The position numbers and the translations under genes are program-made. The notes under the pieces are model-generated. The model was not told where the DNA came from. It did no database searches and was given only the letters and a program-made list of their open reading frames with translations. A DNA stretch of 64,000 nucleotides from an uncultured delta proteobacterium. GTDB taxonomy: Bacteria > Desulfobacterota > Binatia > UBA9968. Position 1 is the first letter of the stretch. Each line of letters begins with the position of its first letter. Location: NCBI GenBank assembly GCA_963803415.1, contig CAWDMI010000005.1, forward strand, positions 408,835 through 472,834, written 5' to 3'. This document shows positions 1 through 64,000 of this stretch, piece after piece.

Positions 1-1602
1 GGTCCATCCCAATGTGGGCCCGGGCCGGATCGGTGCCGCGCTGGTGCGCCATATGGATCTGATGGGCCCAGTCATTATAGTAGGCCCGATTGTTATACAT
101 CACCACCAGCATCGGGATCTCGTATTTGACCGGCATCCAGAGCGCGCCGAGGTCGAACATCAAATCGCCGTCGGGCTGGAGATCCACTACCAGCCGCCCG
201 CTACCCCTGTGCGCCAGGGCGACGCCGATGGAAATACCGATCTGCGTGCCGGTGCCGAGCTCGCGGCCGACGTGGCGGTAGGGCTTGTCGAAATCCCAAA
301 CCTTGTGCGCCCATTCCTTTAGTGTATTGGCGGTGAGAACCCAGTCCTCATCCTTGATGATCTGCCATACCTCATGCGCGAGCCGCGACTCCGCCATAGG
401 CCGCTCGTTCCACTGCGTCTTGACTTGATCCTGCCATTTTTGCCATTGGCGCGCATGTCTCTCGCCGATTGCCTTTTTCCGCTCCTCGATGCGCGACGCC
501 AGCGTCTTATTGCCGTCAATGCGCTTGCGGCAAGCGGTGGTCAGGGCGGGGATCGTAAGCGCGCTGTCACCCAGCACGCGAAGGTTCCAGTTGTGATGTT
601 TATTGTAATCGGTCGCCCACTTGCTGATCTCGATATCGGCGAAGCCGACATCGATCCATTTGCAGTCCGGCGTCGTTACCACCGTAATTTCACGCGTCTG
701 GGTGTTGAGCTTGTGCGAACCGCGGGTCCAGTCGACGACGTCGAGCGCGGCGACGAGATCGACGCCTTTGAAGGCGTCGGGGTGAAAGCTCACGCTCAGC
801 GGGTGGCGGTTGGGAAAACCGAGGCGCTTGTTGATATCGAAGACCGCGGCGCCGATGGTCTCGGCGAGCCCTACCGTGGATTCGAAGCCGATGGGCATGC
901 GTGCGGCGTATTCGGTGAGCAACAGCGGGTTGTCGGCGGCAACCAGCATATCCGCCGCCTGTTCGATCGCTGCGGCCTCGGGCGCGATTCGCGACGGGAC
1001 CTTAACCGCAAAATCCGGGGGCAAAGGCACGTCCTCTTTTAACGGGCTTTCCTGCAGCGCCGAGTCGTAACACATATAGACCGGGCCTTGAGGTTCGCTC
1101 ATCATGATCGAATAAGCGCGCGCGAACGAATCCGGCACGCCGTGAATGCTACCCGGCTGGTAATCCCATTTGGTAAAATTGCGCACGACATCGCCTTGCG
1201 CGAACGCGGTATGGATCCAGTCGATAAACGGGCGGCGGTACTTTTCGTCCATCGGGCCGGTAGCTCCCACGATGAATACCGGGCAACGGTCGATGTAGGC
1301 GTAATAGATCGCCATCGGCGCGTGCAAAAGCCCAACGACATCATGGACGATGGCCATCATCGGCTTGCCGCTGGACTTGGCGTATCCGTGCGCGATCTGC
1401 ACCGCGACCTTTTCGTGGTTACAGAGCAGCATCGGGGGCTGGTTCTCGCCGTAATTGACCAGCGAATCGTGCAGCCCGCGGAAGCTCGCGCCGGGATTGA
1501 GCGCGATATGCGGGAACCCGTACTGCTTGATCAAATCGACGATCACATCCGATTGCCACCGCTGGCTGGATTTCTTGATGCCGCTGTTGCTTTCCTTCGA
1601 TG
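1..1602 (-). CDS. Thiamine-pyrophosphate-dependent enzyme (acetolactate-synthase/benzoylformate-decarboxylase-like), C-terminus runs off window edge
   Basis: An uninterrupted minus-strand frame begins at ATG 1602-1600, with the SD ggaggagg 6 nt upstream, and continues past position 1. It is absent from the ORF track because no stop codon falls in the window. The translation starts MSNTSKESNSG... and contains the TPP-binding GDG-(x)n-NN signature (QPDGDLMFDLGALWMPVKYEIPMLVVMYNNRAYYND). The plus-strand ORFs 374-1042 and 1088-1798 are antisense artefacts. Confidence 0.8.
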
Positions 1603-1747
1603 TGTTGCTCATGCAACGTTCCTCCTCCGGTTAAATGCTAAGGGAGAAAAAGGACGGAGAAAACACGCTCGAGTTATCCTTCAAGCGCTTCCTGCGATAC
1701 CCCTTGTTATCTGGGAAATGATGAACTCGTCAAGGGCTTTGAATCGC

Positions 1748-3187
1748 TCAGCCGCGGGAGGAATTTATTACCTCCATCAGCTTCCCGGCATCTGTTAGTT
1801 GAGTTACCGACCGGGCAGTATCGATTAAAATTGTTTGCCTCTCGGCATCCAGAACACCTTCGCAGCAGGAGCGTACCTTCGCCGCCAAATCGGCATCGCT
1901 TAGCGGATTTTCCGGTCCGCCGCGGTAGCGCTCATCCGCCGGACCGGTGACCGCGCGGCCGTCTTTCAGTCGAATTGCAATGCGTGAGCGCATTTTGTCG
2001 AAACCCATTTTCTCGATCTCGGGGTCGAGCTCGGTCGAGATGCGCCGCTGCATCGCTTGCATGAGATCGGAGGCGACGAACTCGTCGGAGAATTCACGCT
2101 TTCCGGCTTTGCGAACGAGCGCGATCATGGCAAGGGCCGCCGGCAGCGAAAATTTCGCTTGTAAATGATTAGCGGCAATGGGGTAGCGAATCGGTTTTAA
2201 GATGTTTGTGCCCGCGTAAACCCTGACCGTTTCAATGTTGTCCGGCTTCACGTCATGCTCGGTAACGAGCTTCAACATCAAGTCAAGGGTCGGATGAATC
2301 AGGACACCGCAGGGATAGGGCTTGATCGACACGCCTGGCTCGACGATGCTCCAGGTTTTGCCAAAGCCCTCGGAAGCTTTTTCGGCGCTGACGCCTCCTC
2401 CGTGGACCGCGTAGAAGCCCCACGGGCCATCTAAAGCATCTGGATCCCCGGTGAACCCGCGCGCGGCGAGCAACGCCGCGGTAACCCCGTTTTCTGCGGC
2501 CCGCCCGACATGCAACGGCTTGGTCATTGTGCCAAAATTACAGCGAATGCCCGCGGCAAAACTGGCCGCAATCCCAAAACCGCTGCGCAGCTTGTCCCCC
2601 CTTAGGCCGAGGAGCTTCGCTGCCGCCGTATAGGCACCGAAGGTTCCCGACGTGCCGCTCGAGTGCATTCCCCTCATGTAATGCTGCGGCAACATCCACT
2701 CGGAGATTTTACATTCCACTTCAAAGCCCGTAAGGAAGGAAAGCATAAAAGTTTGACCTTCGACACCGCCGAGTCTCTGGGCCATCACCAGCGCACTGGT
2801 CAATGGCGGAATCGTTGGATGGGTCAAGAGCCCATAGACATGGGCGGGATCGAAGCTTACCTGGGTATCGTCCCAGTCATGGGCATGACCCGCGGTTCCG
2901 AGCACGCGGGCCGCCATGGGGGCCGGAATTTTCGTATTGCCACGCCCCAGCAAAAGCGCCTCGGGCCGGCCGCCCATCTGCGCCGCTTCTTCGATGAGCA
3001 GCTCTACTGAATGTTCTTCCGATCCGGCCACGAATAGGCCGAGACCGTCGAGCAAACAGCGGGTGCCGATGCGCAGCACCTCCGTGGGTACATCGTTCAC
3101 GGTGACATTCTCGACGAATGCCGCAGCAGCAACCGTTGTTTTCAGTCCATCGGGAATCGTCGCAAACGCGTTGGAATCAGCCGTCAT
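1748..3187 (-). CDS. MmgE/PrpD family protein (2-methylcitrate dehydratase paralog)
   Basis: 479-aa ORF with an SD gaggat upstream. Its length and overall composition are those of the MmgE/PrpD family. It is a second copy, distinct from the canonical prpD at 41550-43001. Confidence 0.8.
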   Translation of the reverse strand: MTADSNAFATIPDGLKTTVAAAAFVENVTVNDVPTEVLRIGTRCLLDGLGLFVAGSEEHSVELLIEEAAQMGGRPEALLLGRGNTKIPAPMAARVLGTAGHAHDWDDTQVSFDPAHVYGLLTHPTIPPLTSALVMAQRLGGVEGQTFMLSFLTGFEVECKISEWMLPQHYMRGMHSSGTSGTFGAYTAAAKLLGLRGDKLRSGFGIAASFAAGIRCNFGTMTKPLHVGRAAENGVTAALLAARGFTGDPDALDGPWGFYAVHGGGVSAEKASEGFGKTWSIVEPGVSIKPYPCGVLIHPTLDLMLKLVTEHDVKPDNIETVRVYAGTNILKPIRYPIAANHLQAKFSLPAALAMIALVRKAGKREFSDEFVASDLMQAMQRRISTELDPEIEKMGFDKMRSRIAIRLKDGRAVTGPADERYRGGPENPLSDADLAAKVRSCCEGVLDAERQTILIDTARSVTQLTDAGKLMEVINSSRG

Positions 3188-3692
3188 GATTTATCCTCGT
3201 GATGAATGCGGGCCGCGGGCAACGTTGTCAAGCCTGCAGCGCGGGAACGTCAGCACCCGCGGAAGGCTGTGCGGACGCTCGGGAAATTTCAAAATCCTCA
3301 CGCAAAAGCCACTCTTCACCGCGACCGCAGATTACGCCCCGAGCAGCGCAGCAGCTTCCGGCGCGAACACCGCCATGGGGTTTCGCCTCGTGGCTCTCAC
3401 AGTTTCCTTTACCAATCATTTAGAATTCGGGAGGGCAGGCTCGTTGAGGTGCAATCTATCGCCCTACCGGCTGATACGTCAACCGTCAATCGGGTGTCCA
3501 ATCGTGTTGGAACCTGACGTAAATGACGCCGCAGGCCATCCCTCGCCGGCAACCCGGGCATACCCGGAGCGTCCGGTCGAGCCAGACAAATGCTCAATTA
3601 AAGGACACAGGGTGCGATTAGAGGCGCATCATCGACCTGCTGAAGGTGAACCCTCTTTGCAATTTCCCGTTTGACTCGACGACGTTTTGCTC

Positions 3693-4841
3693 TTACGCGT
3701 CCAGGTGAAAAAACTTTACGACGTTGCCGGCCAGCATGTAGTAACGATCCCCTTGGGGCACGCCGGAAAAGCTCTTCTCGATGCTTTCACGCGAATTGGG
3801 CCAGTCGCTGGCCGCATGGGCAAAATCGCTTCCCCAAATGAGCTTGTCGGCTCCGGTCGCGTCGCGCATGCTCACTCCTAGCGGGTCAAACAGAAACCCC
3901 CAGAGGCAGTGCTCCCGAAGATATTCGCTGGGACGGCGCTTCATGGGCTCGAGCCCCCACAAGGCTTTCCACAAATCGTGGTAGCGCTCATAGTGGTCAT
4001 CGATTTGCCAGAGGGCGAAAGGCAGCCAACCAATCATCGTCTCCGCCCAGTATAGGCGCAGCTTGGGAAACCGATCCCACACCCCCGCGAATGCCATTTG
4101 CATCGGAGCATAAGCCGCATCGCCGCAGAAACGAAACATCTGGCCGAAAGGCTCGCCGCGATCTGTTTCCGGCCGGTGCGGGAACAAAAAAGTCGGCCCC
4201 TTGTCCCTGAACCGCGTGGAACCACCGCCTGTGTGCGAAGTGACCGGCATGTCTAAATCCAATGCGGCAGCCCAGAACCCATCGTCCTCCGGCGTCGGAT
4301 GTCCCGTGCCGTTCGGAAACCGATCGAGCAACACTCCCTTGAGGCCTGCATGGGTACAGTACTCCAACTCCGCCACGGCGTCGTTTATGTTGGTCGTCGG
4401 AATTACACCCATAGCCAGCAATCGCTCCGGTGCAGCGGCGCAATACTCTTCGGCAAGGTATTCGTTATAAGCGTGGACCAGCGCCACGTAGGCTTCGTCC
4501 TCCTTAACCGCACGCAACAGGCTCGTACGTGAAAATAGAACCTCCGCCTCCACTCCATCCTGATCCTGTTCTTGCAGGCGCTGCTGCGGACTCCCTGTTC
4601 CAGCACTGTTTTCGAAGGTTGGAACCTGGAGGTGCAGCTCGTCGTGCGGCACGCCAACACTCCTGGTAAAGCCGATCGGCGACGGCGGCCGATTTTCGAT
4701 GACAATGGCGTCCTCGCCATTCTCCAGCCTGACCCGGCGTGGCGCCCTATCCTTCCATTTCGCGGGGACCCGATGCGTCCACCGGTCCGGTGCCAGGTCC
4801 AAGTGCGAATCTCCCGAGATGATCGTGTATTTTCCTTCCAT
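3693..4841 (-). CDS. Amidohydrolase-2 family (ACMSD-like metal-dependent hydrolase)
   Basis: The ORF track gives 3693-4883. The internal ATG (MEGKYTIISGDSHLD...) has an SD gaggag 6 nt upstream, which is a better start. The ISGDSHLD N-terminal metal-binding motif is typical of PF04909 TIM-barrel amidohydrolases. Confidence 0.75.
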   Translation of the reverse strand: MEGKYTIISGDSHLDLAPDRWTHRVPAKWKDRAPRRVRLENGEDAIVIENRPPSPIGFTRSVGVPHDELHLQVPTFENSAGTGSPQQRLQEQDQDGVEAEVLFSRTSLLRAVKEDEAYVALVHAYNEYLAEEYCAAAPERLLAMGVIPTTNINDAVAELEYCTHAGLKGVLLDRFPNGTGHPTPEDDGFWAAALDLDMPVTSHTGGGSTRFRDKGPTFLFPHRPETDRGEPFGQMFRFCGDAAYAPMQMAFAGVWDRFPKLRLYWAETMIGWLPFALWQIDDHYERYHDLWKALWGLEPMKRRPSEYLREHCLWGFLFDPLGVSMRDATGADKLIWGSDFAHAASDWPNSRESIEKSFSGVPQGDRYYMLAGNVVKFFHLDA

Positions 4842-4851
4842 AGCCGGCTCC

Positions 4852-6012
4852 TCAGTTGATCTCTTGCTTCTCATTTTGGACAAACGCTGCGGAAATCCTG
4901 TCTGTACTGGCGTTTCTCAGCTCGGGACGAATGCTGACGTGAATGACCCCTGCGGGCCCTTCTTCACCGGCAAACGTTCGGATCGCCTCATTGACGTGGC
5001 TGAGGTCGAACTGGTGCGTGGCAATCTCTCCCAGCGGATACCTCCCCGATGCCATGACCTGGAGCCCAAGCTCAAAGGCGGTGAACGAGGAGCCCTGCAC
5101 CCACTTCATCGTGACTAACTTCCGGCCAAATCCTCTGCTCGGAATATCCTGATCTCCGGGCCCGGCCAGGCAGATGGTGCTGATCTTCGATGCCATTTCC
5201 AGCGCGTCACGCACCGTTCCCTTGCCGCCGCGGGAAACATTGAGCACAACGTCCGCCCCGTAACCGTGGGTAATTTCTTTGACTCGTTCTTGCAGGCTTT
5301 CTCTCTCGACATTCACCGTGTAATGGGCGCCGAGTTTGCGCGCCACCTCAAAGCGCTTCTCGTCCCTCGTGAGACCGCTCACGATGATGCACGCGGCCCC
5401 TGCTTCTCTGGAAGCGACCACAGCGGATAGGCCCATCTGTCCCGGCCCCTGGATCACGACGGTTTTTCCCGGCGCCGCGCCGCCCTGCAGATAAACCCAC
5501 TGCATCCCGTTTGCCAGCGACACGAAAAGCGCCGCCTGTCGCGCCGGGATGTGAGACGGGATCTTATGCAGGATCGCATTCGGCGGCAAATAAAGATACT
5601 GGCTAAAACCTCCCCATAGCGACGGCGCCACGCTTACCGGCGTATTGCCGTAGCGCAGAATAGTTCGACCCGGGAGCTTATCGGTCTGATCGCAAAGGCG
5701 GTACTCGCCGATCCGGCACCAGCGGCAGGTGCCGCACGGAAGGTACTGCTCCACAACCACCCGGTCTCCTTCCTTCACGTCCCATCGCCTTGCAGCGTCG
5801 GCGCCGATTTTCGCGACAAATCCCACATTCTCGTGTCCCCGAATGCGAGGCTCGCCGCCGAAGCGCTCATAGCCGTCGATGTCGCTGCCGCAGATGCCGG
5901 CGATTTCCACCCTCAGCAGCGCATCGCCGGCAGAAACTTCGGGGACCGGGTATTCCCTTACTTCAATTTGTCTCGCTCCGATTTGGGTCGCGGCGAAAAG
6001 CTTCTCAGACAT
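4852..6012 (-). CDS. Zn-dependent alcohol dehydrogenase (MDR superfamily)
   Basis: The ORF has a GHE..G catalytic zinc motif (GHENVGFV), structural-zinc cysteines (CGTCRWC) and an NAD-binding GPGQMG motif. The start is set at the internal ATG (MSEKLF...), which has an SD ggaggtg 5 nt upstream. Confidence 0.8.
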   Translation of the reverse strand: MSEKLFAATQIGARQIEVREYPVPEVSAGDALLRVEIAGICGSDIDGYERFGGEPRIRGHENVGFVAKIGADAARRWDVKEGDRVVVEQYLPCGTCRWCRIGEYRLCDQTDKLPGRTILRYGNTPVSVAPSLWGGFSQYLYLPPNAILHKIPSHIPARQAALFVSLANGMQWVYLQGGAAPGKTVVIQGPGQMGLSAVVASREAGAACIIVSGLTRDEKRFEVARKLGAHYTVNVERESLQERVKEITHGYGADVVLNVSRGGKGTVRDALEMASKISTICLAGPGDQDIPSRGFGRKLVTMKWVQGSSFTAFELGLQVMASGRYPLGEIATHQFDLSHVNEAIRTFAGEEGPAGVIHVSIRPELRNASTDRISAAFVQNEKQEIN

Positions 6013-6188
6013 CGGCACACCTCCATCTTGCTTCACGAGCAAGCAGAATCTTTTCTGCGCTTCCTCTTACCACCGCCGCGCGCAGCCATCAATACGGGCT
6101 TACGGTCGCCAATCACGTTAATCGACTTTTTGGTCGAATTCCGGTACAAGCAGCTGGTAACCTCACCGAGTCATGAAGGGAGTGGGAT

Positions 6189-7202
6189 ATGATCAAGATT
6201 GGGTTTAAACCCTCTATGGGCGTAGACGCGCTTACCAACAACCCCCTCGAACAGTTCAAAGCCATCTTGAACCTGACGCATGCCGCTAGGGATGCGGGGT
6301 TTCACTCGATCTGGGACGGCCAGCACTACTTCGCTCCTGGGAGAGTTCACTGGGAGGCCATTCCTACCCTTGCGCGCTTGATCCCGGAGGCAAAAGGTAT
6401 GGAGGTGGGGACCTGTGTATTCTTGCTGCCGCTTCATCATCCCGTGATCGTCGCTGAACAGATTGCCATCCTCGACCTTCTCAGCGAAGGCAGGTTTATC
6501 TTCGGCATCGCTCTCGGCTATCGGGAGCGCGAGTTCAACGGCTTTGGGGTGGAGAGGAAAAAGCGGGTTTCACGTTTTGAAGAGTCCATCTCCTTGATCA
6601 AGCGATTGTGGACTGAAGATAACGTCAGCTTTGCAGGAAAGAATTTTCGCGTGAACAACTTGACCACGGGAACGCGCCCGCTGCAGAAACCGGCGCCGCC
6701 GATCTGGATCGCCGCTCATGCCGACCCCGCGGTGGAAAGGGCTGCTCGCCTGGGCGACAGCTTGATCATGAACCCGCACGCGAGTGTGCAAACCCTGGAG
6801 CGCCAGTTGGAAGTCTATCGGACTGCGCTCGCCAAGCACGCCAAGCCGTTTCCCAGGGAAATTTCCATAAGAAAGGACATCTTTATCTCCCGCGACCGCA
6901 AGACTGCCTGGGATGAAGCCAGACTGAGCACTCCCAAACGGATCCAGAGCGCCATCAAAGAACAACAAGCAAACCAATTGCCCGAGTCGGATGGTTTCGG
7001 GCAGGAGAACCTGGATGAGTTCATCAAGAGGCGCGCGATCATCGGTGACCCGGATGATTGCGTCGAGCAGATGATGACTTATCAGCAGAGACTTTGCGTG
7101 AACCATTTCGTCTTTCGCATCGCGGCAACGACGCTGAGAGACGGGCTCGATCGCATCGAGTTAATCGGTCGCAACGTCATCGGGCAGCTCGACAAGAACT
7201 AA
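6189..7202 (+). CDS. LLM-class (luciferase-like) flavin/F420-dependent oxidoreductase
   Basis: 337-aa ORF with an SD gaagggag. The sequence resembles a luciferase-like monooxygenase TIM barrel (IWDGQHYF..., HHP..IAEQIAILD). Confidence 0.7.
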   Translation: MIKIGFKPSMGVDALTNNPLEQFKAILNLTHAARDAGFHSIWDGQHYFAPGRVHWEAIPTLARLIPEAKGMEVGTCVFLLPLHHPVIVAEQIAILDLLSEGRFIFGIALGYREREFNGFGVERKKRVSRFEESISLIKRLWTEDNVSFAGKNFRVNNLTTGTRPLQKPAPPIWIAAHADPAVERAARLGDSLIMNPHASVQTLERQLEVYRTALAKHAKPFPREISIRKDIFISRDRKTAWDEARLSTPKRIQSAIKEQQANQLPESDGFGQENLDEFIKRRAIIGDPDDCVEQMMTYQQRLCVNHFVFRIAATTLRDGLDRIELIGRNVIGQLDKN

Positions 7203-7502
7203 GCGGGTTGGTGCTTCAGGGTTTCCCGTGGATTACTGTGGGCACTCTGCACACTCTGGAGTTCCGGATGGCTCACCACCGAGGCGCCGAGGACGCGGAG
7301 GGGAGAGTTTTTCATCAAACGATACTCCGAACTCTGCGAACTCCGCACGTCTCTGTGGTAAAATGCTGCTTTAGTTGCGGCTCAGCCGCGTAGAACTCTG
7401 CGCTGAAATGGAGCTTCTCGGGGGATTCGGCCGTTGACAGAGATTGCAATCCGCACTAAAGAAGATGGCCACGGTTTATCACTTCGATGCAAGGAGAATT
7501 CT

Positions 7503-8501
7503 ATGGTTATCGATATCCACAACCACATCGTCGCCGGCGGCGAACTGAACGCCTACCAGGCGGGTTTGCTCGCCAGCCGCGGGTTTCACGCCAAAGGCCA
7601 TAACGTCGTCACCGAAGAGAGCATCAAGAAGGCGCGCTGGCGCGGCGTCAGCCACAGCGAAGCTTTGAAGCAAGTAGGCACCGATTGGGCATTCATATCG
7701 CCGCGGCCCTATACCATGATGCACTCGGAGAAGCCGGAAAAAATCGTTCACTGGTACTGTGAAGCGGTGAACGACGCCATTGCTCTACAGGTAAAGGTAG
7801 AGCCCAACACCTTCCGCGGCATCGCCGGGCTTCCGCAATGCGGTGGCGTGAGCCCGACAAATACCTTTGAGGAAATCGATCGCATGGTCAGTCTCGGTTT
7901 CGTCGGCATCATGATCAATCCGGATCCCGGCGAAGGCGACGGCCAGACGCCTGGCATGGGCGATGAGTACTGGTATCCTCTTTACGAAAAAATGGTAGCT
8001 CTCGACCTTCCCGCGATCATCCACCCGGCAAGCTGCCGCAATACTCGCGAATCGTTTCACAACCACTTCATCACCGAGGAATCGATTGCGGTTCTTTCGA
8101 TTATCAACTCGCGCGTGTTCGAGGACTTCCCCAAGCTCAAGTTGATCGTCTGCCACGGCGGCGGTTCGATCCCCTATCAGGTCGGGCGTTGGCGTTCCCA
8201 GCTGCGCGGTCCGAACGATACCGAAACCTTCGACGACCGCCTCAAGCAATTCTATTTCGACGCCGCCCTTTACAACGTCGAATCGCTCGAGCTCTTGTTC
8301 AAGGTTGTGGGCCCGGATCGCTGCCTGTTCGGCACCGAACGCCCCGGCGCAGGGTCGAAGAAGGATCCGCGCAGCGGCCAGTGGTACGACGATATCAAGC
8401 CCAAGATCGAAAGCATTTCCTGGCTTAGCGCGGAGGACAAAGAAAAGATCTTCCACAAGAATGCAGAGAAAGTGTTCACCCGATTCAAACCCACCGCCTG
8501 A
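7503..8501 (+). CDS. Amidohydrolase-2 family (ACMSD-like)
   Basis: Start chosen at ATG (MVIDIHNHIV...) preceded by an SD aaggaga. The HxH metal-binding motif at the N-terminus is typical of PF04909. Confidence 0.75.
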   Translation: MVIDIHNHIVAGGELNAYQAGLLASRGFHAKGHNVVTEESIKKARWRGVSHSEALKQVGTDWAFISPRPYTMMHSEKPEKIVHWYCEAVNDAIALQVKVEPNTFRGIAGLPQCGGVSPTNTFEEIDRMVSLGFVGIMINPDPGEGDGQTPGMGDEYWYPLYEKMVALDLPAIIHPASCRNTRESFHNHFITEESIAVLSIINSRVFEDFPKLKLIVCHGGGSIPYQVGRWRSQLRGPNDTETFDDRLKQFYFDAALYNVESLELLFKVVGPDRCLFGTERPGAGSKKDPRSGQWYDDIKPKIESISWLSAEDKEKIFHKNAEKVFTRFKPTA

Positions 8502-8557
8502 GGTGGTATAGGGCCATCGGTTAGGTTCCAAACGGATCGATGGATTGAGGTTCTGCG

Positions 8558-9121
8558 ATGTCATGGATTGTCCTGGGAATCCTGATTCTTTTGGTTGTTG
8601 TCGTCATCGGGATGTACAACAGCCTGGTGCGCCTCAATATCCAGTGCGACAACGCCTGGGCCGATATCGACGTGCAGCTCAAGCGCCGCTATGATCTGAT
8701 CCCGAACCTCATCGAAACCGTCAAAGGCTATGCGGCGCATGAGAAAGGTACGCTCGATGCCGTGATCACCGCCCGCAATCGGGCCCTCACGGCAACCGGC
8801 CCCGCCGATAAGGCTCAAGCCGAGAATATGCTTTCCGGCGCCCTGAAAAACCTCTTTGCCCTCGCTGAGGCCTACCCGCAACTGCGCGCGGTCGAGAGCT
8901 TTACCTCGCTGCAAAGCTCGCTCTCCCAGATTGAAGACACCGTGCAGAACGCGCGCCGGTACTATAATGCCGTCGTGCGCGACCTCAATATCAAGATTCA
9001 ACAGTTCCCGACCAACGTTCTCGCCAACAGCTTTGGCTTCAAGACCCGTGAGTTCTTCGAGCTTACGGAAGCGGCCGAGCGCGAAGTTCCGAAGGTGACC
9101 TTCAACGCGCCGTCCGCTTGA
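8558..9121 (+). CDS. lemA: LemA family protein
   Basis: 187-aa ORF with an N-terminal transmembrane helix followed by a LemA-like region (RRYDLIPNLIETVKGYAAHEKGTL..., AYPQLRAVESF). It immediately precedes a DUF2207 gene, which is the usual genomic context for LemA. Confidence 0.85.
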   Translation: MSWIVLGILILLVVVVIGMYNSLVRLNIQCDNAWADIDVQLKRRYDLIPNLIETVKGYAAHEKGTLDAVITARNRALTATGPADKAQAENMLSGALKNLFALAEAYPQLRAVESFTSLQSSLSQIEDTVQNARRYYNAVVRDLNIKIQQFPTNVLANSFGFKTREFFELTEAAEREVPKVTFNAPSA

Positions 9122-9137
9122 TGCCGGACGCGCACCC

Positions 9138-10886
9138 ATGAAGCATCCCCGCCTCCGCTCAATGCGCTGGATCATGGCCGGCGTTTTTTTCCTGTTCGCC
9201 GTCGTCTTGATCTCGCCCGCGAACGCCCGCGAGCTCAGAATCGACCAATTCGATGCCACGATCGTCGTCGCCCCCAACGGCGTGATTGAGGTCACGGAAA
9301 AAATCCAGGTGACCTTCATTGGCTCCTGGAACGGTTTGTATCGCGAGATTCCAGTGCAATACGTCACGCCGCAAGGCATGAATTACTCCCTCTTTCTCGA
9401 CGTAAAGCGCGTCTCGAAAGTAAATGGCACGCCTTTGAAATACGAAAGCTCGCGCGAGCGCCACTACCGTAGCCTGAAGATTTACATTCCCGGCGCCAGG
9501 GATATCACACGGACGATTGTTCTCGAATACAGCGTCGCCAATGCGCTGCGCTTCTTCGACGACCACGACGAGCTTTACTGGAACGTGACCGGGGACGAGT
9601 GGGACGTTCCGATCCGTTCCGCGAGCGCGAGCATTTTCCTTCCGGACAACACGACCAATATTCGCGCCAATGTTTTTACCGGCGGTTACGGTTCGCGCGG
9701 CGACGACGCCGAGGCGGATATTGCCGCCAATCGCGTCGGCGTCCACACCACCCGGCCACTCGGTTACCACGAAGGCCTGACCGTGGCCGTCGCTTTCGGC
9801 AAAGGCTTCGTTCACGAGCCGACCGCGGGCGCACGCCTTTTGATGTTTCTCCGCAGCAACTGGCCGCTTGCCCTGCCGATTGTGACTTTCTTTATCATGT
9901 TCGCTCTCTGGTGGTCGCTCGGCCGCGATCCCCGCCTGCGTCCCATTGTCGCGCGCTACGAGCCGCCGGAACAGCTCTCCCCCGGCGAAGCCGGCACTCT
10001 CGTCGATGACAACGTGGATATGCGCGACATTACCGCCACCCTCGTCGACCTGGCCGTGCGGGGTTTCCTTGTCATTAAGGAACACACCATCGATCACATG
10101 ATGGGGCTCTGGCAGGATCAAGAATACAGTTTCATCTTGAAAAAACCTCGCGCCGAGTGGCGAGAACTCAAAGGCCACGAGCAACTTCTCCTGGGCGGCG
10201 TCTTTTCCACCGGCGCCGCCGGTGAGACCGTGTTCATGAGCAGCCTGCAAAACCGCTTCTACAAGTCTCTGCGCGCGATCAAGGACAGCCTGTTCGATTC
10301 ACTTGCCACGCGCCGCTACTACCGGAGCCGCCCTGATACCACCCGGTATGCGTACCTGATCCTCGGCCTGGTCCTCGGCTTTCTTGCCTTCTGGGGCAGC
10401 GGCTTCTTCGGCAGCATGCTGGGGATGGCGACATTGCCGGTGATCGCTGCCGGCATCGGCACCGGAGGGATCATTTGCGCCTTTGGCTGGTTTATGCCGG
10501 CGCGCACGCTGCAAGGCACGCGCGCCCTGGAATCGGTGCTAGGCTTCGAGGACTTTCTTGATCACGTCGAAGCCGATCGCTTTAATCGCACGATCAAGAC
10601 GCCTGAGATGTTCGAGAAATTTTTGCCCTACGCCATGGCGCTCAACGTCGAAAAGAACTGGAGCCGCGCGTTCGAGGATATCTGCCGCGAGCCCCCCGTT
10701 TGGTATCAGGGCAGCTATGGACCCCGTTTCAACTCGACGCATTTCGCACGAAGCCTCAACACCATGTCCTCCCGCGCGAGCAGTGTGATGCAGTCGGCCC
10801 CGCGTAGCTCGGGCGGCTCCGGTTTTAGTGGCGGCGGGGGCTTCTCCGGCGGCGGCTTCGGCGGTGGTGGTGGCCGAGGCTTCTGA
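9138..10886 (+). CDS. DUF2207 domain membrane protein (LemA partner)
   Basis: 582-aa ORF with a signal/anchor sequence, a large extracytoplasmic domain, multiple C-terminal transmembrane helices and a glycine-rich tail (GGSGFSGGGGFSGGGFGGGGGRGF). This architecture is typical of DUF2207 proteins encoded next to lemA. Confidence 0.8.
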   Translation: MKHPRLRSMRWIMAGVFFLFAVVLISPANARELRIDQFDATIVVAPNGVIEVTEKIQVTFIGSWNGLYREIPVQYVTPQGMNYSLFLDVKRVSKVNGTPLKYESSRERHYRSLKIYIPGARDITRTIVLEYSVANALRFFDDHDELYWNVTGDEWDVPIRSASASIFLPDNTTNIRANVFTGGYGSRGDDAEADIAANRVGVHTTRPLGYHEGLTVAVAFGKGFVHEPTAGARLLMFLRSNWPLALPIVTFFIMFALWWSLGRDPRLRPIVARYEPPEQLSPGEAGTLVDDNVDMRDITATLVDLAVRGFLVIKEHTIDHMMGLWQDQEYSFILKKPRAEWRELKGHEQLLLGGVFSTGAAGETVFMSSLQNRFYKSLRAIKDSLFDSLATRRYYRSRPDTTRYAYLILGLVLGFLAFWGSGFFGSMLGMATLPVIAAGIGTGGIICAFGWFMPARTLQGTRALESVLGFEDFLDHVEADRFNRTIKTPEMFEKFLPYAMALNVEKNWSRAFEDICREPPVWYQGSYGPRFNSTHFARSLNTMSSRASSVMQSAPRSSGGSGFSGGGGFSGGGFGGGGGRGF

Positions 10887-11137
10887 CACGCGCGCAGCGC
10901 ACCCGGGCGGCTTCCCCTCACGCTCCCGTGTGACTCACCGCCGAGGCGCTGAGGACACCGCTGGCAAAGAGCATCGCGCATAGGGCATGGCACCCCCTCC
11001 CCCCCTTGCTCTATGCACTTCACCTTATGCTATTGATCCTCTGTGAACTCTGCGTCTCCTGTGCTCATTAAATTAGATCGTATGGGCTCTCTGGCCGATG
11101 AGCGCAAAGAGCCGGACGCTCCGATTGAAGAGCAACG

Positions 11138-11539
11138 ATGCCAGCGAAACCGTGGGTGACGTTCCGAACGCCAGACCCTGACCGTCAGTATATCGCACTT
11201 TTGACCGAGCTGCCCTTGACGCGGTTTTGGGACCTGGGAAAATTTCTTCTATATACTCTCCGGATTGAGGCCCAATTGAAAAAGACGCCAGGAGTTGTCG
11301 GGTATTCACTGATGGCACACGTATTCCGGAAGCGATTTTGGACATTGTCGGTATGGGAAGGCGATGCGGCTCTCGGGAAATTCGTCGCCCAGATGCCTCA
11401 TGCCCAGATCATGTCGGCGCTCGCCGGCAAGATGAACCAAACTCGCTTTGTGCGCTGGTCAATCCGGGGTTCCGAGTATCCGTTGCGCTGGGACGAGGCC
11501 TTTCAGAAAAGAGACGCATCCGCGCGGGGTGAAACCTGA
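11138..11539 (+). CDS. Hypothetical protein (possibly DUF3291/ABM-like)
   Basis: 133-aa ORF with a weak SD. No confident family assignment could be made from the sequence alone. Confidence 0.5.
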   Translation: MPAKPWVTFRTPDPDRQYIALLTELPLTRFWDLGKFLLYTLRIEAQLKKTPGVVGYSLMAHVFRKRFWTLSVWEGDAALGKFVAQMPHAQIMSALAGKMNQTRFVRWSIRGSEYPLRWDEAFQKRDASARGET

Positions 11540-11577
11540 CCCACCGCTCGCGAAAATTTACGTATTCGTTTATGGAT

Positions 11578-11763
11578 TCACTTCTCTCCGCCGGTTAGCA
11601 ACTCGCAAAGCTCGTCGATTTGGTCGACGGTCAGCGGCTCGCAGTCTCTAAAGTATTCGTCGGCCCATTCCGGTAAGCCGGTCCGGCACAACTCGCGCTG
11701 CCACAGCTCAAGCGCCGCCAGTAGAGTACTCATCTCCGCTTCATTCAGTGCTCGCGCATCCAT
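11578..11763 (-). CDS. Small acidic hypothetical protein (61 aa), divergent from lexA
   Basis: Start placed at ATG 11763 (MDARALNEAE...) with an SD aaaggag 8 nt upstream. The ORF track extends the frame to 11850 across the intergenic palindrome, which is unlikely. Confidence 0.45.
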   Translation of the reverse strand: MDARALNEAEMSTLLAALELWQRELCRTGLPEWADEYFRDCEPLTVDQIDELCELLTGGEK

Positions 11764-11835
11764 CGCTTGCGCTCCTTTCGCTTTGCCTATTGTTTTAGGA
11801 TCAGGAGAGCTATAGAAACGAATATGACATAATTC

Positions 11836-11850
11836 TTGACAATAAGTCAA
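11836..11850. promoter_or_regulatory. Perfect inverted repeat TTGAC-N5-GTCAA in the lexA/small-gene divergent intergenic region (candidate operator, overlaps a TTGACA -35-like hexamer)
   Basis: ttgacaataagtcaa was read directly from the sequence. It lies 87 bp upstream of the lexA ATG in an AT-rich intergenic stretch. Confidence 0.45.
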
Positions 11851-11936
11851 TATTTTGGTTAGCTTTGGTAGGATTTAGGCGCTTTGCATCCCTGTGGTGC
11901 AAACCCGTATTTCGAGTGGCTTGAACGTTTAATTGT

Positions 11937-12598
11937 ATGGCTCGTGCCAAACTCCTGACCAAGGAACAAGTCATCGACGCCCTGAACCGGTGGTTTATAC
12001 GCAACAGCGTTCCGCCCACTGTCGAGGAGCTACGCCGGGTTCTCGGTGTCGGCTCTACCCGCACCGTTCTCAGATACCTCGATGCGCTCAAGGAGGAAGG
12101 TTACATCGACCGCTGGTCCGGGGCGCGCGGCATTAGAATGCGCAAGGGCCAGGCAACGAAAGGGCTTGAAACGCGACTGGTCCCAATAGTTGGAGAGGCG
12201 CCGGCGGAGCCCTCATGCCGGCGGAAGAAAATATACTTGGCGAAGTTCAAGTCCCAAAAGAATTCCTAAAACCACCGAGCGCGAAATTCTTTTTCCTCCG
12301 CGTCCGTGGGGACTCCATGAACCGGGCAAGAGTGGATGGGCAAACGATAGATGATGGGGATCTGGTCCTAGTTCGCCAGCAGGAAACAGCGGACCCGGGA
12401 GAAATCGTGGTCGCACTTGTTGACGGCGAGGCCACAATTAAAAGATTGGTCAAAGGACCCGACTACTACGTTCTGAAACCAGAGTCCACCAACCCGAAGC
12501 ATCGGCCTATCATCGTAACTCAGGACTTCGCGGTCCAAGGAATCGTGTGCAGAGTATTCAAAGAGGGAGGAGAGCTTCTGCACAGAGTAGAGGTATGA
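11937..12598 (+). pseudogene. lexA: lexA (LexA repressor / S24 peptidase) interrupted by a 1-nt frameshift near 12200-12215
   Basis: ORF 11937-12269 encodes the LexA winged-HTH N-domain (MARAKLLTKEQVIDALNRW...GARGIRM...VPIVGEAPA). ORF 12215-12598, in a different frame, encodes the S24 catalytic domain with a GDSM serine and a conserved lysine (FLRVRGDSMN...TIKRLVK). Inserting one G in ggcgccggcggagccctc restores VGEAPAGALMPAEENILGE, which matches the LexA hinge. Confidence 0.75.
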
Positions 12599-12927
12599 AG
12601 CGCCCAGATCGAGGAATTTGGGATGAGTTAGATTTGTTTCCGTGTCATGGACAGTAGCGCCAAGCAATTATTGCTGAAAAAATTTCCTTGCGAATATGCC
12701 TGTGTAACACTAGAATTTGCTTCGCAAGTCAGCGTAGTTGGCCACGGGCCGCACAGTCGGGAACAAAAACACTCAATGGCTACATCCGTCAAATTCCTCT
12801 TCCTTGACTGCGTATTCCGGACCATTCCGGCCACTGATTCCGGGCGCATTCCAGCCACCACGAGCAGGTCCTCGCCAGTGACAAGCTTTCTACACGCACC
12901 CAAGACTGCCGGTACCGGCGCCGCCGT

Positions 12928-12956
12928 TTGACAAGCACCTATATAGACTATATAAA
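12928..12956 (+). promoter_or_regulatory. Sigma70-like promoter (TTGACA-17-TATAAA) with overlapping 15-bp palindrome tatatagactatata; -10 ends 6 nt before the antitoxin ATG (leaderless transcript likely)
   Basis: The hexamers and their spacing were read directly from the sequence. The palindrome at 12940-12954 is a plausible antitoxin autoregulatory operator. Confidence 0.45.
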
Positions 12957-12962
12957 GTTTTT

Positions 12963-13241
12963 ATGAAGACTCTAACTATCACTGACGCGAAGAAAAATCT
13001 TGGCCGCTGGCTCGCAGCCGCTGCCAAAGGCGAAGACATTGGAATCATCTGCGGGGCTGATGTCATCGCCCTTAGGAAAGTAAACGTCGAGTCCACGGAC
13101 TATGCGCAGCGCGAGTACGCGGCGACGCCGGAGCAGGTTACCATTCTCGAGAGCGCTACGGACAAACGCTATCGGCGGCTGAAGAAGACGGGAAAGCTCG
13201 TGACTGTCGGTTCCAGAGAACTTCGGCAGATGCTTGAGTAG
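12963..13241 (+). CDS. Type II antitoxin, Phd/YefM family
   Basis: 92-aa ORF whose N-terminus (MKTLTITDAKKNLGRWL...DIGIICGADVIAL) resembles Phd/YefM antitoxins. It overlaps the downstream toxin gene by 8 nt. Confidence 0.7.
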   Translation: MKTLTITDAKKNLGRWLAAAAKGEDIGIICGADVIALRKVNVESTDYAQREYAATPEQVTILESATDKRYRRLKKTGKLVTVGSRELRQMLE

Positions 13242-13524
13242 ACTTCTCACCATCGATCCCGTGGTTCTCAGGCGCCTGCGCGGATTGCCGAAGAACGAGA
13301 GAGTAGAGTGTTTGCTGGCACTCTGCGATTTAGTTGACGGTTTCGGCCAGCCTCATATTCACACGGGTCTCGGCATTCGGAAGCTGGGCAACAAGCTTTT
13401 CGAGTGCCGGGGTAGTCGCGATCTTCGTTTTCTCTTTCAGGACCGCACGACCGAACTCTTTGTTTCGTTTCTGGGCAATCATGATGAGGTGAGCGCTCTA
13501 TTACGCAGAGGCAAATATAGCTGA
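13234..13524 (+). CDS. Type II toxin, RelE/ParE family
   Basis: 96-aa ORF translationally coupled to the upstream antitoxin by an ATGA-style overlap. The core is RelE/StbE-like (GIRKLGNKLFECRGSRDLRFLFQ...LFVSFLGNHDEV). Confidence 0.65.
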   Translation: MSRLLTIDPVVLRRLRGLPKNERVECLLALCDLVDGFGQPHIHTGLGIRKLGNKLFECRGSRDLRFLFQDRTTELFVSFLGNHDEVSALLRRGKYS

Positions 13525-13827
13525 CGATCACGTAGTGCATGGTGCTCGGAGAATCCATCCTTTCTCGTCTCGGCATTCCTCGCTTACTCCAACAAAACAC
13601 GTGATCTTCCAATTGGTGTTAGGTCAACGCGGTCCACAACGCGCCTACGCCCGGAATGCTCGAACCATCCCGATGGGAAGCGTTTATCCTAACGGGATCA
13701 ACGCACAAAGGACGGTTTCTTGCTAACCGTCGGTAATCAAACTAGACTCCAGGCCTATAGAGAGTCTCACCGTCAGTTTAGATTGGCCAACCATTCATTG
13801 ATCCAGCGACTAAATAGGCGGCGTTAA

Positions 13828-14031
13828 GTGGATAGCGCGTCAATCCTTTGGGGAGTGATTTTTGGTGCGGTCGGTCTTGGCTACTTTGTCTACGGCAAGA
13901 GACAGCAAAGCGTGGTTCCTTTGGTCTGCGGATTGGGGCTGATGGTCTTTCCTTACTTTGTGTCGAATACGGTTCTTCTCGTTGTCGTGGGATTGGCACT
14001 GTCGGTAATTCCTTATTTTTTTAGGCTTTAA
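13828..14031 (+). CDS. Small two-TM membrane protein (hypothetical)
   Basis: 67-aa ORF with a GTG start and two hydrophobic helices (ILWGVIFGAVGLGYFVY...VVVGLALSVIPYFF). Confidence 0.35.
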   Translation: MDSASILWGVIFGAVGLGYFVYGKRQQSVVPLVCGLGLMVFPYFVSNTVLLVVVGLALSVIPYFFRL

Positions 14032-14077
14032 AACAGTTGAGTGGTTGACCATCTACGCCACGCGGGGAATAACAAGC

Positions 14078-14536
14078 ATGCCACCTCGAAGCCTCAGAAT
14101 TATTTTTTCGCTTGCGTACATTATTTCATCTTCTGTCGGTATGGCTTTTTCTCCACCAACGCTGGCGCAGCCGGCTGGACAGGCTACTATAATTTTAAGG
14201 GTCACCGGGCTTCGTTCTGAGAAAGGACAGGTGAAAATCGCCCTATTCAATTCTCCGGCGAGATGGCTGGAAGAACCCGCATACTCAGCTACGATCAACG
14301 TGGACGGTCAAGAAGTCGTATGGAAAATTAACGATGTTCCCTATGGGGATTATGCTGTTGCGGTATTTCACGATGAAAACAGAAACGGCAAGATGGATAA
14401 AAATGTATTGGGGATACCTATGGAGCCATACGGTTTTTCAAATAATGTGAAAGTAACTTTCGGGCCACCGAAATGGGAGAAGGCTAAGTTTGTCGTCAAA
14501 AGCTCAACGCAGGACGTTTCAATAGAGGTTAAGTAA
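14078..14536 (+). CDS. DUF2141 domain secreted protein
   Basis: Start set at the ATG of MPPRSLRIIFSLAY, which gives a signal peptide. The ORF track starts at an upstream TTG (14045). The conserved DUF2141 core is present (YGDYAVAVFHDENRNGKMDKNVLGIPMEPYGFSNN...FGPPKWEKAKF). Confidence 0.7.
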   Translation: MPPRSLRIIFSLAYIISSSVGMAFSPPTLAQPAGQATIILRVTGLRSEKGQVKIALFNSPARWLEEPAYSATINVDGQEVVWKINDVPYGDYAVAVFHDENRNGKMDKNVLGIPMEPYGFSNNVKVTFGPPKWEKAKFVVKSSTQDVSIEVK

Positions 14537-14596
14537 AAAGAAAGGGGGCACCTGAAATAAAAAGGATAAAGGGTTGATGACTTTTGTACAGAGGAA

Positions 14597-15718
14597 TCAC
14601 TGCGACTTCATGATCTCCTTTATGCGCAGTCTTATCCTTTCGCCTTCCTTGGCAGTGTAATTCCAGTCGTCGACATCGAAGTGGTTTCCTCCCGGACGTG
14701 GAATGACTCTACGATCCAGAAAGGACTCGTCAATATCGTTGCGCAGCGTTGCAACGCTGTAACCACGCGAATAGATCTCCAGCCCCTCCTTTGACACGAG
14801 CCAGTTAACAAAGATTTGCGCCGCGTTGGGATGGGGAGCTTTGTTTGCGACGGCAAGCAGCCAAGGGGCTGAGTTAACAAAAGGTCTCATGTCGGAAAGT
14901 TCGAACACGTCGACGATCTTGAAGCCTTCGTTTCGTAGCCGATCCGAATCTTCGGTCCGGCAAGTGAGACAGATGGGATAAATACCGCGCGCTAGCCAAT
15001 CCGCGGCCTGTCTCCGCTCGCGGGCTACGGTTGGTTTCTGATCGATGTAGAGCTTCTTGAAGAACTCCTCGCCTAACTGGCGGTAAAAGAGCGCCGCTTG
15101 AGCGGCTGGTCTCCCGGTAGACGTCGGATCCTCCGTTGTAATCTTCCCCCTCCACCTGGGACTCAAGAGATCCTTTGCCGAACCGATCTCCTCAGGTCTG
15201 ACATATTCCGCATTGATCGGGAAGAATTCTCTCGCCCTATTGAACACGCGCAGGACGTATTTTTCTTCCGGGTCGATGAACCAGAGATTTCCCTTTTTCC
15301 ATTTCGTGGGATCCACTACCTCCTGGAGAATGAGCAAGGGCTTTAAAGGATCGATCACCTTCTCTGCGTAAAGAAATTTCGCTGTGGTGTCGGGACCAAA
15401 CATAAACACATCTACGGAATAGACTCCGGCCGAGCGTTCAGTTCTAATCCGTCCCGCAATCTCGCTCGATCGCCCGGCCAGAAATTCGACGGCAATTCCG
15501 AAACGGGCCGTAAACTTGGGCATGATCTGATTCCGAAACGTCTCATCCGGAGAGCTCGTCACCACCACCCTGCCTTCTTTTTTGGCCTCCGCAAGGATTT
15601 GATTCCACTGCTTCGGCCTTTCCTTCTCTTGCGCCCAGGAAGGGAACACCAGTCCCATAAGCATCAACGATGTAATAACAATCTTCACGCTGCACGACCT
15701 CCGGCTAACTTGCGTCAT
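14597..15718 (-). CDS. ABC transporter substrate-binding protein, family 1 (Fe3+/polyamine-type), paralog 1
   Basis: The family-1 SBP signature APHPNAAQIFVNWLVSKEGLE is present, along with a signal peptide (VKIVITSLMLMGLVFPSWAQ). The start is ambiguous: an ATG at 15718 (MTQVS..., short SD spacing) or a GTG at 15688 with a better SD. Confidence 0.75.
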   Translation of the reverse strand: MTQVSRRSCSVKIVITSLMLMGLVFPSWAQEKERPKQWNQILAEAKKEGRVVVTSSPDETFRNQIMPKFTARFGIAVEFLAGRSSEIAGRIRTERSAGVYSVDVFMFGPDTTAKFLYAEKVIDPLKPLLILQEVVDPTKWKKGNLWFIDPEEKYVLRVFNRAREFFPINAEYVRPEEIGSAKDLLSPRWRGKITTEDPTSTGRPAAQAALFYRQLGEEFFKKLYIDQKPTVARERRQAADWLARGIYPICLTCRTEDSDRLRNEGFKIVDVFELSDMRPFVNSAPWLLAVANKAPHPNAAQIFVNWLVSKEGLEIYSRGYSVATLRNDIDESFLDRRVIPRPGGNHFDVDDWNYTAKEGERIRLRIKEIMKSQ

Positions 15719-16652
15719 CCCTCGGACTTCGGCGATACAGTTGTTCAATGAATCCTTCCTTTTCGATCTCCGCGATGATGCTGGCATCGATAAATTCCTC
15801 GGCCTTTTTTTGCCGGACAAAGGAGTCGCCCGGGGCTAATTCCCGAATGGCAGTCTCTAATCCCTTGGTTAAAGGGTAAGGTTTCTCGGGTAACACCCCC
15901 AGGACGTAATCCTCAAACTTGGTCTCAATGCCGGTGACATAATCCTTGAGCAGATACTTCTCACAGATGGCATCGGTGAAATCCTTATGGGTCTTGGCGT
16001 AGGCAGTCGCCTCAACTACCGCCTTGAGAAAGCTCTTTGCCGCATCCCGGTGCGCTTCAAGCCAGTCCCGCCGCACCAGCACATCCGCCGCGGTAATGGC
16101 AAGACCCGAGTCCATGAAGTCGGCCAGAAGGGTAATTTTTTTCCCTTGCTTCAGTAAGTCTTTCAGTTTACCGCGATTGGAGAGGCTGGCCGACACCTTC
16201 CCATCCAACATCCATTGCACGCCGTTCGCATGGTTATCTCCACCGGGCACAAGCTCCACGTCATTATCGGGATTAATTCCCAGGTGCGCGAGAACCAGCC
16301 GTGTGGCAACATTGGGCCCCTCCCCCGAGGGCGCCGTCCAAACCTTCTTGCCTTTCAGTTCCTGCGGCGATTGGATCTCCGGCCGGGCTAAAAATATGAA
16401 TGGATTGGCCGCTAAACTGGCGACAAAAACAAGATCGGCGCCCGCGGCCAACGCGTCAACCGCGGCCCTGAATCCTACTACCCCGATGTCGATCGTTTTG
16501 CTAATCACCTCTGCAACGGTTTGCCCGCGAGCGTCACTCCGCAACGCCACCTCCAAGCCATGCTTTGCGAAAAGCTCGGCGTCCTGAGCCACCCAAAGGG
16601 CGAGTTTATTGTCCCGGATCGGATAATATCCAACTCGAAGTTTTTGCGCCAT
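15705..16652 (-). CDS. NMT1/THI5-like (SsuA/ThiY-type) binding protein without signal peptide
   Basis: 315-aa ORF starting at ATG with an SD aaggagaaggg. The NMT1-like fold features are present (VGYYPIRDNKLALWVAQ...). An in-frame TAA just upstream excludes an N-terminal extension, so the protein has no signal peptide. Confidence 0.7.
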   Translation of the reverse strand: MAQKLRVGYYPIRDNKLALWVAQDAELFAKHGLEVALRSDARGQTVAEVISKTIDIGVVGFRAAVDALAAGADLVFVASLAANPFIFLARPEIQSPQELKGKKVWTAPSGEGPNVATRLVLAHLGINPDNDVELVPGGDNHANGVQWMLDGKVSASLSNRGKLKDLLKQGKKITLLADFMDSGLAITAADVLVRRDWLEAHRDAAKSFLKAVVEATAYAKTHKDFTDAICEKYLLKDYVTGIETKFEDYVLGVLPEKPYPLTKGLETAIRELAPGDSFVRQKKAEEFIDASIIAEIEKEGFIEQLYRRSPRDDAS

Positions 16653-16726
16653 CAGCCCTTCTCCTTATCGGTGGTTTCTTTCAGTGTCGTGGCCGTGAAC
16701 GCCGCATTCCTGGTCTCCAGCGCCCG

Positions 16727-18602
16727 CTACGGTTTGTTTCGCTCGTACACGACCGCCCCTCCGACGAACGTCATCTCCACCGGCATCGAAGCGATCTGGT
16801 CGTCGGGCACCCTAAGAAAATCTCCACCCAGCACGACCAAGTCGGCGAGCTTGCCCGGCTCGATGGAGCCGATCGTCTGACTTCGGTCGACAAAGTTTGC
16901 GGCTCGGCGAGTACAGAGCAACAAAGCCGTTTTCCTGTCGATCGCTTGTTGGGCACTCCAAACCTTTCCCTTCTCATCCTTTCTCGTCACAACCTGCTGG
17001 ATAACCGCGAGCGGCATCCGCGTTCGATTCTCGCCCATTTCCAAATGAATCGGGACGCGCGCATCCAACAGATTCTTAACGGGCTGCATGGAGTGCACCC
17101 GTTCTCCCCACTGCTCCACGAGCAGATCACGCCGCGGTCGGGGATCGAAAAAACACGTTGTTGAGCCCAAAACGAAACCCGTCTTTTAGCTGACTCGCAC
17201 GCTTGATGACTTCGGAATTCCATTGGACATTACGATCGAGCGCCTGCGGATGAAACCTTGGCAGCAAAATATCCGGCTGGCCGTCGGCGGCCTCGAAAAT
17301 CTCCAGGAAAGTTTCGCGCGCCCGCGCTCCCTGGTTGTGCACGGCGACAAAATTCCAGCCCAATCTTCCAGCCTCCATAATGGTACCCCATTCCGTCTGG
17401 CGCCTTTCTTCAGTTGTGAGCGCTTCCCATGCTTTTCCGGTCCAGGTTGTTGACGCCATCTGATTTTCTCCCATTCTCTTTGGATCTCCTGGTAAATCCG
17501 AAATGGCCTCAACTTTGCGCCGCGCCGCATCGCTCAGAATATTGTCCGGCGAGTCAGGTGAAGTATCCATGCCGCGAATATTCGCGCCCACAATGTGCAC
17601 GCGGTCGCCCAAAGAAAAATCCACGATGTTGCCGACCCGCTTTAACAGCGAGTCCAACTGCAGATCCGTGCGCAGGTCCACGGTCATATACAGGCGCGAG
17701 GTAAGTTCGTTCTTGCGATAAAGACTCTGCGCGATCAGGAAATCGAGCGCTGTCGACCATCCGATCTGGGAAGTGATCCCGACTCGGCTTCTGACGGCCA
17801 GCCGCTTCTTGAAGCGCTCCGTCATGGATTCCAGCGTCTGCCGGTCCGGCCAGGGCCTCAGCTCGCTCAAGATGAATCCCGCCGCTTTCTGGCAGAATTG
17901 CCCCGTGGGACTTCCACCCTTGTCCTTGATCACACAGAACGATTCCTGGGACAGGCCGTTGTCAAAAGCGATTTTCATCATCGCGGAGTTCGCCACGACA
18001 TTGCTTCCGCCCATGACGATTGCCATTGGGTTCTCGCTCACGACCTTGTCGAGATCGCGAAATGTCCAGGCGCGCAATTCCGCCGGGTACGCATCCGGCG
18101 CCGCCAAATAGATCAGATCGCCCGGCTTCGCGCGTGCCGCAAGGGATCGGATGTTGCCGATGACCTTCTGAATGGTGGGCGGACTTTCCTCGGAATCGGA
18201 TTCCCGAACGATTTGCGACCCGACTTGCGTGGTTTTGGACCAGTTGCCTGAGGCAAAGGCATTTGATCCCGAATTGACAAACCCCGGAACGACCGTTTTG
18301 CCCTGCAGGTCGATTTTTCGGGTCTGCGGCCCCGCCATGAGTTGAATTCGCCCGGAGTCACCTACCGCCAGAAACTTACCGTCGCGAATTGCAACCGCTT
18401 CCGCGATTTCGAAGTCCGGGCCATCGCGATCAACCGTCAGCACTTTGCCGTTGTAGAGAATGACATCCGCGAAGTGCACGACCTCCTCGGGAAGCAGGAC
18501 CTGGCCGCCGGCGGGGGCCGCGAAACTGTGGACCAAAAAAACACTGAACCAGGACGCGGAAAAGGCTTTGAAAATCTGCGGGTGACCGAGAACCGTCATG
18601 GC
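16727..18602 (-). pseudogene. Amidohydrolase-3 family (PF07969-like) gene split by +1 frameshift in an A6/T6 homopolymer (17148-17153); signal peptide present; canonical HxH metal motif replaced (PGFVNSGSN)
   Basis: ORF 17127-18698 starts at ATG 18602 (MTVLGHPQIF..., SD ggaggg). It carries the N-terminal amidohydrolase-3 pattern ADVILYNGKVLTVDRDG...IDLQGKTVVPGFVNSGSN. ORF 16727-17170, in another frame, carries the C-terminal hallmark GSIEPGKLADLVVLGGDF...TFVGGAVVYE. Reading five T instead of six joins them as ...FGLNNVFFDPRPRRDLLVEQW.... Confidence 0.75.
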
Positions 18603-18769
18603 TCGTCCCTCCTGATAGGATTTTGTTCGGGAGGCTAACAGCAGCCAAACCCTCCCGTCAACCGCTAGGGAAGACGCTTGAAGCCCGAGAAAGACCAAGC
18701 TTGGGGAGACTTGTGAACGGCGACGTATTAGAAAACGCCGATTTCCCGCGTTAGGTTCCGGGACTTTAG

Positions 18770-19918
18770 CTACCTCAGCAATCCCACATAGATGCCGGCA
18801 ATGATCGCAGTGGTAATGACCCCCGCGACGTTCGGACCCATGGCAAACGGGAGAATGATAGCGCGTTTATTGACCGCAAGAGCACACTTCTGCGCGACTT
18901 TGGCAGTGGTCGGCACACAGGAGACCCCCGCGATGCCAATCAGCGGATTGATCTTGCCGCCCGATAATTTATAGGCGACCAACCCGGCGACAATGCCGCC
19001 CAATCCTGATAATAGGATGGAGATCAATCCGAGAAACATGATGAGCAGCACGCGGGAGTCCGTGATTACGTAAAAGCTGAATAGAGCGCCCAATACAAAC
19101 CCCAAGAAAAAAGTCGAACCCGTGAGTATCACCTCATCCAGAAACCGCTGATAGCGCGGCAAGTCGGCCTCGCGCACCATAACCCCGATGAAGAACGACG
19201 CAAACAAAGGCGCGGCCACAGGAAAAAGAATCGACAGTATCGCCGCCGCGAGGACGGCAAAAATTAGTTTCTGCCTCGACGAAACTTTAGGGATGGCGTG
19301 GAGATCCATCGTAATTCCTTGCAGCTTCTTCGGAACCAGAAGGTTGATCATATAAGGATAAAGAGCGTAGGTCATGCTCACGTACACGTAGGCCACGACG
19401 GAAATGGGGACGAAGAGTTTTTTCGCCAGCTCCAGCGAAGTAAATAGCACCATTGGGCCGTCGGCGCCGCCCACGATCGCGATTGACGCGGCTTCGCGAT
19501 AATTGAACCCGCAGGCGACGGCGATGGGGAATGTCAATATGGAACCCAACTCCGCGCCGACGGCGATCAGCAGGCTGGTTAACGGACGGGCGATCAGATA
19601 GTCCAGCGGCGTGATGACGCCGATACCCATAAAGACGAGGCACGCGATGAGCCCGTTGGAAAACATGAGGTTATAAATGGGCTGGAGAAAAAAAATCTGC
19701 ATGCTGTTGACGACTTTTTCCGGCTCTACTTGCATGGGATCGACGAACAAATTAGCGAGCCTACCTTCGAGAGTGAGCGTTGCGCCGTTGACCAGCACCA
19801 TAGCCAACCCCATAGGCATCAGCACCATTGGATCAAGGATATTTTTGGCGCTAAGGTAAATGAGAATGAAGCCCACGGCCATCAGTCCTAGACGAATCAG
19901 CACGGTTTGGACGTCCAT
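18770..19918 (-). CDS. oadB: Na+-translocating decarboxylase beta subunit (OadB/MmdB/GcdB family)
   Basis: Polytopic membrane protein with the conserved C-terminal region (NPLIGIAGVSCVPTTAKVAQK...). The start is taken at the ATG (MDVQTVL...). The ORF track begins at an upstream TTG. Confidence 0.8.
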   Translation of the reverse strand: MDVQTVLIRLGLMAVGFILIYLSAKNILDPMVLMPMGLAMVLVNGATLTLEGRLANLFVDPMQVEPEKVVNSMQIFFLQPIYNLMFSNGLIACLVFMGIGVITPLDYLIARPLTSLLIAVGAELGSILTFPIAVACGFNYREAASIAIVGGADGPMVLFTSLELAKKLFVPISVVAYVYVSMTYALYPYMINLLVPKKLQGITMDLHAIPKVSSRQKLIFAVLAAAILSILFPVAAPLFASFFIGVMVREADLPRYQRFLDEVILTGSTFFLGFVLGALFSFYVITDSRVLLIMFLGLISILLSGLGGIVAGLVAYKLSGGKINPLIGIAGVSCVPTTAKVAQKCALAVNKRAIILPFAMGPNVAGVITTAIIAGIYVGLLR

Positions 19919-19996
19919 CTGACCGAAAGTCGAGAGCCCTTCAAAGATATGTGCGGCTTGAGCAAGCAAAGCAACTTCTCTCCAGTCCCTTAAGTT

Positions 19997-20146
19997 TTTA
20001 ACGCGTTTTCTCTTCCGCCTGATGCGAAGGGACAGGGTCGCTGGAAACCCAACGAATGACCACGATCACAAACCACACTAATAGCGTTACCAGGAGGCTA
20101 ACTCCATAAATTCCCAACGCGTATTCTAATGCATGGATGGTTTCCA
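19997..20146 (-). CDS. oadG: OadG-like small single-TM subunit (about 49 aa), below ORF-track size cut-off
   Basis: Minus-strand frame with a TTG start (SD gaggga 3-4 nt upstream) to TAA. Translation gives (M)ETIHALEYALGIYGVSLLVTLLVWFVIVVIRWVSSDPVPSHQAEEKTR, which has the OadG-like hydrophobic helix pattern. It lies 78 nt upstream of oadB. Confidence 0.45.
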
Positions 20147-20458
20147 ATAGTCCCTCGTCTCGCTTGCGCTCACACCAAAATCGACTAAGGAGTCACAGAT
20201 TCTTAGCGGAAAATGAGGTGGGTTTGAGAAGCTTTGGCGCGTGACCGGAGACTCGATCTGCGGATCCGCTGACTAATAGTCGCGACAATGACCAAGAACA
20301 AAGACTAGGAGACAACCGAAACTAAGTCAAGGCTTATGCGCGGTATCGTTCACCCGACCGTTGTGTTCTTAACGGTTCAACTTCCACGACCCCGGCGCCT
20401 TCGGTTTGACATAGCAGCGACCTTGGGTTAACAAAGCCAGCGTAAGGGGAAAATTGCC

Positions 20459-21427
20459 ATGGCCGACATCGTTTTTGCCTTTGGAAGTTCGCACGGGCCA
20501 ACCATCGAGACCCGCCCGGAGAATTGGGATGACATCGTCGCGCGCGACATGAAAGATCCCAGGTACCGCTATGACGACCTGCTGCGAAAGGCGAGCCCCT
20601 CCATCCAAAAAGAAATCACGCCTGAGCAGAAGGAGCGCCGTTGGAACGCCTGCCAAGCCTCTATTATCAAGCTGAGGACGATGCTGGCCGAGGCCAGGCC
20701 CGATGTGGCGGTGGTCGTCAGTAACCCGCACAGGATCTTGCCCGATGATACGATCGCGGTCTTCGGCGTTTTTCGGGGTGAGACGCTGGCAGGCCGAACG
20801 GCGCCGCGCGCTGAGCGTCAGAGCCAGACGCGTTATTCAGGAGTCGCGCATCCGCGCAAAGAACGTCATAGCCGCAGCTACAAGGGCTATCCGTCTTTGG
20901 CCGAACATTTGATCGCCAGCTTCGTTGACGAAGGGTTCGATATCGCGTCGATGGAGCACTATCGGCCGGAGCTCGGCATCGATGATGCTTTTACCTGCTT
21001 TTACCTGCACTACCAGATCGACGCCACTGTACCGATGGTCCCGGTCATCGTGAGCCGTTATCAGCCCAGCCAGGCGACGCCGCGGCGCTGCTTTCAATTC
21101 GGGCAAGCCTTACGGCGCGCTATTGACGCATGGCCGGAGAACAAGCGGGTGGCGCTCATGGCCTCAGGCGGCTTGAGCCATCAGATCCTCGACGAAGACT
21201 TGGACCACATGGTGATTGACGCGCTCCAGAAGAAAGACTTCGAGTGCCTGCGCACCTTGCCACGCGACCGATTGAACCTGGGACCTGGGACTCCAGAGAC
21301 CCTCAACTGGGTGGCGCTCGCGGCGGCGATGGACCCGGTACCCATGACTCTGGTGGACTATCAGCCGTGCTACCGCTCCCCCGCGGGCACCGGCCACGGC
21401 ATTACCTTCGGAGTATGGAAGACTTAG
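20459..21427 (+). CDS. Class III extradiol ring-cleavage dioxygenase (LigB family)
   Basis: 322-aa ORF with an SD aaggggaaaa. The SGGLSH motif and overall LigB-type layout are present. Confidence 0.7.
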   Translation: MADIVFAFGSSHGPTIETRPENWDDIVARDMKDPRYRYDDLLRKASPSIQKEITPEQKERRWNACQASIIKLRTMLAEARPDVAVVVSNPHRILPDDTIAVFGVFRGETLAGRTAPRAERQSQTRYSGVAHPRKERHSRSYKGYPSLAEHLIASFVDEGFDIASMEHYRPELGIDDAFTCFYLHYQIDATVPMVPVIVSRYQPSQATPRRCFQFGQALRRAIDAWPENKRVALMASGGLSHQILDEDLDHMVIDALQKKDFECLRTLPRDRLNLGPGTPETLNWVALAAAMDPVPMTLVDYQPCYRSPAGTGHGITFGVWKT

Positions 21428-21476
21428 AACCGGATCGAAAGAGCCCTGGCACAGAATTTGACCCCCTATTGAACGC

Positions 21477-22133
21477 CTACGGACTTACTTTAAACTCAAC
21501 AAGGCTCACCGTTCTTTTACTATCTGCCGCGTTAAATCTAAGCCGGATAACACTTTTTGCGCTTGGTGAATAATAGTAAGTCAGCGCTCCATGTCGCCAG
21601 CCCGCTACTTCGATCTTGAATGCATCGATTTCGCCACCCGGGGTGCGAACCTTTTCCCAACCCACCACTTTGTACTCCAGATCGGCCCACGTTGTCTGAA
21701 CGCCCTTCTTGCTGCTTTGTTTTGCTCGCTGCTCAGCGATCCGCGATGTCCAACTCTGCCCCACACTTAGAGGGAACTTTAAGTATCGTATCTCCCACTC
21801 ATCCTCCTCAGAATCAGCGGATTGATTTGCGCTACTCCTGTCGCCGAGGCCCAACAGCCGAAACGATACTATGGGGCAATCAATTTCGTCCTTACTGCTT
21901 TCTTTCACTCCGTATACTTTGGGTTTGCCCTGTACGATCATAACGAGGTATTCGGCGTAATTGACATCGCAGGAACTAGTAGAGCGACCTTGTTTAAACT
22001 CCACTGGCGACTTTACCTTCCACCAATCTCCATCTTTATAAGCCGGCGCCTCTGCTTGCTGGGCGCGAGAATGTCGCGGCCAAACAAGTAGGCACAAAAC
22101 TATCAAGGATATTGCGAGAAGAGCCGGTCTCAT
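21477..22133 (-). CDS. Secreted hypothetical protein
   Basis: Start set at ATG 22133 (MRPALLAISLIVLCLLVWPRHSRAQ), which is a signal peptide. No known domain was recognised. Confidence 0.5.
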   Translation of the reverse strand: MRPALLAISLIVLCLLVWPRHSRAQQAEAPAYKDGDWWKVKSPVEFKQGRSTSSCDVNYAEYLVMIVQGKPKVYGVKESSKDEIDCPIVSFRLLGLGDRSSANQSADSEEDEWEIRYLKFPLSVGQSWTSRIAEQRAKQSSKKGVQTTWADLEYKVVGWEKVRTPGGEIDAFKIEVAGWRHGALTYYYSPSAKSVIRLRFNAADSKRTVSLVEFKVSP

Positions 22134-22197
22134 GTCACAACTCCCGCTTTCGAGTAAAAGCACCCGCAACCATCCCGTCTCCGTGGAAATTAATCTC

Positions 22198-23253
22198 TTA
22201 TTCCAGAAACCAGTCGTGCCACAGCTTGCTGTAGCGGTCGATGCTATCGTTGTACTTAACCGGATCGATGAGAATAAACTCGAACCCGTCCCGCAATCGC
22301 GGCGGATCTGGCGGGACTTCGGGATGCGTGGGAATCCGGTTTACTTCTCGCAGGGCCTTCTGTGCACCTTCTTTAGCCAGCATGAAATCAAGAAAGATCA
22401 GCGCCGCATTGGGGTGCGGAGCGTTCTTCGCCAGCGCGCTCACGTTGCTCGCCGCAACCACGGGCTCAATATTAGCCCAATCGACCGGCGCGCCACGGCG
22501 TTGCCCCGATGCCATCCCCTGGCTGTGCATGTCGGGCGAAAGATGATCCTCGCCCGCAGCGACCAGCTGAGCCATCTGGGTATTGCCGCTGCGAATCTTG
22601 GGATTCTGAGCTCGCAGCTTTTGAAAGAACGCCTTGCCTTTTTCCTCGCCCCAATATTCCATCAAAGCCATAAACCACGGGGCATCTTCGCGCGCCAGCG
22701 CCATCTTATCCTTCCACTTCGCATCGAGCAGATCCTCGTATCGTTTGGGAACCTCGGACGGCTTGACCAAACGGGTATTGTAGCCGAGCGACGTCATCGT
22801 GACGCGGTTTGCGACCCAGTAACCTTGCGGATGAAGGAACCGCTTGTCGAATTTTTGCGCCATCGGCGTGTAATAGGGCTGGAGCATCCCCTTGCGGCGG
22901 AAGAACTCAATGCTGGAATCATTGCTATCCAGAACGTCCGCCAGAAAGCTTCTGGCTTGGAACTCTGTCGCATAGCGCTGCACTAGCCGGTCCGAACTCA
23001 GGCGCTCCACCTTGGGCTTGATGAAAGGATACCGCTTTTGAAAGGCTGCAAGAATTTGGCCGTTTGTCTCCGCCGAAAGTGTGGTATACCAGGTGAATTC
23101 ACCCTCTACCCTGGCGGCCGCTTCGAGCCGGGGTTGACGGTCGGCGCCGCGATAGAGAGCGATGTCAGCTAGACTGGCCGCACGGGCCGGGTAGCAATAA
23201 AGAGCCGAAGCGAATAAAAGCGTGAGCAAGAGCCGCGCGTTACGGAGCTTCAT
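22198..23253 (-). CDS. ABC transporter substrate-binding protein, family 1 (Fe3+-type), paralog 2
   Basis: A signal peptide is present together with the signature APHPNAALIFLDFMLAKEGAQ. The SD aaggaga lies 9 nt upstream. Confidence 0.8.
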   Translation of the reverse strand: MKLRNARLLLTLLFASALYCYPARAASLADIALYRGADRQPRLEAAARVEGEFTWYTTLSAETNGQILAAFQKRYPFIKPKVERLSSDRLVQRYATEFQARSFLADVLDSNDSSIEFFRRKGMLQPYYTPMAQKFDKRFLHPQGYWVANRVTMTSLGYNTRLVKPSEVPKRYEDLLDAKWKDKMALAREDAPWFMALMEYWGEEKGKAFFQKLRAQNPKIRSGNTQMAQLVAAGEDHLSPDMHSQGMASGQRRGAPVDWANIEPVVAASNVSALAKNAPHPNAALIFLDFMLAKEGAQKALREVNRIPTHPEVPPDPPRLRDGFEFILIDPVKYNDSIDRYSKLWHDWFLE

Positions 23254-23366
23254 AAGAATGCGTCTCCTTTTTCGACAGGAATCCCCGTCTGCATGCGGTC
23301 GATGTATACACCGGTTTCGTCAATGCACACAACCAGGAAGCACCTGACAAGCTAGGAGATATCGCC

Positions 23367-24353
23367 ATGATGAAGAAAAAGTTCTTATTGATCGCCTTTC
23401 TGCTGTTTCTCTGGCCGGTCCGGGAAATCCATCCGCAGGAGAGAGTCCGCGTAGGCTACGGCGCGATCAGCGTCCAGTCGGGACTTGTCTGGATCGCGAA
23501 GGATAAAGGACTTTTTGCCAAGTACGGTCTCGCTCCGGAAATCGTCTACATTCCAGGCGGTTCTACCAACGTTCAGGTCCTGATTTCAGGGAATCTAGAC
23601 TATTCCCAGCTCAGCGGCGCTCCCGGCGTCGCGGCGAATCTCGCAGGCGCGGACATCGTTTATATCGCCGCATTCGGCGACAGACTCAATTACCAGCTCG
23701 TGACGCGTCCGGAAGTCAAGAGCGTCGAGCAGCTTAAAGGCAAGAAATTGGCAGTCAGCCGTTTTGCATCCTCAGCCGATTTCGGGCTGCGCGCGATCTT
23801 GAAAAGACTCGGCCTTGACCCCGTGAAGGACGTCACCATCCTTCAGGTCGGCGATGAGCCGGCGCGTCTCGCCGCGGTAAAAAGCGGCAACGTCGACGGG
23901 ACCGTGATGAATGCGCCTTTCGGCACCGAAGCGCAACGGCAGAACCTCTATATTCTTGCGGATTCTCTAACGATGGGGATCCCGTTCCTTAACACCGGCC
24001 TTCTTGCGACCCGGAGATTTCTGGATCAGAACGAAGCAAAAACGCTGAATTTCATGCGCGCCTATATAGAGGCGATCAAGGTTTTCAAAACCGACCGAGA
24101 TTACTCTCTCAAGGCTCTGGCTCAGTTTACCCGGGTAAATAACGTCAAAGCTCTTGAAGAGGGCTATGAGTATTTCAAGAATACCCTCCGAGATGTTCCC
24201 TACCCTTCGTTGGAGGCGATGCAGGCAGTGGTCGCACAGATGGCAGAGACGAGCCCGAAGGCCCGGCAGGTAGATGCGGCAGCTTTTATCAGCGATCGGT
24301 ATCTCAAACAGCTCGAAAGCGACGGCTTCGTCAAGAAGGTTTGGGGAAAATAA
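23367..24353 (+). CDS. ABC transporter substrate-binding protein, NMT1/SsuA (NitT/TauT) type
   Basis: A signal peptide (MMKKKFLLIAFLLFLWPV) is followed by an NMT1-like domain (VRVGYGAISVQSGLVWIAKDKGLF...). Confidence 0.75.
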   Translation: MMKKKFLLIAFLLFLWPVREIHPQERVRVGYGAISVQSGLVWIAKDKGLFAKYGLAPEIVYIPGGSTNVQVLISGNLDYSQLSGAPGVAANLAGADIVYIAAFGDRLNYQLVTRPEVKSVEQLKGKKLAVSRFASSADFGLRAILKRLGLDPVKDVTILQVGDEPARLAAVKSGNVDGTVMNAPFGTEAQRQNLYILADSLTMGIPFLNTGLLATRRFLDQNEAKTLNFMRAYIEAIKVFKTDRDYSLKALAQFTRVNNVKALEEGYEYFKNTLRDVPYPSLEAMQAVVAQMAETSPKARQVDAAAFISDRYLKQLESDGFVKKVWGK

Positions 24354-24372
24354 CGGAGCAGCGCCGGGAAGC

Positions 24373-25329
24373 TCAACAGTTTGGAGTTTCGGGTTCGGCG
24401 AGGATCGCGTTGATTTCTTGAACCTCTTCCGCCGTGAGCTTCCAGTTGGCCGCCGTCACATTACTCAAGACGTGTCCTAATTTGGTCGCCCCGGAGATAA
24501 CTGAACATACCTGCGGTTGCGCCAGCAACCAGGCCTCGGCGAGCTCATTCAGCCCGCGCGAGCGCGCCTGCGCCCATGCGGCGAGTTTTTCGATTTTGTC
24601 ATAAAAGCGGGCAGCCATAAATTGTCTGACCTGCCGGCTGCTTTCTCCACGCGATCCTGACGGCGCGGGTTCTCCTCTTCGATATTTCCCGGTTAAAAAA
24701 CCGCCCGCAAGAGGATAATAAGGAACCAAGCCGACTTGATGCGCGCGGCAATAAGGCAGCACCTCTCGCTCCACATCTCTTTCCAAGATGTTGTAACAGG
24801 ATTGAATCACGACAAACGGACTCCAGCCGCGCATCTGAGCCAGCAAGTTGGCATGCGCCAACTGCCACGAGGCAAACGCCGAGCATCCCACGTAGCGAAC
24901 CTTGCCCATGCGCACGACGTCATCCAGAGCGCGCAGAGTCTCTTCGATCGGGGTACTCTCATCCCAGCGGTGAATGTAATACAAATCGATATGATCGTTT
25001 CGCAACCGTCGCAGGCTCGAATCTAACGCGTTCATCATATGATAGCGCGACGCTTTACCCTCATTAGGGCCACTGCCCGCGGGAAAAGCGAACTTCGTTG
25101 CGACAATAAATTTAGACCATTTTCCGGCTAGCGCCTGCCCCAATGTCTCCTCAGATTTTCCACCGGTGTACACATCCGCCGTATCGATGAAGTTGATACC
25201 CACATCTACGGCCGCGTCGATGATTCGGTTGACCTCATCTTGCGGCAACGCCGGCGATCCGAAACGATTCGCTCCCAACCCGATCACCGACACGCGAACG
25301 CCGGAAGGACCTAACAATCGATACTCCAT
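24373..25329 (-). CDS. Aldo/keto reductase family oxidoreductase
   Basis: 318-aa ORF with AKR hallmarks (LGLGANRFG...INFIDTADVY...HRWDESTPIEETL...VRYVGCSAF). Confidence 0.85.
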   Translation of the reverse strand: MEYRLLGPSGVRVSVIGLGANRFGSPALPQDEVNRIIDAAVDVGINFIDTADVYTGGKSEETLGQALAGKWSKFIVATKFAFPAGSGPNEGKASRYHMMNALDSSLRRLRNDHIDLYYIHRWDESTPIEETLRALDDVVRMGKVRYVGCSAFASWQLAHANLLAQMRGWSPFVVIQSCYNILERDVEREVLPYCRAHQVGLVPYYPLAGGFLTGKYRRGEPAPSGSRGESSRQVRQFMAARFYDKIEKLAAWAQARSRGLNELAEAWLLAQPQVCSVISGATKLGHVLSNVTAANWKLTAEEVQEINAILAEPETPNC

Positions 25330-25643
25330 GAAACCTCCTGGGGCAGCTGGCGGAAGAAATTCTTTCTGAAGCTTTGGCCCTGGGTCAAAATAAAGCGGCT
25401 TAAATTTGATTTCAACACGCTAAAGTATGAAAAAAGGCTCTCGCGCTTCGGGCGCCTCATCACGAACGGAATTTTCTCAATCATTTCAAACCCCTGTCCG
25501 TCTTTCGCTTCCCAACAAAGGCAGCCGGATTGTATAATTTTCTGGCCCGAGACAACCCCCTTGAAATACTTGAGCCTTCAGGATCATAATTAAAATGCAG
25601 AAAGAAACCCTATGTCGTGGTATTCTAATTTGAGGAGTATCTC

Positions 25644-26765
25644 GTGGTTGCCATATTGCGAAAACATTTGGCACTCCTGACAGGTCTTCTGCTAGGTGCA
25701 CCACAGTTGCTTTTAGCAGCAAGTATCGGGGACCGAAATCCTGTTGGCATGTGGCAAGGTGCAGGTACGATTCGGAGCCAAAGCAATTGGCCGAATCTCC
25801 AACCTGTGCTTCCGGCACCCCGCATGCCCCCGGCGTTGGTAAACCCACCCGCAGTAGGTGCGGTAGCTCCATTGACACCGTGGGGTTCACAGCCATTCGG
25901 ACGCGGAATAAATCCAAGACAATCAGGGCCCCGCGCTAATAGTTGGAGTTTCAGAAGCCCCGCAACCTTTTTGGGCGGTATGAGTGGGAGGTGGGTTTTT
26001 CGTCCTTTACCCCCACAACTGCGCAATCCGCACGGCTTTCATCAGCACCGACGTCCCTGGCCCATCATCGTCTATAACCCGTTCGGAGCGTACTTTTATA
26101 ACCCAGTCCCGCCCTATTTTGCGTACAATCCTTTCACCTTTTATTATGCGCCTTCGTATTTCTATAGAGGCCCCGGTTACATCTCCAGTCTCGGCTACGC
26201 CGCCGGGCCGTGGTCAGGCCCGCCCGTTTATTACGCGCCGCCTGACTCGAGCAGCAGCGAAGGCGCCGGCCAACCTGCGCCCGTTGAAAACGCCAGCGAT
26301 GGGGCTACCCAGTTCGCTCAGCAGGCCGAGGCCGCATTCAAGGCGCGTGATTACGATACGGCGACGCGCGCGTGGCGTCATGCGATCATCGATGACCCTG
26401 ATAATGGGGAACTGATGTTGCAGCTCGCTCAAGCCTTGTTTGCCACCGGTCATTACACCGAAGCCGCGGGAGCGATGCAGCAAGCGCTAGCGGTGCTGGC
26501 GCCAGAGAAGTGGGCCGCCGAGGCCAACAGCAACCTCAATCTCTACACCGATTCGCAGGATTATAGAGACGAATTAAGCGCGTTAGAGGACGCTGCCAGA
26601 AAAAACCCGAATGACCCTGCGCTGAGATTGCTGCTCGGTTTTTTGTATGGCTATTCCAGCCGCCCGGGCGACGCCTCGCGGGAACTGGACAAACTCCTCG
26701 AGCTTGCGCCTCGAGATCAAATCGGCCGAAGGTTACACGATCTTTTCGCCGAAAAAGCCAATTGA
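25644..26765 (+). CDS. Secreted Pro/Tyr/Phe-rich low-complexity protein with C-terminal TPR-like repeats
   Basis: GTG start with an SD gaggag 6 nt upstream, followed by a signal peptide. The central region has YNPF/YYAP/YFY repeats (IIVYNPFGAYFYNPVPPYFAYNPFTFYYAPSYFYRGPGY). The C-terminal roughly 150 aa are TPR-like (FKARDYDTATRAWRHAIIDDPDNGELMLQLAQALFATGHYTEA). Confidence 0.65.
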   Translation: MVAILRKHLALLTGLLLGAPQLLLAASIGDRNPVGMWQGAGTIRSQSNWPNLQPVLPAPRMPPALVNPPAVGAVAPLTPWGSQPFGRGINPRQSGPRANSWSFRSPATFLGGMSGRWVFRPLPPQLRNPHGFHQHRRPWPIIVYNPFGAYFYNPVPPYFAYNPFTFYYAPSYFYRGPGYISSLGYAAGPWSGPPVYYAPPDSSSSEGAGQPAPVENASDGATQFAQQAEAAFKARDYDTATRAWRHAIIDDPDNGELMLQLAQALFATGHYTEAAGAMQQALAVLAPEKWAAEANSNLNLYTDSQDYRDELSALEDAARKNPNDPALRLLLGFLYGYSSRPGDASRELDKLLELAPRDQIGRRLHDLFAEKAN

Positions 26766-27053
26766 GAGAAAGCTACCCACAAAGCCGGGTCCAGCGCGAA
26801 ATTTAAACCTTAGCTTCTATTGGGATTTCCGTGGTTAACCTTGGCGGAGAAAATCGCCGGAGGTTATCACCTTGAAGAACTCCTTTGCGTACTCTGTATG
26901 CCTCCTTAGAAAATTGGGTTTGGGGGTGGAGGGATATGCCTCCATTTTCATTCTCTGCGGGCGAGCGTAAGCTCATGAATCACTCTGCGGTGAGTACCCC
27001 TTCACGGTAAACCCGGAAGGGCCACGACTTATAACTGTTCACGCGGCACGGGC

Positions 27054-27452
27054 TCAGCTGGGCGGCGCATAAAGCTGCAGGAGGTTACCCTCGGTATCAA
27101 AAAAGTAGAAACCCCGGCCGCTTTGGCGGCTCACGGTCGGCGTTGTGTGGATCTTTACCCCCCACTCGCTCATCTTTCCAGCCGCACGCTCAAAGTCCTC
27201 GGCGTCCACTTCAAAAGCTTGGTGCATCGCCCCGTCTTCTTCAATAGCGTTTCGTTCTAAAGGTCGAGGACGCTGAAAAAGTACAACACTATCGTTTCCA
27301 GACCTGAGTTCCGCGCGCGCAAGTGTTTTCCCCATGTCGTCTGTGCCTCTCTTGAAAACGCTCATACCCAGCACCTCGGTATAAAATTTCACCGCTCTCT
27401 CCATATCGTCTACCGGGATCCCGATGTGGTGGACTCCCTGGGTCTTAATCAT
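27054..27452 (-). CDS. VOC (glyoxalase/bleomycin-resistance/dioxygenase) family protein
   Basis: 132-aa ORF with the VOC pattern (VHHIGIPVDDMERAVKFYTEVLG...GRGFYFFDTEGNLLQL). Confidence 0.8.
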   Translation of the reverse strand: MIKTQGVHHIGIPVDDMERAVKFYTEVLGMSVFKRGTDDMGKTLARAELRSGNDSVVLFQRPRPLERNAIEEDGAMHQAFEVDAEDFERAAGKMSEWGVKIHTTPTVSRQSGRGFYFFDTEGNLLQLYAPPS

Positions 27453-27710
27453 CTGGCACCTCCTAAACGCTCCGCGGGAAGTGGCATTTTACCATTCCTT
27501 ACAACGATGTATTGTAAGTGCTCGATCCTGTCCCAGGGTTAGGGCCAATGTCAAGAGATCATGAATTCAGGCAATGCTAGTAACAAAAAGTGGCAATCCC
27601 GTACGAAACCCGCGATCCGTCAACCAAGCGAGCCGGCATTTCCGCCGACATACAGCCCGCTTATCCTCTGGCACGGGAGTTGCTGTGATTAACTCATCCA
27701 GGAGTTCTGT

Positions 27711-28844
27711 ATGAGACCCTCAGGTATTCAAATGAGCATCAGCGCTGTAGCTTTAGGGTTGTCATTGTCCACAACCCAAGTATCAGCTCAATTCGCTGTG
27801 CCACGGAACCTATCCGCGCCGAGAGTCAAGCAAATCTGGTCCAGGAACAAGAAGTTTGTTGCTGATGTGGATTTCGACCGGAAAGTCGCCAGGATTGGCA
27901 AGGTCGATTGGCAGGGGAATATTGGCAGGACTACCCCGCTGTGGTCCATGGAGGGGACTACTTTTACGTCGGGATGGCTCACCGACGACGGCGCGCATCT
28001 GGTGGCAGGCCTAGAATCCCCCACTTCGGTTCCGCAGGACTACACCCGGGATCAAATCCTGCTGTCATTCTTTAGGCGTGGTCAACTGATCCGTCACACA
28101 AGGCTCGATGAGTTGATCACGGATTTGTCCAAGCTCCAGAAGGATGGCGCGACTTACCGGTGGGCGAGGTACGTCGAGCTGAACGTGTGCGGATATCTTT
28201 CCGTCGAAACCATCGAAGACAAAAAGTTCCTGTTTGACGTGACGACTGGAGAGATCACGGAATTTAGCGCCGAAAAGGCGTACCGCGTGACGGGTTGGGA
28301 CTCTTATCAAGACAGCTCGAGATGCTATCAATTCCAATTTCCAAGCGATTATTCTCTCAAAGAGAACCTGACCTCGCGCGGGATCCCTGCCGGGTGGCTG
28401 TTGTTAAAAAGAGCAGAAGACAAGGACTGGCTGATTGAGGCGTCGGTCGAAGACATGGCAGATTATTTGCCGGAATTCGCCAGCATGAACTTTGAAGAAT
28501 TTGTCTTCGATCGAGCACGCGCCATGTATTCCGCCGACGGCCCCGGCAGTTCCACCTATGTAACTGACGTTGTCCGCCAACGAAGATTCGTCAACCGCAA
28601 CCATCTCGACGCGATTGAATTTTTTCTCGTTGTCGCGCACGAGACCTCCGACGAAGACGGCAAGACGACAATCGAAAAAGAGACGATCGGCCCGGTTTAC
28701 GCCGTTTCGATCGCCCCGCCCGAGGCCTCCGCCCGCGTGCTATTTCTAAGACCCGCCAACGGGCGCGAAAAAGAATTCTCGCAATTAAGCCCGCCGGTAC
28801 AGACGATGGTTGATACCGTCTGGCGCTTCTCCGCAGTCCCGTAA
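27711..28844 (+). CDS. Secreted hypothetical protein
   Basis: 377-aa ORF with a signal peptide (MSISAVALGLSLSTTQVSAQ). No family was recognised. Confidence 0.5.
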   Translation: MRPSGIQMSISAVALGLSLSTTQVSAQFAVPRNLSAPRVKQIWSRNKKFVADVDFDRKVARIGKVDWQGNIGRTTPLWSMEGTTFTSGWLTDDGAHLVAGLESPTSVPQDYTRDQILLSFFRRGQLIRHTRLDELITDLSKLQKDGATYRWARYVELNVCGYLSVETIEDKKFLFDVTTGEITEFSAEKAYRVTGWDSYQDSSRCYQFQFPSDYSLKENLTSRGIPAGWLLLKRAEDKDWLIEASVEDMADYLPEFASMNFEEFVFDRARAMYSADGPGSSTYVTDVVRQRRFVNRNHLDAIEFFLVVAHETSDEDGKTTIEKETIGPVYAVSIAPPEASARVLFLRPANGREKEFSQLSPPVQTMVDTVWRFSAVP

Positions 28845-28925
28845 CCCCCACGCGGGCAATTTCTTACGACCGCCGCTGTGGCTGTCGGCCGCATATTTTC
28901 CTTTGCGGTCGCAGAGTAGTTTCTG

Positions 28926-29567
28926 TCATAGCTCTGGTTTTCGTCTCGCCCAGTATTCAGCGGAGGCCCTGGATTTAGCCAGAGCTTCCGTCGTTTCGAA
29001 CCCGGGCGCCATGCCTCCGGAAGTCCCAGCCAGCACTTGGTGGTGCTCGATGTTGAGCAGGCGCAGCCAGCTCTGCTGGCCCATGGTCAACGCGACAAAG
29101 CAACCCAGCTCGACGAGCTCGGGCTCGGAGAAATGTTCGTATAGTCGCGTCCAGAACGCGTCATCGGCATTGAGATGCCAGGTGATCGCTTCGGCGTAAG
29201 CGAGCGCTGCTTTTTGCCGTTCGTCGTAGCGCGTCGATTTCTCAAAATTGAGCAGCTCATCATACTGCGCCTCCTCGAGGCCGGCCTTGGCAGCTTTCAG
29301 CGATCGCTGGTTCCCGCAGTACTCGCAATGGATCGATCTGGAAACGTAGACGCGACAGAGTTCTTTGATGCTGTGATCACAGACCCCGTTTTTGAAAATA
29401 TCGCGCCACGAATTAGCGAACGACCAGAAGCAATCCGGCACGTGGGCGCGAATCGCGGAGCTTTCGGGACGCGGCGTCCCCTCGCGCCGGCACCGATCGA
29501 GTTCTTCGAGCATGGCTGGATCGGTCATCGTCGCCGGGTCGACATAACTGATGCGCTGCTTAGACAT
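28926..29567 (-). CDS. Carboxymuconolactone decarboxylase (AhpD-like) family protein
   Basis: Start at ATG 29567 (MSKQRISYVD...) with an SD gaggtgg. The protein has an AhpD-like fold with an HCEYC redox motif. It lies immediately downstream of the SBP and permease genes on the same strand. Confidence 0.7.
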   Translation of the reverse strand: MSKQRISYVDPATMTDPAMLEELDRCRREGTPRPESSAIRAHVPDCFWSFANSWRDIFKNGVCDHSIKELCRVYVSRSIHCEYCGNQRSLKAAKAGLEEAQYDELLNFEKSTRYDERQKAALAYAEAITWHLNADDAFWTRLYEHFSEPELVELGCFVALTMGQQSWLRLLNIEHHQVLAGTSGGMAPGFETTEALAKSRASAEYWARRKPEL

Positions 29568-29746
29568 GGCCACCTCGCTTTCCTGCCGGGGGTACTGAAA
29601 ACCCAAGCCGGTTCAGCGCCTCTCTTTTATTGCGGTATTCGGGCCATTGCAAGCCGAGGCGGCACAGCGTAACTCCCCGGCCCTGCACAGTTTCATGTCG
29701 CGCGTTTCTATCTATTCCGTGGCCTTCACCAGTCCTTAAAATTCCC

Positions 29747-31498
29747 CTACCGTCGAATCCCTACCCTCAGCCCTAAATAACGCGCCACAAGAGCAACACC
29801 GGTGGTTAGCGCAACAATGATTACGGTATTGACCGCCGCCGCCTCACGCAGACCTTCTGCGAGAAAATCCAGGGTCAAAAGAGCAAGGGTTCTGGTATCA
29901 TGGCTGGCCAAAAGAACCACGGTGGAAACATTTTGCGCCGCCCAGATAAACTGGAGCACACCAATCAATATCAGGGTGGGCGCCATGAGCGGAAGAATGA
30001 TACGATAGTAAGTCCGCCACCAGCCGGCACCAGAAATGTGTGAGGCTTCTTCCAGTTCCCGGTTAAGCTGTAAAAGGGTGCTTTTGGTGATCTGCGTGGA
30101 AGTTGTCACGTGCCCCAAGATCAGGGCCAAAACCAGAGCCGCATGAGTGCCATAAATTGGCCGCATAAACGCAGTACCGAGAAATACCCAGAGCAAGCCC
30201 AGGCCCGTGAGTACCCCAGGAATCGCCTGGGGAACCCAGGTCATAGAGTCCAACATCCATCGCCCAGGCAAGGTCGTCCGGACGATGAGATAGGCCAATA
30301 GTGAGAATAAAAACGGCGCTGCCAAACCGGCTCCCAACGCGACCAGGACCGTGTTTTTGAGCGAGATCAGAAAGATGGGATCCCCCAGCGACAGCCGCCA
30401 ATTTGCCAGCGTCCAAGTCTGTGGCAAGTCAAAGTAGCCAAATCGGGTCATAAAGCTTGCCAGTAAGGTCGCCACGAACGGTACAAACGTTAGCAGCAGC
30501 GTTACAAACAGGAGCAAGGCAAACACGATATACCGCCAGCGTCCAAGCTCGATGAGCTTGGGTTTGAAGCGTCCGCTCACTGTCGTATAGGCTCGCCGCG
30601 TTATGAGTCTCCGCTGCACCACGACCAGCACGACCAGCAACACCAATGTTAAACTTCCCAGAGCCGAAGCTTGGCCGTAAAGCGGCGGTTGCTCTCGCAC
30701 CAGAGCAACGATTTGCGTCGAGTAGACGTAGAATCCGAACGGAACTCCGAGCAAGAGCTCGATTTCGTACGATTCAAAAACACGGAGCGTCGATAATACC
30801 GCGATGATAATGAGGGCCGGGGTCATCAGCGGCATCGTGATGCGCAGGAAGGTCTCGAAATTGCTGCTGCCGGACGCCAAGCTGGCTTCCTCCAGCGCGG
30901 CATCCATGTTGCGAAACGCAGGAGTAAGGAGCATCACTTTGATGGAAATCGAGTTCGCCATCAGATGCGTCCAAACAATGCCCCAGAAAGTGAAAATGTT
31001 GAACGGCGGTTGATTGAGCGATAACCAATTCATCAACAGCCGGTTGATGAGACCCAGATTGGGATCGAGGAGCAGAATCCAGCCGGCGGCTACCAACAAG
31101 GTTGGGAGAAAAAAAGAAAGCCAGAAAAGAAATTCCAGACCGTAGTGAAACGGGACGTTCGTTCGGGTCAAGAACCAGGCAATGAGAACGCCTATCGGAA
31201 AAGAAATCGCTTGTCGGACAATAAAGAGATTTAGCGTGTTACCGATTGCGGTAGCAACTTGCGGCGTCGAGAAGGCCTCTTGCCATCCTTTGAGGCCATA
31301 CTGTGCCGCCTGCCCTACCGCAGCCGTATTGAAGCTGTTGATCAGGATCAGCGCAGCCGGATAGACGACGAAAAAAGCCACCAAGCCGAGAGCCAGCACC
31401 ATGACAAGGGTACCGCCCTCCAGCCAGATCCTGCGAGAAAAAACAGCGCCCGACTCAATCATCGAGGGGAGCGCTTTATCTCTTTGTCGCTGTGACAA
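29747..31498 (-). CDS. Iron(III)-type ABC transporter permease with duplicated membrane domains (FbpB/AfuB-like)
   Basis: 583-aa ORF with about 12 transmembrane segments and two EAA-loop motifs (LEEASLASGSS and LEEASHISGAG). It lies downstream of SBP gene 31554-32690. No ATPase gene follows it. Confidence 0.85.
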   Translation of the reverse strand: MSQRQRDKALPSMIESGAVFSRRIWLEGGTLVMVLALGLVAFFVVYPAALILINSFNTAAVGQAAQYGLKGWQEAFSTPQVATAIGNTLNLFIVRQAISFPIGVLIAWFLTRTNVPFHYGLEFLFWLSFFLPTLLVAAGWILLLDPNLGLINRLLMNWLSLNQPPFNIFTFWGIVWTHLMANSISIKVMLLTPAFRNMDAALEEASLASGSSNFETFLRITMPLMTPALIIIAVLSTLRVFESYEIELLLGVPFGFYVYSTQIVALVREQPPLYGQASALGSLTLVLLVVLVVVQRRLITRRAYTTVSGRFKPKLIELGRWRYIVFALLLFVTLLLTFVPFVATLLASFMTRFGYFDLPQTWTLANWRLSLGDPIFLISLKNTVLVALGAGLAAPFLFSLLAYLIVRTTLPGRWMLDSMTWVPQAIPGVLTGLGLLWVFLGTAFMRPIYGTHAALVLALILGHVTTSTQITKSTLLQLNRELEEASHISGAGWWRTYYRIILPLMAPTLILIGVLQFIWAAQNVSTVVLLASHDTRTLALLTLDFLAEGLREAAAVNTVIIVALTTGVALVARYLGLRVGIRR

Positions 31499-31553
31499 TC
31501 GGCGACGAACTCCGGCGTCCGATTCTTAAGCTCAGTAATCGGCGGGCTTTGTG

Positions 31554-32690
31554 CTAATGCTTTTTTTCCCGTTGATCGCGCGCCTTGCTCACGACGTTGC
31601 GAATCACACTGCCGGTAAGACGCGAGTATTCCTCGGCGCCTGCCTTGAAATACTTGAATCCGGGCTTCGGGATATCATCTTGCTCCACGCCGTCACGCCC
31701 GATGTCCGTACGGCACGACGGCCTGGCAGCGAGCTTCTGCCAGGCCATCTGGCCTTCGCGCGAGAGCAGCCAATTGATATATAGTCGCGCGGCCTGCGGA
31801 TGTGGAGCCTTGGTTACGATCGAAACCGCTCCGTAACCCGGCCCGATCGGGCCCCCTTCTTTGAATTGCTCTACGGGGAGAGATTTTATGGGAAGCCCCT
31901 GGTCTTCTGCCAGCTTGGCAAATGAACTAGAGACAAAAATCCCAACCGGGAACTTGCCCAGCGCAATCCAGTCAATAAGTTGGCGCTGGTCGGAGCTGAG
32001 TGTAATGTCAGTGTCGCGAAATAGTTTGGTCAGGAACTCAGGGCCGAGTTTAGGATTCTTGTAGATAAATCGCGATGGGACGCCACCGGGCCCCGGTTGA
32101 CGAATATCCGTTCCCACCAATTTACCTTTCCATTTAGAGTCGAGAAGATCCCAGTACGAAGTGAATTGTTTCCCATCCACCAATTTTGGGTTGATGTGGA
32201 TGAGCTGGCTGATGCCGCACTCGAACATCAGCGTGGTAAGGGGCCCCTTCGCATCCGCCCACTGGAGTTCACCATCGAGCCAGGCGTTCTTGTCGAGGAC
32301 CTCAGGTAGGTAAAGCACTGGGGAGAGCGGCTCTATAGCCCTGGCGGGTTTGAGGGTGACGGTGCCATTGGTGGTTCCACTAATGTAAACGTCAACGTTG
32401 TAAAGGCCAGCTTTTTGCTCTTGTAGAAGTTTGGTTGCCTCGTCAGTTCCCCTCCCGCCTAAGTATTCCACGCGAATTTTCGGGAACGCCGCCTGGAACG
32501 TGTCCACCAATACCTTCCGATACAGCGGTCCGGGAGCTCCGTAGACCACTACCGTTCCCTCTTTTTCCGCAGCCTCAAGCGTCTGCGAGTGTTGCGCGCG
32601 GCTTGCGCCGGGTTGGAATACAATACACCCCCCTAAAAAGAAAAGAGCCAGAAGCCTCCGCGCAGCTATTTCAGTACACTTTGTAAACAT
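31554..32690 (-). CDS. ABC transporter substrate-binding protein, family 1 (Fe3+-type), paralog 3
   Basis: A signal peptide is present together with the signature APHPQAARLYINWLLSREGQ. Confidence 0.8.
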   Translation of the reverse strand: MFTKCTEIAARRLLALFFLGGCIVFQPGASRAQHSQTLEAAEKEGTVVVYGAPGPLYRKVLVDTFQAAFPKIRVEYLGGRGTDEATKLLQEQKAGLYNVDVYISGTTNGTVTLKPARAIEPLSPVLYLPEVLDKNAWLDGELQWADAKGPLTTLMFECGISQLIHINPKLVDGKQFTSYWDLLDSKWKGKLVGTDIRQPGPGGVPSRFIYKNPKLGPEFLTKLFRDTDITLSSDQRQLIDWIALGKFPVGIFVSSSFAKLAEDQGLPIKSLPVEQFKEGGPIGPGYGAVSIVTKAPHPQAARLYINWLLSREGQMAWQKLAARPSCRTDIGRDGVEQDDIPKPGFKYFKAGAEEYSRLTGSVIRNVVSKARDQREKKH

Positions 32691-32952
32691 AGAAAAATGC
32701 TCCTTCGCGAGAAAATGGGCATCAATGAAACCGCCTTAAAACGCGTCAAAAATTTTCCACCTTTGAGAGATCACCCGTAGTAACGGGAGCCGCGCGTCTG
32801 AGTCATGCGCTCCTGCCCTATCGACTATTAAGTAAGCGCGGGCATGTCAAGATGGCCTGAAAGCGGAATTGGAAATTTTCTGCGTCCGCGAATCCGCAGG
32901 GTCCCAGCTCTTGGCCTGATGGGCGGTCGAACGAACCATTCTCTTGTACTTA

Positions 32953-32975
32953 TTTCTATACGCTGCGTATAGAAA
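32953..32975. promoter_or_regulatory. 23-bp perfect palindrome atttctatacgc-t-gcgtatagaaa... (11-bp arms) within a 615-bp non-coding divergent region; candidate operator
   Basis: Read directly from the sequence: ttctatacgc t gcgtatagaa, followed by a further gtatac. It sits about 265 bp from the SBP start (32690) and about 330 bp from the 33306 gene start. Confidence 0.4.
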
Positions 32976-33305
32976 AGTATACGAAGAGTCACTCCCGGTA
33001 ACGGCCCTCTTTTTCCGCATGCGGATGGTTGCTGCCAAAACTCTTGCTGACTTCTGAAGCGTTCACTTTCTTTTCCGCCTGGCACACCCCTTGCCATGAA
33101 TGGTCAGACGGGAAGAACCCCTGATCGCATCAGCGAAGCACATGACGATCAACCGATGGTATTGGAGGTGGAGCACAAGTAGCTTCAGAACGAGCTGTTG
33201 AAGCGGCCAGCTCGGGCGCTTGGACAAGTCTCAGGAGTATCGTTGCTGCCCTGAGGGATCGGAGCAAGAGGTCACTAACTCATAAAGCCTGAAAAGGGGG
33301 GAAAT

Positions 33306-34415
33306 ATGACGCAGCGAAATATTGTCGTGGTAATGCCTTTCGGTGGGAGGGACCGCACCCAACGCCGCCGGGCGATCCTCAATTTCAAGCGCCTCGAACA
33401 CCTCGTGCGCCAGCAGTGCAAGGTTAAGTCCGTTGCCTCGTCGGACCCGACGAGCGCCGTTCACTTCACTGTTGAAGTTTGTAAGGCGGCGCATGATGAA
33501 ATTCCGGAGCGGGCGCTACGCCAGATCTGTGGCGCGGACATCGTCATTGCCCTGGCTATCGACACCAATCCTAACGTGATCTACGAAGTAGCTTACCGCC
33601 GCTCCGTGGAGCGAAAGCTGATCCTGGTGGTCGAGACGCCCGATAACCTGCCGATCTATCTACGGTCCTGGGCCTATCATCAATGGCGCGAGGATCATGT
33701 TGTCGATCGCATCAACCGGATCGCGAGCGACGACTTCCCCGATTTGCCTGACTTTGACGCCGAGATCCCGCACGATCTCAGAGATGCCATCGACAAGTAT
33801 GACGTCGAGCTTCAGAATGGATTGCAGATGGCGCTGCAGGAAATCGAGTCGAACATCGACGCCACGCCAAGCGTCACGGCGCGCCGCTTGGCGTCGATTG
33901 TCTCCGATGAGACTTCAACTTTCTTTCCCAGCTCGCTCATTGAGGTTTCGTTTTCACGCCGCGGCGAGTTCGCCAACCCCCTTTCGCCCGCGGTCGTCCG
34001 CGATTTTGACGAGGGATTCATGCGCCTATATGGCTACGTCGGCAAAACCGGGGCCGAGGCTGATCAGCCGATGACGTTGGGCAAGCTCTGCCAGCGCATC
34101 GAAAAGTTCACGGATAGTTGCGCTTGGGACAAATTCCTAGCGGAGCAAAAAATGCTCACGGACATCGTCATCAAGCAATACGGCTTTGCGCGCGCGACCG
34201 TTCCATTGAAAATCAACAACAGCCATCCACGGCAAGAGTACCGCGGCACCTGTTACTTGCCATGCATGGTTGGTCAGGTGATTGACGGCAATCTGGACGG
34301 CCCGCACAAGATGTATTTGCTGATCGTATACATAGAGCTGCCGCGTCCGGAGATTTCCCCTGATAGCCGACCGGAGATCTCCACCATTCAACCACAGGAG
34401 TCGTACCATGCTTGA
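33306..34415 (+). CDS. Hypothetical protein with possible N-terminal Rossmann-like SLOG/nucleoside-2-deoxyribosyltransferase-like domain
   Basis: 369-aa ORF with an SD aaagggggg. The N-terminal roughly 130 aa (NIVVVMPFGG...ICGADIVIALAIDTNPNVIYEVAYRRSVERKLILVVE) could fit the Nuc_deoxyri_tr2/SLOG pattern (NPNV.YE.G.A, a K/R-rich strand). The C-terminal roughly 230 aa are unrecognised. The last 8 nt overlap the downstream methyltransferase gene. Confidence 0.45.
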   Translation: MTQRNIVVVMPFGGRDRTQRRRAILNFKRLEHLVRQQCKVKSVASSDPTSAVHFTVEVCKAAHDEIPERALRQICGADIVIALAIDTNPNVIYEVAYRRSVERKLILVVETPDNLPIYLRSWAYHQWREDHVVDRINRIASDDFPDLPDFDAEIPHDLRDAIDKYDVELQNGLQMALQEIESNIDATPSVTARRLASIVSDETSTFFPSSLIEVSFSRRGEFANPLSPAVVRDFDEGFMRLYGYVGKTGAEADQPMTLGKLCQRIEKFTDSCAWDKFLAEQKMLTDIVIKQYGFARATVPLKINNSHPRQEYRGTCYLPCMVGQVIDGNLDGPHKMYLLIVYIELPRPEISPDSRPEISTIQPQESYHA

Positions 34416-35247
34416 CGAGAGACTCGAATCCAATTTCGACCGGCTCTTCGAGACCCGCAGAGACAATGTGCTTGGGATCTGGGATCAGATGCAGCGACTG
34501 CAAACGGATTTCTGTATCGCCCAGGAAATGAGCTTCTATCACACATCACCGCAATGGAGCGCCGCAAAAACCGTCCTCGATGTCGGCACGGGTAACGGTT
34601 ATTACTTGGGCAAGATCGCCGCCGGATTTCCCGATAAAATCTATCACGGGGTCGACAGCTCCGCCGAGCTGATTGCGATTGCCGATCGAGAAGCCGCATG
34701 CGGAAAGGTATCCTTCTCGCATCGCGGTCTGTTCCAAGTAAGCGGAACCTACGATTTCGTGCTTATGCGCCTCTTGCTCCAGCATGTCGACGACGTTGAG
34801 GCCGTCCTCGAACATGCGGCCGCACTGACCAATCCGGGCGGGTCGGCTCTCATCATCGACGCCCATGATCCCTTGCGCTACTTCCATCCCGACCTTCCGG
34901 AATTTAAAAACTTCTTCGCTGCGTACACCGAGAATGAGCGCAAGGAAGGTCGCGATCGCCGCGTGGCCTGGCGCATCGAGCAAGCGCTTGCCGCGAGCCC
35001 GGTGTGGGAGCCGAGAGAGAGCCTGCAGCTACTGATCCCCTCCACGATTCCCGGAAATTTGGCTCTGTTCGTTGAAACCTATAGCCTGCTAGTGGATCTC
35101 GTCGAACACTCGGGCAAATTCCGATACAACTTTCCGAGTGTGAAAGAAGCGTGGCGGCGGTGGTCGGACACACCGAATGCGTATACTCAGGTGGGTCTGA
35201 ACCTGATCCGCCTTGAGCGTAAAGGAAACGAGCACTGTCTCCATTGA
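34408..35247 (+). CDS. Class I SAM-dependent methyltransferase
   Basis: Motif I is VLDVGTGNGYY and motif II is DFVLMRLLLQHV. The gene is translationally coupled to the upstream gene (atga overlap). Confidence 0.8.
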   Translation: MLDERLESNFDRLFETRRDNVLGIWDQMQRLQTDFCIAQEMSFYHTSPQWSAAKTVLDVGTGNGYYLGKIAAGFPDKIYHGVDSSAELIAIADREAACGKVSFSHRGLFQVSGTYDFVLMRLLLQHVDDVEAVLEHAAALTNPGGSALIIDAHDPLRYFHPDLPEFKNFFAAYTENERKEGRDRRVAWRIEQALAASPVWEPRESLQLLIPSTIPGNLALFVETYSLLVDLVEHSGKFRYNFPSVKEAWRRWSDTPNAYTQVGLNLIRLERKGNEHCLH

Positions 35248-35454
35248 CGCGCTCGCAGAACGGTTGTGCGGTCCCCCCGGCACCCAGAGAAGGCTAGCGC
35301 TGCCCGGATGGGCTGGGGTTGTCAACCTAAACACCTCTCTTGTATTATAAATAATAGCTGAACCGAACCATGTATGAGGAGCGGGCGCGCTTCGGCCGCG
35401 CCGCTGCCCGCCGGTGGCTGTTACCTCTGTCGTTAAATTTCCAGTGGAGGTGTC

Positions 35455-35868
35455 ATGCGCTTCTTTGCCGTATTCGCGACCCTAATGCTCACGGCTTGTG
35501 CCACCTCGCCAGTGGCCATTTATCAAGCGTCAGCAGTGCCGTCCTCCAGGATTTTGGCACCACGGTGGTTAGCTCAAGCCCCGTACACGGGCAGCCTCAT
35601 CATCAAGCGCGACAGTGGCTTCATGGGTTCGGCGTGTACAATCCGGGTTTTCGTAGATACCGTTCCAGTTGCAGATCTCGCGCCATCAGAAAAGGTCGAG
35701 CTTTTCCTGCCCCTTGGTGAGCACGTGGTCGGCGCTACTGCGAACGGCAGCATTTGTGGTGGTGGCGTTTCTGAAGCAGCAGTGGTCATTCAGCCTGAGA
35801 GTCAAAAAATTCTGCGTCTTGCCAGCGGTCAGAGCGGGGACATTTATCTTCAGCCAAGCGCGTTTTGA
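35455..35868 (+). CDS. Small lipoprotein (hypothetical)
   Basis: Signal peptide with lipobox (LMLTAC), 137 aa. Confidence 0.55.
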   Translation: MRFFAVFATLMLTACATSPVAIYQASAVPSSRILAPRWLAQAPYTGSLIIKRDSGFMGSACTIRVFVDTVPVADLAPSEKVELFLPLGEHVVGATANGSICGGGVSEAAVVIQPESQKILRLASGQSGDIYLQPSAF

Positions 35869-35878
35869 ATCCTGCGCC

Positions 35879-36979
35879 TCACTGATGAAGCAGCAGCTTC
35901 TGATACAGATCGGTTAGCTCCTTATATCGATCGCCCCATTTTGCCGGTGAAGGGACGACGGTTTTGCGATCGCCGATGTCATCCGGTCCCTTCGTGGTCA
36001 CATCTTTGTGGCTGACCCAACGGCCCTGATGGAACATGATTTCTTGTCCCTTCTTCGACAAAAGAAAGTCCACCAGCAGGGCGGCGGAATACGGATGTGG
36101 CGGGTGCGCGGAGAGATAAATCGCGGCGGCGGATTTCACCGGAATAAAAGGTTGGGGAAAGTTATAGTCGAGCGGCGCGCCGGTCTTCTTTTTTTCGACT
36201 GCCTCATGGTAGTAGCTATCGATGTGAACCTGGAACTCGCCGGCGGCAACCAGCTGGGTGAGTAAATTTTCGCCGCGCCTTATATTAAGCTTTTGATTGC
36301 CGATCTTTCCCGCCAGCTCGGCTCCTTTGCTTTCGCCGTAATAGTCCAATAGCGCAGCCAGCCAGTCGAAAGATTCGCTATCTATTCCCATTTTCCCTAG
36401 CCACTTTGGGTTCGTGAGATCCTCGAAGGCCCGCGGCGCATCTTTGGGATTTACCAGCTTGGTATTGAAGCTAAAAACCATCGGCGTGGCGAACAGGCCG
36501 CTAAAGTAACCTTCCTTGTCGATGAAGCCGTCGCGCAGCGATCGCCGGACAGGACTCTGATACCTCATGATCGCCCCGGCATTCTTCATGGTATTCAACG
36601 TCATGCTCCGGGTATTGAAAATATCCCACTGATAGGATTTTGCTCGATTCTCGGTCAAAACCCGGTTCAGCAAGGCACCGCCGCTGCCGGGCAGAACATT
36701 GACTTTAATGAACGGATACTCGCCTTCGAAGGCGCCAATAATTTCCTGTAAGTTGGGTCGGTTCATGGCAGCATACCAAGTCACCGTACCCTCTTTTTTA
36801 GCCCCGCTCACAAGCCGGGCCTGGCGCTCGACTTCAGGCAGTCGGTTGATTTCCGCGAGCATGTCCTCTTCGGTTTGCGCTGCCTTCAATACGTTTGACG
36901 AAAACAGTAGCGCGACAAGCAACGAACCGAGTACTCCGAGAATCGCAAAACGCGTATGGCTCCGCACGCAAACTCGCAT
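35879..36979 (-). CDS. ABC transporter substrate-binding protein, family 1 (Fe3+-type), paralog 4
   Basis: A signal peptide is present together with the family-1 signature variant (AHPPHPYSAALLVDFLLSKKGQE). The protein is similar to the 22198-23253 and 58211-59284 paralogs. Confidence 0.8.
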   Translation of the reverse strand: MRVCVRSHTRFAILGVLGSLLVALLFSSNVLKAAQTEEDMLAEINRLPEVERQARLVSGAKKEGTVTWYAAMNRPNLQEIIGAFEGEYPFIKVNVLPGSGGALLNRVLTENRAKSYQWDIFNTRSMTLNTMKNAGAIMRYQSPVRRSLRDGFIDKEGYFSGLFATPMVFSFNTKLVNPKDAPRAFEDLTNPKWLGKMGIDSESFDWLAALLDYYGESKGAELAGKIGNQKLNIRRGENLLTQLVAAGEFQVHIDSYYHEAVEKKKTGAPLDYNFPQPFIPVKSAAAIYLSAHPPHPYSAALLVDFLLSKKGQEIMFHQGRWVSHKDVTTKGPDDIGDRKTVVPSPAKWGDRYKELTDLYQKLLLHQ

Positions 36980-37011
36980 GTTCGCCTCTTTCTTCTTTAC
37001 TCCCGGTCTTT

Positions 37012-38086
37012 CTACGGGCCCAAAATCTTCTTTATGCGTTCAATAGTCTCCGGCGGTTGTGTCATGATATCTTTCACGATGGCCTCCACCTCCTCGCCGC
37101 TCGTCGGGTCTAGCTCGAACTTCTTCTTCTTGACGTCGTCCAGAAAGGCAGGATCCTTGACCATTTTCTCATAGGCTTGCCGCAGAATCCTTACCCGATC
37201 GGGCGGAGTTCCGGGGGAGGTAAGAATCGGCCTCCCCAGGGCGCCACTGGCGAGAAGAACGGTCGCCAGACGCCGGCCACTTTCAGGTGTCTTGTAACGG
37301 TCCATGATTTCGTACAGCGTGGGAACATCTGCCAGACGTGGCTCGCGCTTGCGCCCGGTTTGAAAAATGTTGCGCACGAAGCCTTTCTGAAGCCAGGTCA
37401 GGTATGGCTCCCGCGAAAAAAACGTTTCAATCGTAAAGGTACGGCACTGGATTTCCCCTCGTTCTATGGCGAGATCCATTTCAGGACCACCTGGATAGCC
37501 TAACACTACCTGGAACTTTGTCGGCGGTAGAATCTCTTCCAGCATGCGCGTCAGAATATAGGTTGTGCTGGAACGTACCTGTGCTGCCGCATCGGGCAGG
37601 CTCTTTGGCGTTGCGGATATCATCCATGGTTTTGTATGGGGCGTCGGCGCGCATCGTCATCTGCGAATCACCCTTGACCGGAGAGCCGATCCACGCAAAC
37701 TTTGCCCAGTCGTACTTGACCTCTTTTTGTCCAATTAACTGGTCGAGGTAAAGGCCCGGTAGGATTGATCCTATTAGAGTCAACCCATCGGGCTTGGCCA
37801 CACTGTAGAGATAGTTAGCGGCGATTTTGTGGCTTGCGCCGGGCATGTTTTGCACGAGCGTGTCCGGGTTTCCCGGGATGTGCTTGACCAGGTGGACGGC
37901 AACGACACGCGCCCACAAGTCGTAGAGAGAGCCCGCGCTGGTACCGACGAGGATCTTGATCGTCTTTCCTTTATAGAATGGCTCGCCCTGCGCTCGCGCA
38001 GAAGACAAAGACGATAAACTCGAGGCCATGCAGAAAAATACAGAAAAACCAACAGCGACATCGCGCTTTTTCATAGAACCTCCCAA
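37012..38086 (-). pseudogene. tctC: Tripartite tricarboxylate transporter substrate-binding protein (TctC/Bug family) interrupted by a 1-nt frameshift near 37545-37560
   Basis: ORF 37481-38086 carries a signal peptide plus the TctC N-domain (YKGKTIKILVGTSAGSLYDLWARVVAVHL...PGASHKIAANYLYSVAKPDGLTLIGSI). ORF 37012-37623, in a different frame, continues as the C-domain (VLGYPGGPEMDLAIERGEIQ...LADVPTLYE). Removing one T in ctatattctg joins the two as ...FQHNLYLTRMLEE.... No tctA or tctB gene lies nearby. Confidence 0.7.
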
Positions 38087-38258
38087 ATGCTCGCGGTGTC
38101 ACGACTTCCAAGCGACGCGCATGGATTGGACGCTCGGACCCCGAACTAGTATCAAATCGCTCAAAGCGGTTGACGGACTACGTAAGGTATCGCGGCTGGG
38201 GCTCGAGGGTCAAGAACAATTCGGCGCGTTGTGCAATTCGGCGTTTTGCAGTCGTAAG

Positions 38259-39041
38259 TCAGCGTTCCGTAATCGGAATTTTTCGCCGTTGTTCCTGTTT
38301 CTCCATCCCGAATACGCGATAACCGACAATCGGGCCGTCGACTCCCATGGCGAGCGAGTGGATCTGTATCGGCCAGTTAAAGCCAAAAAACGGAGCGCGG
38401 GCCTCGAGGAAGGGTTGGAACTCAGCGTCGGGTCTGCTCAGCGTGCGCATTTCGAAAAGGCCTCGTTGAGACGTTCGCTGATCGATCTCCATTGAAGTGT
38501 AGCTTTTGTAGTGCGCTTGAATCGCGTATTCAGGGAGTTTGACCCACGCATCTTTTTGGTAGGCCACGATCAGTTTTCCGTGGCCTATCAAGAGAAATTC
38601 CATTCTCAGCTCCTCGTTTTGATCTGACGACACGGCTGCTTTAGGTTTCAACAAAGAGTGCAGCTCGAAAGCTCGGTCAATTTCGCTTAGGCTTTTTCGA
38701 TCCAACATCAAGAGACACGCGGATTTTTCGGCGAACTGGGTTTGGGTAAAGAACTGTAAGGCTCCCCACTTTTGGCGTGCGGCCTGGCTGAGGAGCGGTT
38801 GAATCTGATTGAAGTGCGCCAGCCTAGCCGCGTTTAGGTCTATGCCTTCCCTTTTCTCAATTACCGGCAGATAGGTTCCTAGTTCCGCGGCGAGCAATTC
38901 TCGCTTTGGAACGCTGAGACTTTTGCAAAAAGCTGAAAACTCATCGCCTTCCCACAAGTCAACCGAACGGGACAACTGGGGCGACAAAAGGACCAGCGCA
39001 AGTGTGGCTGCAATCCTTAAGAGTGATTTCTTGCCGGGCAC
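38259..39041 (-). CDS. Secreted hypothetical protein
   Basis: 260-aa ORF with a signal peptide (LLRIAATLALVLLSPQLSRS). Confidence 0.5.
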   Translation of the reverse strand: MPGKKSLLRIAATLALVLLSPQLSRSVDLWEGDEFSAFCKSLSVPKRELLAAELGTYLPVIEKREGIDLNAARLAHFNQIQPLLSQAARQKWGALQFFTQTQFAEKSACLLMLDRKSLSEIDRAFELHSLLKPKAAVSSDQNEELRMEFLLIGHGKLIVAYQKDAWVKLPEYAIQAHYKSYTSMEIDQRTSQRGLFEMRTLSRPDAEFQPFLEARAPFFGFNWPIQIHSLAMGVDGPIVGYRVFGMEKQEQRRKIPITER

Positions 39042-39227
39042 ATGATCAGGATAGCCAGCGAACGCGAACGGGTCAACGTGGGCGGCGACCTGACGTTTTT
39101 TCGAAGCCGCCCAGCGCTACGGGCATTCTTTAAGTCGTGGCGGATAAAAGCTTGATTTTTCACCGGCGCCTCTTGTACATTTCGGTCATCTACTCTTGCG
39201 GACTAAGGTTAATTCAGGAGGATTACG

Positions 39228-39647
39228 ATGGCAAAAATCAGCCAAACCACGATCGTCGATGTCGAGAATCAAGCTAGTTGGGGGAAGCCGACGGGGCGTA
39301 ATTATGTGCCGACTACCCGAACCGATCGCTGTCACATCGCGCTCAACTGCTATGAGCCCGGAGTGAACGACGAGATGCATTGCCATCCGGGTTCGGACCA
39401 TACCTTCTTCGTCGTCGAGGGGGAATGCACGATGAAAGGCCTTAAAGAGGGCGAGGAGTACAGGCTGAGCCAGCACCAGGCGGTGCATGTTCCGGCGGGA
39501 TATTTCTACCAGCTCAACAACACCGGGACCGGACGCTTGATCCTCTATCAAGTCAGTACCGAACCGAATCCCAGACCAAAGAAAAGCAATTTGATTTACG
39601 GGATTGACACGAGCCTGAAAGAGCATCTGCTGGATCCGCTTGGTTGA
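39228..39647 (+). CDS. Cupin domain protein
   Basis: 139-aa ORF with cupin metal motifs (EMHCHPGSDHTFFVVEGE and HVPAGYFYQLNN). Confidence 0.75.
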   Translation: MAKISQTTIVDVENQASWGKPTGRNYVPTTRTDRCHIALNCYEPGVNDEMHCHPGSDHTFFVVEGECTMKGLKEGEEYRLSQHQAVHVPAGYFYQLNNTGTGRLILYQVSTEPNPRPKKSNLIYGIDTSLKEHLLDPLG

Positions 39648-39660
39648 CCGCGGAGCGCCT

Positions 39661-39915
39661 ATGACGTTCGAACAAGTTCAGGGATGGTGCCGCGCCAATG
39701 CAGCCGACGCGCGCGGAATTGCGCGCGGCAAAGAGTTTTTTATCCGGCGCAGCGAAACCGCGCTGCCGTTTGATCTCCCGCCGGTCGGCGAAGTTTTTCA
39801 CTGGGACCTCCGGGTGGGAGATAAACACTATCCTACCAGTCCGTCGGATATGGAGAGACTGGTCAGCGGAACAATGAGCCTGGATGTGTTCTCCGGCACA
39901 AGACGTGAAGGCTGA
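39661..39915 (+). CDS. Small hypothetical protein
   Basis: The ORF track gives 39640-39915. The start is uncertain and the SD is weak. No family was recognised. Confidence 0.3.
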   Translation: MTFEQVQGWCRANAADARGIARGKEFFIRRSETALPFDLPPVGEVFHWDLRVGDKHYPTSPSDMERLVSGTMSLDVFSGTRREG

Positions 39916-39980
39916 CGAAGCACGTAAAAACTCAACTACCCACAGCAAGCTGCGGAAAATTGACCCGCTGAGGATACAAA

Positions 39981-40535
39981 ATGGCAGAGAATGACAAAGA
40001 ACTTTGGCAGCAAGGCGAGAGCCTCCTTTTCAAAGCACGCCTGGAACGGCGCAAACAAGATATCGCGCGGCGCAAGGCAGGCCGGAAATCCATCAAGGCC
40101 GAAAACGTCAAATTGGAATGGGAGCCGCAAAACGGGATTTGGATCGGCGGCCTGGTTTCGCAGGAGCTAGGTTTTGACAACCGAGTGATTGAGGTCGACT
40201 GCCATATCTACCCTCCCCACACCCATTCGGTCACCCATAAGCACAATGAAGCGATCATTATTGTTTTGCGGGGCGAAGGATATAGCTTGCTCGACGACGA
40301 GCGCATCGACTGGAAGGCGGGCGATACTCTCTATATCGGCCAGGGGGTATGGCACCAACACTACGTGACGAGTGATGGGCCGGCGATGGTGGTGGCGATC
40401 AAGCCGCTGCCGATCCAGGAGTATCTGGGAGAACTTAATATTGTGTACAAGGGGGACAAGCCCGAGATAAACCGCGAGTACAAGCCGGAATCTTTTGCCA
40501 AAGAGTTCGGCAAAATCAATAAGGAAAAGCGATAA
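39981..40535 (+). CDS. Cupin domain protein
   Basis: 184-aa ORF with the motif HTHSVTHKHNEAIIIVLRGEG and a second one at GQGVWHQH. Confidence 0.7.
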   Translation: MAENDKELWQQGESLLFKARLERRKQDIARRKAGRKSIKAENVKLEWEPQNGIWIGGLVSQELGFDNRVIEVDCHIYPPHTHSVTHKHNEAIIIVLRGEGYSLLDDERIDWKAGDTLYIGQGVWHQHYVTSDGPAMVVAIKPLPIQEYLGELNIVYKGDKPEINREYKPESFAKEFGKINKEKR

Positions 40536-40563
40536 CGAGAGCGCCCGGCGGTCGATTCCGGGC

Positions 40564-41445
40564 CTACGCCTTTTTCGCTTCGACCACCAAAAATCGTCGC
40601 TCGAGCTCCTGCCAATCATCCAGGCCGACGATCTTGTCTCTCTCCTTGAAAGTCGTCAGGGTATTGTCAATGGCCTCCGTTGTCCCTTCTTTCTTGAGCA
40701 CATTGAGAGCGTGGCGCATAGCATGGATCGCGGCCCTTTGTGTTTCGGACGGGTAGATCGCGATCCGATAACCCATCTGCTGCAGGCGTTGGACCGGCAG
40801 CATCGGCGTTTTTCCACCTTTGAATACGTTGACCAGGAGCGGCACATTCGGCAGCGCGCGCGGGATCTCCTCCAGTTCCGCTTCGGACTGCGGGGCTTCA
40901 ACGAAGATCGCGTCGACGCCGAGTTTGGCAAAGCCCCGGCCCCTGTTCAGCGCATCTTCCAACCCGTAAACTCCGCGAGCATCAGTCCGGGCAATGACAC
41001 AAAAATCGGGATCGGTCCGGGCGGCCAGAGCCGCCTCGATCTTTTTCTCCATCTCGACAAGCCCAACGACTTCTTTCCCCTCCAGGTGACCGCAACGCTT
41101 GGGTGTGATCTGGTCTTCGATATGGATCGCCGCTACGCCGGCGCGCTCGAATTCGCGCACCGTCCGCACGAGATTAATGGCGTTGCCGTAACCGGTATCT
41201 GCGTCCGCAATCACCGGGATCTTCACCGCGGCCACAACTTGAGCAGCTCTCTCGATGACTTCGGACATGGTAACCAGCCCGATATCCGGCAAGCCCATAC
41301 TGCGCGCCACCGCGCCGCCACTCAGATACGCGGCTTCAAATCCCGCTTCCTCCACAAGGCGCGCCGACAGACCGTCGAAACATCCGGGTGCAACGAGAAG
41401 CTTGTCGCACTTAAGCAACTGCTTGAACACCTTTCTCTGATTCAT
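40564..41445 (-). CDS. prpB: 2-methylisocitrate lyase (isocitrate lyase/PEP mutase family)
   Basis: The ICL-family signature K-R-C-G-H (PKRCGHLEGK) is present. The gene is the last in the prpC-prpD-prpB co-oriented cluster. Confidence 0.85.
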   Translation of the reverse strand: MNQRKVFKQLLKCDKLLVAPGCFDGLSARLVEEAGFEAAYLSGGAVARSMGLPDIGLVTMSEVIERAAQVVAAVKIPVIADADTGYGNAINLVRTVREFERAGVAAIHIEDQITPKRCGHLEGKEVVGLVEMEKKIEAALAARTDPDFCVIARTDARGVYGLEDALNRGRGFAKLGVDAIFVEAPQSEAELEEIPRALPNVPLLVNVFKGGKTPMLPVQRLQQMGYRIAIYPSETQRAAIHAMRHALNVLKKEGTTEAIDNTLTTFKERDKIVGLDDWQELERRFLVVEAKKA

Positions 41446-41549
41446 ACTCTCTCCCAGCCGAGGCGGCTGACCGTTGGAATAACGGAGTTATTGGACTACT
41501 CGGTTCAATGCGTCACTCCACAACTCCAGTACTGCAGTTTTCAACGGCC

Positions 41550-43001
41550 TCACGAAGTCTCCACCGCGAACATGTCCATAAATTTGCCGATGGGAGTCGA
41601 TTGTAGCAGGTCCGGGTTAAGACACCGCTCCATGATCTCTTTGCAGCGCTCGGGCGGCAGCCGTGACGCCAAGTTGCCCTCAAACTTCTTGACCAACAAA
41701 GGTATGCCCTCAGCTCGTCGCCGCCGGTGACCCAGCGGATACTCCACGGCGACTTTTTTCGTGGCGGAGCCATCCGTAAAAAAAACCTGTACGGCGTTGG
41801 CAATGGAGCGCTTCTCCGGATCGAGATAGTCCTGCGAGTACCGCGCGTTCTCCACAACGACCATTTTATCACGCAACGCATCGATGCGCGGGTCGCGGGC
41901 AACCTCGTCTTGGTAATGATCGGCAGTGAGCTGCCCAAAAAGCAGCGCCACGGCGACCATGTACTGGAGGCAATGATCCCGGTCAGCGGGATTATAGAGC
42001 GGCCCGGATTTGTCAATAATGCGTTTCGCCGACTCCTGCGTGGTAATCACGATCTTTTCGACCTGCTCCACGCGATTTCTAACCTCCTCGTGCAGTTCAA
42101 TCCCGCATTCAACGGCGGTCTGAGCGTGAAACTCCGCCGGGAAGGAAATCTTAAACAGAACGTTTTCCATGACGTATGAAGCCAGCGGTCGCGGCAATGT
42201 AAAACCCTTCCCCCGGAACAGGACATCGTAAAAACCCCATTCCTCGGCGGACAGCGCCGAGGGGTAATCCGGCTCTCCTCGAAGGGCCATGAGCGCGAGG
42301 CGGACGCCGCGGCTGGTCGCGTCGCCCGCAGCCCATGATTTTCGAGGCCCGGTGTTAGGGGCATGGCGATAAACACGCAAGCTCGCGCCGTCGGTCCAGG
42401 CATTCGCAACCGCGCTCACGATCTGCTCTTTGCTCCCGCCCAGCATGGCTGTGCCCACGGCTGCCGTCGCCACGCGGACGAGCACAACGTGATCGAGACC
42501 CACCCGATTGAAGCTGTTCTCGAGCGCTAGCACTCCCTGGATTTCGTGCGCCTTGATCATCGCAACGAGGACAGCGCCGACCGTGAACGGCTCTCGCTTT
42601 CCGGATCTACCGCCACGGCTCATGAAGTCGGCAATGGCTAGAATGCCGCCGAGATTGTCCGACGGATGTCCCCACTCGGCCGCCAGCCACGTATCATTGA
42701 AGTCAAGCCACCGGATCATCGTGCCGATGTTGAAGGCGGCGTGAACCGGTTCGAGTTGCCAGCCGGTACCGGGAACGCGCGCGCCGTTCGCCAGCACAGC
42801 GCCTGCAACGATCGGGCCGAGGCATTTCACGCATTCTGGATAGCGCAAAGCGAGAAGACCGCAGCCCAGCGCATCCATCAGGTCATAGCGAGCGGTCTCC
42901 ATCGCCTCGTTGCTGGTCACAGCATAGCGCGCCGCATAATCGGCGATATCGACCATGATTTTATCCGGCGCCGGCCGAACGTTGGAAGGCGTTTCGCTCA
43001 T
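41550..43001 (-). CDS. prpD: 2-methylcitrate dehydratase
   Basis: 483-aa MmgE/PrpD family protein located between prpC and prpB. Confidence 0.85.
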
Positions 43002-43004
43002 AAG

Positions 43005-44129
43005 CTACCGGTTTGCGATAGGAATGAACGATCGCGGCTCCGGGCCGAAGTAGTCGGCGTTGGGACGGATAAGACGGTTGTCGGCGCGCTGCTCGATGAT
43101 ATGCGCCGCCCAGCCGGTGATGCGCGCGACCACGAAGAGGGGTGTGAACATCGGCGTCGGAATGCCGCAGAAGTGGTAGGCGGTGGCGCCGTAGAAGTCG
43201 AGATTCGGAAATAGCTTTTTCTCCCGCCGCATCACTTGCTCGATGCGCTCGGAGACCGGGTACAACCTTTTGTCACCGTGAGCGTCTGCAAGCTTCTTTG
43301 CCCACGTTTTGATAACGTCGGAGCGCGGATCGGAAACTTTGTAGACGCGATGGCCGAAGCCCATGATGAGTTTCTTCGCAGCGATGAGATCGAGAACTCC
43401 CTTTTCCGCTTCGTCGGGGGTCGTGAACCGTCCGATTAGTTCCATCGCCGCCTCGTTCGCCCCGCCGTGCAGAGGGCCGCGCAGGGCGCCGATCGCGCCG
43501 GTCACGGCCGAGTAAAAATCCGGCAGGGTTGAAATGATCGCACGAGCGGTGAACGTCGAGGCATTAAATTCATGCTCAGCATAGAGAATGAGCGAGACAT
43601 CAACGGCCCGCCGCTGCAGCTCGTCGGCTTTTTTGCCGTGCAACAGGTGAAGAAAGTGCGCTGCCGTGCTGTCATCGTCGGTTTCCAGGTCGATGCGTCT
43701 ACCGCCAGTGACAAAATGGTGCCAGTGGAGCAATATCGAGCTGAAGCAAGCCGTTAAACGATTGGCAACCGCAATTTGATCGCGCCCCGTACCTTCCGGC
43801 TCCAGCGTCCCGAGCATCGAACAGCCCGTGCGCATGACATCCATGGGATGGGTCGATCGAGGTATCTGCTCGAGAATGGTCTTCAGCGGCGCAGGCAGGC
43901 CGCGCAGTCCGGTAAGAGTCTTTTTGTAATTGTTCAGCTCACTTTGACTCGGGAGGCAGCCGTAGATCAACAGGTAGGCTACTTCTTCAAAGGTCGAGTG
44001 CTCCGCGAGATCGTAAATGGAGTAACCGCGGTAACTAAGCCCTTTGCCTTCTTTGCCCACCGTAGCAATGGCTGTGCATCCCGCAATGACTCCGGCAAGC
44101 CCGACCGCCTTGTTCTTCGCCATCTCCAA
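43005..44129 (-). CDS. prpC: 2-methylcitrate synthase (citrate synthase family)
   Basis: 374-aa ORF with citrate-synthase catalytic regions (GFGHRVYK, LFPNLDFYGA). Its stop codon is 4 nt from the prpD start. Confidence 0.85.
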   Translation of the reverse strand: MEMAKNKAVGLAGVIAGCTAIATVGKEGKGLSYRGYSIYDLAEHSTFEEVAYLLIYGCLPSQSELNNYKKTLTGLRGLPAPLKTILEQIPRSTHPMDVMRTGCSMLGTLEPEGTGRDQIAVANRLTACFSSILLHWHHFVTGGRRIDLETDDDSTAAHFLHLLHGKKADELQRRAVDVSLILYAEHEFNASTFTARAIISTLPDFYSAVTGAIGALRGPLHGGANEAAMELIGRFTTPDEAEKGVLDLIAAKKLIMGFGHRVYKVSDPRSDVIKTWAKKLADAHGDKRLYPVSERIEQVMRREKKLFPNLDFYGATAYHFCGIPTPMFTPLFVVARITGWAAHIIEQRADNRLIRPNADYFGPEPRSFIPIANR

Positions 44130-44386
44130 AGTCTCCCCGACGACAGTCTGTACCTATCACCCTATTCATTGCAAGCGACGGGCAGATGCCGACAGGGTCG
44201 CGTCAAAGTCGTGCTGAGCAGGGCTGAAAGCCCCTCTAAATCTCCCTCTACAAAGAGAGATTTCAATGCTCCCCCTTCTCGCTCCGCCATTGTTAATTTG
44301 TTAAGTTTGATAGAACTGACGGTTGCGAATTTCCAGGTAAGTCGCAAAACCAAGAGGATCTTTTTGCCTGATCGTTCATAGCGCCA

Positions 44387-44908
44387 ATGCAAAACCTGAG
44401 ACGAATTAGCCTACTAACAATGTTGGCTCTTTTAACCGCATGCTCGACGACCACCTCATCCGATGTCGCGTATAATTTGGAAGAAGCGGCGCCAAACGCG
44501 AGAGTCAGGGTGAGGCTTGACCCTGCCCTTTTGGAGCTGAAGGAAAACTCCACAGAGCAGCGTTTCCCTTTCGGGCCGAGAAAACGCTCCTACGATATCG
44601 GTCGGGCGCTCAAATATTTTTTTTCCGACGATCGTTTTTCGCCGTTTTCGATCTCTTACGTCGCTTCTACCCTGCAGTGGCACCGCATTGAAAGCGGATC
44701 GCTTGGCAATGATAATTTCGCTGCGGAATATGAACTCACCGTTCTTGTCCAATCGGACCGCGGATTCCGTCAAGCCGTGATTGCGAAAGGAAGCGGCACG
44801 TCGTCGTTGAGTTCAGTCGGCGCTTGTCAAGAAGCGATCGAGAACGCCGTCACGATTCTCTACAAAGAGACGGCTCCTCTAACGGGATTACGGTTAACAT
44901 CGCAATAA
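44387..44908 (+). CDS. Lipoprotein (hypothetical)
   Basis: Signal peptide with lipobox (ALLTAC), 173 aa. Confidence 0.55.
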   Translation: MQNLRRISLLTMLALLTACSTTTSSDVAYNLEEAAPNARVRVRLDPALLELKENSTEQRFPFGPRKRSYDIGRALKYFFSDDRFSPFSISYVASTLQWHRIESGSLGNDNFAAEYELTVLVQSDRGFRQAVIAKGSGTSSLSSVGACQEAIENAVTILYKETAPLTGLRLTSQ

Positions 44909-45059
44909 AAGTTGATTTTTTCGCTCGCCTCCTGGCTCGTATTTTCTATCGCCGCCGGCTCTTGACACGAACCCTTTGATTTATGTACTCGCTTGCTGAG
45001 AAGCTAGAGTCGCCCTTTTTACGGGTGTGCAAGAATCCAAGAGAGCGGGAGTTTTGATC

Positions 45060-46061
45060 ATGCCACTACCAGAGACCTTTAAAGCGCTGGTTGTCAAGGA
45101 AACTGCCGACCAGAAGTTCACCCGCGAGGTGGCGCAGAAACGCTTGAGCGATCTGCCCGCAGGGGATCTTTTGATCGCGGTGAAATATTCCTCGCTGAAC
45201 TACAAGGATGCGCTTTCAGCGACGGGCAATAAAGGCGTGACCCGGAACTATCCTCATATCCCCGGCATTGATGCCGCCGGAATCGTCGCCGAGAGCGGGA
45301 ACCAGAACTTCACGCCCGGCAATCAGGTCATCGTGACCGGATTCGATTTGGGCATGAATACCTCTGGTGGCTTCGGCCAGTATATTCGCATCCCAGCACA
45401 GTGGGCGGTCAAGCTGCCGGAAAATTTGACCCTGAAGGAAAGCATGGCGTATGGCACCGCCGGTTTTACCGCCGCTCTTGCCGTTTGGAAAATGCAGCAG
45501 CACGGGCTCACCAAAGACCATGGGGAGGTTCTGGTCACGGGCGCGACTGGTGGAGTGGGCAGCATCGCTGTAAGCATTCTGGCCGAGTCCGGTTTTAATG
45601 TCGTTGCCGCCACTGGCAAAACGGAGGAAAAGGATTTCCTCACCGGTCTCGGCGCGAGGGAAATCCTTTCCCGAGAAGAAGTTAGTGACAACTCGGGCCG
45701 ACCGCTTTTGAAGGCGCGCTGGGGCGGGGTGGTCGATACGGTCGGTGGTAATATGCTTGCAACCGCTATCAAATCGACCAGACAGGAAGGAGTTGTGGCG
45801 AGTTGCGGTAACGCTTTATCTCCCGATCTTTCTTTGACCGTTTACCCCTTCATTCTAAGGGGCGTTAGCCTGCTGGGAATAAACTCCGTCGAATGTTCGA
45901 TGGCTACGCGGTTGCTCATCTGGAACAAGCTTTCTTCGCAATGGAAAGTGGATTTTTCTCGGGGCCTCATCTCAGAGTGTCCTTTGGAAGAGCTGGACAG
46001 CAAGATCAATTTGATTCTCGCAGGAAAAATCAGGGGCAGGGTCGTTGTGAATCTTGGCTGA
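45060..46061 (+). CDS. acuI: YhdH/AcuI-type acrylyl-CoA reductase (MDR quinone-oxidoreductase family)
   Basis: Start at ATG (MPLPETFKALVV) with an SD gggag. The YhdH/YhfP hallmarks are present (SLNYKDALSATGN, GATGGVGSIAV). Confidence 0.75.
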   Translation: MPLPETFKALVVKETADQKFTREVAQKRLSDLPAGDLLIAVKYSSLNYKDALSATGNKGVTRNYPHIPGIDAAGIVAESGNQNFTPGNQVIVTGFDLGMNTSGGFGQYIRIPAQWAVKLPENLTLKESMAYGTAGFTAALAVWKMQQHGLTKDHGEVLVTGATGGVGSIAVSILAESGFNVVAATGKTEEKDFLTGLGAREILSREEVSDNSGRPLLKARWGGVVDTVGGNMLATAIKSTRQEGVVASCGNALSPDLSLTVYPFILRGVSLLGINSVECSMATRLLIWNKLSSQWKVDFSRGLISECPLEELDSKINLILAGKIRGRVVVNLG

Positions 46062-46070
46062 AGCTGACAA

Positions 46071-48464
46071 ATGTCCACCGAATCTGGCGCCCTCAGCCAC
46101 ATCCGCGTCGTCGAATTGGGCGATATCCCTGCCTCCTACGCGACGCGCCTTCTGGCCGATTTGGGTGCCGATGTTATCAAAATCGAGCCGCCGGGCGGCG
46201 ATCCGAACCGCTGGCTACCTCCATTCGCCGGCGATATCGAAGACCCCGAGCGGAGTCTGACCTTCATCAATGCCAACACAAATAAGAGAAGCATCGTTCT
46301 CGATCCGCAGAATCAGGACAGCGACAGGGAGATCTTTGCTAAGTTGCTTGCCTTCGCCACGCTCTTCTTCGAAGCAACGCCGCTGGGCTATCTGGAAAAG
46401 TTCGGGTTCACCGACGACGGACTGAAGAAAACCAATCCTGCATTAGTGACCGTATCCTTGACGCCTTTTGGACGGACCGGCCTCTATCGCAACTACAAAG
46501 GCAGTGATGCGATTGCCAACGCGTCGGGCGGTTTTCTATTCGGCCAGGGCGACGACACAAAGGGTCAGTGCACGGCGCCTAGCCATCTCGCCTATCAGGT
46601 CGCCGCGTGCGTAGCAGCAACGTTGGCGCTCGCAGGCATGCGGCACGCCAGACTGACTGGAGCAGGGCAGCGCATCGACATCTCTCTTCAGGAAGCGCTC
46701 ACCCTTACCAACAGCAGTGCCGTGGCCCGCTACACCCGCGATAATCGGTTGGAGCGACGGCCGGGAACCAAAGACACCAGCGGCGCGGGTACCAACATCT
46801 ATCGCTGCAAAGACGGGCGCTACGTTCACTTCACGACCAACATGCCGCATATGTGGCGCGAATTCACGCAGAACTGGATGACCGGCTCCGCGCTCGCGGG
46901 CCATGAATGGGAAAATCCGAGACATCGTGCGGTCCACGCGGAAGAAGTGTCCAAGGAGTTTTCCGACTTTATTGCTCAGTTCGCTGCGGATGAGTTTGCC
47001 GAGGAAGCGCAGCGGCGGCATCTTGCCGCGGCTCCGCTCAATACCGTCGGCCAGTTCGTCGCTTGTGAACAGGTTCGTTCACGCCAATGGCTCCAAGAGA
47101 TCGAACATCCTGTGATTGGCCGCTACACCGCGCCGGGGTTTCCCATGAGGCTGTTCCTAACTCCGATGCGCATTCGCCGTCCGGCGCCCCTCTTGGGCCA
47201 GCATCAGAATGAGATCCTCGCGGAACTGGGATCCAATACTCCACACTCCACTACTCCAGGCGTTATCGACGATCGTGCCCGTAAACCCATGCTTGACGGT
47301 CTCCGCGTGGCTGATCTCACGCAACAGTATGCCGGCCCGCTCGGAACAGCTCTTCTGGCTTATTACGGAATGGAGGTTATCAAAATCGAGTCCAGCGTCG
47401 TTCCCAGCAAAGAACGCGAAACATCGGCTCATGCGGACATGAACCGCGCCAAGCTGGGCTGTACGATCAACCTGCGCCATCCTGACGGCAAAGAACTTTT
47501 TAAACAACTTGTCGCCGTTTCCGATGTCGTCGTGGACAATTTCAGCTCGGGTGTTTTGGAACGGCTCGGCTTCAGTTTTGCCGCGCTGCAGGGGATCAAT
47601 CCGCGTATCGTTCAAGCCGTGATGCCGGGTTGGGGGCTAACCGGACCACTCAAGTCGTGGGTCGCCTGGGGCTGGCAGCTTCTCGCGTATACCGGAATCA
47701 TGAGACTCTGGGGCTATCCCGACTCGCCGATGGAGAGCCGCTGCAAGATCGCCTGGCCCGACCGCGTGGGCGCCGCAACCATGACGCTCGGTGTCCTTGC
47801 CGCCCTCGAATACCAGCAACGCACCGGACAAGGACAATTCATCGAAGCCGCCATGCTCGAAGCTCAGGGCGCGATGATCGGACCAGCGATCCTGGATTAT
47901 ACCGTGAACGGCCGCAATTGGGATGCTATGGGTTACCGAGAAGTCTTGGGCAGACCTTATGCGCCTTACGGCTGTTATCCGTGCCGTGGCGCGGACACCT
48001 GGGTCATTATCGCCTGTGCTAGCGATGAAGAATGGCAAAGCATGGTCCGGCTGATCGGCAAATCGTCTTGGGCAGCTGATGAAAATTTCGCGACCAAGAA
48101 AGGTCGCCAGGAACATCAGGGTAACTTAGATCAGCGTCTGTCACAGTGGACACGAACATTGACGCCGCGACAGGTATTTCGGCGGTTGCAAGACGCCGGT
48201 ATCGCCGCCGGCATTCCGATGTCCGGAGAGGATCTTTATTACGACATCCACCTGCGCGAGCGCGGCCATATCGTCGAGACAGAAGCCGAACCCTGGGGCA
48301 AGATGAGCCATCACGGCCTGCCGGGCATTCCATCTTTGTCGGCAGCCAGCGCCGCGCGTCCCGCGCCCTGGATCGGCGCGCACAACGAATTTGTTTTCGG
48401 AAAAATACTGGGATTAAGCACGGAGAGGATTGAGGAGCTGAAAAAGGCTGGGGCTATAAAGTAG
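46071..48464 (+). CDS. Fused tandem family-III CoA-transferase (CaiB/BaiF-type), two domains
   Basis: 797-aa ORF containing two CoA-transferase-III units (N: IRVVELGDIPASYATRLLADLGADVIKIEPPGGDP; C: LRVADLTQQYAGPLGTALLAYYGMEVIKIES). It starts 10 nt after acuI. Confidence 0.8.
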   Translation: MSTESGALSHIRVVELGDIPASYATRLLADLGADVIKIEPPGGDPNRWLPPFAGDIEDPERSLTFINANTNKRSIVLDPQNQDSDREIFAKLLAFATLFFEATPLGYLEKFGFTDDGLKKTNPALVTVSLTPFGRTGLYRNYKGSDAIANASGGFLFGQGDDTKGQCTAPSHLAYQVAACVAATLALAGMRHARLTGAGQRIDISLQEALTLTNSSAVARYTRDNRLERRPGTKDTSGAGTNIYRCKDGRYVHFTTNMPHMWREFTQNWMTGSALAGHEWENPRHRAVHAEEVSKEFSDFIAQFAADEFAEEAQRRHLAAAPLNTVGQFVACEQVRSRQWLQEIEHPVIGRYTAPGFPMRLFLTPMRIRRPAPLLGQHQNEILAELGSNTPHSTTPGVIDDRARKPMLDGLRVADLTQQYAGPLGTALLAYYGMEVIKIESSVVPSKERETSAHADMNRAKLGCTINLRHPDGKELFKQLVAVSDVVVDNFSSGVLERLGFSFAALQGINPRIVQAVMPGWGLTGPLKSWVAWGWQLLAYTGIMRLWGYPDSPMESRCKIAWPDRVGAATMTLGVLAALEYQQRTGQGQFIEAAMLEAQGAMIGPAILDYTVNGRNWDAMGYREVLGRPYAPYGCYPCRGADTWVIIACASDEEWQSMVRLIGKSSWAADENFATKKGRQEHQGNLDQRLSQWTRTLTPRQVFRRLQDAGIAAGIPMSGEDLYYDIHLRERGHIVETEAEPWGKMSHHGLPGIPSLSAASAARPAPWIGAHNEFVFGKILGLSTERIEELKKAGAIK

Positions 48465-48606
48465 TTCGTACACCCCTTTCAACGTCCCAACGGAGACATA
48501 GTATGGGACCCATCGTTTTCGTCATACTCGCTGAAAGAACACAGCTAAGTACTGCAGAATGGGTTGAGCGCAGCGATCAGACCCTGCCCTTCCTTAAATT
48601 AGGTTC

Positions 48607-49197
48607 TCAGCTCCACCACGCGTCCTTAAGCTCGGGGGCTGCCTCCGGATTTTCGCGATCGAATGCCCATTGCGCCGGATTGTTGAGAATGTATTCGCGG
48701 ATGCGACTCAACGATTCTTCATCACGGATGATATGCTCGTAGTAGTTGCGCTGCCACAGTCGGCTGCGAAGCGGAACCCAACGCGACCTCTTTATCCCAC
48801 GCATATATTCGTTCGTCGTCATCGTCTTAAACCATTGTACGATGGCCGGTAGGGGCACACCTACGTGTGTGCCCTGAAGGGCGGCATGTGTGCCCTCCGG
48901 ATGAGGGCCGACACGCAGGCCGGCCCCTACGGCGATCACGACAACACCGTGAAAATGGTTTGGCATGACCACGAATTCGTCGGTCTCAATCGTCGGGAAT
49001 TTATGCTTCAATTCAAACCACCAACGTTCGACCATCTGTCCGGACTCGTTTAACCTTATTGTTCCATTAACGATCTCACCGAACAGACACGCCCGGTCTA
49101 GCGTCACTACGGCAACGAAATAGCCTCCCGATTGGCTGTAGTCATAGCCCTTTAGCCGAAGTGATCTTCGATGGTGTTTATGCCCTTCGTATTTCAT
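48607..49197 (-). CDS. REP-associated tyrosine transposase (RAYT; IS200/IS605-like Y1 transposase)
   Basis: Start at ATG 49197 (MKYEGHKHHRRSLRLKGYDYSQSGGYFVAVVT...). The HUH motif (VVMPNHFHGVV) and the catalytic Tyr region (NYYEHIIRDE) are present. The upstream extension in the ORF track (49644) is not supported. Confidence 0.85.
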   Translation of the reverse strand: MKYEGHKHHRRSLRLKGYDYSQSGGYFVAVVTLDRACLFGEIVNGTIRLNESGQMVERWWFELKHKFPTIETDEFVVMPNHFHGVVVIAVGAGLRVGPHPEGTHAALQGTHVGVPLPAIVQWFKTMTTNEYMRGIKRSRWVPLRSRLWQRNYYEHIIRDEESLSRIREYILNNPAQWAFDRENPEAAPELKDAWWS

Positions 49198-49219
49198 GAA
49201 CCCTACTTTGTGAAATGAT

Positions 49220-49245
49220 GGGCAGGCACGGGGGCCTGCCCCTAC
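49220..49245 (-). repeat. REP-like element: GTAG + 8-bp-stem hairpin (gtag gggcaggc ccccgt gcctgccc on minus strand) abutting the RAYT start and overlapping the ECH stop codon
   Basis: Plus strand reads gggcaggc acgggg gcctgccc ctac, directly from the sequence. It lies 22 nt upstream of the RAYT ATG. Confidence 0.5.
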
Positions 49246-50123
49246 ATCCTTCGTGCTTTCGGTCCAAACGGCTCGGGCCGAAAAGGCGCGTCGCGGGCTG
49301 CAAAAAATGCTTTTAGCCCGCCCTGCTTCCTTGCCTCTTCCATCTTTGTATTGAACTGTTCCTCCTTGGTTAAACGGGCCAATGCGGAAAGTTCTGAGTT
49401 CAATATCCACGCTTTGCGCAAGCCCATCATTTCTAGACCCATCCGCGAAATATGGAGATTGATTTTTACCGTCTCCGGCGGTACCAGGGCGACGCGCTCG
49501 ACAAAAGCAAAACTTTCCTCTAGTAGCTGGTCCCTGGGCACGACTTTGTTGACCAGGCCGATGCGCATAGCTTCTTGAGCATCGATGTGATCGCCGGTGA
49601 GCGAGTAACGCAGCGCATTTTTGAAGCCGGCGAGCATCACCCATATGAAATCGGTCCCGGAGGCATGACGGATTTGCGGTTGGCCGAATACGGCGTCATC
49701 TGCGGCGAAGGTCAGGTGACACGTAAGCGCCAACCACGAAGCGGCGCCGAGGCACCAGCCGCTTACGGCCGCGATAATCGGCTTGGGATATTCCCACCGG
49801 TAAAACTGGCGCTCAAGGAGACCTTTCCTATCGTTGTCACGGATGCGGTCGTATTCGTAAACCAGCGACGAATTCTCCGGAATTCCATATGGCCAGGCTG
49901 TAAGCTGATTATCGCCGCTTATATCTTCTCCCGTGGAAAACACCCCGCCCGCACCGGCTAGAACAACGGCACGGATCTCCGGATCTTTTTTCGCCGCTTC
50001 AAACGCGGAATCTAGCTCGTCCCACGATTCGTCGCTTAACGCGTTCAGAACGCTAGGACGGTTGAGCGTAATTTGCACTCCGCGGCGCTTCTTTTCGTAA
50101 AGAATGGTTTTATAACTCGCCAT
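49242..50123 (-). CDS. Enoyl-CoA hydratase/isomerase (crotonase) family, copy A
   Basis: Start at ATG 50123 (MASYKTILYEKKRRGVQITLNRP) with an SD aggaga. A crotonase fold is present. The ORF-track extension to 50297 is upstream read-through. Confidence 0.8.
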   Translation of the reverse strand: MASYKTILYEKKRRGVQITLNRPSVLNALSDESWDELDSAFEAAKKDPEIRAVVLAGAGGVFSTGEDISGDNQLTAWPYGIPENSSLVYEYDRIRDNDRKGLLERQFYRWEYPKPIIAAVSGWCLGAASWLALTCHLTFAADDAVFGQPQIRHASGTDFIWVMLAGFKNALRYSLTGDHIDAQEAMRIGLVNKVVPRDQLLEESFAFVERVALVPPETVKINLHISRMGLEMMGLRKAWILNSELSALARLTKEEQFNTKMEEARKQGGLKAFFAARDAPFRPEPFGPKARRM

Positions 50124-50169
50124 GTAGTCTCCTGCTGCTTTGTTCTTTCTCGTTTTTACTTTTGAATTT

Positions 50170-51051
50170 TTACTTTTTACTTGTCTTCGACCTCGGACCA
50201 AACGGTTCAGGCTGAAAAGGACCATCGCGCAATTGTAGGTACTTCCTGATTCCCTCATTGGCGCGCGCATCGTCGAGTGGCTTTCGCAGCTCTTCACGCA
50301 GCATCACATGCGCGGGAACCGAAAGCTGATTGTCCAGCAGGAGTGCATCCCTCAGTCCCATCATTTCGAGCCCCATCGTCGCGATCGCGAGATTGATCTT
50401 GACTGTCTCCGGCGGCACTAAGGCGATCCGCTCCACGATATAAAAACACTCATCCAGCAGCTTGTCCGGCGGCACGACTTTGTTGACCAGACCGATGCGC
50501 AGTGCCTCTTGAGCGTCAATATGGTCTCCCGTAAGACTATAGCGGAGCGCATTCTTAAAACCGGCCAAAAGAGTCCACATAAAGCTGGTGTTTGAGCCAT
50601 GACGGACCTCCGGCTGGGAAAACACCGCATTCTCCGAGGCGATCGTGATGTGGGTAAAGAGCGCGAGCCAGGATCCCGCCCCCATCGCCCAACCGTTGAT
50701 CGCGCCGATGATCGGCTTGCCGAATTCCCACAGGCGCATGAAGTTCCGGTCGTCGTGCCGCCACATTTCGATCAACTGCGCGGCGCTCTGGCCTGGCGCC
50801 ATGCCGTAGGGCCAGACTTTATCACGGCGGCGGCCCGGCTGATTGCCCTGATCCATACCGGACGAGAACGCGCGCCCGGCGCCGCTCAGAACCACGGCCC
50901 GGATCTCGTTGTCCTTTTCCACATCGTCCAGCGCCTGGTGCAGTTCCTTGATCAAGCTGCGGCTGATGGCGTTCATCGCTTCGGGGCGATTCAAAGTGAT
51001 GAGAACCCCTTTGCGCTGCTTCTCGTAAAGGATTTCTTTATAGTCGGCCAT
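50170..51051 (-). CDS. Enoyl-CoA hydratase/isomerase (crotonase) family, copy B (tandem paralog)
   Basis: Start at ATG 51051 (MADYKEILYEKQRKGVLITLNRP) with an SD aggag 4 nt upstream. The sequence is about 60% identical to copy A. The ORF-track N-terminal extension (MFLSRPPSPCQGEGRV) is just the translated hairpin repeat. Confidence 0.8.
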   Translation of the reverse strand: MADYKEILYEKQRKGVLITLNRPEAMNAISRSLIKELHQALDDVEKDNEIRAVVLSGAGRAFSSGMDQGNQPGRRRDKVWPYGMAPGQSAAQLIEMWRHDDRNFMRLWEFGKPIIGAINGWAMGAGSWLALFTHITIASENAVFSQPEVRHGSNTSFMWTLLAGFKNALRYSLTGDHIDAQEALRIGLVNKVVPPDKLLDECFYIVERIALVPPETVKINLAIATMGLEMMGLRDALLLDNQLSVPAHVMLREELRKPLDDARANEGIRKYLQLRDGPFQPEPFGPRSKTSKK

Positions 51052-51076
51052 GCTCGCTCCTTCTACCCTCACCCTT

Positions 51077-51099
51077 CCCTCTCCCTGGCAGGGAGAGGG
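51077..51099. repeat. Perfect 11-bp-arm inverted repeat ccctctccctg-g-cagggagaggg between SBP gene end and ECH start (hairpin; terminator/REP-like)
   Basis: Read directly from the sequence. It is not followed by a T-run on the transcribed strand. Confidence 0.4.
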
Positions 51100-51144
51100 T
51101 GGCCTGGAAAGAAACATTCTGGATGTCGCAACCTTGCTCTACTA

Positions 51145-52167
51145 TCAGTTTGCATACAGCGATTTGATGAAGCCGCTTACCTCGATTTCGCGCACGATGT
51201 TCTCATCAACGAAAGATTTCGGGTCGGCGCCTTTGGCTTTCGGCTCGTCGACCGAGATAAACTCCAAAACCGTTTCGATAGCCTTGGGCAAAGCGTACGG
51301 AACCTCGTTGTAAAACTTGGTTGCCAAGAGATTATACGACGCTTCGAGATATTTGACGTCCTTCTCCTGAGCAGACTGGATACGCAGCTTTTTCTGCAGC
51401 ACCTCGAGGCTTTCCTTTTTGTGTTTTTTGAAATAGGCGATGCCTTCGCACAGAGCCTTAACGACGCGCACGGATTGATCGTGTTTCTGGCGCAGAAACG
51501 TTCTGGTCGAGTCTAGCGAATTCTGCAGGTAGTAGATATCCATGTCCACGGGGTCGGCGAGGACGCGGTAACCACGGTCCTCGGCGACGAAGAAAGTCGG
51601 AATCGTGAACACTGCGCCATCGATTCCTCCTTTCTCCAGACTCGCCAGCATCGCCGGCGAGGAACCGAGCTGGATGGTCTGAATGTTTTCCGACCGCATC
51701 CCCCATTTTTTGAGAAACAGCTGCAAGACCCAATGCGAGGCGGAACCGAAACGCGTAATGGCGACCTTCTTGCCTTTCAGCTCTTCCGGCGTCTTAATGT
51801 CGGCCCGCGTCATGAGTCTCTGCAGACCCGTTTTCATCGGTGATGCCACTAGCACGGTATCCGCTCCTTTGAGCGCCGAACGAATGACCGCGTCACCGCC
51901 GCCTACCGAAAACTGAATCTCGCCGGCGATCAGTGAGCTGACGACGCGCGACGCGCCGCCGCCGATGTAAATCACCTCGGCGTCAAGGCCATACTTTTTG
52001 AACAGCCCTTTTTCTTCGGCGACCCAAATCGCCCCGGAAGTCGCGCTGATGGAACTCAGACCGATCCTGACTCGATCCTGCGCCATGGATGAGAGGGGAA
52101 AAAGGAGAATCAACAATAAGCCCGCCAATAGGGATTCGACGACCTTTTTTCTCGATATCGAATTCAT
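51145..52167 (-). CDS. ABC transporter substrate-binding protein, NMT1/SsuA type
   Basis: A signal peptide is followed by an NMT1-like domain (VRIGLSSISATSGAIWVAEEKGLF). It is a paralog of the 23367-24353 gene. Confidence 0.75.
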   Translation of the reverse strand: MNSISRKKVVESLLAGLLLILLFPLSSMAQDRVRIGLSSISATSGAIWVAEEKGLFKKYGLDAEVIYIGGGASRVVSSLIAGEIQFSVGGGDAVIRSALKGADTVLVASPMKTGLQRLMTRADIKTPEELKGKKVAITRFGSASHWVLQLFLKKWGMRSENIQTIQLGSSPAMLASLEKGGIDGAVFTIPTFFVAEDRGYRVLADPVDMDIYYLQNSLDSTRTFLRQKHDQSVRVVKALCEGIAYFKKHKKESLEVLQKKLRIQSAQEKDVKYLEASYNLLATKFYNEVPYALPKAIETVLEFISVDEPKAKGADPKSFVDENIVREIEVSGFIKSLYAN

Positions 52168-52458
52168 TGAGTCCTCCTTGCTAATTGTTCTTTGGCGTCT
52201 GAAGGAATTGTGGATTTTGCTCCCGAATGCCAGGAGTCCGCAAATTCCCTATAAACAAAAAAGCCCGTCTGGAACAGTCCAGTCTGGGCTAGGCTAGTGT
52301 AAAACCAATCGCGGCGGTGACCGGATCTACAATCCAGCCTTTCTTGCGCTCTAACAAACGAGCGCTTACTTATTATCGTAGGGCCACCGTGTCAAGAGCA
52401 AAATTTACGCCCTGTCCTTATCACAGTAAAAGTAATAAGATGACCACACGAGAGGATC

Positions 52459-53064
52459 ATGAAAGTGATAAACTTAGTAAAGCGTCTTGTCATCATTGTT
52501 CTTGTTCTCGGAGGAATGGCTTACGCCGCCGCTCCCGAAACCGCCAAGGCGACTTTTGCGGGCGGTTGTTTCTGGTGCATGGAGCCGCCTTTTGACAAGC
52601 TTGATGGCGTTCTTTCGACGACCTCGGGCTATACCGGCGGGACCAAGAAGAATCCTACTTACGAAGAGGTTTCTGCCGGCGGCACCGGACATGCCGAATC
52701 GGTCCAAATCATTTATGATCCGAAGAAAGTCACCTACGCAAAACTACTGGAAGTGTTTTGGCACAACATCGATCCGCTCGCACCCAATGCCCAGTTCTGC
52801 GACCATGGGAGCCAATACCGCACAGCAATTTTCTATCACGACGAGACCCAGAAGCGGCTCGCGGAAGAATCCAAAAAAGCCCTGAGCAGTCGCTTTCGAG
52901 GGCCGATCGTGACTGAGATTGTCCCGGCTTCACAATTCTATCCGGCAGAGGATTACCACCAGGACTATTACAAGAAAAACCCGCTTCGCTATAAACTCTA
53001 TCGTTACGGCTGCGGCCGCGACCAGCGGCTTGAAGAACTTTGGGGGAAAGATTACCAACACTGA
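52459..53064 (+). CDS. msrA: Peptide-methionine (S)-S-oxide reductase MsrA, exported
   Basis: The GCFWC active-site motif is present, with a signal peptide (VIIVLVLGGMAYAAAP). Confidence 0.9.
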   Translation: MKVINLVKRLVIIVLVLGGMAYAAAPETAKATFAGGCFWCMEPPFDKLDGVLSTTSGYTGGTKKNPTYEEVSAGGTGHAESVQIIYDPKKVTYAKLLEVFWHNIDPLAPNAQFCDHGSQYRTAIFYHDETQKRLAEESKKALSSRFRGPIVTEIVPASQFYPAEDYHQDYYKKNPLRYKLYRYGCGRDQRLEELWGKDYQH

Positions 53065-53105
53065 AAGCAGGCGCGCGAGACAAACTCAGGGGACGTTTCG
53101 CCGCT

Positions 53106-54233
53106 TCACTTCTTTTCCGCCAGAGACTCCAGCCACGGCCTGAACTCGTTGATCTTGTTCTTGTGCTCCTCCAATCCCGTAAAGAGATAATCCCGCTTGG
53201 GGTCCAAGATGAAAACGGGGTCGATTCCTTCTTTGGAAATATCCACGCGCAAAGAATTTTCCTTGGTAAGTTTCTGAAAGGATATTTGCGCGTCGCGTGT
53301 GAGAACCCAGTTCAAGAAAACCTTCGCAGCGTTGGCGTGCGGCGCGGAGGCGAGAAAGGCTGCGGGATCGGTTCCGGCTCCGACCGCAGCCAGTCCTTCA
53401 AGATGGATCGGGATAACAGGTAACCCTTTGGCAACCAAACCCAGGCAGTCGACTCCGCCCAGCGCAACGGCAAACTTACCGCTGGCGATCCAATCGCTGA
53501 TCTGTGGCAGGCTGCGGGAAATCGTCACGTCCATCTCGCCATAGAGGCGCTTGAGATATCTGGGCCCCAGATCCTCGCGGACATAGATGCTGTACATCTG
53601 ATTGCGCGCGCTGCCGATCCTCAAATCCTGGCTGACGATCTTTCCTTTCCACTTGGGTTTGAGAAGATCCCAGTAGCTCTTCATCTCATTAGGTTTAACC
53701 AGGTTCGTATTGACGCAAGCAGCGACGTAAGGCACCGCCCTCCACATCAAGACATATTTGTCTTCGGTGTCCGCAAACCAGAGTTTGCCTCTGAACCATG
53801 CGGACTTATCCAGAACGTCTGGCAAAAGGAGCGCCGGCCGAATCGGCTGCAGCAGCCCCTTTTCTTTCAATGTCCCGAGAAGAATATCCGTGCCGCCAAG
53901 GACAAGGTCAACCTCGCGGATGCCGGCCCGTTGTTCGGCCATGATTCTGGAGATGATCTCGCTGATGCGTCCCGGCGTGTAATATACGCGAATCTTGGGA
54001 AATGCCTGCTGAAAGACATCGGTGTAGAGCGTCTGCTGGTCTCTTCCGGTCGGCCCATAAACAACGAGCCTCCCTTCCTTTTCTGCCGCTTTCAGCGTCG
54101 CTTCCCATTCCGTCTTCCAGTTGGGCTTGTCCTGAGCCGCTGAATGCCCTACGGCAAGCGAAGAAAGCCACAGCAGCAACAAACCGAGCGCGGAAAAAAT
54201 CCTGCGCGCACGCTGTCGTTTCTGCTGGTCCAC
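53106..54233 (-). CDS. ABC transporter substrate-binding protein, family 1 (Fe3+-type), paralog 5
   Basis: GTG start, a signal peptide, and the signature variant SAPHANAAKVFLNWVLTRDAQ. Confidence 0.75.
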   Translation of the reverse strand: MDQQKRQRARRIFSALGLLLLWLSSLAVGHSAAQDKPNWKTEWEATLKAAEKEGRLVVYGPTGRDQQTLYTDVFQQAFPKIRVYYTPGRISEIISRIMAEQRAGIREVDLVLGGTDILLGTLKEKGLLQPIRPALLLPDVLDKSAWFRGKLWFADTEDKYVLMWRAVPYVAACVNTNLVKPNEMKSYWDLLKPKWKGKIVSQDLRIGSARNQMYSIYVREDLGPRYLKRLYGEMDVTISRSLPQISDWIASGKFAVALGGVDCLGLVAKGLPVIPIHLEGLAAVGAGTDPAAFLASAPHANAAKVFLNWVLTRDAQISFQKLTKENSLRVDISKEGIDPVFILDPKRDYLFTGLEEHKNKINEFRPWLESLAEKK

Positions 54234-54236
54234 GGG

Positions 54237-55427
54237 TCAAATCCTCACGACGCGAGGCACATGATCCGCCATCTCGCCTTTTTTGACGAGCCTCCCGGAA
54301 CCAATGACGTCAAAGTGGATCATTTCCTGTTCTTTGAGGTCACTAATAATTCCCGGCGGATCCTCGCCGCGCATCACGGCCTGGATCGCCGACATCCACA
54401 GCTTGCGCACCTGGATGACGCCGCGGTCCGAATGGGCGAGGTGTTCCTTGCTGCGATCGGCGACGGCTCCCTGACCGATCTGGGCCGCCGAGTCCTGGCC
54501 GTTGACCGTCGTCATGTCAAACTGCATTCGCGAACCTCGCATGAGCGGCGGTGCTTTCCGACTTTCTCTTGTCTTTCTCGCCGAAGGCTTTCCGTCCTTG
54601 AAAGGAAAAAATTTCACGATAAACGAGTAGCTGTTGTAGTCATCGACCGGCATTCGCCATGCGACGTCGGCAAAGAAAGCGTCGGCTTGGCCTGGAAGTG
54701 AACCGCCGTCATGGACCACGAGGATCGGCGGCGTATACGAGACTTCGCGATGCCACTCCTTATCCGCAGCCGGTCCCTGGCGCCGGCCAACGTAACTTGC
54801 CATCAGTTCATCGGCGATGACGTCGAACTCCGGGCTCTCCTGCCGCTCCGGATTCTGGCGCACGCCATGAACCTCCCGCCCATGGAGCACGGTCGCGTGC
54901 ACCGGGTCGAGGCAGTTGTCGAGCTGGTTCATGAAGTTGCACGCGCGCAGGTAACCCGCGAACGTTCGTTCGCCGTCTTCGCGCACGAGAAAATCATAGC
55001 GCGGCAGCGGCGGCGGCTCTCCCGAACCCATATAAGCCCAAACAATTCCCCCCAGCTCCCTTACCGGATAGGTCTTGAGCCTAATCTTGTCTTTGAACGT
55101 GCTCCCCGGGGGCTCCCCCGGTTGCTCAAGGCAGCGCCCGCCGACGTCAAAAACCCAACCGTGATAGCAGCAGCGCAACCCTCCGCCCTCAATCCAGCCG
55201 TACTCCAGAGATGTGCCCCTGTGCGGGCAGGTGGGTTCAACCAGTCCAACACGGCCATGTTCGTCACGGAACAGGATCAAATCTTCTCCCAACCAGCGCA
55301 CCAGTTTCGGGAAGTCTGACTTGGTCTCATGCGAGAATCCGACCGGAAGCCAGTACTTGCGCAAAGTCTCGCCCGCCGGCGTGCCCGGGCCCACTCGGGT
55401 CAACGTCTCATTTTCCGTCGCCTCCAT
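54237..55427 (-). CDS. Rieske [2Fe-2S] non-heme-iron aromatic-ring-hydroxylating oxygenase, alpha subunit (VanA/phthalate-dioxygenase-like)
   Basis: Rieske motif CPHRGTSL...CCYHGW is present, followed by a catalytic non-heme iron domain. No cognate reductase gene is adjacent. Confidence 0.8.
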   Translation of the reverse strand: MEATENETLTRVGPGTPAGETLRKYWLPVGFSHETKSDFPKLVRWLGEDLILFRDEHGRVGLVEPTCPHRGTSLEYGWIEGGGLRCCYHGWVFDVGGRCLEQPGEPPGSTFKDKIRLKTYPVRELGGIVWAYMGSGEPPPLPRYDFLVREDGERTFAGYLRACNFMNQLDNCLDPVHATVLHGREVHGVRQNPERQESPEFDVIADELMASYVGRRQGPAADKEWHREVSYTPPILVVHDGGSLPGQADAFFADVAWRMPVDDYNSYSFIVKFFPFKDGKPSARKTRESRKAPPLMRGSRMQFDMTTVNGQDSAAQIGQGAVADRSKEHLAHSDRGVIQVRKLWMSAIQAVMRGEDPPGIISDLKEQEMIHFDVIGSGRLVKKGEMADHVPRVVRI

Positions 55428-55485
55428 TCACGTTTCCCTCTTCGCAAACACAAGTATAACCTCGTCCGCCTTCACTCCTCGGCTC

Positions 55486-56358
55486 TTAGCTCTTGAGGTT
55501 CTTTTGAAAGAACTCCAGCGTCCTCGCCCATGCCTCCTTCGCCGCCTCCGGGTGGTAACGCTCGCTTTCGTCGCTGTGAAATCCATGCTCCGCGCCAGGA
55601 TAAATCTTGTAGGTGTAGGACTTCTCGTATCGTTTCATAGCTTCCACGGTGTCGGGAATGCCTTTATTGACTCCCGGATCCAGCTCACCGTAGTGTGCTA
55701 GAATCGGCGCCTGAATGTTCTTCACCAGCTCAAGAGGATTGGGACTGCGGCCATAGAAAACAACGGCGGCTCTGAGCCCGCGCACTTGCGTTGCGGACGC
55801 AAAGCACATCTCACCGCCCCAGCAAAAGCCCACCAAGCCCATGCGGTCGTCGCGGACGTCCGCCAGAGTCCGCAGATACGCGTAACCCGAGTCGGTATCC
55901 TCGGCAACCACCTGCGAGGGAACGACGGCGCGGATGTTCTCAAAGCCCCGCCCTTGCGGATTAGCCTTCGTGCTCCCGCCGGCGCGCGACAGATAGTCCG
56001 GGACAAGCGCGACATAACCCTGCTTGGCGAGGCGGCGCGCCACATCGCGAAAATGATCGCTGAGGCCCTGGTTTGCATGGATCACGATAATCCCGGGGTA
56101 TTTACCTGCCGGCGCCGGACGAACCAGGTAACCAAAAACCGTTCCGGCTTTCCCGTTGAATTGGACGTTATGCCAGACGATGCCGGAATCGTTCGGATCG
56201 ACCTGGACCGCGTCGGAGTTGGACTGCATGAGAGTCTCGATCAGCGTATTGGCCGCAGCCAGGCTGCCCGTGATCGCTGCCGCTTTACGCATGAAATCGC
56301 GGCGCGTGACTTGACCCTTCTCATACTGTCGCGTTAGTTCTTTAATCTTTTCGGCCAT
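55486..56358 (-). CDS. Dienelactone hydrolase family protein with Tat signal
   Basis: Start at ATG 56358 (MAEKIKELTRQYEKGQVTRRDFMRKAAAITGSLAA). The twin-arginine motif RRDFMRK and a DLH fold (GFCWGG) are present. Confidence 0.75.
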   Translation of the reverse strand: MAEKIKELTRQYEKGQVTRRDFMRKAAAITGSLAAANTLIETLMQSNSDAVQVDPNDSGIVWHNVQFNGKAGTVFGYLVRPAPAGKYPGIIVIHANQGLSDHFRDVARRLAKQGYVALVPDYLSRAGGSTKANPQGRGFENIRAVVPSQVVAEDTDSGYAYLRTLADVRDDRMGLVGFCWGGEMCFASATQVRGLRAAVVFYGRSPNPLELVKNIQAPILAHYGELDPGVNKGIPDTVEAMKRYEKSYTYKIYPGAEHGFHSDESERYHPEAAKEAWARTLEFFQKNLKS

Positions 56359-56404
56359 GACTCTGTTTTTTTTTCGGAAATGAAAGATCCTCCCTTCACA
56401 ACCA

Positions 56405-57541
56405 TCACCGTATGAGTTGGGTAACTGCCAGCGTATTGCGTCCCGTCCACATCGGCAACAACACGGAGTGACGGTGCTTGCCGCCGCAGACAACCACCAT
56501 GATATCTTGGGGCCGCGTCGATAGATGAACGATCCGATCTGGCGTCACGTTGGGGGATTCCCGCAACAATTCGTCGTCGTTCTTGGTTCCTTTGTGGCGA
56601 TCGGGAATGCTCGAGAACGGGATTGTGGCGTGATCCCAGAGGTAGCGCTTGACTTCTGTCTTGGTGATCCCGTCGCGCGCCATGATCTCTGCATCCTCAA
56701 TTCCCAACGCGACCAGAGGCGTTCCGCCGCCGAAGCTGCCTACGTCCAAGTGACTGCCGCCGCGGTGCATCGCAATAACCTCCGCCAGCGAAGATAGGGC
56801 ATGCTCGCCTCGATTACCTGAAGTATGCATGGGGATGAAGCCATTGATGCCGCACACGGTTACCGTACTCTCGTCCGGCCTATAACCGCGCTCCACGTGA
56901 TGCGGCTCCCAGGGGCTTTTCTCCTCGTTTTCGCCAAAGCAAAAAGTGTATTTTCCCGGCCAGCCGAAGGTTGAGTGATCCGTTTCTCCCGGGAACCCGC
57001 CGCCGATCGTGATGAGGATCAAGCGCACCGCCCTGCCGATCGTCGCATTGGCGCGAAATCCCGGACCAAACACGCCGGCATCGCAGTTGATCGCGAGTTT
57101 CTTTCTGATCGGCCCGTTAATGAGCAGCGCAGGCCCCACATACCCCGTCGTCGCCTGCACACCATAGAGATTAAAGCGCGGTTCGATCATGGCCTGCACG
57201 GCCGCGATGACCACGGGAAGATATTCCGGCAGACAACCCGCCATTACGGCATTAATCGTGATTTTTTCCACCGTGGCCGGAGCCCATCGGGGAGGAATAA
57301 GTCCAATGATTTCCTGGGAATCCCGCTCCACGCCGTCGAGCATGTGCTCAACCCGCTCGCGCGTGGGGGGCACGATGGGCAATCCGTCGCTTAGCTTTTC
57401 GCGTAGGAACCAATCGTTCGCGGCTTCGAGGCTGTCCTCAACCTCGATCAGGTTTGAAGTCAACTTCTTCATGGTTTGCAGTCCACGACCCAGCTCCCTT
57501 GCGCCCGCAATTTCTATGCTCGTCTCGCTTCTCGAACCCAC
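56405..57541 (-). CDS. Conserved hypothetical protein, 37 nt downstream of the UGSC selenoprotein gene (start ambiguous: GTG 57541 or ATG 57472)
   Basis: The ORF is about 355-378 aa with no recognisable family. It has Gly-rich segments (ATTGYVGPALLINGP, GGSHLDVGSFGGGTP, VVVCGGKHRHS). It is likely co-transcribed with the UGSC gene. Confidence 0.6.
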   Translation of the reverse strand: MGSRSETSIEIAGARELGRGLQTMKKLTSNLIEVEDSLEAANDWFLREKLSDGLPIVPPTRERVEHMLDGVERDSQEIIGLIPPRWAPATVEKITINAVMAGCLPEYLPVVIAAVQAMIEPRFNLYGVQATTGYVGPALLINGPIRKKLAINCDAGVFGPGFRANATIGRAVRLILITIGGGFPGETDHSTFGWPGKYTFCFGENEEKSPWEPHHVERGYRPDESTVTVCGINGFIPMHTSGNRGEHALSSLAEVIAMHRGGSHLDVGSFGGGTPLVALGIEDAEIMARDGITKTEVKRYLWDHATIPFSSIPDRHKGTKNDDELLRESPNVTPDRIVHLSTRPQDIMVVVCGGKHRHSVLLPMWTGRNTLAVTQLIR

Positions 57542-57578
57542 GCACGAATTCGCGTGCGCTCTCAGAGCCTGTTGAGAA

Positions 57579-58145
57579 TCAGCGGTTTGAAGTCTGCCCC
57601 GCCACGGGCACCACAGCTAGGGTTAGCGCCGCGTTGACCGGGTCAACGGCGATCTCAGCATCTGCCCGGTGCTCGCCGGGTCGCGCGCCGCCGCTCGGAT
57701 GATGCGGGATCTCGATAAGCGGCAATTGCGGCATGCCGAAAAACTTCGCCTCCGTTCTCCCCAACTCCATAAAGATTGACTGGCACAGAGTCACCGTCGG
57801 TTTCCCTCGCTGCTGGATTTCAATGGCGTCGTGGACACTCCACGACGTGCAGGAGCCTCAGGCCCCAAGGCCGGTGATCACGGCGTCGCACCGGCTCACC
57901 AGTTCGTCGACCATCGCCCCGGGCGCTCCCTGCATGTGGGTCGGTTTGTTGCGCACGATGACGTTTGCAAGGCCGCATCGCTCGTGAAGCAGCGCCGCCA
58001 GCTCATGAAACATCGGCGTGGAATTGGCTTGACCGTTGTCAAGAATCCCGATAACCCGCCCTTCCAGAGTCTCCAGCCCGGGCACCAACGGATGGTCGCC
58101 GAGTTTAACAGAAACTCTCGGGTCCAGCATGAAGAGTTTGCCCAT
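57579..58145 (-). CDS. UGSC-family selenoprotein; in-frame TGA (selenocysteine) at 57858-57860
   Basis: ORF-track pieces 57858-58145 and 57579-57794 are in the same frame and separated only by TGA. The read-through gives ...DAVITGLGA-U-GSCTSWSVHDAIEIQQRGKPTVTLCQSIFMELG..., which contains the family-defining U-G-S-C motif. No other stop codon occurs between 57857 and 57795. An SD aaaggag lies upstream of ATG 58145. A SECIS-like hairpin follows the TGA. The total length is 188 aa. Confidence 0.8.
57827..57847 (-). ncRNA. Bacterial SECIS-like hairpin (9-bp stem CGUCGUGGA / UCCACGACG, GUG loop) starting 10 nt 3' of the UGA
   Basis: Read directly from the sequence. The minus-strand mRNA is UGA ggcuccugca CGUCGUGGA GUG UCCACGACG. 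This spacing and a G/U-containing apical loop are typical of bSECIS elements. Confidence 0.6.
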
Positions 58146-58210
58146 CTCCGGTACTCCTTTAGTTATTCCCTTAGATTCGATTAGAACGGATCGCCCAGGT
58201 TAGGATTGCC

Positions 58211-59284
58211 TTATTTACCGTCCTTTAAGAAAATGCCGTTAAAGAGCTTGATCAACTCCATCTGCCGTTCATCCCAGTCCGGGGAAGGGATCTGCATTTT
58301 TTTTCCTCGCAGGTCTGCCAGGTATCGCACGTCTTTTCTACTCACCCAACGTCCCTGCTGCGCCATAATCTCTTGCCCCTGTTGCGAAAGAAAAAAATCG
58401 ACAAACAACGCTGCCGCGTGAGGATGAGGAGCGCCCGCGGCGAGCGAGACAGTGGTCGGGGTTTTGACCGGAACAAAAAGCTCCGGAAATAGAAAATCGA
58501 CGGGCGCTTTAGCGTTCTTCAAGTCTTGCGACTCTTCGGGAAAGGCGTCGATCATGATGGGAAATTCTCCAGCTACCACAAGCTGTGACAACAACGACGT
58601 TCCGCGCCGCATCTGCAGGTCGAGCTTTGCCAGTGTCCTTGCGAATTCCACCCCCCGCTGCATACCATAGTAATCGATGAGTGACGCAAGCCAGTCATAA
58701 TCCGTTGACTCAAATCCCAATTTGCCTTGCCACCGAGGATCAACGAGATCGTCAATGGATTTAGGCGCCCGCGCCACCGGAACCATGCTCGTATTAATGA
58801 GAAAGACCCTCGGCTGTGCGTAAATGCTATTGACATATCCCTCCTTATCCGCAAACCCCTCGCCCAGGTAATCGCGCAGCGGTGTTCGATATCTCATCAC
58901 CGCGTTTTCCTTCACCATAACACCCACAAAGGAACGGCGCGTATTGATCACGTCGGCGCGATATTTCTTGTTTCGATGTTCGACGAGCAAAAGGTCCATC
59001 AGCCGGCTCGCACCCCCAGGCTGGAACTTCACCTTCAAGAAAGGATACTTCGCCTCAAAGGGCCGGATGAGCTCGGCGGCTCTCTCAACGTTCATCGCTC
59101 CATACCAAACCACTTGCGCTTCTTTGCGTGCCGCTTGTTCCAAAGCTTCCGCGCGCTCCCGGCTAGGCAAACGATTGATTGCCTCCAAACTCTCTTCGCC
59201 GGACTGTGCGTGGAGCGTGGCGCCAAAGAAACTGCCCAGCCACAGCAACCCAACGGCCATCCCGATTGCCGTCTTTCGCAGCAT
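58211..59284 (-). CDS. ABC transporter substrate-binding protein, family 1 (Fe3+-type), paralog 6
   Basis: A signal peptide is present with the signature GAPHPHAAALFVDFFLSQQGQE. It is the closest paralog of the 35879-36979 gene. Confidence 0.8.
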   Translation of the reverse strand: MLRKTAIGMAVGLLWLGSFFGATLHAQSGEESLEAINRLPSRERAEALEQAARKEAQVVWYGAMNVERAAELIRPFEAKYPFLKVKFQPGGASRLMDLLLVEHRNKKYRADVINTRRSFVGVMVKENAVMRYRTPLRDYLGEGFADKEGYVNSIYAQPRVFLINTSMVPVARAPKSIDDLVDPRWQGKLGFESTDYDWLASLIDYYGMQRGVEFARTLAKLDLQMRRGTSLLSQLVVAGEFPIMIDAFPEESQDLKNAKAPVDFLFPELFVPVKTPTTVSLAAGAPHPHAAALFVDFFLSQQGQEIMAQQGRWVSRKDVRYLADLRGKKMQIPSPDWDERQMELIKLFNGIFLKDGK

Positions 59285-59326
59285 TAGATTGTCCTCCTAT
59301 TTTGTCGCCGCACGGGAAGCGTCCGG

Positions 59327-60280
59327 TCAGTACTCGGGTTTGAACGCAAAGTGGTGCATGGTGTCCAAAACGCGGATGGTGTGGGTTTTGGAGCGCATAA
59401 CAATCGACTGGGTGGTGGCGCCGCCGGGAAAAAAGTGCACCCCTCTTAAGTAGTCGCCGTCCGTGACGCCAGTCGCCGCAAACATGACTTCTCCCGCGGC
59501 CAGTTCTTCGATGGAAAATTTTTTCCCGATGTCTTTGATTCCCATTTTTTGCGCGCGCTCGATTTCCTGCGGGTTTCTCGGCTTCAGACGGCCCTGCATA
59601 TCACCGCCGACGCAGCGCAGCGCTGCGGCCGCGAGCACTCCTTCCGGCGCTCCGCCGATACCAAACAGGATATCAATACCGGTTTCCGGCTTGGTCGTGG
59701 CGATCGCCGCCGACACGTCGCCGTCGCCGATGAGCTTGATCCGGGCGCCTGATTTGCGGACTTCCTTAATCAGGGCTTCATGGCGCGGGCGAGTGAGAAT
59801 AATTGCGGTCAAATCCTCCACTCCCACTCCCTTCGCTTGAGCCAGAGCTTTGAGGTTTTCCGTCGGGCTCTTGTCGAGGTCCACAGCACCCCTTCCGACG
59901 GCGCCGACGGCAATCTTATCCATGTAGGTGTCCGGGCAGTGCAAGAAATTGCCCCTTTCAGCAATCGCGATAACCGCCAACGCATTCGGGCCGCCGGTGG
60001 CGCAGATCGTTGTTCCCTCGAGCGGATCCAAAGCGATATCGACTTCCGGACCTTCGCCAGTCCCGACCTTTTCCCCGATATAAAGCATCGGCGCTTCGTC
60101 CCTCTCCCCTTCACCAATGACTACAGTGCCTTTGATGGCAAGGCCGTTAAAGGCGCGGCGCATGGCGTCCACCGCCGCCTGATCTGCCGCAGTCTCATCT
60201 CCTCTTCCCATGAGGCGAGCGCAGGAAAGCGCTGCTGCTTCGGTCACGCGGACCACTTCTAACGCAAGGTTTCGATCCAT
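59327..60280 (-). CDS. glpX: Class II fructose-1,6-bisphosphatase
   Basis: 317-aa ORF with GlpX-family conservation throughout (VVIGEGERDEAPMLYIGE..., DGDVSAAI). Confidence 0.9.
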   Translation of the reverse strand: MDRNLALEVVRVTEAAALSCARLMGRGDETAADQAAVDAMRRAFNGLAIKGTVVIGEGERDEAPMLYIGEKVGTGEGPEVDIALDPLEGTTICATGGPNALAVIAIAERGNFLHCPDTYMDKIAVGAVGRGAVDLDKSPTENLKALAQAKGVGVEDLTAIILTRPRHEALIKEVRKSGARIKLIGDGDVSAAIATTKPETGIDILFGIGGAPEGVLAAAALRCVGGDMQGRLKPRNPQEIERAQKMGIKDIGKKFSIEELAAGEVMFAATGVTDGDYLRGVHFFPGGATTQSIVMRSKTHTIRVLDTMHHFAFKPEY

Positions 60281-60496
60281 GTATGCCTCCTTCTGTCAGT
60301 ACTGATAGCATCCCCTCGCGCCATCAAAACCCGGCTCTTCGGACGACCGCAGATTGGTTTCGTCATCCTAACGCGAGGTCAACTTTTTCACCCCAACCGG
60401 CTCCAAAATATGGCAGGAGGTTTCACGCGTCAAGGGGATTGCAATTTTGTCCGCGCGGGATTGTCCGCGGGTGGAAAATAGCGGCAGAAAGCGACT

Positions 60497-62017
60497 TCAC
60501 CTTACGCGCGTTCCAGCACTGAGTTCCCCGTTCAAGCGTCGCGCCAGGATGCTATGGTGCCGGCTATACCTGAAATAGACGGCGAAGCCGAGCAGCAGCC
60601 AGACAATCAACCGCAACCAGTTTTCCCACGGTAGCGAGAACATCAACAGCAGGCAAAAGCCAATCCCAAGGATGGGCACCAGCGGCACCATCGGGCAGCG
60701 AAAAGGGCGCTCTGCTGCGGGATCGAGCCGGCGCATGATGAGCACGGCTGAGCAAACGAAGATGAATGCCAGTAAGGTACCCACATTGACTAATTCAGCG
60801 AGAATTCTCAGCGGCATGAGTGCCGCCATCACCCCCACTACCGTTCCCGTTAACACGGTCGATTTCCATGGTGTCCGGAAGCGGTGATGTACCGCCCCAA
60901 AAAAGCTTGCCGGCAGCAGTCCGTCGCGAGCCATGGCTAGCATAATCCGTGGCTGGCTGAGCAAGAGAACCATCAACACAGAAGTGATTCCCGTCAGCGC
61001 TCCGATTGAGATTAAGAAATGAGCCCAGGGAAGCCCGACCTGGCTAAACGCCTTCGCAATCGGCGCGTCGATGTCAATTTCATTGTACGGAACCATTCCC
61101 GTCAGCACGGCGGAAACGGCGATATAGAGAATCGTGCACAGGGTCAGCGAAGCAAGGATGCCGATAGGCACGTCTCGACTTGGATTGCGCGCCTCTTCGG
61201 CATGCGTCGAAACCGCATCAAAACCAATATAAGCGAAGAAGATGATCGCCGCGCCCGCGATGACTCCGACCGGTTCTCCTCCGGCTCCCGACTGTCCCAT
61301 GATAGTGCGCCCGAAGAAGCTGATGCCTGAATACCCGTAGGGGGCGAAGGGCTGCCAATTTTTTGCCTCTACGTAATGAACCCCAATCGCAATCACCAGC
61401 AGGACCACCGTTAATTTCACGGCGACCATGATGGCATTGAAGGTCGCGCTCCCTCGGATTCCAAACACCAGGACAGTAGTGATAGCGGCCGAAACTAGAA
61501 ATGCCGGCAGATCAATCATCGCCCCGGTCGAGACAATTTGCCCGATCGTGGGATCGAAGTCGAAGGGCGCGTTGGTAAAAGCGCCGGGTAGTTCGACGCC
61601 CAGGATCCGCAAGAAATCTGCGAAATAATGGGACCAGCCATGCGCAACGCTGGCCGCTCCGACCCCGTACTCAAGGATCAAGTCCCATCCAATCACCCAG
61701 GCATAGAGCTCTCCCAGAGTCGCGTACGCGTAGGTATACGCAGAGCCCGCGACCGGGACCATCGACGCAAATTCAGCGTAGCACAGAGCGGCAAACGCGC
61801 ACGCCGAGCCGGCGACCACAAACGACAGGATGATCGCCGCGCCGGCCTTGTCCCTGGCAACCAATCCGGTCACCACGAAGATGCCGGCGCCGAGGATCGC
61901 GCCAACGCCAAGGTTTGTGAGCTGCAAGGGGCCGAGCACTCGTCGCAAGCGGTGCCCGCCCTCCATTTCGTTGAGCAACAAGCTAACAGGTTTCTTTGCG
62001 AACAGTTGATTCGCCAT
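60497..62017 (-). CDS. APC-family amino-acid permease
   Basis: 506-aa ORF with 12-14 transmembrane segments and APC/CAT-like N-terminal motifs (LTNLGVGAILGAGIFVVTG). Confidence 0.85.
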   Translation of the reverse strand: MANQLFAKKPVSLLLNEMEGGHRLRRVLGPLQLTNLGVGAILGAGIFVVTGLVARDKAGAAIILSFVVAGSACAFAALCYAEFASMVPVAGSAYTYAYATLGELYAWVIGWDLILEYGVGAASVAHGWSHYFADFLRILGVELPGAFTNAPFDFDPTIGQIVSTGAMIDLPAFLVSAAITTVLVFGIRGSATFNAIMVAVKLTVVLLVIAIGVHYVEAKNWQPFAPYGYSGISFFGRTIMGQSGAGGEPVGVIAGAAIIFFAYIGFDAVSTHAEEARNPSRDVPIGILASLTLCTILYIAVSAVLTGMVPYNEIDIDAPIAKAFSQVGLPWAHFLISIGALTGITSVLMVLLLSQPRIMLAMARDGLLPASFFGAVHHRFRTPWKSTVLTGTVVGVMAALMPLRILAELVNVGTLLAFIFVCSAVLIMRRLDPAAERPFRCPMVPLVPILGIGFCLLLMFSLPWENWLRLIVWLLLGFAVYFRYSRHHSILARRLNGELSAGTRVR

Positions 62018-62102
62018 GCGGAGTTTCCTGATAGCTTAATAGTGCATTTTTTCCTCTCCTTTCAAGACAGGGATAAGCATGACCGAGGAGTTTCCCCGAT
62101 GC

Positions 62103-62207
62103 TCACGACCCAGGCAGCCATCCCATAACCCCTGCGATTACTATGAGAACTGTTCCACCCAAAACAAGATAGATACATAACTTAAACCAAACGGGCATGT
62201 CTTCCAT
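62103..62207 (-). CDS. 34-aa hydrophobic micro-protein upstream of the APC permease
   Basis: ATG with a near-ideal SD aggaggaaac. Translation gives MEDMPVWFKLCIYLVLGGTVLIVIAGVMGWLPGS, a single transmembrane helix. It is below the ORF-track size cut-off. Confidence 0.45.
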   Translation of the reverse strand: MEDMPVWFKLCIYLVLGGTVLIVIAGVMGWLPGS

Positions 62208-62294
62208 GTTTCCTCCTACTGGACCCATGCACACCAAGAGCTTATTTCTCTACAGCTTTAACTCTAAACGTCACGGGAAAACGATAGGACGGGA

Positions 62295-62627
62295 TCAGAT
62301 CAGATAGACACGGACGAGCTCGTGGATGTTTACAACTTTCGCAACACCGCCTAGTTGCACTGCCAGCCGTCCGAAAACCGCGCCGCAAACAAATTCGAAA
62401 ACGACGTCGCCGGGCCGTTCCCAGCATAGCGTAAAAAGCGTGCTTTTCGGATCATCAGCGGAGGTTTCCGTAAGCCACCACGAGCTGGCAACGGCAGTCT
62501 CATCCCCGTTTTGGTCGTTTGCGAGCCGGCCTCCAGACAAGGGTTGCATCAAAGGCTGGCACACTACCAAGAAGAGCCAGGGAGCGAACACAAACAGGGC
62601 TAGTATTTTCCCGCGCATCTCAGGCAT
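62295..62627 (-). CDS. Small secreted hypothetical protein
   Basis: Start at ATG 62627 (MPEMRGKILALFVFAPWLFLVVCQPL) with an SD ggagaaaag. A signal peptide is present. The ORF-track extension to 62867 is unsupported. Confidence 0.5.
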   Translation of the reverse strand: MPEMRGKILALFVFAPWLFLVVCQPLMQPLSGGRLANDQNGDETAVASSWWLTETSADDPKSTLFTLCWERPGDVVFEFVCGAVFGRLAVQLGGVAKVVNIHELVRVYLI

Positions 62628-62747
62628 CTTTTCTCCAAAAGTTTCCTCTGTCAAGTCATCCGCTTGGAGGAGTCGGGGGAATTCACAATCCTCAGCCAGT
62701 CCCAACATTGGCGCTACACAATCAATTATGGTACTCCGGGTGCATTT

Positions 62748-63956
62748 ATGAAAAATCAGGTCACACCCTGGAAAGTTCTTGCGGAAAGAAACTTTGGTCT
62801 TTTCTGGTCTAGTTTGTTGATTTCCAGTATCGGGACCCAGATCTCGCAAGTTACCATCGCCTGGCAAATCTACGAGATGACCAATTCCCCGCTCCAGCTC
62901 GGACTCACGGGTCTTTTTCGCGTGGTACCGCTCATGATCTTTTCCCTGACCGGGGGAGTGCTGGCAGATCGCGTGAACCGGCGCAAACTGATGATCATCA
63001 CCCAGGGCTCGGCGATGGTGTTTGCCTTGATTCTTGCGTTGCTGACAACTTCAGGTTACGTCCGCATCTGGCATATTTACGCGGTCACGTTTCTTACGAC
63101 GGCTGCAGGCAGCTTTGACAGTCCGGCGCGTAGCGCGCTGATCCCCAACCTCGTTCCGAGGGAATACCTGACCACCGCTTTCGCGCTCAACGTCACTTTG
63201 CGGCAAAGCGCCACGCTGATCGGGCCGTTTCTCGGAGGCCTCGTGATCGCCGGACTCGGCATCGCAGCCGCGTATTACATCAACGGCTTGAGCTTCCTTG
63301 CGGTAATCTTATCTCTGCTTCTTATGCGCGTGACTGAAACCCGACCCTCCACGCGCACGCAGCCCGCTCTTAAAAGCATGCGCGAGGGGTTGAGTTTCGT
63401 CCGTGAAAATCCCGGTATTTTGGGCCTCATGATCATGGACACTTGCGTGAATTTTTTTGGCGCCTACAGGTCGATGATGCCGGTGTTCGCGCGAGACCTG
63501 TTGGATCTGGGCCCCAGGGGCCTTGGGGTGCTTTTGGGGGCCCCGGCCTTGGGCGCTCTAGTCGGTTCGGCTTTTGCGATGATGGCCGGAAATCCAAAAA
63601 GCAAAGGCAGGATCGCCGTGATCGTGACGCTGACCTACTCCGCGGGCTTGATTCTCTTCGCCTTGTCCCGTTCTTTCGTGTTTTCGCTGCTGATCGCTTT
63701 TGCTCTAGGCGCGCTCGATGCCGTGGGCGAGACTCTGCGGATAACAATCGTTCAACTCGCGACTCCGGATCACTTGAGAGGCAGAGTGCAAAGCCTGGTC
63801 CATCTTTTTGCCACCGGCGGCCCCCATCTGGGACAGGTTCAGCTGGGGGCTACGGCGGCTCTCATGGGAGCGCCGAACGCGCTCTTGTCGGGCGGCGTCG
63901 CTGCGGCGATTATCATAAGCTCGCTCGCCGGAAAGGTTTCGCGACTAAAAGAATGA
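62748..63956 (+). CDS. MFS transporter
   Basis: Start at ATG (MKNQVTPWKVL...). The protein has 12 transmembrane segments and an MFS motif (GGVLADRVNRRK). Confidence 0.8.
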   Translation: MKNQVTPWKVLAERNFGLFWSSLLISSIGTQISQVTIAWQIYEMTNSPLQLGLTGLFRVVPLMIFSLTGGVLADRVNRRKLMIITQGSAMVFALILALLTTSGYVRIWHIYAVTFLTTAAGSFDSPARSALIPNLVPREYLTTAFALNVTLRQSATLIGPFLGGLVIAGLGIAAAYYINGLSFLAVILSLLLMRVTETRPSTRTQPALKSMREGLSFVRENPGILGLMIMDTCVNFFGAYRSMMPVFARDLLDLGPRGLGVLLGAPALGALVGSAFAMMAGNPKSKGRIAVIVTLTYSAGLILFALSRSFVFSLLIAFALGALDAVGETLRITIVQLATPDHLRGRVQSLVHLFATGGPHLGQVQLGATAALMGAPNALLSGGVAAAIIISSLAGKVSRLKE

Positions 63957-64000
63957 AGGGTCGCGCGCCTCGCTTGACCGGTCTCATCATCAGGTGAATT

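What the first reader, a model, noticed from the sequence alone, without database searches (positions are those of the whole stretch)
57579..58145. Selenoprotein gene (UGSC family) with in-frame TGA and downstream SECIS hairpin, split by standard ORF calling
Two adjacent minus-strand ORFs (95 aa and 71 aa) share one reading frame and are separated only by a TGA. Reading through the TGA yields ...VITGLGA-U-GSC-TSWS..., the diagnostic motif of the UGSC-containing selenoprotein family. A perfect 9-bp-stem hairpin begins 10 nt after the UGA, which fits a bacterial SECIS. Standard gene callers would truncate or miss this gene. It also shows that the organism uses selenocysteine, although no sel genes or tRNA-Sec are in this window. 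The gene is 37 nt upstream of an unclassified conserved protein, and sits in a run of co-oriented genes with a Tat-exported dienelactone hydrolase and a Rieske oxygenase. This hints at a redox role in that locus.
Basis: partly seen in the sequence, partly recalled or inferred. Interest (0 to 1): 0.75.

Follow-up and report, generated by a model that had tools for sequence, protein, structure and literature searches.

The report
UGSC-family selenocysteine gene, confirmed
This is a genuine selenocysteine-encoding gene of the already known UGSC family, which ordinary gene callers split at its in-frame TGA; the new point is that it belongs to a conserved, often fused pair with a large uncharacterised protein family.

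Summary
On the minus strand, 58145..57579 is one 188-codon frame interrupted only by TGA at 57860..57858 (...VITGLGA-U-GSCTSWSVHD...). A perfect 9-bp hairpin with a GUG loop lies at 57847..57827. The product matches Pfam PF24696 (UGSC) end to end. All 89 related genes I recovered carry TGA at this codon, and distant homologues carry Cys there. Codons +5 and +7 to +9 after the TGA show no synonymous variation in 79 distinct sequences, while all 88 other degenerate codons examined vary. One fusion homologue keeps the hairpin through a U-A to C-G double change. The hairpin meets all four published bacterial SECIS criteria. TGA ends 19 of 31 genes here, so the codon is not reassigned. The family has been known since about 2007, so this is a new member of a known kind. 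Three additions: the predicted fold is flavodoxin/Rossmann-like, not thioredoxin-like. The downstream 355-aa gene follows UGSC in at least 58 of 69 loci and is fused to it in both orders; its family has about 7,500 clusters, no Pfam model and no PDB fold match. The dienelactone hydrolase/Rieske context is lineage-specific. Sec machinery could not be checked.

The parts
57579..58145 (-). UGSC-family selenoprotein CDS: 188 aa including Sec96, ATG 58145, stop TGA 57581..57579
   Evidence: frame; PF24696, 144.6 bits, residues 6-175 to profile 2-171/172; NF041046, 107 bits, E 7.6e-31; homologues
57858..57860 (-). In-frame UGA read as selenocysteine (U of the U-G-S-C motif)
   Evidence: TGA at the homologous codon in 89/89 genes from 85 loci. 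Cys (TGC) in the distant homologue P0027/L005 and in other Cys-type members. JGI proteins P0001-4 show W here, which I read as TGA translated under another code
57827..57847 (-). SECIS hairpin: 9-bp stem CGUCGUGGA/UCCACGACG with apical loop GUG; 19 nt between the UGA and the loop
   Evidence: -13.5 kcal/mol. (TCG 79/79, AGT 79/79, GTC 69/69, CAC 79/79). (compensatory U-A to C-G in L088). (bSECIS criteria). (91.5% of cells paired)
58154..58160 (-). Shine-Dalgarno-like AAAGGAG, 8 nt upstream of the ATG
   Evidence: Read directly from the sequence
56405..57472 (-). Partner gene, 355 aa; start is ATG 57472, not the GTG 57541 of the longest ORF. It is an uncharacterised family that is adjacent to or fused with UGSC
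   Evidence: No Pfam, NCBIfam or PDB match. The same 355-aa product was called on an independent contig
57473..57578 (-). 106-nt spacer between UGSC and partner, containing a small palindrome (GCGCACGCGAATTCGTGCGTG). The spacer is only about 10-30 nt in L001, and 38 related loci carry a DUF559 gene downstream of UGSC
   Evidence: (sequence)

Best explanation
Window 58145..57579 (minus strand) is one gene for a 188-residue UGSC-family selenoprotein.

Decoding. The UGA at 57860..57858 is decoded as selenocysteine. The hairpin that starts 10 nt downstream (57847..57827; G-U at the start of its apical loop) would act as the bacterial SECIS that recruits SelB carrying Sec-tRNA(Sec) to the ribosome. 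This step is inferred. The RNA element lies inside the coding sequence and fixes the codons for S-W-S-V-H.

Protein. It is predicted to be a five-stranded (beta-alpha)5 flavodoxin/Rossmann-like domain. Sec96 and Cys99 (U-x-x-C) sit at the N-terminal cap of helix 3. They most likely cycle between a selenol/thiol form and a selenenylsulfide form (inferred).

Partner. The protein works with the product of the next gene, a 355-aa protein with invariant Cys80 in the AINAVMAGC motif. Together they form one enzyme, which is a single fused polypeptide in many organisms. Electrons probably come from a thioredoxin-reductase-type flavoprotein (inferred from one fusion and a few neighbours).

The substrate is unknown.
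For: Gene and Sec:
- Single frame with one TGA.
- Full-length PF24696 hit; NF041046 at E 7.6e-31.
- About 20 database relatives truncated exactly at ...GLGA, and 4 with W at the position.
- 89/89 TGA with conserved translation on both sides.
- Cys at the same column in Cys-type members from Sphingomonadales and haloarchaea, which NCBI names 'UGSC family (seleno)protein'.
- TGA terminates 19/31 Pfam-supported genes in the window.

SECIS:
- Loop 3 nt GUG, stem 9 bp, 19 nt from the UGA, -13.5 kcal/mol. The published limits are 3-9 nt, 4-16 bp, 16-37 nt, at most -7.5 kcal/mol, and G[G|U] in the loop.
- Zero synonymous entropy at codons +5 and +7 to +9 only.
- The Cys homologue L005 uses ACT TCC TGG TGC and cannot form the hairpin.
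- L088 keeps the helix through U-A to C-G, which costs W to R and H to R in the protein.

Distant link to the Sec region of GrdB/GrdF/PrdB in 13/28 members, best E 1e-4.

Partner:
- Follows UGSC in 58/69 loci with room, and also in paralogous pairs and in the Cys form.
- Single-ORF fusions with in-frame TGA.
- By length class, 58 of the top 150 partner-family representatives look fused to UGSC, in both orders. About a dozen of these were verified by Pfam or by sequence.
- One partner-thioredoxin-reductase fusion with a CAVC motif.
Against: - No tRNA-Sec, selA, selB or selD in the window or in any fetched locus. The rest of the genome could not be searched.
- No Rfam family matches the hairpin.
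- Formal covariation is weak because the stem hardly varies: 2 pairs with double changes, reached by 9/500 shuffles.
- The hairpin overlaps strongly conserved amino acids, so part of its conservation is protein-driven.
- The NCBIfam equivalog cutoff is not reached (107 against 125 bits).
- The redox mechanism, complex formation and electron donor are inferred from motifs, fusions and models. Nothing here measures them.
- Some loci (for example L053) have UGSC without a partner nearby.
Confidence: 0.9

Rival explanations
1. The TGA is a true stop. The locus would then be a pseudogene, an assembly error, or two separate small genes: a 95-aa N-terminal protein and a 71-aa protein starting at GTG 57794.
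For: Standard ORF calling gives exactly these two ORFs. Public databases hold many roughly 105-130-aa products ending at ...GLGA.
Against: - TGA is at the identical codon in 89/89 relatives from many samples.
- The 21 codons between the TGA and the GTG (GSCTSWSVHDAIE...) are the best conserved part of the protein.
- Cys-type homologues are continuous proteins.
- The Pfam model spans both halves.
- An error or a decaying pseudogene would not show this pattern.
Confidence: 0.03
2. UGA is read through or recoded as a standard amino acid rather than Sec. This could be Trp, Gly or Cys, through a reassigned genetic code or near-cognate suppression.
For: Four JGI predictions translate the codon as W. 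Sec machinery was not found in the sequence available.
Against: - TGA ends 19 of 31 domain-supported genes in this window, including the UGSC gene itself, so there is no global reassignment.
- The aligned residue in non-TGA homologues is Cys, the usual Sec counterpart.
- A hairpin with SECIS geometry and a G-U loop is under selection right after the codon.
- The family is a recognised selenoprotein family.
Confidence: 0.05
3. The gene is a real selenoprotein but works alone as a thioredoxin-like redox protein, as the older literature assumed. On this view its adjacency to the 355-aa gene is incidental.
For: Zhang and Gladyshev 2008 describe it as 'likely Trx-like fold'. About 16% of loci with room show no partner directly downstream, and L053 has none within 3 kb.
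Against: - Several 'partner-less' loci simply run out of sequence after an inserted DUF559 gene.
- Fusions in both orders, and 58/150 partner representatives judged fused to UGSC by length class, argue for one functional unit.
Confidence: 0.15

Closest known systems
UGSC-containing selenoprotein family (Pfam PF24696; NCBIfam NF041046 'UGSC family (seleno)protein'; Zhang and Gladyshev 2007/2008)
   Same: Full-length domain match. U-G-S-C motif with Sec aligned to Cys of the Cys-type members. In-frame UGA followed by a hairpin. The family is dominated by Sec forms (255 Sec against 21 Cys in GOS). Function unknown in the literature.
   Different: This soil/Binatia-type branch (GLGA-UGSC-TSWS) scores below the NCBIfam equivalog cutoff (107 against 125 bits) and is only about 35% identical to the Cys-type members. 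The predicted fold is flavodoxin/Rossmann-like rather than the 'likely Trx-like' fold stated in 2008.
Selenoprotein B of the Stickland reductases (GrdB/GrdF/PrdB; TIGR01917, TIGR01918, TIGR04483)
   Same: Weak but recurrent similarity centred on the Sec region: UGSC 82-148 against GrdB profile 333-393, in 13/28 members, best E 1e-4. From my own knowledge, both are U-x-x-C proteins that work with a second, substrate-binding subunit and thiol-based electron donors.
   Different: Scores are far below the family cutoffs. UGSC is 190-210 aa against about 430 aa for GrdB. The partner has no detectable similarity to GrdE or PrdA, and no pyruvoyl-forming site was identified. The hosts here are soil and aerobic lineages, not amino-acid-fermenting Clostridia.
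Bacterial SECIS consensus (bSECISearch model; E. coli fdhF/fdnG type)
   Same: Stem-loop inside the ORF just after the UGA. The 3-nt loop begins G-U, the upper stem is 9 bp, the distance from the UGA to the loop is 19 nt, and the energy is below -7.5 kcal/mol. All four criteria are met.
   Different: No bulged U as in fdhF (my knowledge). No Rfam model hits it. The loop is a minimal triloop.
'Unknown_1' domain fused to UGSC in GOS reads (Zhang and Gladyshev 2008, Fig. S1A)
   Same: A conserved domain of unknown function fused to UGSC and present in few cultured organisms. This matches the partner-UGSC fusions seen here.
   Different: Identity could not be verified. The figure panel is an image, and the motifs were not found in the stored supplementary text.

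Membership tests
UGSC family (Pfam PF24696) | Domain match above the gathering score over the whole domain | tested here: met
   144.6 bits against a cutoff of 25; residues 6-175 to profile 2-171/172
UGSC family (NCBIfam NF041046 equivalog) | Score at or above the curated cutoff of 125 bits | tested here: not met
   107.1 bits, E 7.6e-31, profile 2-147/147. This is homologous but a divergent branch, and it would not be auto-named by this model
UGSC family | U/C-G-S-C motif with Sec or Cys at the first position | tested here: met
   GLGA-U-GSCTSW in the window. CGSCTSW in Cys-type members, aligned in the same column
Bacterial selenoprotein gene | In-frame UGA conserved among orthologues, aligned with Cys in homologues, with coding conservation downstream | tested here: met
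   89/89 TGA; Cys pairs
Bacterial selenoprotein gene | [quoted passage not shown] | tested here: met
   GUG loop, 9 bp, 19 nt, -13.5 kcal/mol. Synonymous-site invariance. One compensatory pair. The covariation statistics themselves are weak
Bacterial selenoprotein gene | Host encodes selA, selB, selC (tRNA-Sec) and selD | not testable with these tools
   None in the 64-kb window or in the fetched loci.
Bacterial selenoprotein gene | Selenium detected in the protein, or a peptide spanning U | not testable with these tools
   Needs an experiment
GrdB/PrdB selenoprotein B family | Match above the family cutoffs (TIGR01917 602 bits; TIGR01918 65 bits) | tested here: not met
   13.6 and 11.8 bits for the window protein. 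13/28 relatives give weak hits, best E 1e-4. This is at most a distant relationship
Thioredoxin-fold UxxC selenoproteins | Thioredoxin fold (beta-alpha-beta-alpha-beta-beta-alpha) | tested here: not met

The most novel reading that the evidence does not exclude
UGSC and the 355-aa partner are the two halves of a widespread, so far undescribed selenoenzyme, encoded either as two subunits or as one fused chain. The redox half is a flavodoxin-like Sec/Cys domain distantly related to the Sec region of GrdB/PrdB. The catalytic half is a large family (about 7,500 clusters at 50% identity) with no Pfam model and no PDB fold match. The enzyme would be fed by a thioredoxin-reductase-type donor and would act on a small molecule taken up through NMT1/THI5-like binding proteins. 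In effect it would be a non-clostridial, aerobic-soil counterpart of the Stickland-type reductases.
Probability: 0.4. Interest if true: 0.65.

Novelty: new member of a known kind. Interest (0 to 1): 0.4.

Why it matters
For annotation, the gene is a true selenoprotein that ordinary callers truncate, and the NCBIfam equivalog cutoff would miss this branch. That matters for the selenoproteomes of Binatia-like soil bacteria.

For biology, UGSC is one of the most abundant environmental selenoprotein families, and its function has been unknown since it was first reported in 2007. Three results here turn 'unknown redox protein' into a testable two-component enzyme hypothesis:
- It is tied by adjacency and by fusions in both orders to one specific orphan family.
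- Its predicted fold is not thioredoxin-like.
- A partner-thioredoxin-reductase fusion exists.

The locus also gives a clean example of an RNA element (SECIS) dictating codon choice, and even amino-acid choice, inside a coding sequence.

Tried and rejected
- Rfam (region at E up to 10, and whole window at gathering score): no SECIS or other RNA family.
- Single-sequence fold statistics: z = -0.7, uninformative.
- Search for a second UGSC or partner copy in the window by tblastn: none.
- Heuristic scan for other TGA-interrupted genes in the window: only spurious GC-rich ORFs besides UGSC.
- tRNA scan of the window and 56 loci: no tRNA at all, so no tRNA-Sec.
- Pfam scan of 20 further window ORFs: no SelA, SelB or SelD.
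- Profile searches of PDB sequences with UGSC and with the partner: nothing meaningful.
- The afdb50 library was unavailable.
- Checking that 'Unknown_1' of the 2008 paper equals the partner failed, because the figure is an image.
- The idea that the dienelactone hydrolase and Rieske genes are functionally coupled to UGSC was rejected as a family feature. They co-occur only in the window, L001 and L002.

Full report
**1. What is in the sequence.**
Read on the minus strand, the stretch from ATG 58145 to TGA 57581..57579 is one frame of 188 sense codons. It has a single internal TGA at 57860..57858:

MGKLFMLDPR...RCDAVITGLGA-*-GSCTSWSVHDAIEIQQRGKPTVTLCQ...GQTSNR*

The mechanical ORF list shows a 95-aa ORF (57858..58145) and a 71-aa ORF (57579..57794) in that frame. 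The second is listed from an internal GTG, but the frame is open right after the TGA. An AAAGGAG sits 8 nt before the ATG. Ten nucleotides after the UGA, CGUCGUGGA-GUG-UCCACGACG (57847..57827) forms a perfect 9-bp hairpin of -13.5 kcal/mol. On its own the fold is not unusual for this 56% GC sequence (z = -0.7 for 66 nt). The case rests on comparison.

**2. Family.**
With Cys substituted for the stop, the product matches Pfam PF24696 'UGSC family' over its whole length (144.6 bits, cutoff 25). It also matches NCBIfam NF041046 'UGSC family (seleno)protein' at E 7.6e-31, but its 107 bits are below the equivalog cutoff of 125. The literature lists the 'UGSC-containing protein' as a selenoprotein family of unknown function. 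It is noted in Hyphomonas neptunium and in metagenomes, and is among the most abundant families in the GOS data (255 Sec forms against 21 Cys forms). It was thought 'likely' to be thioredoxin-like (PMC1976440, PMC2398784, PMC9312934, PMC13188914).

**3. Is the TGA decoded?**
- A search of 5.8 billion proteins found about 20 relatives that stop exactly at ...GLGA. It also found four JGI predictions with W at that position, which I read as TGA translated under another code, and one 36%-identical protein with Cys (AYGD-C-GSCTSWC).
- I fetched DNA for 4 genomic loci (Binatia, 'Acidiferrales' and 'Deltaproteobacteria' MAGs) and 80 metagenomic loci. All 89 occurrences of the motif have TGA at the homologous codon, with conserved translation on both sides.
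- A second search seeded with the Cys form recovered more than 100 full-length Cys-type members. They include Sphingobium, Novosphingobium and haloarchaea, some already named 'UGSC family (seleno)protein' by NCBI. Their Cys aligns with the TGA.
- In the window, TGA terminates 19 of 31 domain-supported genes, including this one. The codon is therefore not reassigned.
- A sequencing error, a pseudogene or two separate genes cannot explain these facts.

**4. The hairpin as SECIS.**
The published bacterial SECIS model (quoted in PMC13188914) sets four criteria. The table compares them with the hairpin here.

| Criterion | Model | Observed |
|---|---|---|
| Upper stem | 4-16 bp | 9 bp |
| UGA to loop | 16-37 nt | 19 nt |
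| MFE | at most -7.5 kcal/mol | -13.5 kcal/mol |

The stronger evidence is evolutionary. I examined codons -36 to +60 in 79 distinct sequences.
- Every degenerate codon outside the hairpin shows synonymous variation (0.2-2.4 bits).
- Codons +5 and +7 to +9 show none: Ser TCG 79/79, Ser AGT 79/79, Val GTC 69/69 (Ile ATC in the rest) and His CAC 79/79. Asp GAC is 75/79.
- That is 4 of 4 invariant codons inside against 0 of 88 outside. My Fisher estimate is about 4e-7.
- AGT is otherwise a rare Ser codon here (AGC 54 against AGT 2 at +55). It supplies the closing A and the loop G-U.

Two further observations support the structure.
- The Cys-type homologue L005 uses ACT TCC TGG TGC GTC and cannot form the helix.
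- The fusion gene in L088 has TCG CGG AGT CTC CGC GAC. One U-A pair becomes C-G, which costs W to R and H to R in the protein, and the hairpin is kept.

A formal pair count on 30 sequences gives 91.5% of cells paired. Only two pairs have double changes, reached by 9 of 500 shuffles. Classical covariation is therefore thin, because the stem barely varies. No Rfam model matches.

**5. What could not be shown.**
There is no tRNA gene in the window. None of 20 further window ORFs scanned with Pfam matched a SelA, SelB or SelD family. There is no tRNA in 56 related loci. The exact partner protein occurs on a contig of 0.2-1 Mb and on an independent 1.9-kb assembly. That second contig starts just after the TGA, so it gives no independent read of the codon.

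**6. Protein fold and relatives.**
It has pLDDT 85.5 and is a (beta-alpha)5 parallel sheet: E31-36, H40-57, E61-66, H76-85, E88-92, H97-112, E117-122, H123-135, E143-146, H158-174. Position 96 lies between strand 3 and helix 3, at the helix N-cap.

Thirteen of 28 family members give weak hits to glycine reductase selenoprotein B (best E 1e-4). Six hit TIGR01918, three hit GrdF and one hits PrdB. For the window protein, residues 82-148 align to GrdB profile positions 333-393, a stretch that contains U96. This is a lead to a distant relationship, not membership.

**7. The neighbour is the real partner.**
The next gene is listed as a 378-aa ORF from GTG 57541. Homologues and an independent gene call start at ATG 57472, which gives 355 aa and a 106-nt spacer rather than 37 nt.

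The family is uncharacterised.
- It has no Pfam, NCBIfam or PDB-sequence match.
- It is large: at least 7,992 clusters at 90% identity, and 7,565 representatives at 50% identity with E<=1e-3, of which 2,455 have E<=1e-30.
- Invariant motifs include DGLPxxPPT, AxNAVMAGC (Cys80), NLYxxQATT, RANATIGRA, PGKY..C..ENE..SPW and GGxGxHS.

The link to UGSC is strong.
- The partner follows UGSC in 58 of 69 loci with room. It also follows the paralogous second pairs in L003 and L004 and the Cys-type gene in L005.
- Several apparent exceptions are loci that end after an inserted DUF559 gene.
- L086 (569 aa) and L088 (549 aa) are single ORFs of UGSC plus partner with the in-frame TGA. L089 is similar.
- The length classes of the top 150 partner-family representatives are shown below.

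| Class among the top 150 | Count |
|---|---|
| Stand-alone | 85 |
| N-terminal extension the size of the post-TGA UGSC fragment | 35 |
| Complete UGSC-like N-terminal domain (for example DCGSC, DCGNC; some degenerate) | 18 |
| Partner followed by the pre-TGA half of UGSC (reverse order) | 5 |
| Long (tandem partner domains; one partner + thioredoxin-reductase-like flavoprotein with a CAVC motif) | 7 |

These fusions probably correspond to the 'UGSC/Unknown_1' fusion noted in 2008. I could not verify this because the figure is held only as an image.

**8. Context.**
- Dienelactone hydrolase with a Tat signal (55486..56493) and the Rieske protein (54237..55427) are confirmed.
- They accompany UGSC only in the window and its two closest relatives, L001 and L002.
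- Across 104 flanking ORFs, the recurrent neighbours are NMT1/THI5-like binding proteins (34) and Amidohydro_2 (11). Tct transporters and pyridine-nucleotide-disulfide oxidoreductases appear occasionally.
- The window itself carries an NMT1-like gene at 51145..52167, further downstream.

**9. Most likely mechanism.**
- Shown: one gene; a conserved UGA; a selected hairpin with SECIS geometry; membership of the UGSC Pfam family; a conserved, frequently fused partner.
- Inferred: SelB-dependent insertion of Sec96; a U96/C99 selenenylsulfide redox cycle at the helix N-cap; a complex with the partner, whose invariant Cys80 is a candidate catalytic residue; reduction by a thioredoxin-reductase-type system.
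- The substrate is unknown. Transporter-type neighbours suggest an imported small molecule.
- I put 0.9 on 'genuine UGSC selenoprotein gene with SECIS', and about 0.4 on the fuller two-part reductase model.

**10. Verdict.**
The kind is already known, with Pfam and NCBIfam models and reviews. This is a new member of a known family, from a branch that automatic naming would miss. Its value lies in correct annotation and in the testable partner hypothesis, not in a new principle.

Noticed in passing
L004 6725-7177 and 37 other related loci; absent from window 57473-57578: A DUF559/Vsr-like endonuclease ORF of about 140-150 aa lies downstream of UGSC in 38 of about 85 related loci, and in L004 it sits between UGSC and the partner on the same strand. 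The copies are 42-67% identical to the L004 copy. The window, L001 and L002 lack it. The window instead has a 106-nt spacer with a small palindrome.
   Followed up: partly
Proteins P0345, P0277, P0290 (partner-family representatives): The partner domain also occurs fused to a thioredoxin-reductase-like flavoprotein with a CAVC motif (P0345, Pyr_redox_2), and as tandem duplications of about 710-740 aa.
   Followed up: partly
L003 5984-7669; L004 4377-6049; L034, L035, L043, L071: Several genomes carry two paralogous UGSC (GLGD-U-GSC type) plus partner pairs side by side. The two pairs are about 40-44% identical to each other, and both have TGA.
   Followed up: partly
window 10900-14000: About 3.1 kb without any ORF of 150 aa or more and without an Rfam match. 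GC content is close to the window average.
   Followed up: partly
window 14597-15820, 22198-23253, 23367-24353, 31554-32690, 35879-36979, 51145-52167, 53106-54233, 58211-59284: Unusually many periplasmic solute-binding protein genes (at least 8, of the SBP_bac and NMT1 types) are scattered through the window. Most have no adjacent permease or ATPase among the ORFs I annotated.
   Followed up: no
window 1748-3187, 41550-43001, 43005-44129, 46071-48464: Two MmgE/PrpD paralogues, a citrate-synthase-family gene and a double-length family III CoA-transferase (797 aa). This suggests methylcitrate- or itaconate-type organic acid metabolism.
   Followed up: no
window 27711-28844 (+), 33306-34415 (+), 40495-41730 (+): Three ORFs of 369-411 aa without any Pfam match at E<=1e-4. 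The last one overlaps a 293-aa ORF on the other strand.
   Followed up: no
window 48607-49644 (-): A 345-aa ORF with a sub-threshold match to the IS200-like Y1 transposase domain at its C-terminal end (21.8 bits, cutoff 23).
   Followed up: no
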